64,000 nucleotides of DNA, taken from positions 49,662,001-49,726,000 of the forward strand of contig CM060733.1 of assembly GCA_030704615.1 (NCBI GenBank), written 5' to 3'. The notes beneath the pieces are model-generated. The model saw nothing but the letters and a program-made list of their open reading frames with translations, made no database searches and was not told the DNA's origin. The position numbers and the translations under genes were made by a program. Position 1 is the first letter of the stretch; every line of letters begins with the position of its first letter. Shown here in pieces: positions 1 to 64,000 of this stretch. This DNA is from Takakia lepidozioides (taxonomy: Eukaryota > Plantae > Bryophyta).

Positions 1-162
1 GGCACATGTTCTAGCTTTGCTGTTAAGTGGGGCTATGGCCATAGGGCTATCATTTCAATACACCGCCTGCCTTCTTTACCACTATTGGTCCATGGTATTT
101 TGGTATCATGGAACTGGTGCATATGCTTGTCTACAATAAAGCTTTTCACTGCGTCCGTGCAG

Positions 163-3100
163 AGTCGTACATTTGTGGGCCGAGGTTTACGGGAGGGTGT
201 TGTCGATAACATCAAGTGAGTGTCTTGGTTTTGGATAACACTGTCATATTTGATTTGGACCCTTTGTAGGACATCTGGATGATATTTGAACCTTAAGACA
301 AAACTACATTTTAATGCATATTCAAGAACTTCAAGTCACTCTTGAAACAACTGGAGATCTGATCAAATCTCTTGGCTGGTCCTGCAAAGACTCAGAGATT
401 AACCAGGTGGCATCCCAGCTCTTGGCTTCCAAATGAGATGGTTCATGAGGGAGCGCTGTCCTTTGATAGCCAAACTGACAAGCAATAGAAATGGGCATGA
501 TGGTGAAGATATACTGTTGATGGTGAGGCTTACAATCATGAATTTGGCCGTTGGATATTAAGTAGGAGAGTATCATTTGAGTGAGGTTATGGAAGATCCC
601 TCTTGTGGGGGGTGACAGCTGTGGTGCTTTCAAGGCAAGGCATTCTTGGATGGTGGGTGCAGTCCTTTTGTAGGTTCTGTTGACAGGTAGCACCTCCTGA
701 TCACAGAGGTGCTGCCAAAATCCTCCTGAAGTTGTTGATGTATTAACCTTGGATTGAAGAAAATCCTCCAGTGGTTCTCAGTGTTATATGTTCTCTTACT
801 TCTCTAACTCCCTCTATGTGACCCTTCGGATTGGCAGGTACACAGTGTTCTGGTTGCTAGTACTAGCATCAAAGTTTGCTTTCAGCTACTTCCTTCAGGT
901 AAACCACAGCTACTGATGCTCTTTTGTTCCCAATGGTGCCTGCACATATGGCACTGTAGGTCCTTTTGTGCAATTCTGTTGGAGAGTGCTCTCTTGCTGT
1001 AGATCCTGTTGTGGTCCTGTCCCCCACATTTTCGTTTATTGCTGCATATATAGCAATGCTATCATCGATCTTCTTACCACCTTGTCCCACATTCTGATTT
1101 GATTTATGCTTCTGCTTTGGGCAGATCAAGCCTTTGATAAAGCCCACCAAAGAAATTCTACAGATCAGAAACATCACATACAAGTGGCACGAGTTTTTTG
1201 CACACGGTATGGAGCTGCTAGTCCTTGTGCTATTTGCTGTCCTAGTCGGTCTAGGACATGACATTCTCAGGTCCTTCTCTTTGACTTACAGGTTTGATCT
1301 TGATGAACCTTGATCACTTGGCATGTGCACCGGTGGACATTTCCTTTGACTTATGTCATGAGAATTGGCAATGGATAGGAGACTTAAAAATCATAGGTCT
1401 TGTGGATGAAGATGCCTCAATGGGTGGACATGATTCTTCATCTGTTCCAGGTGTCCTCCTTTTTATGGAGGGTCGGCACTGATAACCTTAATCACTTGCT
1501 CAGAGTCCCTTTGTTGTGGGTTTCTGCAGGCAATCGGGCTGCTGTAGTCGCATTGTGGGCTCCAGTAATTCTGGTAACAATTTGATTGAGTCTTGTCACT
1601 TTCAAAGTCCCTTCAAAGTTCTAACTGGTGTTACAGCTGTCTATAAAAGGTGGAGGGTTTGTTGGCTCATGGAACTGATTCTACAGCGCTATACAATGTG
1701 AAGAGAACAGCTTATCAGTCTGTAGGTTGTGCTTACTGCAAACCAGAAGCAGTATGTATTCTTTGCTGTATTAACACAGATCAGTGTGAGGTGTCATAGA
1801 CAAGGATGCACTTGTCCTGTTTCAACATTTAACAGATGCAAATGGACACACCAAAGTTTTAATTGCTGCTGTTGTTTTGTCCAGATCTATTTTATGGATA
1901 CGCAGATTTGGTATTCTATTTGGTCTGCCCTTGTTGGAGCTTTAGTGGGTCTCTTTGAACATCTTGGAGAGGTCATTCTTTTCTATCTCTACACTTAGTT
2001 GAATGTGACATAAATCTTGAGATGTTCCTACATTCCTCTATCCAAGTCGCATTGAACTGCTGGTATGCAGTCATTAGCATACTGTCCGATACAAGTCTTC
2101 TCGTCTTAGTCATACATATCACTAGACCTTCAATGGATATTTGTTGTATGGATGTGTTCTGTTTGTTTGTGAAAATCACGATAGAGCAGTTTTGTTATTT
2201 GTTAATTAAGTCATGCCTCATTTTAGTAAGTTCTCACTTTTGCTGTTGTCAGTCGGCACACTTAGGACATCAGATATTCACTTTCACGTTCTTATGCAGA
2301 TTCGAAATGTACAACAACTTAAATTGCGGTTTCAGATCTTTCCTAGTGCATCTCAGTTTATTCTCATGCCCGAGGAAGTGTCTGTCACTCAAAAGTATGT
2401 TCTTACCTCTTTTCTTGCTGCTTTTGTTTTGTGGGGTATCTCTGCTTGATCAATGGTTGTGAGGTTTGATGGGAGGGTTCATTGCGGAGCCACAGCTGGT
2501 AGCAACAACTCCACTTTTACTTTATTTGTAAGGATTTCCCCTGAGGGAAAACTTTGAAAACCAAAAATCTCGATCAGGGGAGAGTGGTAAAGCAAACCAC
2601 CTTGAGGAATAGCAAGAGGGGCAGAACAGGCAAAGGCCACAATGCACGCGATTGCCACTGAGGAAAAGAGTATGACATGATAGATTTTTTATTTTGACAA
2701 CTTCACTTGCCTTTGGACCTTGTCAATTTTGGAGCATCTCAGTTATTCTAGCTCTACAACCTTTTCTTGAAACAGAACTATCCAGGTCCAAGTGATTTGC
2801 CCTAATTTCCATTTTGTGAGAGGATGGTTCTGGCCTTGCTGAATTACATCTGTTTATCCAAATGGCTGACAAAATAGTTTCAGGACCCAGCCTCTTGATG
2901 TTGCATGTGCGTAGCTATTTTTTCATATGCATGTTGCACGCAAGCTGTTTGGGTTGGAATGTAAGACATCTAATCTTTCTTACTACATGAACATGGCTTT
3001 TTTTTTCTTTTTTTTTTCTTACTACATGAACATCAAACATGAAGCATAAGCCACCTCCAGAACTCGAAGATGGGTGCAAAGGGTAACAAGATAAAGAAGA

Positions 3101-6100
3101 AGGTTCTGACACTCCTGGGATCTGCAAATTCATTCTGGAACAAAGAACTGCAGATTGGCAGATCCTCACTGTTGGTGACCAGCACTGAAGAAAGCAGTAA
3201 TACCAGAAATGGTTCCTACAAAAGCCTCCTTACCTTATAATTGAGGTAGAGAGCATCCATGATAATAACCCTTCTTGGGGGACTTAGATTGTACTCATAA
3301 GACGTTGTTTGCCGTAGCCTTGTGGCCATTGACCCTGCGCCCAGTTTGAGCGGGAACAAAAGGGACAGAACCTACCTCTGTGTTGGTAGTAAGACTTACC
3401 TTCATATAAAGAATTAATCCGGGTTTTCCAGATATCCTCTAGAAATCCCTTCACACAAGCATCAATCTGCTGTGTGTGATTTGCCTCAGGAGGGCCTGGG
3501 CTTTTGGCTCAGCCTCGAGACTTTCAAAGTTGGTAAACAGGGGTACAGGCACAATTCCCTTGATAGAGTTGAAGAGAGCGTCTCTTTGGTGAGAGAACCC
3601 CGGACAGTGTATCAGAAAATGAATACTGTCTTCAGATTGCCCACACAATGGGCAATTGCACTCTCCCTTCTTGGGGGACTTAGAGCAGGGTTTGTGCCTT
3701 TACTTTTCACATTTCTCTTTTTGTTCCCCATTAGCTCTCGACCTTTCCGTGGATGTTCTTTCCGGGAGGCATCCTTGACTAAAGAATCTTGCGGCCCAAT
3801 CCCCTGTCTGCCGCTCTTTCTACCTCTCCCCATAGGGTATTGGGGATGTTTAGGGTGGGCTCCCACAGTCTGCGGACAGAGACTGGTAGGTGGAACAACC
3901 TGCAACATGAGGACTGCCTGTGCCCTGCTTAAACTGGGAAATTAAAAGTGAAGAACATTTCTTCTTTCCCTCTACTATTGAGATCCGTAGGAGATTCTAT
4001 TGTCTATTCCGAGATACCCAGTCTGTCACGGACATCCTCCATTCACGAAGATCAGAAATGCTTAGCAGCTTATCTGCCTGAGGCTGACTCCTAGACAATC
4101 CCTTGACCAATAGTTGTTTTTGAGCTTGTGGGGGGGGCCTCTCTCTTTCTTGTTTCATGCTTTCTCTTGTCTCAAAAGCTCTTTGAGCTTTCCGCGGCTG
4201 TTACAAAGTATCATGTTGATTCTGGGCTCAATCCTTCAAGATGTTCCTTCAACCATCCATCAGCCCTTGGATAGGCTGGGCGTTGAACAGTAGGTTCTGT
4301 AAGTTTGCTGGACGGAAACATGCTCCTTGGTTTCTCTTGTTGCAGTACTTTGTCTCATAGGCCTTCTGTACCTCTGGTGGAAGTAATTCCTACTGAACTC
4401 CTGTTCTTTTCTATTTTGGCCTTACTGTGGCCCATGACCCACTAGAATTCCTATGGATGCAATAAGCTTCTTCTCCTCCCCTATACCTCTATGCCTCCCC
4501 TGGAAAATACTTCTGTTGTAAGATTTATTCCCAGTGGATCTAATAATTTCCTTGAGCATGATGAATGTGGAATGACCCTGGACCAAGTCAAACTTCAGAA
4601 AGGCATCATTGAGAGGGATCTAACTTCGTTGAGACTCCTTGACACAACATAATTACCACAATGCCATAGCAGTTAGACTGTAATCCAGCCAGCAACCATC
4701 GCTCATTTTGTGTGTTGTTCTAGATGCTATCAAATAGTTCACTAGTGCAGCTTTGTTTTAACAGCAACAGTGTCTGCAAATGTTTGGACAAGCTGTACTG
4801 GAAGGTCAAAGCAGATTAGATTCCAGATGTAATTTTTGGGTTGGGATTCATCTATGAATCTGCTCAATCGTAAAATGGTTAACATGCTTTGGTCTCTTTG
4901 CTCTTAGAATGTCTTTGGAAGTGTCATAGTCTCATTTGTCACTCTGCATCTTCCTTTGCTTCATTTGTCCATGTTCGGAAAGTATTGAACTGCATCGTTT
5001 TTTGAAGGATGTGGGGTGGCTGGCGGGCAAAGATCAAAGACATTTTCAAGCGCTTCAAGCTTCGCTACGGGTGGTCATCTCCATATCAAAAGGTGTTCAT
5101 CTTCATACTCAGTAATCTGTGTTACCTCTGTTCAAAGGTGTTATTGCTGGTGTTATTGCTGATTCAAACGCCCTGTTTGCTGATTCTTCAATAATTTGTA
5201 ACAGGTGGACTCAAAGCAAATTGAAGCAGGACGATTTTCGCATATCTGGAACAAGATTGTTCAAATTTTTCATGAAGAGGATCTCATCAGTGACAGGTCT
5301 ATCTGATTGTCCTTCCATGTAACCTGTAAATGGCGCTTGTATGACCTGCACTGTTTGTTTGGTTTCTAGTGGTAGACAGCAGAAGGTATCCGAATGTTAA
5401 AAGAAGGCGAGCACCCCAATGTGGTGGAGAGACCAGAGCTGAAGATTTCTGTGGGATGTGTCTTCATTCTTGTAATTTATATCATTCAGTTTACTAGTTC
5501 AGAGTTTACTAGGCTCTCACATAAAAATATTCGTTCATACTATTGGAGGAGGGATGGTTCAGTTTTCAGAGATATGGGAGTTCTGTTGTGTTGGAGTTTT
5601 CATTTACCTTTGCATGTGGTGGTTGTATCAATTCAATGTCACACTATTGCTCGAGGATGTTTAAGGTCAGCTGATATGTGCCAGAATGATTTGCTGGTAG
5701 TGGCAGTGGTATGGCAAGAACAATGCCCAATTGTCTGCTAGCCGCAGTAAATTGCTGCTTCATAGTGGATATCTGAATGCAGAGAGCTGGAGCTTCTGGA
5801 AATTCCAACCGCATCTTGGAATGTATCTGTTTTTCAATGGCCTTCAGTGTTGCTGGCAAATGAGGTGCGTCTAAATACTTGTTTTTCTTAAGCTGGTTTG
5901 GTTCCAACCACTGTTTGAATGTCCCCACTGGTGGCCAAGAAGTCTGCTTACTGTTGTTGGTTTGGGCTGAAAGTTTACAAACCTTGGTTTCACTAGTGGC
6001 AATGGTTTTTCTATGTGCAGATTCTGATAGCTCTGGGCCATGTTACATTTCATCACGGTGATGACAAGGCCGTGTGGAGGAAGATCAGTAGCAGTGAATA

Positions 6101-9100
6101 CAGACGATGCGCAGTTATAGAGTCTTATGAAAGCATCAAGCATGTAATCAAGAGAATTGTCAGGGATGATACTGAAGAACACCAGATATTCTTGGCAATT
6201 TTTGAAGAGATTGATACTTCCATCCTCCAGGGGAGGTTTACAGAAACCTTTGCGCTGTATGAGCTCCCTCAAATCCACAAGAGCATATTAGCCCTCCTCA
6301 CCGTTCTTCTAAAACGTCCCACCCCAAAAGATTTGCAGAAGGTGACTTGGTCTGGTGCCTTATCTCGATTGCTTGAAGCTTTCTGTGAGGAAGATGTGCC
6401 TGCTCGTAGCCGTCCAAACCACCATGACTGACAAGGGGGTGTCTTGGTGTGTAGGTGGTGGATGCCTTGCAGAACCTATATGATGTGGTATTGCGGGATT
6501 TTCCAAGAGATGCTGGGGTCCAGGAGGATATCAGAGCACGCGCTGCATACCCACATAACAACAGAGAGGTGCTGCTGTTCACGGAGGCAGTGGAACTGCC
6601 TGACACTGAGGATGAGCCCTTCTTCAAACAACTGCAGCGCCTGCACACTACCCTAAGCACCAAGGAGGCACTACTGAATGTTCCCAGGGGTTTGGAGGCC
6701 AGACGCCGTATTTCCTTCTTCAGCAACTCCCTGTTCATGACCATGCCACGTGCACCGCAGGTATTTACTGTTTGAAATCTGTGCAGGGAAAAAGTATGTG
6801 TAGTGCATGGATTTCAAATTCATAAGGCTGCCAGATTTTGGTGGCATGTGTACTCTATCCCTCGATTCTAGCTGTCTGCATTTGGTCCTTTCAACCTGAG
6901 GTCTCATCCTTGGCATCTCCTCATCTCTTCTGAGTGGTCATCTGTAAGGTGTTGGTTCCAGGGCAGATGCTGATGATGTGAAGTGGATAATGTTGTAGGT
7001 TGACAAAATGCTGGCTTTCAGTGTTTTGACCCCATACTACAGCGAGGAAGTTATTTATACCAAGCAGCAGTTGCGCGAAGAAAATGAGGATGGTGTTAGC
7101 ACCTTATTTTATCTGCAAAAGATTTTCCCAGGTTCATCTCCTATTGATTTACAGGTGCTCGGAATTGTTTTCTTAATAGGTACATTCTGTGAGATGTTTT
7201 CCTCACTTATCCTATCACTGGTTGCCTTCAGATGACTGGAAGAATTTTCTGGAGCGCATGGGAAAAGAGGGTCTCAAAGAGAAAGACTTGTGGGAGACAG
7301 ATGATGCATTTCAACTTCGGATGTGGGCTTCATATCGAGGACAGACACTTGCACGCACTGTGCGTGGTATGATGTACTACGAAAGGTTGGTTCTATGCTG
7401 ACGAAAGTATTGTTGCTAAGGGCATGACGAAGGCCTTTCCAGCCTGTACTTAGTCTGGATCCCTAAATAGGCAGTCTTATCTTGGCCAATGGCTTCAGCT
7501 CACGTCCCAGCTCCAGGGATGTCTTGCACAGAACTCTCTGCCATTTTGAGCTGTGTACCTGTCGGAATTTTTCTTCCTTTCTGTCCTTCCTATAAAGTAC
7601 CATTTCATTTCATTTCATTTCCTTTTTGTCCACCTCATTGCCATTCCTTTCTTGTGCCAGGGCGCTTGAGTTGCAAGCCTTTTTGGACACAGCATCAGAG
7701 GTTGAGGTGTTGGGCTATCGTGAGCTATTGGATCGAGCTTCAAGTATGACTAGTGAGGGGTCCTTTGGGCGGCTGCCCCAAAACATCTCACCATCAAATT
7801 CTGACTCTGCGGATAGCGACAAAAAGCAGCAGGAGCTTGCAACTGCTGCCATGAAGTTCACATATGTGGTGACTTGCCAAATATATGGATCACAGAAGCA
7901 AAAAGGCGACAATCGTGCCAGAGATATCTTGCATTTGATGAAGACATACAAATCTCTCCGGATTGCTTATATTGATGAAGTTCCAGCTGGGAGGGATTCT
8001 AAGCAATACTATTCTGTCTTGGTCAAGTATGACCCGATTGTGCAGGCGGAGGTGGAAATATACAGAATTATGCTACCAGGACCTATGAAGCTGGGAGAAG
8101 GGAAACCAGAGAATCAGAATCATGCTATTATCTTTACTAGGGGTGATGCTCTCCAAACAATAGACATGAACCAGGTATCTGGTTGTGTTTGACACATGTG
8201 AGCCAAGGTGTTGTGTATTTGCTGCTGCAGCTTGCCTTCTCACACTGCCTTCTTTGTCTTTGCAATTCTGGCTTTTATATTATGAGAACGTTATGCCTGG
8301 ATGTACTCATATTTACATGCTGTATGCTGAGGCAGGAACATTATTTTGAGGAGGCAATCAAGATGCGGAATCTGCTTCAGGAGTTCAATCAGTCTCGTGG
8401 AGTTCGGAAACCCACAATCTTGGGAGTCCGAGAGCATGTCTTCACTGGGTCTGTGTCATCGTTGGCCTGGTTTATGTCGGCCCAAGAGACAAGTTTTGTT
8501 ACCCTTGGCCAACGGGTCCTTGCCAATCCTCTGAAAGTGCGGATGCATTATGGGCATCCAGATGTTTTTGATCGATTGTGGTTTCTTTCTCGTGGAGGTA
8601 TTAGCAAAGCATCACGAACGATCAACATCAGCGAGGACATATTTGCAGGGTTTAATTGTACCTTGCGTGGTGGCACTGTCACCCACCATGAATACATCCA
8701 GGTCATCTGTCTTTACCAAGACCGGACTTAGTGGTCATTGAATGAAGCTTTTGTTGGATGCTTTTAGAAAGGTGAACCATTAAGCCTACCAAAAACTTTT
8801 CATAACTTCCAGACTGCACTCAATGGCATATTCTATTCTGATCCTCTGATCAAATGAAGTAATTATATGACTCCTCAGCTGCAGGAGGGGAACTGGTTAT
8901 TCAGAGTTTGCAAGTAAGGTCATGCATGAGTGAGCAGTTCGGGTGTGCTTTGGTTCTGAAAGGCCTTTGTTTCTAAGCAAGGATTGATTGACTATGGCAG
9001 GCTGGCAAGGGACGGGATGTGGGGCTGAACCAGATTTCACTATTTGAAGCAAAAGTGGCTAGTGGCAATGGGGAGCAGGTCTTAAGTCGGGATGTGTACC

Positions 9101-10603
9101 GCCTCGGTCACCGCCTGGATTTCTTTCGAATGCTCTCATTCTATTACAGTACGGTTGGATTTTTTATAAATAACATGATGATTGTCCTGACTGTTTACTC
9201 CTTTCTCTATGGCCGCGTGTACTTGGCCTTAAGTGGGGTGGAGGCTTCAATAACAAGTGCCTCCAATGCTCTGAACAACTCAGCACTGACGGCCATCTTG
9301 AATCAGCAGTTAGTTGTGCAGTTGGGGTTGCTGACTGCTCTGCCCATGGTTGTGGAAAATGCTTTAGAGCATGGCTTCACGAGGGCTATCTGGGAATTTT
9401 GCACCATGCAGTTGCAGTTGGCATCGGTCTTTTTTACATTCTCCATGGGCACTCGCACTCATTTCTTTGGCCGTACCCTCCTCCATGGTGGCGCAAAGGT
9501 GTGCTTCTTGCACTTCATTGTGTTATAGGATTCTTGTTACCGCTTTGACAATGGTTCCACTGTTGCAGTGAGTGCATATTGATCTCTTTTGTTCGGAATG
9601 GTATCTTGCAAACTTGATGTTAATCCTGTTGTGTGGGACTTCGGTTGTGCAGTATAGGGCAACCGGGCGTGGCTTTGTTGTGAGGCATGAAAGATTTGCT
9701 GAGAATTATAGGCTTTACTCCAGGAGCCACTTCGTCAAAGCAGTTGAGCTTGTTATACTACTGACATTGTATTCAGCCTATGGGGTCGCCACCTCAACTG
9801 CAACTTACATCCTTGTGACAATTACCAGCTGGTTCTTGGCACTCTCCTGGCTTATGGCTCCTTTCATTTTCAACCCCTCGGGCTTTGATTGGCTGAAAAC
9901 AGTGGATGATTATGATGACTTCATGAACTGGCTGTGGTACAAGGGGGGTGTTTTCGTGAAAGCAGAGCAAAGTTGGGAGGTTTGGTGGGGTGAGGAACAA
10001 TCCCATCTGCGCACCACTGGCTTGTGGGGCAAGCTGCTGGAAATTGTACTGGACTTGCGTTTCTTCTTCTTCCAGTACGGCATTGTGTACCAGCTTGGCA
10101 TTGCCAGCAAAAACAAGAGCATTTTGGTCTACCTGATCTCCTGGAGTTATGTGTTCGTAGCTGGGTTGTTCCACTTGGTCCTTTCCACTGCCAATGAGCG
10201 CTATGCTGCCAAACGCCATGGCCTCTACCGGCTCATTCAAGCTCTCCTTATCTCCCTCATTGTTGTGATTCTTGCGCTTCTGCTGGTGCTGACTAATTTA
10301 AAGATAGTGGACCTTCTTACCAGCTTGCTCGCGTTTATGCCGACTGGCTGGGCTATTATCCAGATTTGCCTTGTGTTGAAGACCCCCTTTTTGGAGAACA
10401 CAAGGGCATGGGGGACAGTGGTTGCTGTGGCACGCTTGTATGAGCTGGGCATGGCACTTGTAGTCATGCTCCCTGTTGCACTGCTCTCATGGCTGCCAGG
10501 TTTCCAGGCAATGCAGACAAGGATTCTCTTCAATGAAGCGTTCAGCCGGGGCCTTCAGATGACTCGTATTGTGGCCGGTAAAAGATCCAGTCCTGGACTA
10601 TAA
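163..10603 (+). CDS. CALS: Callose synthase (1,3-beta-glucan synthase, GT48), 5'-partial, GSL1/GSL5 (CalS11/12)-like
   Basis: GT-AG exons about 163-215, 838-898, 1125-1206, 1530-1573, 1885-1971, 2300-2394, 5008-5092, 5205-5296, 5783-5864, 6021-6341, 6455-6760, 6999-7131, 7232-7385, 7661-8174, 8336-8701, 9001-9498, 9653-10603, with compatible phases. Motifs: [84 protein letters not shown]. The start lies upstream of the window. Confidence 0.97.
3289..3664 (-). mobile_element. 5'-truncated copy of non-LTR retrotransposon family A (3' end including CCHC region) in a callose synthase intron
   Basis: Reverse complement of the 3' end of the 45030-47650 element. Encodes [19 protein letters not shown]. 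Flanked by a perfect 20-bp direct repeat CCCTTCTTGGGGGACTTAGA at 3269-3288 and 3665-3684. Confidence 0.93.
4165..4215 (+). repeat. Repeat family B 3'-end motif (hairpin AAAGCTC-TTT-GAGCTTT)
   Basis: Similar to 21005-21069 and 24848-24890 (TGTC..A.AAGCTCT.TGAGCTTTCCGCGG..GTTA.AAAG). Confidence 0.6.
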
Positions 10604-11608
10604 GGACAGTGACTTCCTCTAGGAACTTGCCTCCGTGGTGACTTCAGCAAACCTTGGTGGGCAAAGATAGCAACTTTCAGAACTGCCTTTGAGACGTCAC
10701 TATCATGTCAGTTTGACTCCGAAGTGTATATGGCTGCAGCATGAGCAGTCTGTTATCTGATTGGATGGGCTATCCTTACAATGAAGGTTAAAATCATTGT
10801 AAAGTTGAGATTCAAGTGTAGGGACTGCAGTTGGGCCTTATCCTTGAGATGATTATGGACACACATCCAAGATCTTGTTGCAGCAATTTTCCAGATGTCA
10901 CTGGGGTTAGGCAGGGCGAATATATGTAGAGCGATACCTGCATTTGTATAGCACACTTGTCCACTGCCCTGGACACATGTCCTCTGTAATGTCCTCTGCA
11001 AGCTGACAGAGTTCTGAAATTTTGGATTTCTATTTCACACTTCCTATAGTAGAATTTCTCCCCAGCTGGCTGTTTGCCTGCCGGGTTGTATTTCTCTGAG
11101 AAATATCCAACTAGCAGAGGTTCTTACTTGATAGGGGATTCTGCTGGGATGTTCTGGTTCCTTACCGAGGAGGACCCATTTTTCTAAGTTGAATGCTTTC
11201 CTGGCAGTTTCCTGGCAGTATCTGCTATAGAAAGAACCTCTGATTTTTTCATTGTTTTTACTTGCAAAGTCCCCTCCTGGACATTATGCAGTTTCCTTTC
11301 CTGACTCCAAAATGTACAGTGATTCTGCAGATTTGAAACTACAAATTTCAATAGTCGCTAAGAAGGACAGAGAAGGATCTTCCCTGTGCCCCCAATGAAT
11401 TCAGAAGTCACTTTAAAAGATGGAGGTATATGTCAGTGCACTAGATGAGTATAACCCTAATAATGAAGCTCAATGAAGAAAATATGGCCTTTTGTCTTTC
11501 TCAATGGAAAGCAGCAAAACAAACACAAAAAGTGAAGGATGTGGGCGAACGCAAGCAAGAGGTATATTGGCGTGTAAAGCGCACAGCGTGAGCAAAGGAA
11601 GTGTGGAG

Positions 11609-17370
<5,762 letters not shown>

Positions 17371-18225
17371 TTTTGCACAGGATGATTTTGATAAAGTGCT
17401 TGGTATTGTACTAGCAGCAAGGAAATTGGGATTATGAGGATGTCTAGAGGCTCTACCCCACCTGGGTGAGAATGGACGAGTTCTTTCAAGGAGATTCACC
17501 TCCCCACACGCCCGTGGGTTGAACATCTGCATTGTTTACACTGTTAGCACACAAGGAGATGTATAGAAACTTGCACCTGACACATCACACGTCCACAACT
17601 GGATCAATGCATCGGCTCCACTAGATCCCCTCATGGTTACGTGATGAAAGTTCTGTTGTTTGTCTTCAAATCCAAATGGGCAGCCTGCCTATGTAGGCAG
17701 AGCTCACACTAGAGCACGCATACAAACAAGCATCAGTGAACCACTTCATGAATCCCCGAATACAGTCAGTATCTATGAAGTAAGTCTCAAGCCCTAAGGC
17801 TGAAGCCTTGTGGCAGCTCTCCATAAATCTGTGGTGTCAGCCTCTCTCTATTCCTCTCTCCTCCTGTCTCAACCTCCTTTTGAAGGAAGAAAAGAAACTG
17901 CAGTTTCCAAGTGATCCATTCTGCTACAAGAACATTCATTGAAAAGATCAGAAAGCATCAGTCAACAGAGTTTTGGACAACACGCATCTACACAGAGTTG
18001 TATATGAGCCATTTGATAAACTTCGGATTCATTCTGTTTGTTCTATTCTTTCTGTCTGCACTTCAGCGCCATAGCTGCCCCGCCCCACACTCTCTCCTCT
18101 TCTGAGAAGGTCACACAGTCCACACCGATTTCCAGCTCCACTGCAGCAGCTACAGGAGCGAACTGATCAACTCTCAAACTCTGCATAGCAGGGCACGGCT
18201 TAGTAGCAGTCTACTTTCCTATCGG

Positions 18226-21200
18226 ATGGCTGGGTTGATCTTGGGGCCACCTCTGAACCCAAGCGCGGGGTTCAATTGGGCCCCCCTCGAATTAGACTTG
18301 CAAGCTCAACATGTGAGGGCAGCTTGCAGGACAGGGGATTCAGTGGTGAGGAGGAAAGGTGCAGGTGGAAAATTGAAGAGCTCAAATTCCACAATTGTAC
18401 TAGATGGAAGGTTTCGAGGTTTTGGATGTCATTTGTTGGAATGCCTGGGACCGCATGGCAAGGGGGTGGTCCGTAGTGCTGCTGTTTTCTCGAAAGGGGA
18501 TTTAAGTCTCAAGGAGGAGCGGAGTGCAGCATCTGAGGCTTTGGTTCTCCTGGAATGGCCACGCTTGTGTGAGGCAGTGGCGGGTTTTTCTGCCACCGCT
18601 CTAGGCAAGCAACTCCTTCAGGTATGCCCTGAATAAGTACAGCGTGTGCATTTGAGCAAGCAGACCGCTGAATCTCCTTTTGACGTGTTTGTGCGGTGAT
18701 GGTGACTCTGTAGTCAGTATAAGTCAGCGGGGTAATGGTTACTGGCAAGCGCGAGGAGGAACTCCCATTACTGGACCTTCAATTGGGCAATGTTTTAGCC
18801 TGATCTTTTCACATGCACACAGGGTAGAGAGAGAGACCTTTCACCTGGAAATAGTGGAGTAGAAGCTCCACTGTGACTGGAAACATCACCGAGTCGATAA
18901 CGCATGCCATGTGAAATTATCGACATCATGTCGCTCACTGCCCTGCACTTGTAAGGCACTGCCTAAGTGACTACGGAAGCAAAGGTGTTTATGAGTAAAA
19001 TTTCAAGGGCTCAAAGCACTGTGTAAGCTGTTGGTGATAGGCTTGGGAAATTAAACTATGTGGGTTTTGTAAGGCAGTAGTTTTCTGGCATCCAACACAG
19101 TAGACTTTGATGGCAGGCATCAGCCTCTTCTACAAGGAAGCTGACAAGTTTAAGGCACAACTCCAATTCTGCTGAGCAAGTGCCTGAGTGAAATCTTAGT
19201 AGTGCAGCTCAATCAGTTGTGGGAATTATTCTGTTACAAATACTTTACGTCCTCTTGAAGCCCATTGTTAAGTTCAAGATTAGATTCTCATTCATCTTTC
19301 AGTTTCTCAGGTCACTTCAAAAGTTCAGAAACGTAGACTATACCAATTTGAACTGGGATATCATGGTTGAAGGTTGTCATGGACAACCCACGTTTACGTT
19401 TATCTCATCAAGTTTTCATGAAGATGTGATTAGCTGCACCCACCATAGCATGAATGGTGATTCCATGAGACTGATAGATTGTCATTATACCTGTCTGTGG
19501 GCCAGGTACCCGAGATACCTGCAACTAGGGAGGCGAGTGAAACTCTGATTGAAGAGACCAGTGCTGGCATTGAGATGATATCCTTACTTGGAGCCTTTGA
19601 ATTTGGATCCCTGAAGACCCCCGTGGTAGTCCGTCACATCTGTCATATATATGCACAGTGCCTTGTTGTCTTCTAAGAGATTCTTGATAGCCCATTCTTC
19701 TCTCAACAAAAGGGAAAAGTCTGTGTGTAGGTGGAAGTGACGATGTAATCCTGTCCACAGTGCGTATCTTCTTCCCCTGTCACCTCTCTGCCATCAAGGT
19801 TTCTGTAATTTTGGTTTATAAGAGCAACTATTTGAAAGCCTTTTTCCAGAGATTGGTTTCAACATTCTCAAGTATGTTGCAGGCAAGAGTACCAGAGGTT
19901 GACTTTTCCTGCTGTAGCAACTAACTGACTCAAATACCTGTCTTTGTGTCTGTGTATGCTGCAGGTGGAGGCCTGTGTGCAGCGTGCATGCAAGAGTGTG
20001 GTTGTGACAGGGGAACAAGCGCTTGCGGTTGCATTGCTGCTGCAAGTTGGGCACTCGGTGCGTCGGGCTATAACTGCAACTGTACAGGAGCACCGCGAGA
20101 GGCAGATTGTTCTGCAGCCTTTGCTGGACCTGGTGGGTGGAGCATGATGACTTCAAAGCCAAAGACCTCTAGAAATGTAGACATATGTGGCCAGCTGCTA
20201 CTCATTGCCCCCTAATATTTGTCGCAAAGTAATTTGTGCATTCAAGCACGTGCAAAAGCCTCGCAATCAAGGTGGTTCAGCTATCTTGTGAAGTGTCCAC
20301 TTCTTGGTGGTGAACAACTCTGTACAGATTGCTAGAACTAATGATTTTGATCCAGTCTTGTTTAACTTGGTAGTGCCCAGCTATAAAAAAGGTGGGTCCC
20401 GGGTCAACCGGTTCTTAATGTGTGGGGGGTACCTGGGGTCTTTCAAGTTATTGGGGGAGGTTTTGGGCAACTGTGTTGCCCCAGTTACAGCTGTTAGAAG
20501 GTGTCCACCTTCCCTTCGGAAGGCACCAGTCCTTTGGGGTGAAGAGACACCATCATTTAGGCTCGCTTCGGCAGGTGTCAACCTTTTTTTAACTTGGAGT
20601 ATCCAATCTTTTTGGCGGCTTTCCAGCTAATGCTGCCAGTTTCAGCATTGGAGAGACTAAAACATGCTGACTTGTGGCTTGCCAGGTCAGTCCAATGGTG
20701 ACACATCCAGACCTTGTTAAAGCAATATGGACAGTTGTCGATGAGGACGGCTCTGTGAAGGACACTGCGGTAAGTAGTATCAGTTGTGTATAACTCCCCC
20801 TCTGATTTGATTGACTTTATATCAAGCTCTCTCTCTCCTTGGATGTGTGTGTTTGTTTTCGCATGGTGAACTACAGGGTTTTCAGAAATCTCGAAGAGCA
20901 TGAACCCCTCTGAGAAGGTCAAGCGGGACTACTCTCTAGTTACATTAGTTCTTATTCTTGGGTTCTGGTTTTGTTTCCTCTCTCATGTTTTTTTTCTTCC
21001 ATTCTGTCCCATAAGCTCTATGAGCTTTCCGCGGACGTTATAAAGCACCGTTTCATTTCATTTCATTTCTCTTACCGTGAGCCACATCATCCCAAGGAGG
21101 GTAAAGCAGGAGATACCTTCTGTCTTCCTCGTAGATGCTGAAAATGCCTCGTACACAAGTGGGAGTGATGGACTTGCCCTGGTCTTCCAACACTAAAAAT

Positions 21201-24200
21201 AACTATTGTCAGCTTCTTTTGGAATGGCCAGTAGTGTGATCAGACTTAGAAGTGCCCACATCATTTAGAGTTGGGGTAATATGTCTCAAGGTTTGTATGG
21301 TTTGGGAGCAAGATAGTCCTGTGAAACAGACCAAAGTCTTGATGAGAAAGAAAAGAAAGAATGCAAGAGATTTTAATTGTCCAAGGGGGAACCCGAGGAC
21401 CTATGAGGCAGTCGAACAACACTCTGGACTACTGAAGGCCAGATGGTTAGTATAAGGCTGAGTAGTAATGCGGCTTGCTATTAGGCAAGCTGAGCTCAAC
21501 ACAAGTCTGCTCTTATTCTCTTAGCCTGTGAAAGCAAGGGGGTTTCAGTGAGTTAAGACCCACTTCACTTTGGGCACTAGACCTGAGTTCTCCTCAAGAG
21601 TTGGCTCTGGATTTGTGGATAAGTCTGTGTCTATGTGTTCTGAAGTAGAACTAGTGGCTTCACTATCTCTACTCATCTTGTCTGACTGGTCCCTAGACCG
21701 TTTGGGAAGAGGACTGTCTACTGTAGGGTCTGAAAACCGCTAGCTTGGAGACAAAGCCTAATTGACCCTGCAAACAATCAGAACTTGTTCTAGGCTCCCT
21801 TCAACCTTTGATCCCCTTTGTTCTTACTCTATGCTATGGACTGCAAGCCACCTGCAATAGTAAGCAACACTTAATGGACCCTTTAGTATGAAGCTGAACC
21901 TTCAAGGTTCCTCTCCTCTCTGAGCTCAGTCTCTCTTTGCTAAGACCTCTCTAAGACCAGGACACAGGAACATAGAATGAAGACAAGTGAACACTTCATT
22001 ATGTTTCTAAATTGTCACACAAACACATATATCACCGAGAAGGCATCTCTCGGTGGTATGTCAGTATGTCGGTTCAGCCTGTCGGTTCAAGGCCTCAGGC
22101 TGAACTTCAGTGATCTGTCAGTGGACTTCACTTAACTCAGTGATTTGTCCACTTGACTGGGTGATCTGTCACTGAACTCTTGGTTCAATGATGTATTGTT
22201 AGCCTATCAAATAGTCTAAGGACTAAGTCAAAAACCTTCCTTGTTTTACTGCTAACAAAACTCCTAACCAGCCTTGTTAATTGCTAACTAATTCTACTAA
22301 CCACGTCTGAGCTGAATTACTCTATTCAACACTATGGACATTAAGCCAATTATGAAGGCACGATGTGAAGTATAGCATTGACGACTTGATGCCATACAGG
22401 GGGTATCGTACCAAGTCAGGGGTCTTTGTCATTTGGATCAGGCAGACTCTACTTAGCCCCTCTTTCCTTGCATTCAGTGAAACTCAATATTTGCCTCTTG
22501 AATAATTCTTGGAAGTATCTTGAAATAACTATTGAAATCCTCCTAGTTCAGTTTATGTGCGAGATCGTTCCGTATTGTTTCTTACCTCTGCCGGATTCTC
22601 TCCAGAGCGCAGAGCTAAGAAGGGCTCGGGTACAAGAGCACACACTGGAGCTACGGGTAAGCATCTTTCTATTTATCATGTGTTCGCATGTGAGACATCT
22701 TTGTCAAACTTGGTTACATGGGGGCATGGATTTTACCAGAGCCCAGGATAGAATGTATTCATAAGACATTGTTTACGGTAGCCTTGTGGCCCATTCTCAG
22801 GATAGAGTGAGACTCATTACAATACAGTTCCTAAATGCAGCATCATTGATGCCATGTACTTCGGGGGGCATTCTTCCCTTTGTGGGTAGCATCAAGAAGC
22901 TGCCTGAGTTGGGCCCTGCCTGGGAACTTCTCTGACATAGTGCCTGCTGCCCAAGGACATAGAAATTTCTGCCCTCTTTTAGCTACCCACCCATTCTGAA
23001 AGCTGGAGGTATTTGCAGTCAGCACATGAACTACAGATAGGATGGTTTGTAACCTAGCCAGCCCTGCTGTGGAGAGCACTCAGATTGCTCCGGAGTAGCT
23101 GTGGGAGAGTCCCAGTAGCGAAGAGCTAGTGCATCAAGCATCTGCAGGTCGCACACTGGGTGAAACAAGAAGGTATCAGGGAGTCATTGAGCCATAGACC
23201 ATTCAAGAGTTTCTAATAATCTGTCTCAAAGGAAAAGGATGAGCGTTTGCAATGGGTGCTCTCTCTCACTGTTCTACTTGTATGGCATTCAGCTACAGGA
23301 GCTTTTGAGCAAGTTAGGGCGGGAAAAAGCAGGCCCAAATAGCCAAGTTCAGGTACCTTCATGTTTTGCCTTAACTTTAGTTGGTTACCATATAGAAAGT
23401 GCTGGGTAGTGAGGCCAAGAGAAAGACTAGGTTTTCATATGAGACTAACACACCTTGCCTTCTTGCCGTTACTTTGACAGGAAGTAGTGAATGTTGATGG
23501 AAGACTGTGTCTGTTGGTAGCTGCTGACAACCGCAACTCTGTCCCTGGACTTCTTCTCCGGAGGTAGAATTTCTGGCTCCCCACTTACCCCCTTCCCCTG
23601 AGTTCAAGCTATGAAGTTGCAAACTCACTAGCACACGTCTGTTGACAGTTGCTGATAAGAAGTGGACGTGCATTGGCCAAAGCAGTGGTAGTGGAGCAAC
23701 CGCATACATTGAACCATCTGCAGCTGTTCCACTGAATAATAAGCTTGCTGAGGCCCGAGCTGATGTGCTCAGAGCTGAACACAGTGTGCTCTCTAATCTC
23801 ACCGACAAGGTTTGTCTCGGTTGCTTGGACCCATGCTCCTGTAGTGCTTTCTGCCACATAGGTGGCTTGCATACACCGTCCAGGGGGATCACTGCATGTC
23901 TTCACTGGCCCAGGGATGATGACCCTTGGCTACCCTGGTGGAAGGGCAGGGTTGAAGAAGCAAACCTAGGGGAAATCTTGGAGTTATTAAGATTAAGTGA
24001 TAGACTCGACTGAATAGGCTGCTGCTCTAGCTAAACAACTAAAGCAACGACAATTTGCTGTCCTTTTTAAGATGACACGCATTTATGTGTACATCTGTGC
24101 AGCTGAGGCCATGTTTGGACGACATACAGTTTGTCCTCAATGTCATCGTCCGCCTGGATGTGGTATGTTCATCCCAGAACATTTTGCTTGTCCCTATTTT

Positions 24201-27200
24201 ATCTCTTTCCTTTATCTTTGAATTTGGTATCTGTTTGTTACTCTACCCTCATTGTGATCCTCCACCAGGTCAGCATCACAAACAGGAAAGGAACAGGCAG
24301 GCAGGCATTCTTTCTTCCTTTCTTTCTTACCTCACAGGGAAATTTTCTAGAGCCCTTTTCATGCTCCCCTGCTTGCCAGGGGAAGCGACTTTATTTACAC
24401 TGGCTTCAGCCGGAGTCTTTTCTCTCCTCTCTGTTCCATGCTTTAACAAAGTTCGGCATAAAACCTCCCTGAACTTGTTTGTGACATAGGTGAGGACCTT
24501 AAGGATGATCTGAAGGACCCATCTACCCTTGGCACTAAGGGAAAGGGAGGTTGTCAGTGCCTGATGTGTGGGCGGCCTGAAGACAATATTCATTTTCTGA
24601 TACAATGTCTGGGTTGATTTATCAGAGCAATCCTCTTCAGGACCATCAAGCACATAGTCCCTGTACCTATATTTACCAACTTCAAAAATCTCAAGGCTAT
24701 TTGGAAAGCCAGCACTAAATGTTTATATCAAGTCCCACTACTGGAGAAGCTAGTGTTTGTGCCCTCTTGTTCCACCCAAACTGGGTCCATGGCACAAGGC
24801 TATGGCAAGCATTGTCTTATGAGTACATTCTGTTTCATGTTTTCTTTTGTCCCATAAGCTCTTGGAGTTCTACTCACGTTATGAAGTATTATTTTCCTCT
24901 TTCTCTCCTGATATGGTCATTTCTTCGTTCATCCCTGTCCATGGGCCCTCATGGCCCCCTGTGGACATTATGAAGGTACTTTCTATCTTTCTCTCTTTCT
25001 GAAGTAACATTTAAGTACCTCATCATTACATTTCATTTCTTTCTTTCTTTTCTTCCAGTCTTTGGCAGAAACCTTCGGCTTAAGGGACCCAATCTGACTG
25101 GCTACTTGCCTGCATCTTTGTCCAACATTTGGTGTATTTTGATGCTGGGTATACTTTGTCCCATGGGCCCTCTGTAGACATTATTAATTTTCTGGTTTTC
25201 TTTGTTGCTTTCTCTGTGGACGTAATAGAACTTGTCTTTTTCTTCTCTCAAAATTTCTTTGGGGTTTTGCAAGGTGATTGCGCGTGCTAAGTACAGCACC
25301 TGGATAGGAGCAACAAAGCCAACCTTTATCAATGGTGACATGTTGACAAATCCGTCTCAGCAGCGAGCAGAACACAACCAGATGCCGGCGGACTCCCATG
25401 GTATGCGGGGTGCTTCAGATAAAAGGGTGACGCTGCAACTGCGGAGACTTCGACATCCATTGCTTGTACAACAACATCGTGAGGCACTCCGAGAGGCCAA
25501 GGCCAAACTCAAGACAAAAGCCAGGGTATGCTTCATACATGACCAATCTGCAAGTTAATCAGGGATAGCAGAGCGTCTTGCCAGTGCTTTTGGATGTCTA
25601 TTACAGTAGTCGGTCAACATGACCATTCCCCTTAATGGAAAAGTGGACAGAATTTAAGAGACATGGATACCTGAGAGTTATAAATTCTTAATATTCTGTG
25701 TCCCAGATGTTGGGCAGGCTGAAAGCGAGGGCAGGCGTCACAATGGCTGCATTGGGAGATATGGAAGTTGCAGCTACAGAAGCAGAAGCTGAGGTATGCT
25801 ACATGATGCTCTCTACATGGATTTGTATTTAGCTTGCCCTGATCCAATTTTCAGTGATGTCTGGTTACATTGGACTGAATACTTGAATTAACTTGGATTG
25901 TAATCCAGAGCCTTGCCTGTCCACATGTGTGTGAAGACTGTTTACACAAATCCTCACTCAAAAGTCTAGTAAGTTATAAAGTAATGGAGGAATAAGTGCT
26001 ATCTGAGGTTGGCTACAGGTTGCAGAATTGGAGGCACGGTCCCCTGTGCCAATTGATGTACGGATTAGCTGTGAAACAAAGGTGGTAGCAATCACTGGCC
26101 CCAATACGGGAGGAAAAACAGCAGCCATCAAGACTGTGGGATTGGCTGCCCTAATGGCAAAATCTGGTAGTTTTTCCCTCCTCTTCTTCCAGTTGTGTTT
26201 GTTGATTTGCTCCACACCAGAGTGATTGGAGTAGCTCCACTACTGTGGTTTGCCTTATGGTCTCTGAGAGTATTCAAGCAGTCCTAGTTTCCTGGTCAGT
26301 TGGAGGAGATAGCTTCATCAACCACTGTAACATGGGAGGGGTGGGGGTGTAACAGGACTGTATGTTTTGGCTGCGGAGCCAGTGTTGCTGCCATGGTTTG
26401 ATTTGGTGCTGGCAGACATAGGTGATGAGCAGTCTTTGAGTCAATCTCTCTCAACTTTCTCTGGCCACCTGCAGCGTATTAAGGCAAGTTTCTTCACTAG
26501 TTCTTCAAGTGAACTGTCCCTCTTGTTCTGCCCAAACTGGGCACGGGGTCTATGGCCATAAGGCTACGGCAAACAACATCTAATGAGTACATTCTGTAAT
26601 GGAACTGCTGATAAGATGCTATCAACTTCCTGAAACTGTCAGAGTCTTGAGCTGGCTTGTGATTGTGAATCTGTTTCAGTTGACTTAGTACATTGGTAGT
26701 CAGCTCCTTCACAAAGCAGGTGACATTACCAATTGCCATGAGCTTGGTAGCTTAGCTGTAGGACCCAAACAGCTGTCTATGGAAATCTGGCTGGTGTAAG
26801 GACCACAACTGCCTAGTCTAGCAGTCTATTGCATGGACTGCTAATCTTGGATCTCTTTGCTCTGAGTGATCGTGGAGTAAGAAGTTGGCTTTTTCAAAGG
26901 TATGGCCACACCTGTTCCATGTAGCACACACTTCGTCGAGTCTCGCACTCGTTCTAGTCCTAGACAATGTTTTTCATCCTCTTCTGCATTAAATTGAGGA
27001 ACTTCTTCTTTGGTGGTGTGCAGCGCATCAAGGCAGAGTCAACCGCTCTTTCATTGGTACTGTTGGATGAGGTCAGTAAATACATGATGAACCTTTCCAG
27101 CCTAGTTTTTAAGCATCTCTGGCATTGCGTCTCCTGTACATGAACTTCCTGCAGGGCAGTTGGTGTTTCGCCCTTAGTTTCATCATATAGCAGGATAGAA

Positions 27201-29410
27201 CCCCATCTCAAGGTCCTCAATTAATTTGTCAGTATGATTCTTTCGTATTTGTCCAGGTAGGCGCAGGCACTGATCCAACAGAAGGGGCTGCACTGGGGAT
27301 GGCCTTGCTTGAATCCTTCGTGGACAGTGGTGCAGGAGGTTCTTTCTTAACAATGGCCACCACTCATCACGGGGAGCTGAAGACCTTGAAATATAGGTAT
27401 GTTAATAAGGAGGTATCTTTGGTTGGATATGTACAGGCTTAGAGACTTTCCAGAAGCTTGGGAATTTGGATTTCAGCTTTTGAGAGTGCCCTGCTGTTCT
27501 TGTTTTGGCATCACTTTTGAAGTATGATTAACACTCGCAAACCAAATGCCCCTGCAAATTTATTAGCATCTGACAACTGTATTTGGATTGCATGGTATGT
27601 TCGTTGTGCAGTGACTCTAGGTTTGAGAATGCTTCAGTTGAGTTTGATGAGGTCCAGATGCAGCCAACATTTAGGCTTCTTTGGGGTATCCCAGGTGAGT
27701 GTTTCTGTTTAGGGTTATTTGTAAATTCTCTGGGATATCGAAAGATTTGGGAGTGAGGATTTCGTCGAAACAGGATGGTTGTGTACCAGTATGAACAAAT
27801 ATGAGGCCCAAAAATTGGAGGAAACAAAGGCTGGACCTTTCCTGTGCAAATATTGGCAGGGATAGAGTCCCTAAATGATGGTTCCTCACATTGCAACCCT
27901 GGACAATTGCTGCAGAACATACCCCAGAAAAAGTTGCACAGAATTATCCTATGGTTGATGACTATTTTGTTTCAAAACATGCACATACGTTGGTGTTTAG
28001 CAGGAAACATTGATGACTTATTCACGATGTGCAGGAAGATCAAATGCCTTGAACATTGCAGAAAGGTTGGGTTTACCAAGGCAGATTCTTACTACTGCCC
28101 GAAGTCTTCATGGTGTTGCCAGTGCAGAGCTTAATGAGGTGAGATGATGTTCTTATTGTGCCTGTGTCCAAATAGTTTCAATGTTTGTAATCGTCAGTCA
28201 GCCAATGTATAATTTTCAGCTTCTGGAGGTACAAATTGTGGGCATGAGCTGATGTGCAGAATGACTGCACACCTCCTTGCAAACAGATTTTCTTCCAAGT
28301 AGGATCTGCTACAGGAGCTGGTAGACACGTTGTACTGAAAAAACATTTTGGTTAAAAATTAGGACAAGCTGATATTGCTGTCATGTGTTTGCACCCCAAA
28401 ACTTTGGCAAACCCTCTTACGTGCTCTTACACAATCTTGAAGCTTGTGATGATTGTAGGTGATAATGAACTTGGAGGGGGCGAGGCGTGACTATGACCAG
28501 AGCTTAGCAGAGGCAGACACTCTGCTGTTGTGAGCAATGTCACCCTCACTGTTATCTGGCAGTAGTGGACTCAATTTGTGAAATGGAAGGACCTGTGATT
28601 TGGGTTGATGAGCTCCCAGACTAATGTCCCAGTGCTGAAAACAATTATCATCAGTAAACACCATTACCTACCACAAGCATCATGAGAACCTTCATGCTAA
28701 TTGTCACATAGACCTGTACCTGGCTGCTTTACCACGGTGTCAGTACTGGATGGTTGGGAATTCACCCTTTTGTCATTTCATGGATGACAGAGAGGCGAAG
28801 AGGCTCCATACTGAGCTGGCAGGAGCAGTTGCAAGGCTGCAAGAGCATTCCAGTTTGCTACTGTTGGAGAAAGGTGACCACGTGGCTGCAGCTGCTGCTG
28901 CTGCTCGGTCAGAACTCAATGCAGTTGCTCGCAACCTGCGGGGGAGCACCTCCCGTCCAAGTCTTAAAAGTCCTTCCAGAGAAGCTAGTGGGGCTGGGGC
29001 AACCACCTGCCCGCCTGATGATGGCCATGGGACTGAGTTATTACGTGCTGGTGATAGGACACGTGACACTAGGACAGGTGAGGAGAACTGTTGGTATCAC
29101 TCGCCTTGCTGGGCTTCTTTGAGCTTTCACACCCATCCTACAGTTGCCTCTGGTGACAAGTCTTTGAAACAACTTGGTTGCCCAGATCTGCACTTTGATT
29201 TTATTTCATTTAATTGGTGCCAGTTGATTTGTTGCAGATGTCAAAGTTGTGCCAAGCGTTGGTGAGACTGTGTTTGTGCGTAAGTTGGGCCGGCATGTCA
29301 AAGTGATCCGAGTGCAGAGTTCTCGTAATGAGATCACTGTACAGTCAGGATCACTGCAGGTTAAAGTGAAACTGGAAGAAGTTGAGTGGCCTGGGCTTGT
29401 CGAGGTGTAG
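18226..29410 (+). CDS. MutS2: Plastid MutS2-family protein lacking the Smr domain (MutS2B / At5g54090 type)
   Basis: Exons about 18226-18621, 19506-19625, 19965-20132, 20687-20769, 22606-22655, 23293-23352, 23481-23563, 23685-23808, 24103-24162, 25274-25526, 25707-25793, 26019-26166, 26356-26483, 27024-27071, 27257-27396, 27611-27694, 28035-28138, 28459-28529, 28791-29077, 29238-29410. Motifs: [24 protein letters not shown], Walker [53 protein letters not shown]-terminal KOW-like [11 protein letters not shown], then stop. Confidence 0.93.
21005..21069 (+). repeat. Repeat family B 3'-end motif with (TTTCA)n tail
   Basis: TGTCCCATAAGCTCTATGAGCTTTCCGCGGACGTTATAAAGCACCG followed by TTTCA repeats. 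A similar TATAAAGTACC(ATTTC)n tail occurs at about 7580-7620. Confidence 0.65.
22753..22797 (-). mobile_element. 45-bp 3'-terminal fragment of retrotransposon family A
   Basis: ATGTATTCATAAGACATTGTTTACGGTAGCCTTGTGGCC flanked by the 9-bp direct repeat CAGGATAGA at 22744-22752 and 22798-22806. Confidence 0.85.
24445..24830 (+). mobile_element. Older, degenerate 5'-truncated copy of family A
   Basis: Similar to 47175-47650 and ends TTATGAGTACATTC. Retains [19 protein letters not shown]. Degenerate target duplication TCTGTTCCATGCTTT (24430-24444) versus TCTGTTTCATGTTTT (24829-24843). Confidence 0.85.
24848..25190 (+). repeat. Cluster of repeat family B 3'-end motifs (24848-24890, 24936-24998, 25152-25190)
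   Basis: TGTCC-hairpin-GGAC..TTAT motif followed by pyrimidine-rich tails. Confidence 0.55.
26515..26594 (+). mobile_element. About 80-bp 3'-terminal fragment of family A
   Basis: TGTCCCTCTTGTTCTGCCCAAACTGGGCACGGGGTCTATGGCCATAAGGCTACGGCAAACAACATCTAATGAGTACATTC matches 47568-47650. Confidence 0.88.
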
Positions 29411-30761
29411 TACTTGTCCTCACACTTTAGAAATTAAAAGATTGAATTGATGATGGGAGTGGTAATGTGGGTGTTTTCTTTAATCTGAGGGTAACAGTCT
29501 TGACCAAAATGCATCGTTGTCTCTTTTGAGGTAATGCCATATTTGATCGATGTGCGCTTGTTGTCTCTGTCCTAGATAGGAAATGTCGTCCAGGTGTTCA
29601 CGAGTTCTTGTGTCTTCAGCTCAAATCATTGGTAGCTTCAAGCCCTTCAGCACCTTAGAAACCTCATCAACATCTGACACTCTGGAATGCTTCCCAAACT
29701 AACTTGTGAAATCTTCAAAGAGCACATGATGTACTGAAACTAGCTGTAGGGGATGTGTTGGACAAATATGCTACTTGACAGGAGTTATCCCTCATGCTCG
29801 TTGGTCGTTGGCTACACCAGATTCTCTTCCTCAGATGGGCATTGTTATTAAAAGATGCTGGACCATGCGGTTGTGTAGAATCCAGCGAGACGCCACCATT
29901 CACTTTGTTGCATGCCACTCTACTCCTGTACAAAAAGAAAGAAGAGTATTCCTCTCAGAGGAAGCGTAAACTAAATTGTCACTTCATCACAAAGCTGCAA
30001 TTTGTTGGTCATGGGCTGCTGAGCTATTTGACTTTCACCAATTTGCAGCCTTCTTGGCTGTGTCATCGTCACCGAGCAGGAGATGGACGGCAAGGTGAGG
30101 TACATAGCTAGCTACCTGACATGTTTGTGGGACTACAATCTCCTTTTCGAAGCTCCTGGTAGCGCTGGCCGGCAGCATCGCAGAACGTGGGCGGCGTATA
30201 ATGCTGCCTAGCTTCCCACTTGTAGATAGGGCATGTGAGGAGGCAACGAACTCCTGTTACTTCTTCGCAGGCAGGCACGTATTCTATTCACTCGGCAAGC
30301 AGATCTCTGTGTCCTAGAATCTAAGTCAGGTGGTTAGCGTCCAGTCTGAGCTCTTGACCAGTCTTTGCGAGTGGGCCCACCACACCGCAGACAAAATGTG
30401 TGACGTTCCAAGTGATGCAACACTGCAGGACAGCGAGACTCTTGTCTCTGCCAGAAGGAACGGTTGCAGAAGAAAGAGAAGAAAACTCGTCAGAACAAGG
30501 CGGTCTATGGAAGAAAGGCCAGACAGTTGGGTTAAAAGCGTTTATTCTGTGTTTGCCTACCCTTCTCTCTCCCCCAGTCATCCCCGCCCTCACCCCTTTC
30601 CCCTCTCTTCTCTCTCCCTAACGAATTAGTGGGCCAAGGTGAGGAAAAGGTCGGGTTTGTCTTATCGTGTGTGTGTCTATCTAGCTACAAAACTTTCGAA
30701 GTCTGTGCATTGGTCCCCTCAATGCCGCAGGGTCGTGGGCCGGATGGGCTGAGGCCTGTCC

Positions 30762-32780
30762 TTGCAATGTAGACTATGCATGTGTGTGTTCGTCGGGCAT
30801 AGCCAAGATGTAGGTGGAGGGATGGGAGGATGCTTACTCAGGGAGCACCGGGTTCCATCGATGTATTGGATTAGGACTAGCCGTTTGCATGGATTAAACT
30901 GGGTTTGGTTGTATCGATTCTCTCTAGTTTTTGTGGAGATCATGGTGCTGTGGCCAGCGGGGTGTAAAGCAGGAAGGATGAGTGAAGCTGCGAGTACAAG
31001 CAGCCAGGGGACATGCCCCCTCGATTTTTCAGTGTTGCAGAAGTTCCCTTACGTAGCGCAGGAGGCCAAGTCGCCTGACCAGCAGGTCCAATGTCTAGCG
31101 CTTAACGACGGGCTAGAGATGGTGCAAGCAGAGTATCTGCGACAAACCGGATTTTTTTTGGTCCCCAACAACACAGCCTCCGATTGTGTGCAGGCTTATG
31201 AGAGCGAGTTGCAATCCCAGGGGGTGACTGTCAATCTTACCAGCTTGTGTAATTACTATCCATACTCCTTGGCCCGAGGTCACGACAATTGTCAGGGCAT
31301 TCAGTCGGACACAGATCTCGTTCGATTGCTTCCAGCTTCACTTGTGGCGAATGTCAACAGCACATGTAATGGAGTTCTTGCATCCGGGAACAATCAGGAC
31401 GTTCTTTGCAGTGCCTGCCTCAAACAAGTGTTGACGATGTCTGCGAAATTGCAGACAGTAGGGAATGGAAGCACTGTGGGTTGCCACAATTACTCGAGTA
31501 TCTATGCAGGAGGTGTTGCCAATCGAGCTGGACCGGTGGATCCCAACACTGCGACATGCTTATTCTTTATAAGGTCGGAGGCGAAAAGCCGCCGTAGCCT
31601 GACCATTTTATACATTGCAGTAGGAGCTGGAATCATCCTGTTGCTGAGCTCGGGGGTGGCACTGTTTGTGTATCTGCGTTTCAGGCAACGCAAGATTGCG
31701 GAGCGAAAGGCCTTTATCAAACGTAACACTGATATGCTTGAAGGATCCATGCGACCCGATGGAGGCCTGGTGTGGTTTACGATGGAGGAGATCAAGGCAG
31801 CTACTCACAATTTTGCAAGGGAGGCAATAATCGGTTCAGGTGGTTTCGGCAATGTGTACAAGGGTGTTTTACCAGATGGGTCGGAAATTGCAGTCAAGAG
31901 GTTCAAGAATTGCTCACCTGCAGGAGATGCCGAATTTGTCCATGAGGTGCAGATGATATCCAGTGTTCGGCACCGCCATCTCGTGGGCCTTAAAGGATGC
32001 TGTGTGGACAGCGGGGGAGTGACAGAAGGTCACCAGCGCATTATAGTATACGAGTTCGTGCGCAATGGTAGTCTCTATGACTTCCTCTTCAATCCTAAGA
32101 AACCCAGTCTGGACTGGCCGACGCGCCAGAAGATTGCTACTGGCATGGCAAAGGGCATCCATTATTTGCACCATGGAGCGGAGCCCGCCATCATACACAG
32201 AGATATCAAAGCCAGCAACATCCTGCTTGATGCGGACTTCAATGCACAGGTAGCAGACTTCGGACTCGCAAAGTTCACTCCAGAAGGTATGACCCACATG
32301 ACTACTCAGGTGGCTGGCACATTCGGCTACGTTGCACCTGAGTATGCTCTCTATGGGCAGCTCACTGAGCGGAGTGATGTCTACAGCTTTGGAGTCGTTT
32401 TGTTAGAACTTATCAGTGGGCGCAAGGCCTTGACCTCACCCTCCAGTTTTACACTCATCACAGATTGGGCTTGGGCCTTGGTGAAGAGTGGAAACTGGTC
32501 TGATGTAGTAGATGAGAGGATGGAGCAGAAAGGCCCTGCAGAAGACATGGAAAGATTTGTGTTGGTGGCTCTTCTGTGTGCGCATCCTCAGGTTGCTTGT
32601 AGGCCAACCATTTACCAAGCCCTCAGCATTTTGGAGAATGACCAGCAGCTGCCACCCATTCCTGATCGTGGTATCCCATTGACATCTGACAGAGGTGAGA
32701 TCGAGAGTGTTGTAGGTAAACTGTCCAGCGATGGGGGCTTCCAGTCCTTCACTTCTTCTGAGAGTAGTTTAGCACGATAA
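30762..32780 (+). CDS. RKF3: Intronless receptor-like Ser/Thr kinase with a Cys-rich (SPARK-type) ectodomain, RKF3-like
   Basis: Cys-rich ectodomain (CPLDF...C...C...YAGGVANRAGP..C), TM segment ILYIAVGAGIILLLSSGVALFVY, kinase motifs GSGGFGNVYKG, AVKRFKNCS, GHQRIIV, HRDIKASNILL, DFG, APE. The true ATG is probably downstream of the ORF start (about 30819-30861). Confidence 0.9.
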   Translation: MQCRLCMCVFVGHSQDVGGGMGGCLLREHRVPSMYWIRTSRLHGLNWVWLYRFSLVFVEIMVLWPAGCKAGRMSEAASTSSQGTCPLDFSVLQKFPYVAQEAKSPDQQVQCLALNDGLEMVQAEYLRQTGFFLVPNNTASDCVQAYESELQSQGVTVNLTSLCNYYPYSLARGHDNCQGIQSDTDLVRLLPASLVANVNSTCNGVLASGNNQDVLCSACLKQVLTMSAKLQTVGNGSTVGCHNYSSIYAGGVANRAGPVDPNTATCLFFIRSEAKSRRSLTILYIAVGAGIILLLSSGVALFVYLRFRQRKIAERKAFIKRNTDMLEGSMRPDGGLVWFTMEEIKAATHNFAREAIIGSGGFGNVYKGVLPDGSEIAVKRFKNCSPAGDAEFVHEVQMISSVRHRHLVGLKGCCVDSGGVTEGHQRIIVYEFVRNGSLYDFLFNPKKPSLDWPTRQKIATGMAKGIHYLHHGAEPAIIHRDIKASNILLDADFNAQVADFGLAKFTPEGMTHMTTQVAGTFGYVAPEYALYGQLTERSDVYSFGVVLLELISGRKALTSPSSFTLITDWAWALVKSGNWSDVVDERMEQKGPAEDMERFVLVALLCAHPQVACRPTIYQALSILENDQQLPPIPDRGIPLTSDRGEIESVVGKLSSDGGFQSFTSSESSLAR

Positions 32781-33426
32781 CACCAACTTGAGAGGTGCAC
32801 CTCCCCCCGACCCCACATTGGCTCTCCAGTCTGGCAGAGATGAGGTTGAAGAGATGAGAGAGGGTCACCCCCCTCCAAATTTGTAGCAATATTGTGCAGT
32901 ATCTTATTTGAAGTGCTGGATGCAACTATTCAGATCTCTGTTGCAAGGAGGCTTTCCTGTAGTCTACAGTCCACCGCCTTCAGTGTTGTGATTTTGCAAA
33001 CACTGGTTTTTCTCCTTGTGTGTTGATGGGAGCTTACCAAACATGATGCATTGCATCTTATCTTCAATGACAAACACAGGCACAACCACGGGAGGTTTTA
33101 AGGTTTGTCATCCTGTGAACGAAAATTGTGTAAACTCTTCCCCCAAACAACCAGAAGGACCAACTGATGCTCCACCACTTTGCACTGAGTCTATTTCAAC
33201 AGCCACGCCTCTTGCTTACCCAATGGCACCATCTAGAGCGAAGAGCTAATGGTGGAACTGGTGTGTGTGAGAAAGAGAATTATCTCGGATGTAATCAAAT
33301 TGTGTTGAAATTGCAGGCACAAACCTTTGTATACATAACAATGGCTAGGAATGCAAGTTTCACTTTCAACAAAAGCCTGCCTTCCAAGTTGTCAACAAAT
33401 GTGTGATGCAGTCTGTAATGCCATCC

Positions 33427-33470
33427 CAGCTTGTTGGAAATCAATGTCCACATTGATTTCCAACAAGCTG
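33427..33470. repeat. Perfect inverted repeat with 21-bp arms and a 2-nt spacer
   Basis: CAGCTTGTTGGAAATCAATGT-CC-ACATTGATTTCCAACAAGCTG. Confidence 0.97.
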
Positions 33471-33904
33471 CAAATACCTGAGATGACAACCAACACTGGC
33501 CTTCTTTCCCTTATCCTACACCATAATGCCTTCCAATGCACTAACAGCACCCACTTTTTAAAAAGGGCACGTGCAACCAGACTAGCTGAAATGACTGTTG
33601 AGTTCGTCTGATTCATGTGAATCAGCAACTACTGCCTCCAGAAAGTAAGCGCGGGTTAGCTGTGCATTTTGCAAAGATTGCAAAAATGACTACTGCTTGC
33701 AGCAGCTCCAATCGGCATGTAACTGTTGTGAGTTTGCTAACCTTATCCTTGTTGACTTGATGATCTACAAAAAATTCACTACCTGTGACCAATCCTGTGG
33801 TTGCAAGGAAAAGACTCCATCTAGATGGATGAAGTTTGAAAAACTCTCTGACAAGTGGTGAACTCTTGGAAGGTAGGCTCAAGTCAGTGTCAGTTCCAGC
33901 CAGG

Positions 33905-36900
33905 TTATAGATCCATACACAGCTCCGTTAAGATGGAAGCAGCCCGTCGTCGCGTCCTTGGAGTCACTTTCCATTTCTCCACCAGCACCTTCTTGAGAGC
34001 ATTGCAGCCAGCCACCACAGTCGCTACACCCACTTTACTGACACAGGGACAGTACACCATATGGCATGACTCCAGGTTGGCACAGTTCTTCACCAGCAAG
34101 CTTAGCCCAGTGTCTGTGATTCCCCTGCAATGAGAGAGCACCACCTCCTTCAACAGGGGGCATCCCTTCCCTAGGGCAGCTAGCCCTGTGTCTCCCACAT
34201 TCTGCATACATCCAGCCACCCATTGCAGCAGGAACAGCAACAAATGAGACTTTGGCCATTGTGAGTATCTTATCTAATGGACACTTGCCATGGTGCCACT
34301 ACTGTAAATGTAGCAACAGTGATAGACACAGAACCCACAAACTCCATGGAATAGATAGATCCTATAGCAGATCCAGATAATTATGTTCAATTAATCTTTG
34401 ACATTAGAAATATTTCTACCATAACAAACACAAGATAGTGTAGTCTAAAATTTTTACGTGGCAGATTCTGACCAACTCGTGAGTCTTCCATGCAGTGAAC
34501 CTTCCCACCATGTGTGCATCAGAGTATCAGGAGTGTATAAATATATTTCCCCCGTCATTGACATTGAAAGGAAGACTCGGCTCAACGGAAAGATATGGCA
34601 TTAAGTCTACTACGTAGAGAACTAACCTGGCAAACGCTCACATCCAGGTGGACAAGAAGGGGGCATCCTTGGGCAATGGCCAACAAGCCATCGTCACCCA
34701 CCCGGTGGCAGCCACTCACGTTCAACTGCCGCAACTGGTGGCAACCTTGCCCAACAGCCGTGAGTGCGTCATCCCCTAGCCTGCAAACATCCCTGCCTCC
34801 CCTCAGTACAACAGTACATTAAGTGCCCACCTCTAATAATTGCCAGACTGTCCAAACAGGAACATTACTCCAGTCGGGCCAACCAAGAAAATGGTCCAGA
34901 GCAAACCCAGCAGCAAATCATGGAGGGTAGCTAGTAATGGAACAGATAAGTAGCCCTGTTAAAGGTTCTCACTTGATGCATGTTGAACGGCAATTCACAT
35001 CCCTCTGATAGATTACACATCTCTGGGTACTAGTACTGCCCAATCCCCTATATCAGGTGCATTGAACAGTCCAGATTAAAACACCACGGAAATCATGGTC
35101 CTATTAGGCCCCCAAAAAATAAGTATAGCACCTCTCTACAAGGACAATCTAGTACTATCTAGTTCTGAACTGGTACCTGTCACAGAAACGAAGACTCAGA
35201 TCTGTTAACTTTTTGCAGTGCATCCCAACTGCTATAATACCCCTGTCTCCAACCTGACAAGTGAGGCCACACAATCAATAGTTGCCTACAATAGATGCTT
35301 CTGAGAGCAATAAACTTGGAAAACAAGCAGTGCTTGGCTCAGGATCATAATATGCAACCCTGGACTATTTTCGGTATGCCAGCAGGCTGCATCACCTCCA
35401 GCTATTTCCCACTATGGAAGCATGACAACCACCCTGTGGACACAAGGATACAGTCCTCCGATCAGCGGTCTTAGTTCTACATGGTGAGTACACCAGATTC
35501 AAACTGATCCAGACTGATTCAATATTTGTATAGAGAGAGAACAGGGAAGGACAAGGATGAGGCCGAGAGTGGAATGAATAGAGACAAGGGCAAGAAATGA
35601 CCTTGTAGCACCGGCGCACATGAAGCCGGCGGAGTTGTGTGCAGCCCAGGGCAATGTTGCGAATGGCGGTATCACCTATGCCAGAGCAGTCCACCAAATG
35701 AAGTGTCTGCAAGAGGGCACAGCCTTTCCCTACCTCCACCAGTCCTTCATCTCCTATCTTTTGGCAATATTTGAGTACAAGCTCCAGTAACCCCCTGCAC
35801 ATGAAGCAGCCCACACATAAACCATAAAGAGTGAGTATTGTTGCAAATTTTCAGAGACCTTATACAACATGAATTTCTTGAAAAATAACACAAATCCAAT
35901 CACCTTCTCTCTTGCCCCAAAAAACTACGAAGAATGAAGGCAGTCGGAGTGGGTGTAGTCTCTTTGTATTCCTACCGGCAAGAGCGGCCAATAGCTTGGA
36001 GGCCAGCAGTTCCAATGTTGTGGCAGCCATTGACCTCCAGCACTGCAAGTTGTGGACACCCACTTGCAATCGCACCCAAGCTGCGGTCACTCACATAGTA
36101 GCAGTCACTCAGTGTCACCATCCTTAGCCTCTTGCATCCGCCCCCTATGGCCACCAGGCTCCTGCATGTTCCCACAGTCTCAGCACAGAAGCTTTTGCTG
36201 TTCGAAAATGTCATAACAACACTAGCTTATTCTGTGGTCCATGAAAAGCCAAGGCACTTCAGCAACAATATACAAGACTGTAAGACTGTTATACATATGC
36301 CTGCGTAAAGGTGAAATGCTAGGAAGTCATCACTGTCAATTCCTCAATGGGGTCCACAAAGGAAACCCCTTATTCAAGATCACTGAAACCTGCAAAGAAT
36401 CTCATCTGCAGCCATGCTTACTAGAACTTTAGCTTTGTGTCCACCATAGCCTCAGGAGTACCTAAAGGTTTCCAAGAGTGAAGGGAAAGAAAAAGTAACC
36501 CAGTTCCTGAGGACTTGACTAGTGGCTTCCTGGATGATAAGGGTGTGTTTAGCTGTCTCTCCTAGATATGTTCCACCAATCGGTATGCACTTTGCGAGAC
36601 AACTTGTCACCTGTCTGTAAACTTCTGGAAGCTGAACAGGGCCAAGGTCTCCAGTGAAAGGCAGCAAGAACCAACAGCTTGAAGAGCCTCATCTGTTACA
36701 TTCACACACTGCAAGCGGAGTGACTGTAGGCGAGGGCACCCTTGGGCAATGGCCAGCACCCCTCCATTTTGAATGAACTCTGAGTCCAAGGCTAGCTTCT
36801 CCAGCATGGAGCAGTTTGCACCAACTGCCTGCAAGGCTGTGTCTGTCACCCGTGCACATGCAGCAATGCCTAGCGATTTGAGTGTTTTTCCACATCCTTC

Positions 36901-39075
36901 CGCGATCGCCACAATACCTTCATCACTCACACCTTCACAGAACCGTAGGTTGACTTCTTCCAGCTGTTTGCACCACTGCCCCACTGCTTTAAGGCCTTGG
37001 TCCCCAACATAGCATCCCTGCACCGACGAAAGACAAACGAGTGTTCAGTTGACCTCCTTGTGGTCCCGCAAATCCAGAGGTCCCACTGCCTTCGAGCACA
37101 GGTCTCCTGTATGCCCCACCAGAGCCTATGGAGGTTAAATCAAATTGTAGTGGAATGACCAAAAAAGGTCAGATTACAGGATCACAGAACTGAAGTTTTA
37201 TGATCACTCTGGACTTAAGTCTTCTTCACCCTGCTAACCCATGGTTCATAAATTCCAGGTTACCTGCATTGTTTTGCTTTGCAAAAACCAGACGTTGATG
37301 GCCAAAGCACAGAAATAGGGCAAGTGGATACTCCAGACTGCCATTCTCAAAGAGGCAGAGGAAGGGGAGAATCTGTCCAGGTGCCTCAAGAGTACCTAGG
37401 GGCCTTGTGAAAAGGCCCCCTCGCAGAAAAGAGAAGTCCCCAAACACTTTAATAGGATGCATATAGTGCACAGATGCCTTCCTTGCATAAAAAGAGAGAT
37501 AGCTCTGACATTACCACCATACTTGAGAGCCTGAAATACGCTGGGTGCTATATCAGCAAAGGAATTCATAAGTGCATGTGCACAGCCCACAGCTATAGAA
37601 GTGGATTAGACCTAGGATAGCATGAACCTGTTTGACTGCATCTAAATGAGTCAGTTTTGCAACACTTTCCACCCTCATACACTCTCTTTCTCTATGAGTA
37701 TGTGGCCTCTATCTATTCCCAGCCCCTGAGTTGACGAATCCGTTCTATGACATCTTTACAGATTTAGGTGGCAATTACCCAGAGGATTAACCCTAAGGAA
37801 ACTAACTGTGCTACGACTGCACAGGCACTAAAAAGGTGAACTCTCGCTTTCTACCAGAAGAGTAACAGGTTTGGAAGGAGCTGATACTGACAAAAAGGCA
37901 ACTGACCTGCATATCCAGAGTTTTCAACCCTCTGCATGATTGGGCGAGGACAACAATGCCACAGCTTGTCACAGCCGAACACCAGATGAGACACAACTTC
38001 TCCAATCTGGAACAACCTTCAGCAAGAACTTGAAGCCCCACATCAGAGAAGTTACTCATGCCTGGGTCTGATCCTTCAGCTTCACATCTGGCCACAAGAG
38101 CTCGGCCCTTCCTCCTCCTTCGCCTAGATGATGTGCCACCTACATCCTTTCCCATCCACAATAAAAAAGGTATGCCCATATTGATGGACCATAATCTGTT
38201 CCTCAACATCACAACTTCCCACCCCAACTTCTGTCATTGAACCCACTAATATGCAGTAACTCCGACCCCAGAGCTCAATTCCTCGCCAATGGCTTGGACG
38301 TCTAGACTAGGCTGGAGCAGGAGGTATACTAAATTGGGTATGGTAATGAGAAAGCCGTTCTCCAAGTGTTGATTGCCTTCGCAACAGAATTCTGTTTGAC
38401 ACCCTTTGCAACTGGTGGACTAACTCTCAAGGCCTAAAATGTAATCGATTGGATACTGAACTTAGTTGATGGCCTAAGGAAAGTAGACCTCCAGAATCTA
38501 ATCTGCTGCAGTACATCACCATCAGACGCTTACAACATCCTAAGACTCATATACCCTACATACGTCAGCAAAGAATCACACATGAGATTCCTTCCGCAAT
38601 CTGGAATCAAGAGGTGAGTCGTTCGCAACAGAGAGAAAAGAGTTACACCGCAGGTGTAATTTGCATAAGACACAAACCAGCATATAAAAAACACCCGGTA
38701 CGAAGACATTACAAGCAAACAGAATCTTCAGCAAATTTCCAGTCAAAAACAACTTACAAGAGGCTGATTGGCTCGCGAGAGTAACGAGTTGCGAAGCTGG
38801 ATGCGAGAGTGATCATGCAACGGCACCGGGAGTCGCTCATCGATGCACACCTGCCGCAGATCTGTGAAACGATGCACCACCCGCACCAAGCATGTGTCCG
38901 GATTGCCTGTCGCCCCGATAATGATCGAGTGTCTGCTTGCGCTCTCCAAGCGCTGCCATCTCTTGCACACCAGCGCACAGGCATCCCTGTCCCTTGTCCG
39001 CCCATCCAGATACTTCATCACCTCCATCAGGGTTTCATCTGGCAGCAACTTGTTGATCAAATCCTGCCCCCTCAT
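33905..39075 (-). CDS. FBL4: F-box/LRR-repeat protein 4-like
   Basis: Exons about 39075-38758, 38139-37907, 37017-36611, 36161-35976, 35794-35602, 35253-35177, 34780-34627, 34201-33905. N-terminal MRGQDLINKLLPDE...DACALVCKRW (F-box), Cys-containing LRRs, C-terminal KVLVEKWKVTPRTRRRAASILTELCMDL. Confidence 0.93.
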
Positions 39076-39378
39076 GCTTCCAGCCACAACTAACCCCACA
39101 CCTTTCTCAGCTCTAAGACCCCAACAGGCTCCTCCGCAGCAGCAATTCCAAGCTACACCATCAAATCACAAGGACCCACACATGGATTCACCTCAAACCC
39201 CAGTGTGACCGACCCAATTGCCACAGCGAGTGCCCAATTCTGCAGCTTTGCAGCATCTGCAACCCCATCGCTCCTGGGAGCCCCCGTCTGCCTCGCATCT
39301 CTTGTGTGAATGGGAAGCTTGCCAGACTTGTCATCATCCACACCTCTGCTCTGCCACCTTGATTGCCCTCGGCCCCAT

Positions 39379-39408
39379 CTAACCCCGAACCTAACCCCGA
39401 ACCTAACC
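39379..39408. repeat. Short tandem repeat (CTAACCCCGAAC)x2.5 upstream of FBL4
   Basis: Read directly from the sequence. Confidence 0.8.
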
Positions 39409-40458
39409 AGGGTCAGGAAATAACCTCTTTTGGCAGTTGCCGAGGGAACCTCTACAACTGTATAGCTAATAGCCAGAGTTTAGCCACATTCCGCCACCGA
39501 CGAAACTCTGGACGAAATTAATTTTCGTTCGTCCAGCCGGCCTCTGCATCCCTGCTCTGAGTCGACTCGGACAGATTAGTGAAAAAGAGATCCACGTGGA
39601 CTGCATTTGTGCTGGTATTATTAGTCAAGTAGACTAGTGAACGCAAGATTTGACTAGAAAAGTTTTGAGTCGAAAAAGTAGTGATCAAATACAACCCCAG
39701 TTGTTGGGACGTTTTCTCTGGTTTGTTGAGCAGGGTTTTTGAATGCACTTCAGAGTTTTCAGGCATCACCCATTTTGAAACCCTAGATGGGTCTACTCTT
39801 CTTCTCCTCTCTTTGTGTGCTGAGGAATTTGGTAAGTATGAGAGGCGTGCGAGGTAGAGCACAGTCAAGAGATCTGTCCTACTATGAGTATGAGCTTGAA
39901 TGCTTCCTCTCTTTCTGGAAGGTTCTCTTGTGGATGTGATTGGAGGCTTGACCTTGTTTTGTTGTGAATACTTTCATCACTTGTTTTGCTTTTTCCACTT
40001 AGCAACTTTGAAATCCATGTGAAAGACAGCTCTTGTTTAGACATGATATGTAACCACATTCTGGTAGACAATCCATATAGATTCACAGCTCCGAGCTAGT
40101 AGCTTGAAGAGAATTAACATGCCTTTGAATCTGAAAGTCCTAGAAACAGAGCAGGTAACAAATGGTATATGCAATGTTTTGGAGCAGAACTCATCCCAGC
40201 AATTTTTGAGAATCAAATCATCAGAATGATACAGTTGTATTAACAATCAACGACATAAAAATGTCAAGAAGATGATCCAATCGGTTCCAAGACTGAAATT
40301 TTGCAGTTCCAAATCTGAATTCCATCAACATTGTGAGCAACGGGATCAAACTGGAATGGCGTATGTCCACACAAATCTGACAGGCCTTCCAGCTGGAAAA
40401 AATCAACTACCCGATGTGTATGCTCTCCTCTTCAGTTGACTAAAACGTCCGAAGGGAT

Positions 40459-41186
40459 TCAAAGAAGATCGGCGAGAGTAGGCAGCTTCAAAATTCCCTT
40501 CTTGTGGAGTGGGATGGTAAAGTTGCCGATTATGGGAAGATGCACCATCAAGCCCACATCGAAGTCGTAGTCAATATCCCAATCAGAGCCGATGTCTCTC
40601 ATGAGATTGAGCAAAAATTCGTAAGGCACTTCAGAAACGATATCCATGGCCGTGTCAGAGTTAGCAGCCACAGATCCCTTATCTGTGATAGTACCAGATG
40701 TTATCTCCCTGCACGGTACAAACACACTCTTACACACTTGCCGTGTTGCAGCTTAAGCAAAAACAAGTATGCCGCAAATTGCAGGCATAAAACCAGGACA
40801 AGGGTAGAAGAAAACTACAACTCCACCAAACTTCGCCATCACTGGCAGACAATGCAAGTTAGTACCCTGGTCTTTGTCTATACCAGCAAATTTTCCAAGA
40901 AGAAGACGAGTCCCGCTTTAGTAAGTGAGTGAATGATCTTGAACAATGCATAATCGTTGAGACATCCACATGGAAACTACCTGTCATTACTTCTCAGACG
41001 GTAAGTGATTTCGCAGATTGGTAGGTCGTGGTCGTAAGGGTTGGTTACTTTCAACACGCTCTTGAGGTTCACGCTATCACGATCGCAATTCTTAATGCCC
41101 ACCGAAGTCAAGTCGGCGCTGGGCTTCTCCATGTGCGCAAATTTGTCTGCCACCATCTCCTTAGCTTTGTCGATCAGGCTCGCCAT
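40459..41186 (-). CDS. LEA14: LEA14 / LEA_2 (WHy domain) desiccation protectant protein
   Basis: Two exons, about 41186-40981 and 40708-40459. MASLIDKAKEMVADK..., NPYDHDLPICEITY, SGTITDKGS, DWDIDY, PIIGNFTIPL...KLPTLADL. Confidence 0.95.
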
Positions 41187-42944
41187 TGTCCTTGCTCGAG
41201 CTGCTTACTCACAAAGCTTCAACCACAGCTGCTGAACGAGGAAGGAGTAGGACACCTTCAAACTACTGGACTGATCTAAGCTTCCAACTTCACCTGAGGG
41301 TATGACACAGATCAATGTGGAATGGCAAGCAGCTGACGGACAGCAACTTTATGCAGCTCCAGACTCCGGAGGTGGTCGGTGGCACAGAATGCCACCTCTT
41401 GGAGGGGACAGGTACAGCTGCTCAGGATGCTTGCTTATCCGGGTTTTTACTATCGGGGCGCACCCAGAACAGGAGGCACTGATGAATCAAAAACATGCAA
41501 GTAGTCGATCTTTCACTGTAGTCAGTCGAGGCATCCACTGCCTCGGCTGACAAGTGTACTAGCATATTCGACCAAGCAAGAATCATCTCTCAGAGAGCTG
41601 CTGTAAACCTAAGTAGAACATCCCCTCTTCTGGGTCCCCCACAGATCATCTGCGTGGCTGCATGCCTTCACTTCTGTCGGTGCACCAAATTTGACCCCAG
41701 ACTTCGTAATTAATGTCAAACATGACCACCCAATCACAGTGCGCACTACAATGAGTCAGCAACCGCCAGGTTTGTAGTACATATAAGAAATTAAGAACTT
41801 TGCTGGAAGATAGATATTGCTGAGGGCACTTGCCAAGCACCTTCCCGGGCTAGATGTTGCCCAGATGACAATCACACCTACCTTCTCACACAGTATATTC
41901 CTTCATCAATATCACCTCGTCCTTTAGAGTACAGCATTGAAGAGCCCAACGTCCTTGAGGCTGCTCTCTCTACCAAGTCACCAACTGGAGAGTGGAGCCA
42001 GGGATTGCGGGCCATAGCCAAGTTGACAGGGAAACACGTAGGTACTTGGAGCTAGAGTGGAAGGGAGCTGCACAAAACAGGTCTTCTGCTCCACACTGCA
42101 CTTGGCAGATGCTGCCCCTGCCGTGTGCCAGTGCAGGAAGATTGGCATGGCCTGCAAATCCGTGTTGCCTACCGACCCCCTCCACCTGCCGCATCGCTGC
42201 TGCTGCAAACCAGACTTTGACATCAACCCTGCAACATGTCGATAAGGGTGGGGCCCAGCTGCTCGTGGACAATACTTGAGCTCCACAACAAAGCGGCATT
42301 CACTGTAGAGAACAAGACAGAGAAAAAGAAGAGCAGGACTGGGTCCACGGGATGAGTGCAGGATCCAGGAAAGAAAGAATGACTGGATCACATCCACTCG
42401 GCTTCAGATTCCTTCCTCACATCCTCAGTCACTGAAACATTCTCAACCACAGCTTCAGACAAATGCAATATTCCCATACAAGGCACACACAGAAGGCATA
42501 AATCTACCACAGGTACACAACTACCAACCACAGGTAGCACAATTTTGAAAAACCGAGAGAAATCAGTATTTTTAATAATGACAATAAAAATAATAAAATA
42601 AATAACAATAATTTATTGAGGGGCAGTAAGTTCACGGGCAAGGGAAAAAGAAGATATGCCCGAATGTCCTTTTTATTTAGGGCAGAAGGATTGACCTAAT
42701 TGTCTTCTACTTGTTCTTGTTGCGTTCTTGCTGATTTTGCGATTGCCTTGTAGGCCTCTTTCGCTTCGTGCGTGAGTTTCTCTTGTGTTTGTATCTAGTT
42801 TGTAACAGTGCAAGAATAACGGGTATGAGATAGGTCGTGGGGGAAGCAATCAGAGACTGCTTGCCAACGCTGCCGTGTGGGCTTCTCCGTCTATCTTTCG
42901 ATCTGCTGTATCACCGCTCTCTGTCTGCGATCTGCGATCTAGCT

Positions 42945-45900
42945 ATGCCGGTACCTTTCTTTCTTTTGGTAATTCGTGGGGCGGGTTCCCTGATTAGACG
43001 AGGGGGTCATTCTTGGGAGTTTTCGCGGAGATTGAGGAGGAATATGTGAAAGTGGATGCTCTGTTTACCAGCGGTTCCAGTTGTTTTAGAGAATTGTTTA
43101 CTGACTCATGCTAGATGGTTGGAAGGTGATTCCCGTCTGTCAGTTTACTTGTAACCTGGTATGACGTGTCTGACTCCTAGACTTGTGTGGAATGGTAATG
43201 TTTGCAGACACGTACTGTTCAAGTTAGCAATCTTTCAACGAATGCGAAAGAGCACGACCTACGAGAATTATTCTCCTTCTCTGGGGAGGCTGAGCATGTT
43301 GAACTACAGAGGTTAGTCCGGTACTGCACAGAGAGAGGTTACTGCTGCCATGTTATGACAAGATATGAATGATTAAATGAAAAATTAGAAATCAAAGCAA
43401 CGATGAAGCCTCACTTGCTCCTATCCCACCAAGAGCCACAAACAGTAGGTGGTGGAATAGCATTCTTTGTTGGCCTCACCTAGTTGTATCCATGTACACC
43501 AAGAAAGATAGGACAATTGAGCAAAGTCTAAGTGACAATCAAACATAACGGCCTTGCAAAGCCCTTGCATGTATATCAATGCATGAGGTACCAAGGAAAA
43601 TCTGTTAGCTCATGCCCTTTACCTGAATGTTGCTTGAGGAAGAGGCCATTTCTGTCAATCTCTAGTTTCAGCCATCCATTGATAGAGCCTTCCTTCCTTG
43701 AGGAATGCAGACTGAGCTGCTTCTCTTCTTATCCGACACCTTCATGGAAAGTTTTAGGTGAAGAGATCATGCACAGTACAGAATCACCAACTCGAGCCTT
43801 TTTATGAAGTCAAGTTGGCATCTGGTGGCATCTCTAGAAACCCTCACAATTGAGAGAGGTCTCAGGTTTGCATGAGGAAGGTCTTACAATCACTGAAGCC
43901 TTAAAATCCAGATCCCTGGCCCTTCACATAAGCAGCAACCTGCTGTGTGTGAGCAGTCCAAAAATTAGATCCCAGCAGGGCCAGGGCTTTAGGCTCAGCC
44001 TCAAGATTTTGAAAGTTGGTGAACAGAGGTGCAGGAACCTTGATGTTCCTGAAGAGGGTCATTCTTTGGTGAGAATAGCCTGGACAATGTATCAGAAAAT
44101 GGATATTGTCTTTCAGGTTGCCCGCACATCGGGCAATTACAATCCCCTATCTTATTCTTGAGAGAGAGCGAGAGAGAGAGGACTACAGCAGAAGCCAGTA
44201 AACGAGAGCTACATCCGATTGCAATACAAGGTTCATTTATCCTAGTCTTTTCTTAGCGAGCTTGAGCTGCTTCTCCTCTCCTAGCCTTGCTGGCCTAATG
44301 TGAGTTTGTGGTTCCCTATCAGAGATGGGGACTGGTCGCAGGTTGCTTATGTGACTTTCAAGGATGTGGATGCGTCGGACACTGCCCTTCTTCTGTCGGT
44401 GAGTTTGAAATTAACTTTAGCCAAAGTTGTTTCGATGCTTGTATTTGGCTAGGGCTCAAATTATTAATGAATATTGGTTCCGCACTTTTGGTTTGGTGAG
44501 GCTTGCACGCACTTAGGATGTGGTCATCTGATTCAGTTACTTTATTGGTGTAACCACAATAACTGGCCTAGTCATATATTCAGGTCCTATATGAAAATGG
44601 TAGAGTTGTTTGATTGAGTTCATTATAGTGATCAGTGTCACAGAGGGTGAGTTGATGAAGTCTGCCTGCTATGACTGGCAGGGTGCGACACTGTTGGATC
44701 GATTGGTGAACATCACTCCTGTGGAAGAGCCTGAGTGGACAGCAGGTGGAACTACTACTGCATGGGAGCAGAGCAGTACAGGGTCTGAGGTATGCTCCTT
44801 CAGACTTGGCTGAATCATGCAGATAACATATCTCGAGTATGCCATATTATGCTGCTTGTTTTGGCTGTATCCCAAATGGATATCAGTGTTCAAGGATGTG
44901 AATCTGTTTTAGGTTTGCGCTGGAAAAGCCTTGCATCTGATGTCTAGAACACCAAGTTTTGGATCATCTGATGCAAGGTTTGGAGAGTTTTCTTTCAGAA
45001 GAAAACTGGAAACAGATTTGCAGCCTTGAACCATTTGTTCGTCCTAGCAGTACAGCCAGAAAACACTTCTGGAACCTGCAATCAGTTTGCCAATGTGTTG
45101 ATCGACAGACCTGATATTGGTACCTCTGACCACTTCCTGGTTTGGACAGAGCTCAAAAGGTGTTTTCCCAACACCAAGAGATCTGTGAAACGTTCGATTC
45201 GGAAGTGGCGCATAGAAGAATTCCATAATGAGGAGGTCAAGGCTGAGTACGTCCAGGCCTTGCAAGAGGCTCTCCCTCATTTTGTCCAATCGCTCCAAGA
45301 ACTTCAGTCTCGCTCTGACAACGCAAGAAATGAAGTCGAAAGAGCAGTGGACTCTTGGGAGAGTTTCGTTTCCTCCGTGGCTGACAAGATCATTGGGAGG
45401 AAACTAAGTGTCTGCGGTAGAGCTGTTAATTGGTGGACCAATGAGATTAAACTCAAGATAGCTGAGAGACGAGCCCTCTATAAAGAATGCTGCAATTTGA
45501 AAACCAACAGAGAATTGTGGGCGAGGTACTACCAGCTCCGTAAAGATATCAATCGGCTTGTTAGGTCTCAGAAGAAATTACACTGGGACAAGTTATACAG
45601 TGAAATAAACTCAAACCACCATGGTGGTAATGACAAGAAATTCTGGTTGGCCCTTCAACGTTTGTACAAGCCGAAAAACGGTCAGCAAGTACAAGCGCTG
45701 AAGACTACTAAAGGTGCATTGGTGACTTCATCGGTTGACATTGTCAAAACCTTTGAAACTCACTACAGTATCCTTGGCAGAACTTCTAGGTCTAACAGTG
45801 AGGGGTCTTCTGCTGAATGGAGGGACACAGTTGGAAAAACTGTTCCTATGATTCAAAACAGCCCTGATGAACTGGAGTATATTTCAATGGCTTATAACAC

Positions 45901-48900
45901 TCCCATTAGTTCTTCTGAGATTGTGGAAGCAATTGAAGTACACGTCTCGAGGTTGATCTGGAGTCTAGAGGTTGTTTCCATGAAGGCCAAGCTGGCTTTC
46001 GGCAAAACAGGGGCTGTGTGGATCATATCTTCACTCTATAAGCCAGATTATCCAGGGAAGGAAAAAAGAAGGGAAACCCACTTATGTTTTTCCCTGGATG
46101 TCAAAAAGGCTTATGACACAGTGTGGAGAGATGGCCTATGGTTCCGCCTCTGGTCTTGTGGGATCAAGGGAAAGATGTGGAGAGTTGTCCACAACTTGTA
46201 TGCTCACACCAAAAGCTGTGTCACTGTTAACGGACAGAAGTCCAACTTCTTTGACATAGACCAAGGTGTAGCTCAAGGATGTACTCTCTCCCCTCTGCTC
46301 TTCAATGTTTTTATCAATCAACTCCTCGAGGATGTGGAAAGTGAGGGATTTGGGTTAAGGGTGGGTGATACCACCATACCAGCCCTTATGTTTGCGGATG
46401 ACTTCGCAGGCATAGGGGAGACTCCAACCAATCTCCAGGAGTTGATTGATTGCGCGAAGAGATACTTTGATCTTTGGGGGCTAGAGGCTAATGTCAGCAA
46501 ATGTGCAGTGGTAGCATTCAACGACAGAGGAGAGGGAGGAAGTGATCTTAAGTGGCAGTGGGGTAGCCAAGAGATCCCGGTCCTCCCTTCCTACACTTAC
46601 CTGGGCGTTGAGTTTTCCTCCAATTGTAATTGGGATGCACATATCCGGAAAGTTGTTCAAACTGGCAAGGGCAAAGCTCTGGGGCTCACTAAATTTTTCC
46701 ACTGCAGAGGGGTCAACTCTGAGGTTAAGAAAACCATGCTTTGTCGCGTTATTAGACCTGCCTTGGAGTACGGATCTGCAATATGGGTTGATAACTCCAA
46801 CCAGGCTAAGTCTCTAGAATCCATTCAAGTGGGGGTGCTTAAGGAGTGTATGTCAGCATGCTCCAAAACAGCCAATGTGGCTGTTCGGGGTGGGTTTGGC
46901 ATTCCGTCCTTAAGCTCCCGACGAGATGAATTCAAGGTCAGATGGTGGGGTCAGCTGCAACATATGCCCAACACCAGATATCCTAAGTTAGTCGACTCTA
47001 TATCTTGGAAACTGGACCGCCCTGTCAAACAGGCTAAGTCCTGGCAGAAGAGAGTAGAAGAGATTCTCAAGGACCTGGACCTGGATCCGCAAGTCTTGAC
47101 CCTGCTGGATAAATCTGACTTAGAGGCTGTAGTGTCCTCAGCCATGTCTGTTGCCATGAGATTGTCTGATGAAAATGAAGTTAGGCAGAAAACTTCCCTG
47201 AACTTGTTTCCAGTCTGTGACATGGGGGAGGACATCTTGGATGACCTCAAGGGTCTACCCACTCTCGGCACTAGACTGAAGACAGTATTCATTTTCTGAT
47301 ACACTGTCCGGGGTTCTCTCACCAAAGAGGCGCTCTCTTCAAATCTATTAATGGAATTGTGCCTGTACCCCTGTTTACCAACTTTGAAAGTCTCGAGGCT
47401 GAGCCAAAAGCCCAGGCCCTCCTGAGGCCTAGTTTTTGGGCAAATCACACACAGCAGATTGATGCTTGTGTGAAGGGATTTCTAGAGGATATCTGGAAAA
47501 CCCGGATTAATTCTATATATGAAGGTAAGTCTTACTACCAACGTCAGCCCCTGACAGAGGTAGGTTTTGTCCCTTTTGTTCCCGCTCAAACTGGGCGCGG
47601 GGTCAATGGCCACAAGGCTATGGCAAACAACGTCTTATGAGTACAATCTTTTGTCATGAGGTATCCCTACCTTGTCCACAGGCATCTCTAACTGATGGGT
47701 CAGAGGTATTCAGTTCTCAAGTATGTTATGAGCACCTTTTACTGAATCATGAGAACACTCAGGATCCTGTCACAGCTTATGAATGCGCCTAGTGCAAAAC
47801 GCGCTTCATTCTAAAGCTGCAAACCTTGCGAAAGATCACGAAGTGACTCCTGTTCCAAAATTACTAAAGTACATCATACGACATAAGTAGCTTTTATGAA
47901 AAGTTAATTCTTTTCACTCTAGACTCACAAGCGAGCTTATCAGATCTCTGCAACTGTGCTTACCACATCTCTAGTTTTGCTCTGAAACAACTCATTTGTT
48001 TTTTGCAACATGGTTTTAGACTCTGGATACGGTAACATATGTATGCATTGCTTCAAACAATATTGTGGACACAAGTTGACAAAGAAGCATTGCAAGCTCA
48101 CTCGAGAAGCGTTTGGCACTTGAAGAGAACTCTTAAAGCTTTGAATCAATGTTCTGGAAACTATACCACACTTTTGACTCAAGATCTCTTTAATTTTGCC
48201 CAGGTTTGCCTTGTTCAACAAGTGTGGCCACCCCCTAACGATGATCGGGAAACCACCCTGGATGTCATCTTTTTCCATGGATTCCAGTTTGGAAAGGAAA
48301 GCAGTGTTTCACAGCACACATGGGTGCATCGTGACAATCATGAACTCTCCTGGCCAGTGAAGTGGCTGCCAGAAGACCTGGAAGGAACAGTGCGTGTTCT
48401 ACTCGTATCTCATGGTGCAGATGTTAGACATTCCAACATCCAAGCTATTGACGACTTTGGCAGGAGGTTGCAGCAAAGCTTAGTCAGGTACCTTGCTGGA
48501 ATGTGAAGGCAGATTCGGAGCCTAGCTCCTAGTCCTCGATCTTATCCACCTAGATGTTGAAAGGAAATGGTGAGGGTTAGCTGTTCAGAACAGGATCTGG
48601 AAATGTCTATGCACATTTTGGTGTCCAAGATCAAAATCTGATATTGCTTGATTCCTGTTCATGTGCAGTTCATCTCGTTCCAGTTTTGGATGGCAAAAAC
48701 CAATTGTGCTTGTTGGCCATGGCTACGGAGGTTTGGCTGTGAAGAGCTTAGTGGTACATACTGCAAGGACTGAAACCTTGCCATGTGCGAATGAACTGGT
48801 CAAGGAGGCTGCTGAGAATGCAAAAGCATTCTTATCAAATCTCCGAGGCATTGCATACTATGCTGTTCCCCATTCCGCAATGAACTGGGGAAGTTTTGGT

Positions 48901-51853
48901 AAATTGGAGCCCTCAGGAAATATACAACACGACCTGATTGAGCGTTTATCAACAGAATTTGAGGGAGTTATTTGTAGACTTCAAATCCACATCTTGGCTT
49001 TCGGAGAGGGCAAACCAACACAAAATTGGGTACGTTCTCTGGAGTTTTTCATAATGACAAACCAAGAAATGCTGCAGAGTATTGGTACTAATAAAATTTA
49101 CTAATTGGATAGGATCATGATGGAAGGCATTTTATGCTAGGTGTCAAGTAGTGCAGTATTTTAGGGTTAGCTAGGTGTACGTGCTGCTTCAACATTAACA
49201 CTGACTGGAGAATTTTTCCCTTCTGAGAGGTTGAATTGCTTACTTTCCATCACATGTGGAGAACACAGACCTATGGTAAACCTCCCTGCACAAGCAATGA
49301 TGCACAGTGCAACGATGCCGTGCAGATGAATCAGAAGCTGAATTGTGTCATCTATGGTCTTAAGTGGTTTAGATATCTGGCTGCCTTTTATATAACAACT
49401 CTTTGAGGTTCAAGAAAGTGTTACTACTCCAGTGGTTGAAAAGATGAATTTTCTATCTCGTAGGGTTGGATTGTGCCGTATGAGTCTGCCATAAGCTTAT
49501 CTGGCTGTAACAATTACAAAGTGGAGGAGTCGGATCATCTGGATATCACGTGACCTCCTTCCAGAAAACATATCATATATGACAAATTGTTGATGCTGCT
49601 GAAGATTTGCCAAAAACCACCGGTACGTCCTCATGTCAGTAGTGGACATTTTATCTCCTCGCCATATTTGTCCCTCACTTGTGTTATCATTAATGTGTCC
49701 CTGTATTCCACCGATGTAATCTGGATTTTGCAGCATAGTGATGACTAATGCGCAACACCTTCCACTGAGCTCTAGGTGAGCAATATCTTCCTTATGCTAC
49801 AGGCTATCCTGCTGCAATCAATCTTGCAATCTGACCTTGTGAAATGTGTCCTACAACGTCTCTTCTCAGCTTTAGTGCCCATGGTTTTTTGTAGATTGTG
49901 TTCTTAGCATATTTGCATATTGTGCATATGTTCTAATTTTTATCTGGTCACTGGAGTGCAGGGTGATGTGAACTTTGCTCTAATGATCTCTCAACTTGAA
50001 GGAGGGTGCCCAGAGGACTACAACAACATAACTGAGTTGTTCCTCGAGGTATGAATCAATGGATGATGACCATAAGTATATTCTATTCACTAATCTTCAC
50101 CGGAACTTGAGGCTTAAAAGTGGAACCTATTGATCCGGAGTTTGTGTTTTGCAGCGCATGATGATCAGGGAGGCAATTGCTTTTCTTCTGGATGTTTTGA
50201 AGCCTAACCTTCCAGAGCATGCCATGCTTCAAACTAAGGTAGAGTCAGCTCTGACTCTTACAATGTGCAGTGCAGATGGACTTGCAACCTGTAACCTGCA
50301 ACCTGCAACCTGTGACCGCTCTGTTGGTTTCCTGTTCTTTCCCCTTGCTATGGTGTGCATCTTGATTATCCTTCTATGACCTTGTTACTAGTCCCCCCCC
50401 ACTTTACATAGCTACCTTGCACGTACTTAGTACTTACCTGTAGATATGATCGACAAGGTCATGTCAATCCACTGGACAATGCGGCTGACATGTGTAAATG
50501 AATGTTGTTGGTTATGCAGGTCTTGAAGATCAGTCTGGTCGCGTCCCCCAGCATAGCTGATTCAATTTTGGCAAAGGGCATGTTCAGCCATTATGACCGT
50601 CCTCAAATTGCTGAGCTCTGTCAGAAAGCTGGTCTTTACATGCATGCCCTTCAGGTCTTATTTCTGCTTTTGCACTCTTGCAGTTCTCTGCTCATCATAC
50701 TTCAATCTGTTAATTTTGTTGATCTACACTGGTGCGTCTTGACTCAGGGCCGGAATATACTTTCCATTAGGCCTGAGTGCACCTGCTCTTGAGGAACAGG
50801 AAATATCCTGAATACACTGACTGAAAGCGGAGACCTGCTATCGGGAGGATGCATACATCATCCTTGCCCTGGAGGTCAAACAGTCACTTTTATGTCCATG
50901 CAAATAAAGTTTCTAATGATCCTTTCTTGTGCAGTTGAACCCAGAAAATGCGCCTTTGGTGGTTGGGCAATTGCTGGATGATTGCCGCCCTGAGGATTTC
51001 ATCAAGGACTTTATCTTGTCTGTCCACTCTCTACTGCCAGTGGAGGCACTGGTTGACGAATGCGAGAAGAGGTAATAAATTGTCCGGATCTTTATGTCAT
51101 TATTAATCTGTTTGTTTTCTCCCCACATGATGTCTATGTCACAGTCAATTCTCAGGTTATGCGCAAGATGAAAATGTATGGAAAGAGGGCACATTACTGA
51201 CTTTTTAATTCCATGTGGAAGCTGTCTGTTGTCTCAGGATGAATCAAACTAACAGTTTGATGGGTTGGACAGGAACCAGTTGGGATTGCTGACTCAGGTC
51301 TTAGAGCATCTTGTGAGTGAAGGGAGCGAAGGAGTGCATGCACATAATGCATTGGGGAAGATCATTGTTGATACAAACGAAGATCCAGAGCTCTTTCTGA
51401 CCAGAAACCATTACTATGACTCTAAGGTCATTGGTAAATATTGTGAGACAAAGGATTGCACACTTGAAGTAATTGCATATAGACGTGGTCAATGTGATGA
51501 TGAGCTTGTTGATGTCACCAACAAGCACACGCTCTTCAAGATTCAGGCCAGGTACATCCCAACTCTATCTCCCGTCATTTGTGATTTTGTCTTGTGTTTT
51601 GTGTGATGTCTTAGAAAAGATAAAGAAATTACCTGACTACATCTTGTTGGCGCTTCTTAGGTATGTGGTGGAGCGCATGGATCCTGGCCTGTGGAAAAAG
51701 GTTATGCACCCAGAGTATCCAGAATACAGGAAGCAGCTTACTCTTGAGGTGTTGTCTATTGTTCTACCAGAGAGCAAGAACCGAGAGCAGGTGTTAGCCC
51801 TGTTAGCCACTTTGAAGGCACACTTGCCCCATGAGTTAGTTGAGCTTTTATAG
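42945..51853 (+). CDS. Chimeric gene: BPA1-like RRM + alpha/beta-hydrolase (Ser>Gly) + clathrin heavy chain fragment; in-frame TGA at 49551-49553, so possibly a young pseudogene
   Basis: Exons 42945-42950, 43208-43311, 44323-44398, 44682-44789 (RRM); 47682-47705 (24-nt microexon); 48204-48487, 48669-49029, 49464-49622 (hydrolase); 49962-50048, 50155-50238, 50520-50654, 50935-51071, 51273-51551, 51661-51853 (clathrin heavy chain). All introns are GT-AG and phase-compatible. Joining into one transcript is inferred. Confidence 0.72.
43915..44150 (-). mobile_element. Degenerate internal 3' fragment of family A beside a (GA)n tract
   Basis: Similar to 3450-3660 (CCCTTCACA..AGCA.CAA.CTGCTGTGTGTGA, GGCTCAGCCTC.AGA.TTT.AAAGTTGGT, TATCAGAAAATG). 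Confidence 0.8.
45030..47650 (+). mobile_element. Longest copy of non-LTR retrotransposon family A (APE C-terminus + RT + CCHC remnant), 5'-truncated and degenerate; RTE/RTEX-like
   Basis: SDH endonuclease motif at about 45125. RT motifs [42 protein letters not shown]. The ORF stop (TGA 47638-47640) lies about 10 nt from the element end. No poly(A). No target duplication found. Confidence 0.95.
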
Positions 51854-51919
51854 TCAAGAATGTTTTTCAAAACTCTGCCTTGAGTGGTAATCACCTCTAA
51901 AATACTCTTTCTCACCATC
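49962..51919 (+). pseudogene. CHC: Diverged, internally deleted clathrin heavy chain segment (3' module of the chimeric gene)
   Basis: [104 protein letters not shown]. Similarity continues past the TAG in a shifted frame (KNVFQNSALSGN). Confidence 0.9.
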
Positions 51920-51987
51920 TTTCCGCTCAAACTGGGCGCGGGGTCAATGGCCACAAGGCTACGGCAAACAACATCTTATGAGTACAT
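51920..51987 (+). mobile_element. 68-bp 3'-terminal insertion of family A
   Basis: Matches about 47578-47646. Perfect 14-bp target duplication TCTTTCTCACCATC at 51906-51919 and 51988-52001. Confidence 0.93.
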
Positions 51988-52107
51988 TCTTTCTCACCAT
52001 CAATTACAGTGGTGGCATCGAACGACCATTGGAAGGGAGGTGGGGATCTCAAATGGAAACGGGGGAAGGAAGAGAGGCCCTGTGTCCCTTTCTACACTGT
52101 CCCTCCC

Positions 52108-52510
52108 TTCTGAAGTCAAAAGGACCATGCTTTGCTATGTGATTAGGCCTGCTTTGGAGTACGCATCAGCCGTTCGAGTTGACAACTCCAACCATGCCAA
52201 GTCCAGGAATGCATCCAGGTTGGGGCGCTCTAAGAGTATATATTAGCATGCTCCAGAACAGCTATGTGGCTGTTCCGGTGTAGTTTGGCATACTTCCTTT
52301 GAGCTCTCCACGGGATGGGTTCAAGGTCAGATGGTGGGGTTGGTGGAACAGAATGCCTAACACCAGACACCTAAGATAATCAACTCTCTTTCTCGGAAAC
52401 AAGACTACTATTAAACAGGTAGAAGCGGTTTTTAAGGGTCTGGATATCAGCTAAAGCCACACCACTGTCACAAAGGTAGTTTCTGTTCCCTTTTGTTGTG
52501 CCAACCAGGG
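52108..52510 (+). mobile_element. Degenerate fragment of family A (post-RT region joined to the near-3' end)
   Basis: Similar to 46718-47090 ([20 protein letters not shown]; TTCAAGGTCAGATGGTGGGG) and to about 47550-47595. Confidence 0.85.
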
Positions 52511-53603
52511 CTTTCATAAATTCGACCTGATCCCAGATTTCTTCATTCTCTGAATGGAGGATAGAAGTAATCTGGAAGTCCGGTCCCAAGGGTGCTGGCA
52601 CATTGGAGTGAGCGATTTGAGGCTATTGGGCTCTCAAGTCAGCTTCAGAGGCAGCTTCACACTAATTTCTATTACCTCGTGGCACAAATGGTCATGATGC
52701 AAATTGCAACCTGGTTTGTTGTAGTGGGAGCCATTCATTCTACAGCTCATATGCATGGGGAGGGTTAATACGCCAGACTAAAGCCCAATAAATGCCCGGA
52801 GATTAGATTATTCCGAAATTTGACGTGGCAGAAGGGTATAACCGTTTACCCATGCATATGTTCACTCAACTGTGTTCCTGATTTTGCGCACGGTGTGTAG
52901 GAGGAGGGGAACAGAGGGAGTTAGGGTTTAAGGATAAATCGCTCCCTTGGTCTGGATGCGGAGTGTTAATAAGTGAACGTGTACATTTACCACCTAGTGT
53001 GAACGGGTATTGGGTCGAGTAGTAGAGGGTTGGGTAATATTTTTGACCCGGGGCTAGAGGGAGGGTAAAGGTGACAACAGTAAACCATATTAAGGTAGAA
53101 ACATCTAAAATGGAGCGGGTACCCAAACCGGACCCCTAGAAAAATACATAGAACTAACCACATGCGATCTTTAAAAGGTGATTTGACCACAAGTGGTCCA
53201 AATTAGGTCATATGGTGGGTCACAATGAAACTCCAATGAACCCTTTTAACTCATACAAGCTCATGATGACATCACTTAATGGACAAGTTAATAAACACCG
53301 GCGCGCACTTTGAGAGCATTATCAAGTCCAGACAGGAAGAATGAATCTTAACAAGTAGGAGAGGGGATCACATTCCGTGATCAACGATCCCAATTGAGTT
53401 TCACCTCGATCAACAATCAGGATTGAGTTTAATCCAAACTCAATCTTCACACACCAAGTTCATATGAACTGCTGGCCAGGTCGATAGTCTCTGCATATAC
53501 TGACTAACCAACAGAATTGCATCCTGGTAGAGGTACATTCCAAAGAGGTAAGCACTGAAGGGAGTCAGGAACATTGATGTACTTCAAAAGTCGAACCGAG
53601 ATT

Positions 53604-53676
53604 TGGGTATAGCAGGATTTGAACCTGCGACCATTAAGTTAAAAGCCTAATGCTCTACCAACTAAGCTATACACCC
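53604..53676 (-). tRNA. trnK: tRNA-Lys(UUU), plant mitochondrial type, within a NUMT
   Basis: 73-nt cloverleaf GGGTGTATAGCTTAGTTGGTAGAGCATTAGGC-TTTTAAC-TTAATGGTCGCAGGTTCAAATCCTGCTATACCCA with anticodon UUU. Resembles native land-plant mitochondrial trnK. Confidence 0.93.
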
Positions 53677-53841
53677 AAAGAGTCTTGATTATGAGGCCGG
53701 ACATCCATTATTATGTAATTGTAATTGGGCGAAAAAATCGTGAAAAAAACAAAAAAAAATAACCTGAAATGCGAGCCGTGAACAGCCGAGCGTATCCAAG
53801 GCGTAGCGAAAAAGAAATATATTATTCTTTTTTGCAGCAAG

Positions 53842-54226
53842 AAATCACCGTTGGATACTTTAAAACCAGGAATATTGACCATTTCATAATTGACACAAAT
53901 CTCTTTATGACTTATTAGCTGCCTTGCTTGAAAAATAGTTGAACGAGAATTAGGACGAACCGGAATAACGTCCAATCTTTTTTCTATATCAAATAACAAA
54001 CTGTTTTTTTTATCTAGATAAGTGTGTGTTTTAGACCTTTGCCTCTTTCTAATGGGTAAATTTCCATAAAAAAGGGACAACTTTTGTATAGTTTGTAATT
54101 GTTTGGAAAAGTCAGATTGTTTTTTATTTGTTTTTCTTCGAAGCTTCAAAATAATGGCTTTTTGTCTTTGAGTAAGTTTTTTAGTCTGCAAAACATTTTC
54201 TGAAATTCGACGACAATTTTTAAATC
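53842..54226 (-). pseudogene. rps4: Mitochondrial rps4 fragment (NUMT), truncated at both ends
   Basis: AT-rich. Reads FKNCRRISENVLQTKKLT...KKQSDFSKQLQTIQKLSLFYGNLPI...IEKRLDVIPVRPNSRSTIFQARQLISHKEICVN...NIPGFKVSNGD, i.e. short bryophyte-type mitochondrial S4. Confidence 0.92.
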
Positions 54227-54227
54227 A

Positions 54228-54988
54228 TGTGGTTGGAACACAAAGGAAGGCTCGAAGATGTGTTCTATTTACACAATCTCCACTGGTGTAGCCAGTAGAG
54301 CGGAGAGACCCTCTGCCTTCTCGTCTCTCGACTCCAATCCGGTGTTCTTCTCCCCGGATGGTTTGATAGAACCTAAGTCCTAAAGAATAGACTCGACAAG
54401 TTCGATCCTTCGGCCTGCGGCTCTTTTTCGTAAAGCCAAAAGCTTCCGCCCCCCAAGCACTCGAATCTTCGAAAGCCAGAGGTACGACTGGAATTTCCGT
54501 GTGGCAGGACTTGCCCGGTCTGAACCCGTGCGAGTCCTCCGAGAATGTTGGTTCGTATTATATTCTTTCTAGGACCGCTCTGATGGCTTCTTTTATTACG
54601 TGGTACCTGGGGCTGATCACCGTAAGCGGTCTCGTCTTCCCAGTTTTTCTGGTTTCGGGATGTTGACTCGTCCCGCGGGTTCGAATGGATAATATGTCCC
54701 CGCGTGCAGTTGTTCTGCGGTGTGCTCGAACCATCTCCAGTTGATGCCCTCCAGGGGGTAAACAAGGCCACACAAGTTGCGCTTCTAAAGCCTCAACCTA
54801 CGATTTGTACTGCAGCCATTCAGAGAGCCACGGTTTCAACTACTTGATTAGCCAAGGACTCACTCAGAATAGGAAGTCTGAGGCCCGAAGTCAAAATATC
54901 TATGTATAGCTCACATGAAAAGGCCGAAGGTCCTTTCACGGACTTTCGTCTTCCTCAGATAGGGGAGGGGAGACCCTTATTAGTATCA
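54228..54988 (-). mobile_element. Probable solo LTR
   Basis: About 760-bp CpG-rich non-coding block bounded by TG...CA (minus strand starts TGATAC and ends AACCACA), with a TATA-like CTATCAAA followed by a GA-rich tract. No target duplication, PBS or second LTR is visible. Confidence 0.35.
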
Positions 54989-55754
54989 GCTGTTTTCTAG
55001 AGGGCAGCACCTCAATGCAGAGTTTCTTTGACAAGAACAAGATGGCAACTCTGGAATCACTAACTTCAATGAACTTGACTGCCAATTTAACACAGGAGAA
55101 TAGCTGAGGTGCGATTTGCAGATAGCACTTTACAATAACTGGCCCGCATTCAACAGATCCAACGCCAACAGATCAGCAAGACTTAGGGCCACTTCATTCA
55201 ATGCTGAACAAGAGGCCATTGCACAATTACACTTCATACTCTTTTCAAAATCTTCAGAATTATTTACAATGGGTACACTCAGATTTGAAGAAAGACAATT
55301 CATCTAACAGTATAACAGGGAAGTCACAGTTTGTCCAGATCACTGCACAAGAGTCTCGATTAACAGGAATTTGCAACATCCCCAGATCGTCCATCTGCCT
55401 TGCCTACTATGTTACCTCAACCACAGTATCGTGAAGACAATGCAGCCACCGCTAGATTTCGTTAACTATCAAGGGAGTAAGCCCCTTCATCAGCTGTGAT
55501 ACCTAAACTCAGTATTTCAAATAAGATCACCCACTCCTCGAGCATAATCTCTACAAAACAATTTTGTATGATGGATGCACACTGCCATTACCATCTCACA
55601 TTCGGAAAAGCATCCTGAAATCTCTAAGACTGCTGCACTGAATCTCCTCCATTCTGTCACACCTGTTGAGTACTCTGGCAAGCTAAACTGATAACTGGCA
55701 GGGTCACTTCAACAGAACGAAAGACCACCAGTCTGAACCACACCAATGTAACTC

Positions 55755-58700
55755 TCAGAAAGTTTTGTGCTCCAGGTTCCGTAGTACAACCCGTGCAAAT
55801 ACTTTGGCCTGTAGAGGGGCAGTGGCTGCTGCAGCAACTGTGCGCAAAACCCGGCCTGCACCAGCCTTCTGCAGAAGACTTGCATGATGCATGGCATGCC
55901 TCCCTCCTGGCATTGTGAACTGTGAATCCCTTCCCCAAATACTAGGTGCATTAGAGTCTGAGGGCACTCCCACATGGCATAAGGGTGCAAGAGACATATA
56001 CAGTCAAGATTACCACAGCAAACAACTAGATTCCAACGTGAATTTAACTCTCCCATACAGTAAAACAGAACAGCACCTGAAGAAGAGCAAAGGCAGCACA
56101 ACATCGCAAAACCGCAGCACCATTGCGAAGCATAGCCACAAACCTTCCCACTTCGGCTCCACTGCACACAGTGCACACACCGCTTGACTATTCAAATCAC
56201 CATCATTGCATGCTGCTGGAATTTCCTAAGGTCACTTCAGGGAGCCTTAGCAAACCCCATTCCAACCTATTATTGGGTACAATCTCTTATTTTGAGTACA
56301 TACCCCTCCTATACTTCCAGCTCAACATTGGATGCAATAATTCTAAATTAGTCCAACTAGCCAAGCTCAAGTACAACTGAATCCTACTACACACATGTTT
56401 GCACTCAAGAAATCAAACCAGCAGTACCCAGTCGCAAATGCAACCCTGCTGAAAGGCTCAAACATACACATTGGAAACATATGCAACCAATGTTGGAATT
56501 CTACCATGTTATTATCCAGCAGCCCTCTATGCATCCTTTACATAAACTCCCACTGTGGAACTTCACTGAACCAAGAGAAAATAAATTGCCACTGCTCAAA
56601 CCCAAAACCCTTGTATACAATTTTCTCATGGAAAAGCTAGAGTGTGATCCACTATACTGTGACTATTCCAACAAAGAGGTAGCCGGCTGAAGTACACTAC
56701 TGCCCAACAGTACATTCACACTTTCACATGCTAGGATAATGATGTCAGAGGCACTCTTGAAAAAGGTGTCTTCACCATCCTATTGAATTTGAAAACATTG
56801 CATAATGAAAATTACTCATTACCTAAGAAGAAAGACACAAATCCAGGAAAAGAAGTAACCTGCAGCGAAGATGCCCAGCCTCTGGTATACGTGCCGCTTC
56901 AGCAACTTGCATGAGGGCCGTAGGAGCCCATGAGGTGGCAGCAACCACAAGGGCCTGTGGGTTTGAAAATTCCTGAACAAAAGCTTCAATGTGTTGCATA
57001 GCCAAACGTCTTGCCCCATCCAAGCTCCCAATCCCTCTTCCATTATTCTCACCCATCATCAATCCTGATACGACCTCATCCATCCTGCATGATAGAATCC
57101 ATCCAAGAACCATGGGTGTACTGCAAGATAACTACACAATATTGAGGACACCAAGGAAACAGAACCACATTACTGATGATTCTAAAACACACCATGCATT
57201 CTAAAACCAAAATGGCCCCATCAACCAATCTTTTCAATGCATCAAGACCAATCTCTACCCTTGCAATGGGACACCCAGTGTTTTTCGACCTCCGTTCACT
57301 AACTGAACACAGCACTCATCACAAGTGCACATTATGAAGCAATCAAGTGCTGTAAGGGAAAATTTAGCGCTAATATAGCAACAATCTGCAAAAGTCAGGA
57401 ACGTAGTCACATAACCACAGGGAGCCGACGCGGGCAGCTAGGGCAATAGGCAACACAAGAGACATCAAAATGTTGTACCTGCCGTCAAACATGTAGGCAA
57501 GCGCCAGAGCAGCCATGAACTGTGCCATCTTTGATTTAGATGAAGAACACAAATGCACCAGTGCAGGAACACCCTCCTCCTCAACTATGCGCAATGCATT
57601 TCCTGGATTGAAGGCTAGGTTCCACAGGGCTCCAGCAGCAGTTTCATGTACATCCTACCACCAAAATGTGGACCACTCCCACAATATGTCATCAACTTGA
57701 GCACCATACATATACATATATACCCATCCATAGATAACTGGAATCAAGTTAGACAAACCTCTTGTAACCATCTCCAAATCCTCTTTCTACATATGCATGC
57801 AACATTGGGTTTCCCCCCCCCTACCTCCACCATTAGGCTGGAAGATGCAAAGGGTAAAACAGAATTTTGTCGACAACCAAGATGACAAAGCAATACTGTC
57901 AGAAGGAGGTTTCTCCATGGCAGAATAACAAGTCCCCAGGGGTCTAATAGATTCAGGGAGTTTTTTGATAACTTACCTCAAACTCAGACCGTGCAAGTGT
58001 AATAAGAGGGGCAACTCCACCTTCACGACCAATTGCTATGCTGGAAAAATGAAGAACAATCCAACGACCGACATTTGTTATCCAACTGACAAAGCAACAT
58101 GCAACATCACCACTACAGCGGAAAATGCTGCTGCATCTCCTGTGTGATCTGAGTATAAGAGAGTGTCTTTACATACTTAAAATCCTGAGAGCATATGAAG
58201 CCTACCCTAATTCCCCGCACATACAGGATTTAGAAGTACAAGAGGTCCAACCATTCTACTTACATCTTCAAGTAGAGCAACAGGAGGCATTACCTGTTAG
58301 CTTCAGAAACTGAAAGACCCCAAAGGGCACCAGCAGCCCTCTCTTGCAATCCTTGGGATCCATTGCTGCAGCTTTGTGCCAGCACCACCTGCATCCTCAA
58401 GGACAAATCATTGCAAGGATCAGGCATCACGCAACAAATATCGACAGAACCCTTGTTGGGATTCATTAATCTTTGCATGGATGGTACAATTTTGCAGTAA
58501 AGCAGAGGCCAAGGACCTAAACCTCTCATCACTTGGAAGCTTTCCAATGTAACACCTATTTGTACTGTTGATGGATATCCATGGAAAACCCTACTGTATT
58601 TGTAAGTTAAAAGAAGAAACCCTTGCAAATAAAACCACTCACACCTTGCAGCAACTCACACTTTGAGAGTCTTCTACAATAAAGCTCAAACAAATAGAAT

Positions 58701-61700
58701 TGAAAGCAAACTGTATGAGCAGACTCACCAAGGCCTCGACACCACCAGCAGCTGCAATGGCCTCGCGATTCCTATCGTCAAAAGAGAGATTCCACAGAGC
58801 TCCAGCTGCCTCTTGCCTGTGATTGAAAAAGAACTCACCCTCAGCTTTTGCACAAGAAAGGATACGCATATACTATTCCAGTTAAACTGATGCTAAGACT
58901 GAACACATGCTTATAACTCTCACAGAAGAACAGAAAGCTGTTTACGCTTTTCCCAGCCCAGGACATCTGCATACCAGTGGCGCCCAAACGTTACAAATAT
59001 CAATGGGCTAGGGTAAATCCATACATCACCAGAGGAAAAACTGCACGACGCAGAATCTCCATGACAAAATAGGCCAACTTATCTTCAGAGGGAAATTAAA
59101 GTGAAGTAACACCAGGCCAACCTACCTGACGCCTTCATGAGTAGAGCAAGTGAGATGAACTAGAGCTTCAAGGGCACCCGCCTCTTGACCTACTGCAGCA
59201 TTGTTACCATTGCTGTCACCATGTGCTGCAAGGTTAGCCAAAGCACGAGCAGCCTGCCACAGAAAGGTACAGAGGTACATTCAGTAACACTCTTCCAAGA
59301 AACCCATTGTCTTCAGGAAAGGGAAACTTAAGCAGGGTTTTCTTCACAACAGCAAACACTCTGAATGATTGGGAGTGATCCACATCTCTCAACGATGCTC
59401 AAAAAAGGAGAAATTATCTTGTCCTTTGAGGACAGTGACAAGCTTGAATCTGACAGACTACAGATATCACATTATTTGTCCACACCCGTCATCCTTCAAA
59501 CAGAATTAGACAAACACCTGTTCTTGCACCCCCTCATGATTGCAGAAGCGAGCAAGATTGACAAGGGCATGGACGCCACCAGCCATTGCAACCTCCATGC
59601 TGCACTTATCGTCTGCTGCCAGGTTTGCTAATGCACCTGCTGCTCTCTCCTGCTATCCAAATGATCCCAAAGAACAAGACAAGCATCAGCAAACTTATAC
59701 ACAAGATGGAGGTAGGTGCAAGACTTGATAAAGGCAATACAGACTGACTGGGACACATCCATGAGACTAGAAAGCCAGAGCAGTGATGAATCTCAGCTTC
59801 TCCCAGATCATACTACTAACTTCCATACTACGAATGGTTAACTGCAAGTGAGAGAGCCATGTCTGATGGTTATGATCTAATATGGCAGACTGAAGAGTAC
59901 TCACCAGAACCCCTTCTCCACCAGAAGGCCACTTGAAAGCTAGATCCACCAATGCCTCGATAGCACCTGCTCCAGCTATAGCACCCTAGCAAAATCCATA
60001 GTATATATTATGGAACATCAGAAGCTATTTATGTTATGGAGTGAAATTTTCAGAACAAAAAACGCGAAAAATAATAGACCCCAAAACTTGAACAAGCACA
60101 GCGACAAATAGTCGTAAGCACTGACCCCTGACTCAACCAAAAGGCACCAATTGTTACCTTGTGCTCTTCACCAACAGAGAGGTTCCAGAGCCCACCAGCT
60201 GCCTCTTCCGCAACCCAACGGTTGGGAGATCTTGCCAGGGTTGCCAATATGCTGATCCCACCCTCCATGGCCACAGTCTTTGCAACTTCAGCATTCACGG
60301 ACAAGTTTGCTATAGCCTGCACATAGCAAAGAAACTGGAGTCGGAAGCTGCACAGCTACTGTAGAAATCAAGAGGTCGAGTATCACTCTTGCAGCCAACA
60401 CAAAACATAGATTCAGCAAGACCAGCTGTACTGCACTTTGGTAGTGTTACATTATCACACATCCTGTATCAACACAAAACTTCCTTTGCTTGCAAACTCT
60501 CAAAATAAACACTCAATGACAAATCTAACCAGTGATAAAGTAACTCAGTGGTGTGCCTCAAATGACTGCAAACTTGCTATTTCCTCTACTGCCAGACAAA
60601 GTACCTTTGCTGCTTCTGACTGCACACCTTCCCGGCAAGACTTTGCCAGATCCAAGAGGAATGCAATGCCACCTCCGTGCATTACTGCTTCCGCTCTTGC
60701 TGAATCCACAGTTGCATTCTCATCGTCAATGACCACAAATGTGGCCAGCGCAGTAGCTGCTCTTTCTTGCACATCCTCCTGCAGACTTTGCACAAGGCTT
60801 AACATCACCGCTGTACCTTGCTTTAGCCAGAAACTGTCCAAGCCAGGGATAGTTATCTCTGCAATTTTCAGTAATGCGTGAGAAAGCATCCACTCTATCC
60901 ATTTCGTAAGTTCCAAATCGCCACTCTGGCCTTGTGACGATTGAGGTGCTCCACAAACCACAGCTTGTTTTGAATCAGGAACTAAAGCATTCATACAAGA
61001 TAAAGCTGTCAATCCCTTGACAAGGTCGGCAAAACGTGAGAGCAAAATAGTGGATTTGGTAGAGTATGCAAGAGTGTCGCTGCCATCTTCCAGAACGGGG
61101 CAATTGAGCGCACACAAAACCCTTAACTCGGGTGCTGCAAGCAGCCTTGTGACAGCAGTTGGGGTGATATCAGTTCCAGAGACATCAAGGCCTGTCAAAT
61201 GAGGAATTGTGCTCCACAGTTGTCCTGCGATGTTCCAGGAAATGCATCTAGATCCTGCAACTGACAGAAACCGAAGGCTAGTCGCAGCAGATAAAGCCCC
61301 CTCATCTACCGAACTACATTCCAAAAACCCCAATTCCGTAAGGCCTTGGCAATGCTTCACCAGGGCTCCAATGGCGTCCCCGTCGACATCCCTCACACCT
61401 GATAGGCGCAGGCACCTCAGCTTTGGGCAGCACAAGGCTATTACTTTTATTGCCTCACTAGTGATTCTTTCACAGTCAGGCCCAAGTTGCAGGCTTTCTA
61501 GGGCCGAATGCCTTGCGACAACCATGGAGAGGGATGCATCTGAAAGATCTCTGCAACAATCCCCACTAAGAGCACGCAGCTCTCTTGCCTGTAGACCAAC
61601 AATAGCACTGGCAGCACCACCACCACGAAACCTGAGGCGTTGAAGCTTAGCACAACGTCCTGAGAGAGAGGCAACCATATCTGAGTCCAATGTGTGAGCC

Positions 61701-62038
61701 CGGAGATCTAGTGAAGTCCATAGGGAAGAGGAGGAAGCAAGTGAACGCCACGTCTTACAGACAGATGCCAAACTTGCCCTATCTCTGTGATTCAAAAGTG
61801 TGAACAAGCCAACCAATGTATCATCAGGAAGACATGTCCAATCTGCCTCCCGGCCTCCGTTCGAAAAGATCCAATTGCTGTTGCCTCCAGTCGCTAGAGT
61901 TTCAGAACAGAACACAGAGTCACCTCTGGGATGACCTGCTGGTCGGGCTTTCTTGTTGGGAATTGGTTTATCTTGATCGTCCAAAACTTTGTGCCGCCGT
62001 TTCTGACTATCATCAGCTGTTCCAACAATATGCCTCAT
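55755..62038 (-). CDS. ARABIDILLO: ARABIDILLO-like F-box/LRR/Armadillo-repeat protein
   Basis: Large first coding exon 62038-60605 (NLS-like KRRHK..KKAR, F-box DWTCLPDDT..RDRASLASVCKTW, LRRs). About 11 further ARM exons follow (DVQERAATALATF, AEEAAGGLWNLS, QEAAGALWNLSFDDRNRE, QERAAGALWGLSVSEAN, FMAALALAYMFDGR, FTMPGGRHAMHHASLLQ...FARVVLRNLEH). Confidence 0.95.
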
Positions 62039-62788
62039 CGCACTTCCTGCCACACGCTTAGACACTCATGGAAGGGGATGAATTGAAAGCACAAAGCTCC
62101 CCCTATGTACGTCGGTGAGGTACCTCGCCTAACCCTAGGAGTCACGCACAGACAGAATCAGGAACGCATATAAACCAAAACCAATCACCCTCAAGGCCAA
62201 TCGAATCCTTCCACACTCGCCATACATGTCGAAAACCAATTTAATGCATCCTCTCTCGGTGTCTATGTGCCTCCCATAAATTTATCGTATTGACACACCC
62301 CGTGACAATTCCAGTGTCGAGAACCGGAATAACTCATGGAGTTGTCGGCTGCCAAGATGGCGCAGTAACTGTCAGTGCGTTGCAAACATTACCTCCACAC
62401 CTCCTCCATGTCTGCACATGTGTGCAGACGATGACTGCCTAGACAGACACCACAATATGGATATATGGCCTTCTGAAACCCTCTGTATTCTCCTGAAACT
62501 CTCTGTAACTATAAATTCTAAGGCCACAGAGCAAACCTCATGTTTGCATAGCGAAATTGCATGCAACCTCACATGCAGACACAACCACACCGCTAGCGCT
62601 TCTTAGCGCAGATATCCGCTACATCAAACAACGTCAAATCCATCTCTTCTATCTCTTCAATCACTTGAATCTCTTCAACACAAATCCCAGATTGAAGCGA
62701 GCAGGGAAGGGATGGCAGGGGGCAAGCCTGCCCTCCAGCACCACAATAAGCACAAGAATCCCGCTGCTTGCCTGCGATCCCGGCCTTG

Positions 62789-63113
62789 AACCGACCGGCG
62801 CTGCGACGGGTAGCCCCCCGCCCGCTCTACCCTAACTACTCTCCCTGTTGTGAACGACGGGTTCTGCGGCGGGTGGCCCCCTGCCCGCTCTACCCTACCT
62901 ACTCTTCCTGTAGTTAACGACCCAATCTGCGGCGGGTAGCCCATCCTAACTACTCTTCCCGTAGTTAACGACCAAAGTTTCGACGGGTGGACCCCTGCCC
63001 GCGGGTACCCTAACCACCCTTCCTGTTGTTAACGACCGGCGCTGCTACGGGTGGCCCCCGCCCGCGATACTGTACCCTAACTACTCATCCCGTTGCTAAC
63101 GACCTCGCGCTGC
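62789..63113. repeat. GC-rich minisatellite, about 5.3 units of about 51-67 bp
   Basis: Consensus approximately AACGAC-N~10-CGGGTRGCCCCCYGCCCGCTCTACCCTAACTACTCTTCCTGTWGTT. Confidence 0.92.
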
Positions 63114-63511
63114 TTTTGCCCTCCTCCTCGTATTTTAGGGCACTGCCACCGCACTGCAGCCGGTCCTATGTTCGACTCTTCGTTCCAAACATCCATCCAG
63201 CATTGACCATCGGATAATGGTCAGAAGGGACTTACTGGAATCAGCCAAAGTCGCATAGCAGACTTTGACTTTATTTTGGGAACAATACCAATATCCAAGT
63301 TACTACTAAATTTAAAAACGTTCTGATTGGCTATTTGTTTTAAATAGGTTTTTTTTTTAAATGACGGAGGCCCTGTTAATCAAATAAATGAGGAAAACAA
63401 CCTCAAAAATTAAACCCTGCAGTCACACTGGGTTTTTTTTTTCTTTTTTTTTCTTTTTTTTAATAGAAAGGGATAGGCTTTCCGAGTCATATTCATATCT
63501 TCTATTGACAA

Positions 63512-63700
63512 GGAGCATGTAGCCGAGTGATAATGGGCACATACCACGTTGGATGTGGTTGTGGGTTCAAACCACGGTCTGGTGTGTCATGAAGGTGTCC
63601 AGTGTCCACCTTTCAGCTGGAAGGCAGTAGCCCTTGTGGTGAAGTGACACCATAAGTTACACTCCCTTGGTGGAGCCATCATACTTTTCTTTTTCTTTCT
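63512..63700 (+). mobile_element. Putative tRNA-derived SINE
   Basis: A box TAGCCGAGTGA (63520-63530) and B box GGTTCAAACC (63564-63573) inside a GTGG/CCAC T-stem, with tRNA-like spacing. About 110 nt of unrelated body, then a T-rich tail from about 63684. No full cloverleaf. Confidence 0.6.
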
Positions 63701-64000
63701 TTTTATCTTTGATTTTCTTTCTTTTTCTTTCTCTAGAAAGTGTCGGGTTCGTCCCTTGCCGGGATGTTTGCTTCGTAGTTCATATATGCAAGGGTTAAGC
63801 TAGAGTTGCTCCGCCTTTCCCACATACGAAAGAAGGAATTTTAGTAGTCGTCATCCAATATTTACTTCACTTCGTGCAACATACTGAAAAACATCCCTCC
63901 TCCAAAATCTGTTTTCTACGACATCTATCTCGTATCTTTTTATTTTTTTATTTTTCTTTAAAGAAAGGGGACAGATGCCCTTTTAGTCAAATTAAATAAG

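Follow-up and report, generated by a model that had tools for sequence, protein, structure and literature searches.

A LINE-split RRM gene and a stop-interrupted hydrolase-clathrin chimera are probably separate units in Takakia lepidozioides

The locus analysed here raises the question whether a single gene can encode an RRM domain, an alpha/beta-hydrolase and clathrin heavy chain (CHC) repeats within one protein. Such a fusion of 14 exons between positions 42945 and 51853, built by exon shuffling and possibly carrying integrated decoys, had been proposed in an earlier note for a stretch of 64,000 nucleotides from Takakia lepidozioides (the window). Each of the 14 proposed exons was recovered, with canonical AG/GT borders and consistent phases (26 of 26 splice dinucleotides are intact), and every module boundary is of phase 0, as claimed. 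Small corrections concern the end of exon 13, which lies at 51551, the length of the model, which amounts to approximately 685 codons including both stops, and the internal TGA, which is present in frame at 49551-49553, after approximately 356 codons and not the 350 amino acids given before. This TGA is located inside conserved hydrolase sequence and 5' of all clathrin exons. As it cuts the frame before any clathrin codon, a three-way protein is impossible from the present sequence. The note also omitted a 2.86-kb LINE between exon 4 and the microexon as well as an in-frame ATG at 48039, which opens the frame of exon 6. Searches were run for each exon separately. We consider it probable (roughly 0.6) that the locus comprises two separate head-to-tail units on the + strand, an RRM gene split by the LINE (unit A) and a TGA-interrupted copy of a hydrolase-clathrin chimera that lacks exon 1 (unit B).

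Unit A begins on the + strand with a putative first RRM coding exon (ATG plus 8 codons, 42945..42968), which ends at a GT donor and is preceded by pyrimidine-rich, UTR-like sequence; a shorter first exon, ATG CCG followed directly by the GT, is equally possible. Exon 2 (43208..43311) is delimited by splice sites and covers the RNP-type motif region. On its own, this exon matched RRM_1 with E=5.6e-4 and 20.2 bits, compared to a gathering score of 20.7 bits. By its motifs the RRM is a candidate member of the BPA1 (binding partner of ACD11) family, and no BPA1-like C-terminal exons were recognised by eye downstream on the + strand up to position 58000. Exon 3 (44323..44398) is again bounded by splice sites, and the intron preceding it contains an inverted LINE 3' fragment (43920-44153). 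The last RRM coding exon is found in two parts that are in frame with each other, a 5' part (44682..44793), of which the proposed exon 4 covers the sequence up to 44789, and a 3' part (47665..47789), which ends with a TAG at 47787-47789 and is spanned by an open frame from 47529 to 47789. Past the LINE junction, the RRM frame remains open for 43 more codons, up to TAG 47787. The supposedly separate microexon of 8 codons (47682-47705) is contained in the 3' part and reads as a piece of the LINE-split exon. It is also statistically unremarkable, with 262 stop-free phase-0 AG..GT cassettes in the same interval (18 with stricter criteria for splice sites), and exon 4 joins exon 6 in frame even without it. 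Once freed of the LINE, exon 4 continues in frame across the microexon until TAG 47787-47789, and the RRM gene therefore probably ended approximately 415 nt 5' of the hydrolase exons. Removal of the LINE together with one duplicated target site leads the RRM frame to this stop of its own, which argues against a single three-way gene. Unit A would be a small RRM gene of approximately four coding exons, the last of which was probably split recently by a 5'-truncated LINE, and the proposed exon-4 donor and the microexon would be fragments of one former exon.

The LINE (44794..47649, + strand) is 5'-truncated and matches the reverse transcriptase profile RVT_1 with E=1.5e-23. Its 3' terminus was set by comparing the 3' ends of five copies, which end in ...GAGTACAWTCT in this family. 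The insertion appears to be young, since a reverse transcriptase frame of 775 codons (44972-47296) is still open and the 3' UTR is 91-94% identical to that of other copies. A match resembling a target-site duplication flanks the element, namely GTC-TGAGGTAT (44783-44793) and GTCATGAGGTAT (47653-47664). This match comprises 11 of 12 positions (empirical p ~0.03), includes one indel and lies 3 nt past the consensus end of the LINE, whose 5' border is provisional. A reverse transcriptase ORF, a 3' end common to other copies and the flanking match identify the element as a non-LTR retrotransposon, which probably duplicated its target site upon insertion. With 2871 nt, the insertion has a length divisible by 3. 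The idea that the LINE, the downstream unit and a LINE tail had moved as one retrotransposed composite was rejected, as the flanking match surrounds the LINE alone. Further LINE DNA on the + strand consists of a 3' tail (51920-51992) and, behind it, an older fragment (52009-52400), and at least nine LINE tails are present in the surrounding stretch. The locus provides a dated example of a LINE that splits a coding exon and mimics an intron plus a microexon, and it calls for caution with gene models that are derived from sequence only.

The hydrolase part of unit B consists of whole exons of a domain known from the Hyd-NLRs of bryophytes (HNL class; Chia et al. 2024, PMC11218826). Its proposed resemblance to the N-terminus of these hydrolase-NLRs was verified by phmmer and tblastn, which matched proteins that combine the hydrolase with NB-ARC, e.g. 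Sphagnum jensenii CAK9870248.1, while Pfam searches of the hydrolase exons gave no match. On the + strand, the first of three exons (48204..48487) corresponds to Hyd-NLR exon 2 and was detected by tblastn of residues 35-120 of the Sphagnum jensenii protein P0004 (E=7e-14). Its acceptor at 48204 coincides with the intron behind exon 1 (30 residues) in the Sphagnum gene, and this exon 1 is missing here. Because the exon-6 acceptor sits at a conserved intron position, the ATG at 48039 is probably incidental and was not accepted as a start. The second exon (48669..49029), identified by phmmer and tblastn, contains the nucleophile elbow as GHGYGG. It returned 89 relatives in phmmer (best E=3e-16), the longer of which bear NB-ARC and LRR. 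The elbow departs from the G-H-S-x-G-G pattern by a Ser to Gly replacement; Ser is found in 59 and Gly in 9 of 77 relatives. The last exon (49464..49622) includes the TGA and ends at a donor whose position is that of the Sphagnum gene, so that the domain is bounded at intron positions of the Sphagnum homologue. In alignments with P0004 and P0003, the TGA occupies the conserved K/R of an H..(V/I)C(K/R)P motif (CK in 10 relatives and CR in 3), and homology detected by tblastn runs 22 residues past it. The unbroken frame through the domain that characterizes a Hyd-NLR is therefore interrupted. The TGA plausibly arose from CGA at a CpG; as a single base, it could also reflect a polymorphism or an error of the assembly. 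Public protein sets, in which the proteins of the host genome are apparently not included, gave no match to hydrolase exon 6 or to the ORF around exon 7, and yielded no near-identical protein.

The clathrin part comprises six exons on the + strand in two blocks. The first block (49962-50048, 50155-50238 and 50520-50654) ends with an exon that aligns to bovine CHC residues 585-628, and the second block (50935-51071, 51273-51551 and 51661-51853) aligns to residues 807-1008 and closes with a TAG at 51851-51853. Between 50654 and 50935, four parental CHC exons are missing. The clathrin profile PF00637 matched exon 11 (E=1.2e-4) and exon 13 (E=2.8e-16), and matches to CHC were also obtained in the PDB. 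The CHC part is a partial copy that has retained introns, at positions common to authentic plant CHC genes. Its 3' end has decayed by a GAG>TAG change and a 2-nt insertion, beyond which approximately 45 nt of homology persist as an out-of-frame remnant of the last exon (51854..51900, + strand). Identity to authentic plant clathrin is 72-75%. For exon 13, fragments of authentic plant CHCs are 97.6% identical to each other whereas the window is 72% identical to them, and it has changes in 22 of the 86 columns that authentic plant CHCs conserve. Despite this divergence, the 59 replacements in 239 codons have a mean BLOSUM62 score of +0.27, compared to -0.44 to -0.59 in neutral simulations that took an angiosperm CHC and not the true parent gene as ancestor. 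The observed mean was reached in none of 800-2000 such simulations, and no stop was observed in the 239 CHC codons where 1.8-3.0 were expected at ~0.13 substitutions per site. Since neutral simulation predicts much less conservative replacements than those observed, it is probable that the hydrolase-clathrin chimera formerly coded for a protein.

The two parts of unit B meet at inherited splice sites. The donor that closes the hydrolase exons corresponds to an intron position of the Sphagnum Hyd-NLR gene and the acceptor at which the clathrin exons begin to an intron position of an authentic plant CHC gene, both in phase 0. As the sites on both sides were inherited, Hyd-NLR-derived DNA should meet CHC-derived DNA within the chimeric intron 49623..49961 (+ strand). 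A chance AG within an ancestral exon was discarded as the source of the acceptor, since an intron occupies precisely this position in an authentic plant CHC gene. Exon shuffling, as it had been proposed, is supported for this hydrolase-clathrin junction, but a three-way protein is not supported. The chimera probably originated by recombination of the intron behind the hydrolase exons of a bryophyte Hyd-NLR gene with an intron inside a CHC gene, whereby an internal CHC piece took the place of NB-ARC-LRR, and it probably encoded a protein during much of its history. Unit B would be a promoterless copy of it without exon 1, in which a nonsense codon cuts the conserved end of the hydrolase. As an upper limit, putative splicing would yield the RRM plus a Ser-less hydrolase of approximately 356 residues. 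Neither a second hydrolase-CHC copy within the window nor terminal inverted repeats around the hydrolase-CHC unit were found.

Such an upper limit would be reached if the locus were an expressed two-way gene driven by the RRM promoter. The LINE would be spliced out (44790 GT to 47681 AG), the donor at 47706 would be joined to the acceptor at 48204, and the clathrin exons would serve as 3' UTR behind the TGA. Every splice site that this requires is canonical and in phase. The hydrolase acceptor is inherited and presumably competent and, lacking its own first exon, would be usable only from an upstream donor. The hydrolase domains of Marchantia Hyd-NLRs alone suffice to cause cell death in Nicotiana benthamiana (PMC11218826). 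However, the stop deprives the domain of its conserved end, and the homology that persists beyond the stop is the signature of a lesion and not of an evolved terminus, while the microexon interval offers many equally good cassettes. A stop well 5' of several more introns normally invites nonsense-mediated decay, which would be expected for this transcript. We regard the two-way gene as rather unlikely.

The gathering of three partial genes in one orientation, with their introns kept and amid the LINE tails, could also be explained by non-coding debris, collected by transposons (Helitron- or Pack-type elements, LINE transduction) or by segmental duplication and never jointly coding. A LINE tail within 25 nt of the CHC remnant, the four exons missing from the CHC piece and its decayed end fit this explanation. 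It does not account for the conservative replacements and the stop-free CHC codons, nor for the retention of all inherited splice sites, and the unit has no flanking terminal inverted repeats and the target-site duplication belongs to the LINE and not to a composite element, so that we judge an origin as debris quite improbable. A functional three-way gene, finally, would need the TGA to be read through, to vary between strains or to stem from a sequencing error. The TGA is indeed the sole stop within the model, the splice dinucleotides are complete and a protein-level filter is seen in the CHC module. Nevertheless, the sequence that the LINE interrupts reads as a single continuous RRM exon ending in its own stop. 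Moreover, tblastn with five hydrolase plus NB-ARC/LRR proteins detected no NB-ARC or LRR in the whole window, the hydrolase exons being the sole match. The suggested integrated decoy would thus be without a sensor, and we think a functional three-way gene very improbable. The RRM-hydrolase-clathrin receptor should not be carried forward.

Within the preferred reading of two separate units, what deserves to be retained is the hydrolase-clathrin junction. Here, exons of an atypical bryophyte NLR and of a core housekeeping gene were cleanly shuffled together, and the clathrin piece diverged quickly and yet under a protein-level filter. One could speculate, with clearly less confidence than in the two units themselves, that the chimera belongs to a lineage-specific multi-copy coding family, in which an NLR-type and often Ser-less hydrolase is followed by a fast-evolving CHC-derived alpha-solenoid in place of NB-ARC-LRR, copies have no first exon of their own and borrow upstream host exons (here those of the RRM), and the present copy was disabled only recently. 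If true, this family would represent an undescribed NB-less immune-type architecture. Intact expressed copies elsewhere in the genome, if they exist, would illustrate how signalling domains of NLRs are put to use outside this class. A full-text literature search found no paper that joins Hyd-NLRs, integrated domains and clathrin, and clathrin is absent from the text of a bryophyte NLR survey and from those of its supplementary files that were examined.

Among known systems, BPA1 has an N-terminal RNA-binding-type domain followed by a non-conserved tail (PMC11980575). The putative N-terminal RRM of unit A, with a non-conserved tail behind it, would be similar to this BPA1/BPL layout, but its tail is short (~80 residues) and interrupted by the LINE, and its RRM_1 match is generic and sub-threshold. 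Unit B resembles the HNL class in its homology over three exons and in having the same introns at both domain ends. It differs in that no NB-ARC/LRR follows the hydrolase, exon 1 is gone, Ser is replaced by Gly and a premature TGA falls in the conserved C-terminal motif. With clathrin heavy chain, the locus shares six exons with inherited introns that align to bovine and plant CHC, including CHCR repeats (PF00637). In contrast to the full-length architecture of a terminal domain, seven CHCRs and a trimerisation region, only ~300 of ~1700 residues are present, in two internal blocks with a four-exon gap and a frameshifted, truncated end, and the 72-75% identity is far from the ~98% among authentic plant CHCs. 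Like NLRs with integrated decoys, the chimera joins a fragment of a host protein to an NLR-derived signalling domain, but the NB-ARC-LRR sensor that defines that class is absent. Transposon-mediated capture of gene fragments differs in that it involves a capturing element, none of which was found at this locus. Nonetheless, the hydrolase-clathrin unit is similar to chimeric genes and pseudogenes that arise by recombination within introns or by transposon capture, as it combines complete exons of unrelated genes through phase-compatible introns in LINE-rich DNA.

Homology and domain searches were run exon by exon over the 14 exons that an earlier note had joined into a single gene at 42945-51853, in which exons 1-4 supply an RRM, exon 5 is a microexon, exons 6-8 supply a hydrolase and exons 9-14 are derived from clathrin heavy chain (CHC). 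All 14 exons are present, with AG before and GT after each of them and with consistent phases. Correction of the exon 13 end to 51551 brings the model to approximately 685 instead of 678 codons; the one in-frame TGA (49551-49553) was confirmed, and the part preceding it amounts to approximately 356 codons rather than 350 residues. A single three-way gene is unsupported, as, with the LINE taken out, the RRM frame runs to its own TAG at 47787-47789, and the TGA lies in conserved hydrolase sequence. With a probability of approximately 60%, the locus would consist of an RRM gene that was recently split by a LINE and, downstream of it, a promoterless, stop-interrupted copy of a hydrolase-clathrin chimera.

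Between exon 4 and the microexon, a 775-codon open frame (44972-47296) matched the Pfam family RVT_1 (E=1.5e-23). The LINE 3' terminus, ...GAGTACAWTCT in five copies, places the end of this large copy at 47649. A match resembling a target-site duplication, GTCATGAGGTAT (47653-47664), begins three bases past this end and pairs with GTC-TGAGGTAT (44783-44793), which forms the end of exon 4 in the earlier model; when random 20-mers drawn from the window were aligned to the same 281-nt target, 3% of them reached this score. Comparison with another copy gave no confirmation of the LINE 5' border. The LINE and one duplication copy together measure 2871 nt, a multiple of three, and their removal lets exon 4 continue in frame for 43 more codons, corresponding to the open frame 47529-47789, through the microexon (47682-47705) to the TAG. 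Most simply read, a 5'-truncated LINE has cut a single terminal coding exon into the two pieces that the earlier model treated as exon 4 and microexon. The long open frame and a 3' UTR 91-94% identical to other copies suggest a recent insertion. The window is rich in this LINE family (at least nine 3' tails in 64 kb), with short tail copies of approximately 70-370 nt at 3286, 14851, 15044, 15437, 22750, 24783, 26525, 47579 and 51920, a frequency pointing to strong 5' truncation or to a SINE-like derivative using the LINE tail. An inverted fragment of the LINE 3' region (43920-44153, 74-78% identical) lies inside the second RRM intron, adjoined by a (GA)n-like tract at approximately 44150-44180.

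A chimeric transcript running from the RRM into the hydrolase is unlikely. Nothing singles out the microexon: its interval holds 262 stop-free phase-0 AG..GT cassettes (18 under stricter criteria), and exon 4 is in frame with exon 6 without it. RRM_1 matched exon 2 just below the Pfam gathering score (E=5.6e-4), and the likeness of the RRM to BPA1 is presumed from motifs. In BPA1, a conserved RNA-binding domain at the N-terminus precedes a C-terminal region that is diverse and disordered (PMC11980575). Because of this diversity, the lack of a recognisable BPA1 3' half is weak evidence either way.

The hydrolase exons gave no match in Pfam. Searched without a profile against 1.84 billion representative proteins, exon 7 yielded 89 relatives (best E=3e-16, 46-49% identity), the longer of which are hydrolase and NB-ARC (and LRR) proteins, including Sphagnum jensenii CAK9870248.1. 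The proposed resemblance to bryophyte hydrolase-NLR proteins thus holds, these relatives being of the Hyd-NLR class of non-flowering plants. Hydrolase domains of Marchantia Hyd-NLRs on their own elicit cell death in Nicotiana benthamiana (PMC11218826). Tblastn of the relatives matched exons 6-8 only, with no NB-ARC or LRR in the whole window, and hydrolase exon queries found no near-identical protein in public sets. A Sphagnum Hyd-NLR gene has a 30-residue exon 1, an intron directly before the residues aligning with the exon 6 start and a second one directly after those aligning with the exon 8 end. As the module borders coincide with these introns, the module represents whole Hyd-NLR exons excised at introns. 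The equivalent of exon 1 is absent, and an in-frame ATG at 48039 is probably incidental. The TGA stands opposite the K/R in a conserved motif, H..(V/I)C(K/R)P, and homology runs 22 residues past this stop, which marks it as a likely nonsense lesion, plausibly a CGA>TGA change at CpG. The nucleophile position is Gly (GHGYGG), where 59 of 77 relatives have Ser and 9 have Gly. Since approximately one quarter of the hydrolase-domain relatives (P0001, P0012, P0013 and others) carry G, C, N, K or D instead of Ser, loss of catalysis seems recurrent in the NLR-type hydrolase family.

Clathrin family PF00637 matched exons 11 and 13. Against bovine CHC, the clathrin-derived exons cover residues 585-628 and 807-1008, and they also align to a metagenome-derived CHC of the green lineage. 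The intron positions of exons 9-14, including that directly before the first clathrin exon, are common to authentic plant CHC genes (L020/L021 and the angiosperm gene L023). Four parental exons are gone between 50654 and 50935, and the last exon corresponds to the beginning of a parental exon that exceeds 335 codons. The 3' end carries GAG>TAG and a 2-nt insertion; CHC homology continues out of frame for approximately 45 nt, and a LINE tail begins 25 nt past its end. All splice dinucleotides inherited by the chimera are intact. An origin by exon shuffling is therefore supported for the hydrolase-clathrin junction, with its inherited splice borders and parental intron positions, but not for inclusion of the RRM. 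At the level of DNA the junction is real, and the literature searched contained no description of it.

The 45 authentic plant CHC fragments compared over exon 13 share 97.6% identity with one another, while the window is only 72% identical to them and differs in 22 of 86 conserved columns. Relative to L023, the CHC part has 59 replacements over 239 ungapped codons. Neutral evolution was simulated from the L023 exons, an angiosperm proxy rather than the true parent, to the same protein divergence (800-2000 simulations, several transition biases), which needed approximately 0.13 substitutions per site. The simulations accumulated 1.8-3.0 stops on average, with a probability of 0.05-0.15 for none, the number observed. 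The observed mean BLOSUM62 score of replacements (+0.27 vs -0.44 to -0.59 simulated) was reached by none of the 800-2000 simulations at any transition bias tried. With an angiosperm gene as ancestor proxy, the clathrin piece appears to have diverged fast yet under a protein-level filter, which argues for translation of the chimera over a large part of its past. How much the junction matters depends on whether the genome has other copies that are intact and expressed.

Apart from this locus, the window is ordinary gene space and contains plus-strand callose synthase exons (5000-12000, e.g. 7626-8192 and 9572-10603; Glucan_synthase PF02364, E approximately 1e-37 to 1e-38), a plus-strand SPARK-domain receptor-like kinase (30762-32780; SPARK E=5e-24, kinase E=8e-43) that is a single 672-codon open frame and appears intronless, and, on the strand opposite to the chimera, an S4-domain protein exon (53667-54191, minus) and an F-box/LRR protein gene (60545-62065, minus). 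LINE tail fragments (3286-3672) lie near the callose synthase exons, and a 63-nt G+C-rich unit forms two tandem copies with 84% identity at 62792-62917.

Compared with Hyd-NLR genes, the hydrolase part lacks a following NB-ARC and LRR, exon 1, the nucleophile Ser of most relatives and an uninterrupted frame but shares the hydrolase exons. Compared with CHC, the clathrin part lacks four internal exons, its end is decayed and identity in exon 13 is reduced; its six exons align to CHC and keep inherited intron positions.
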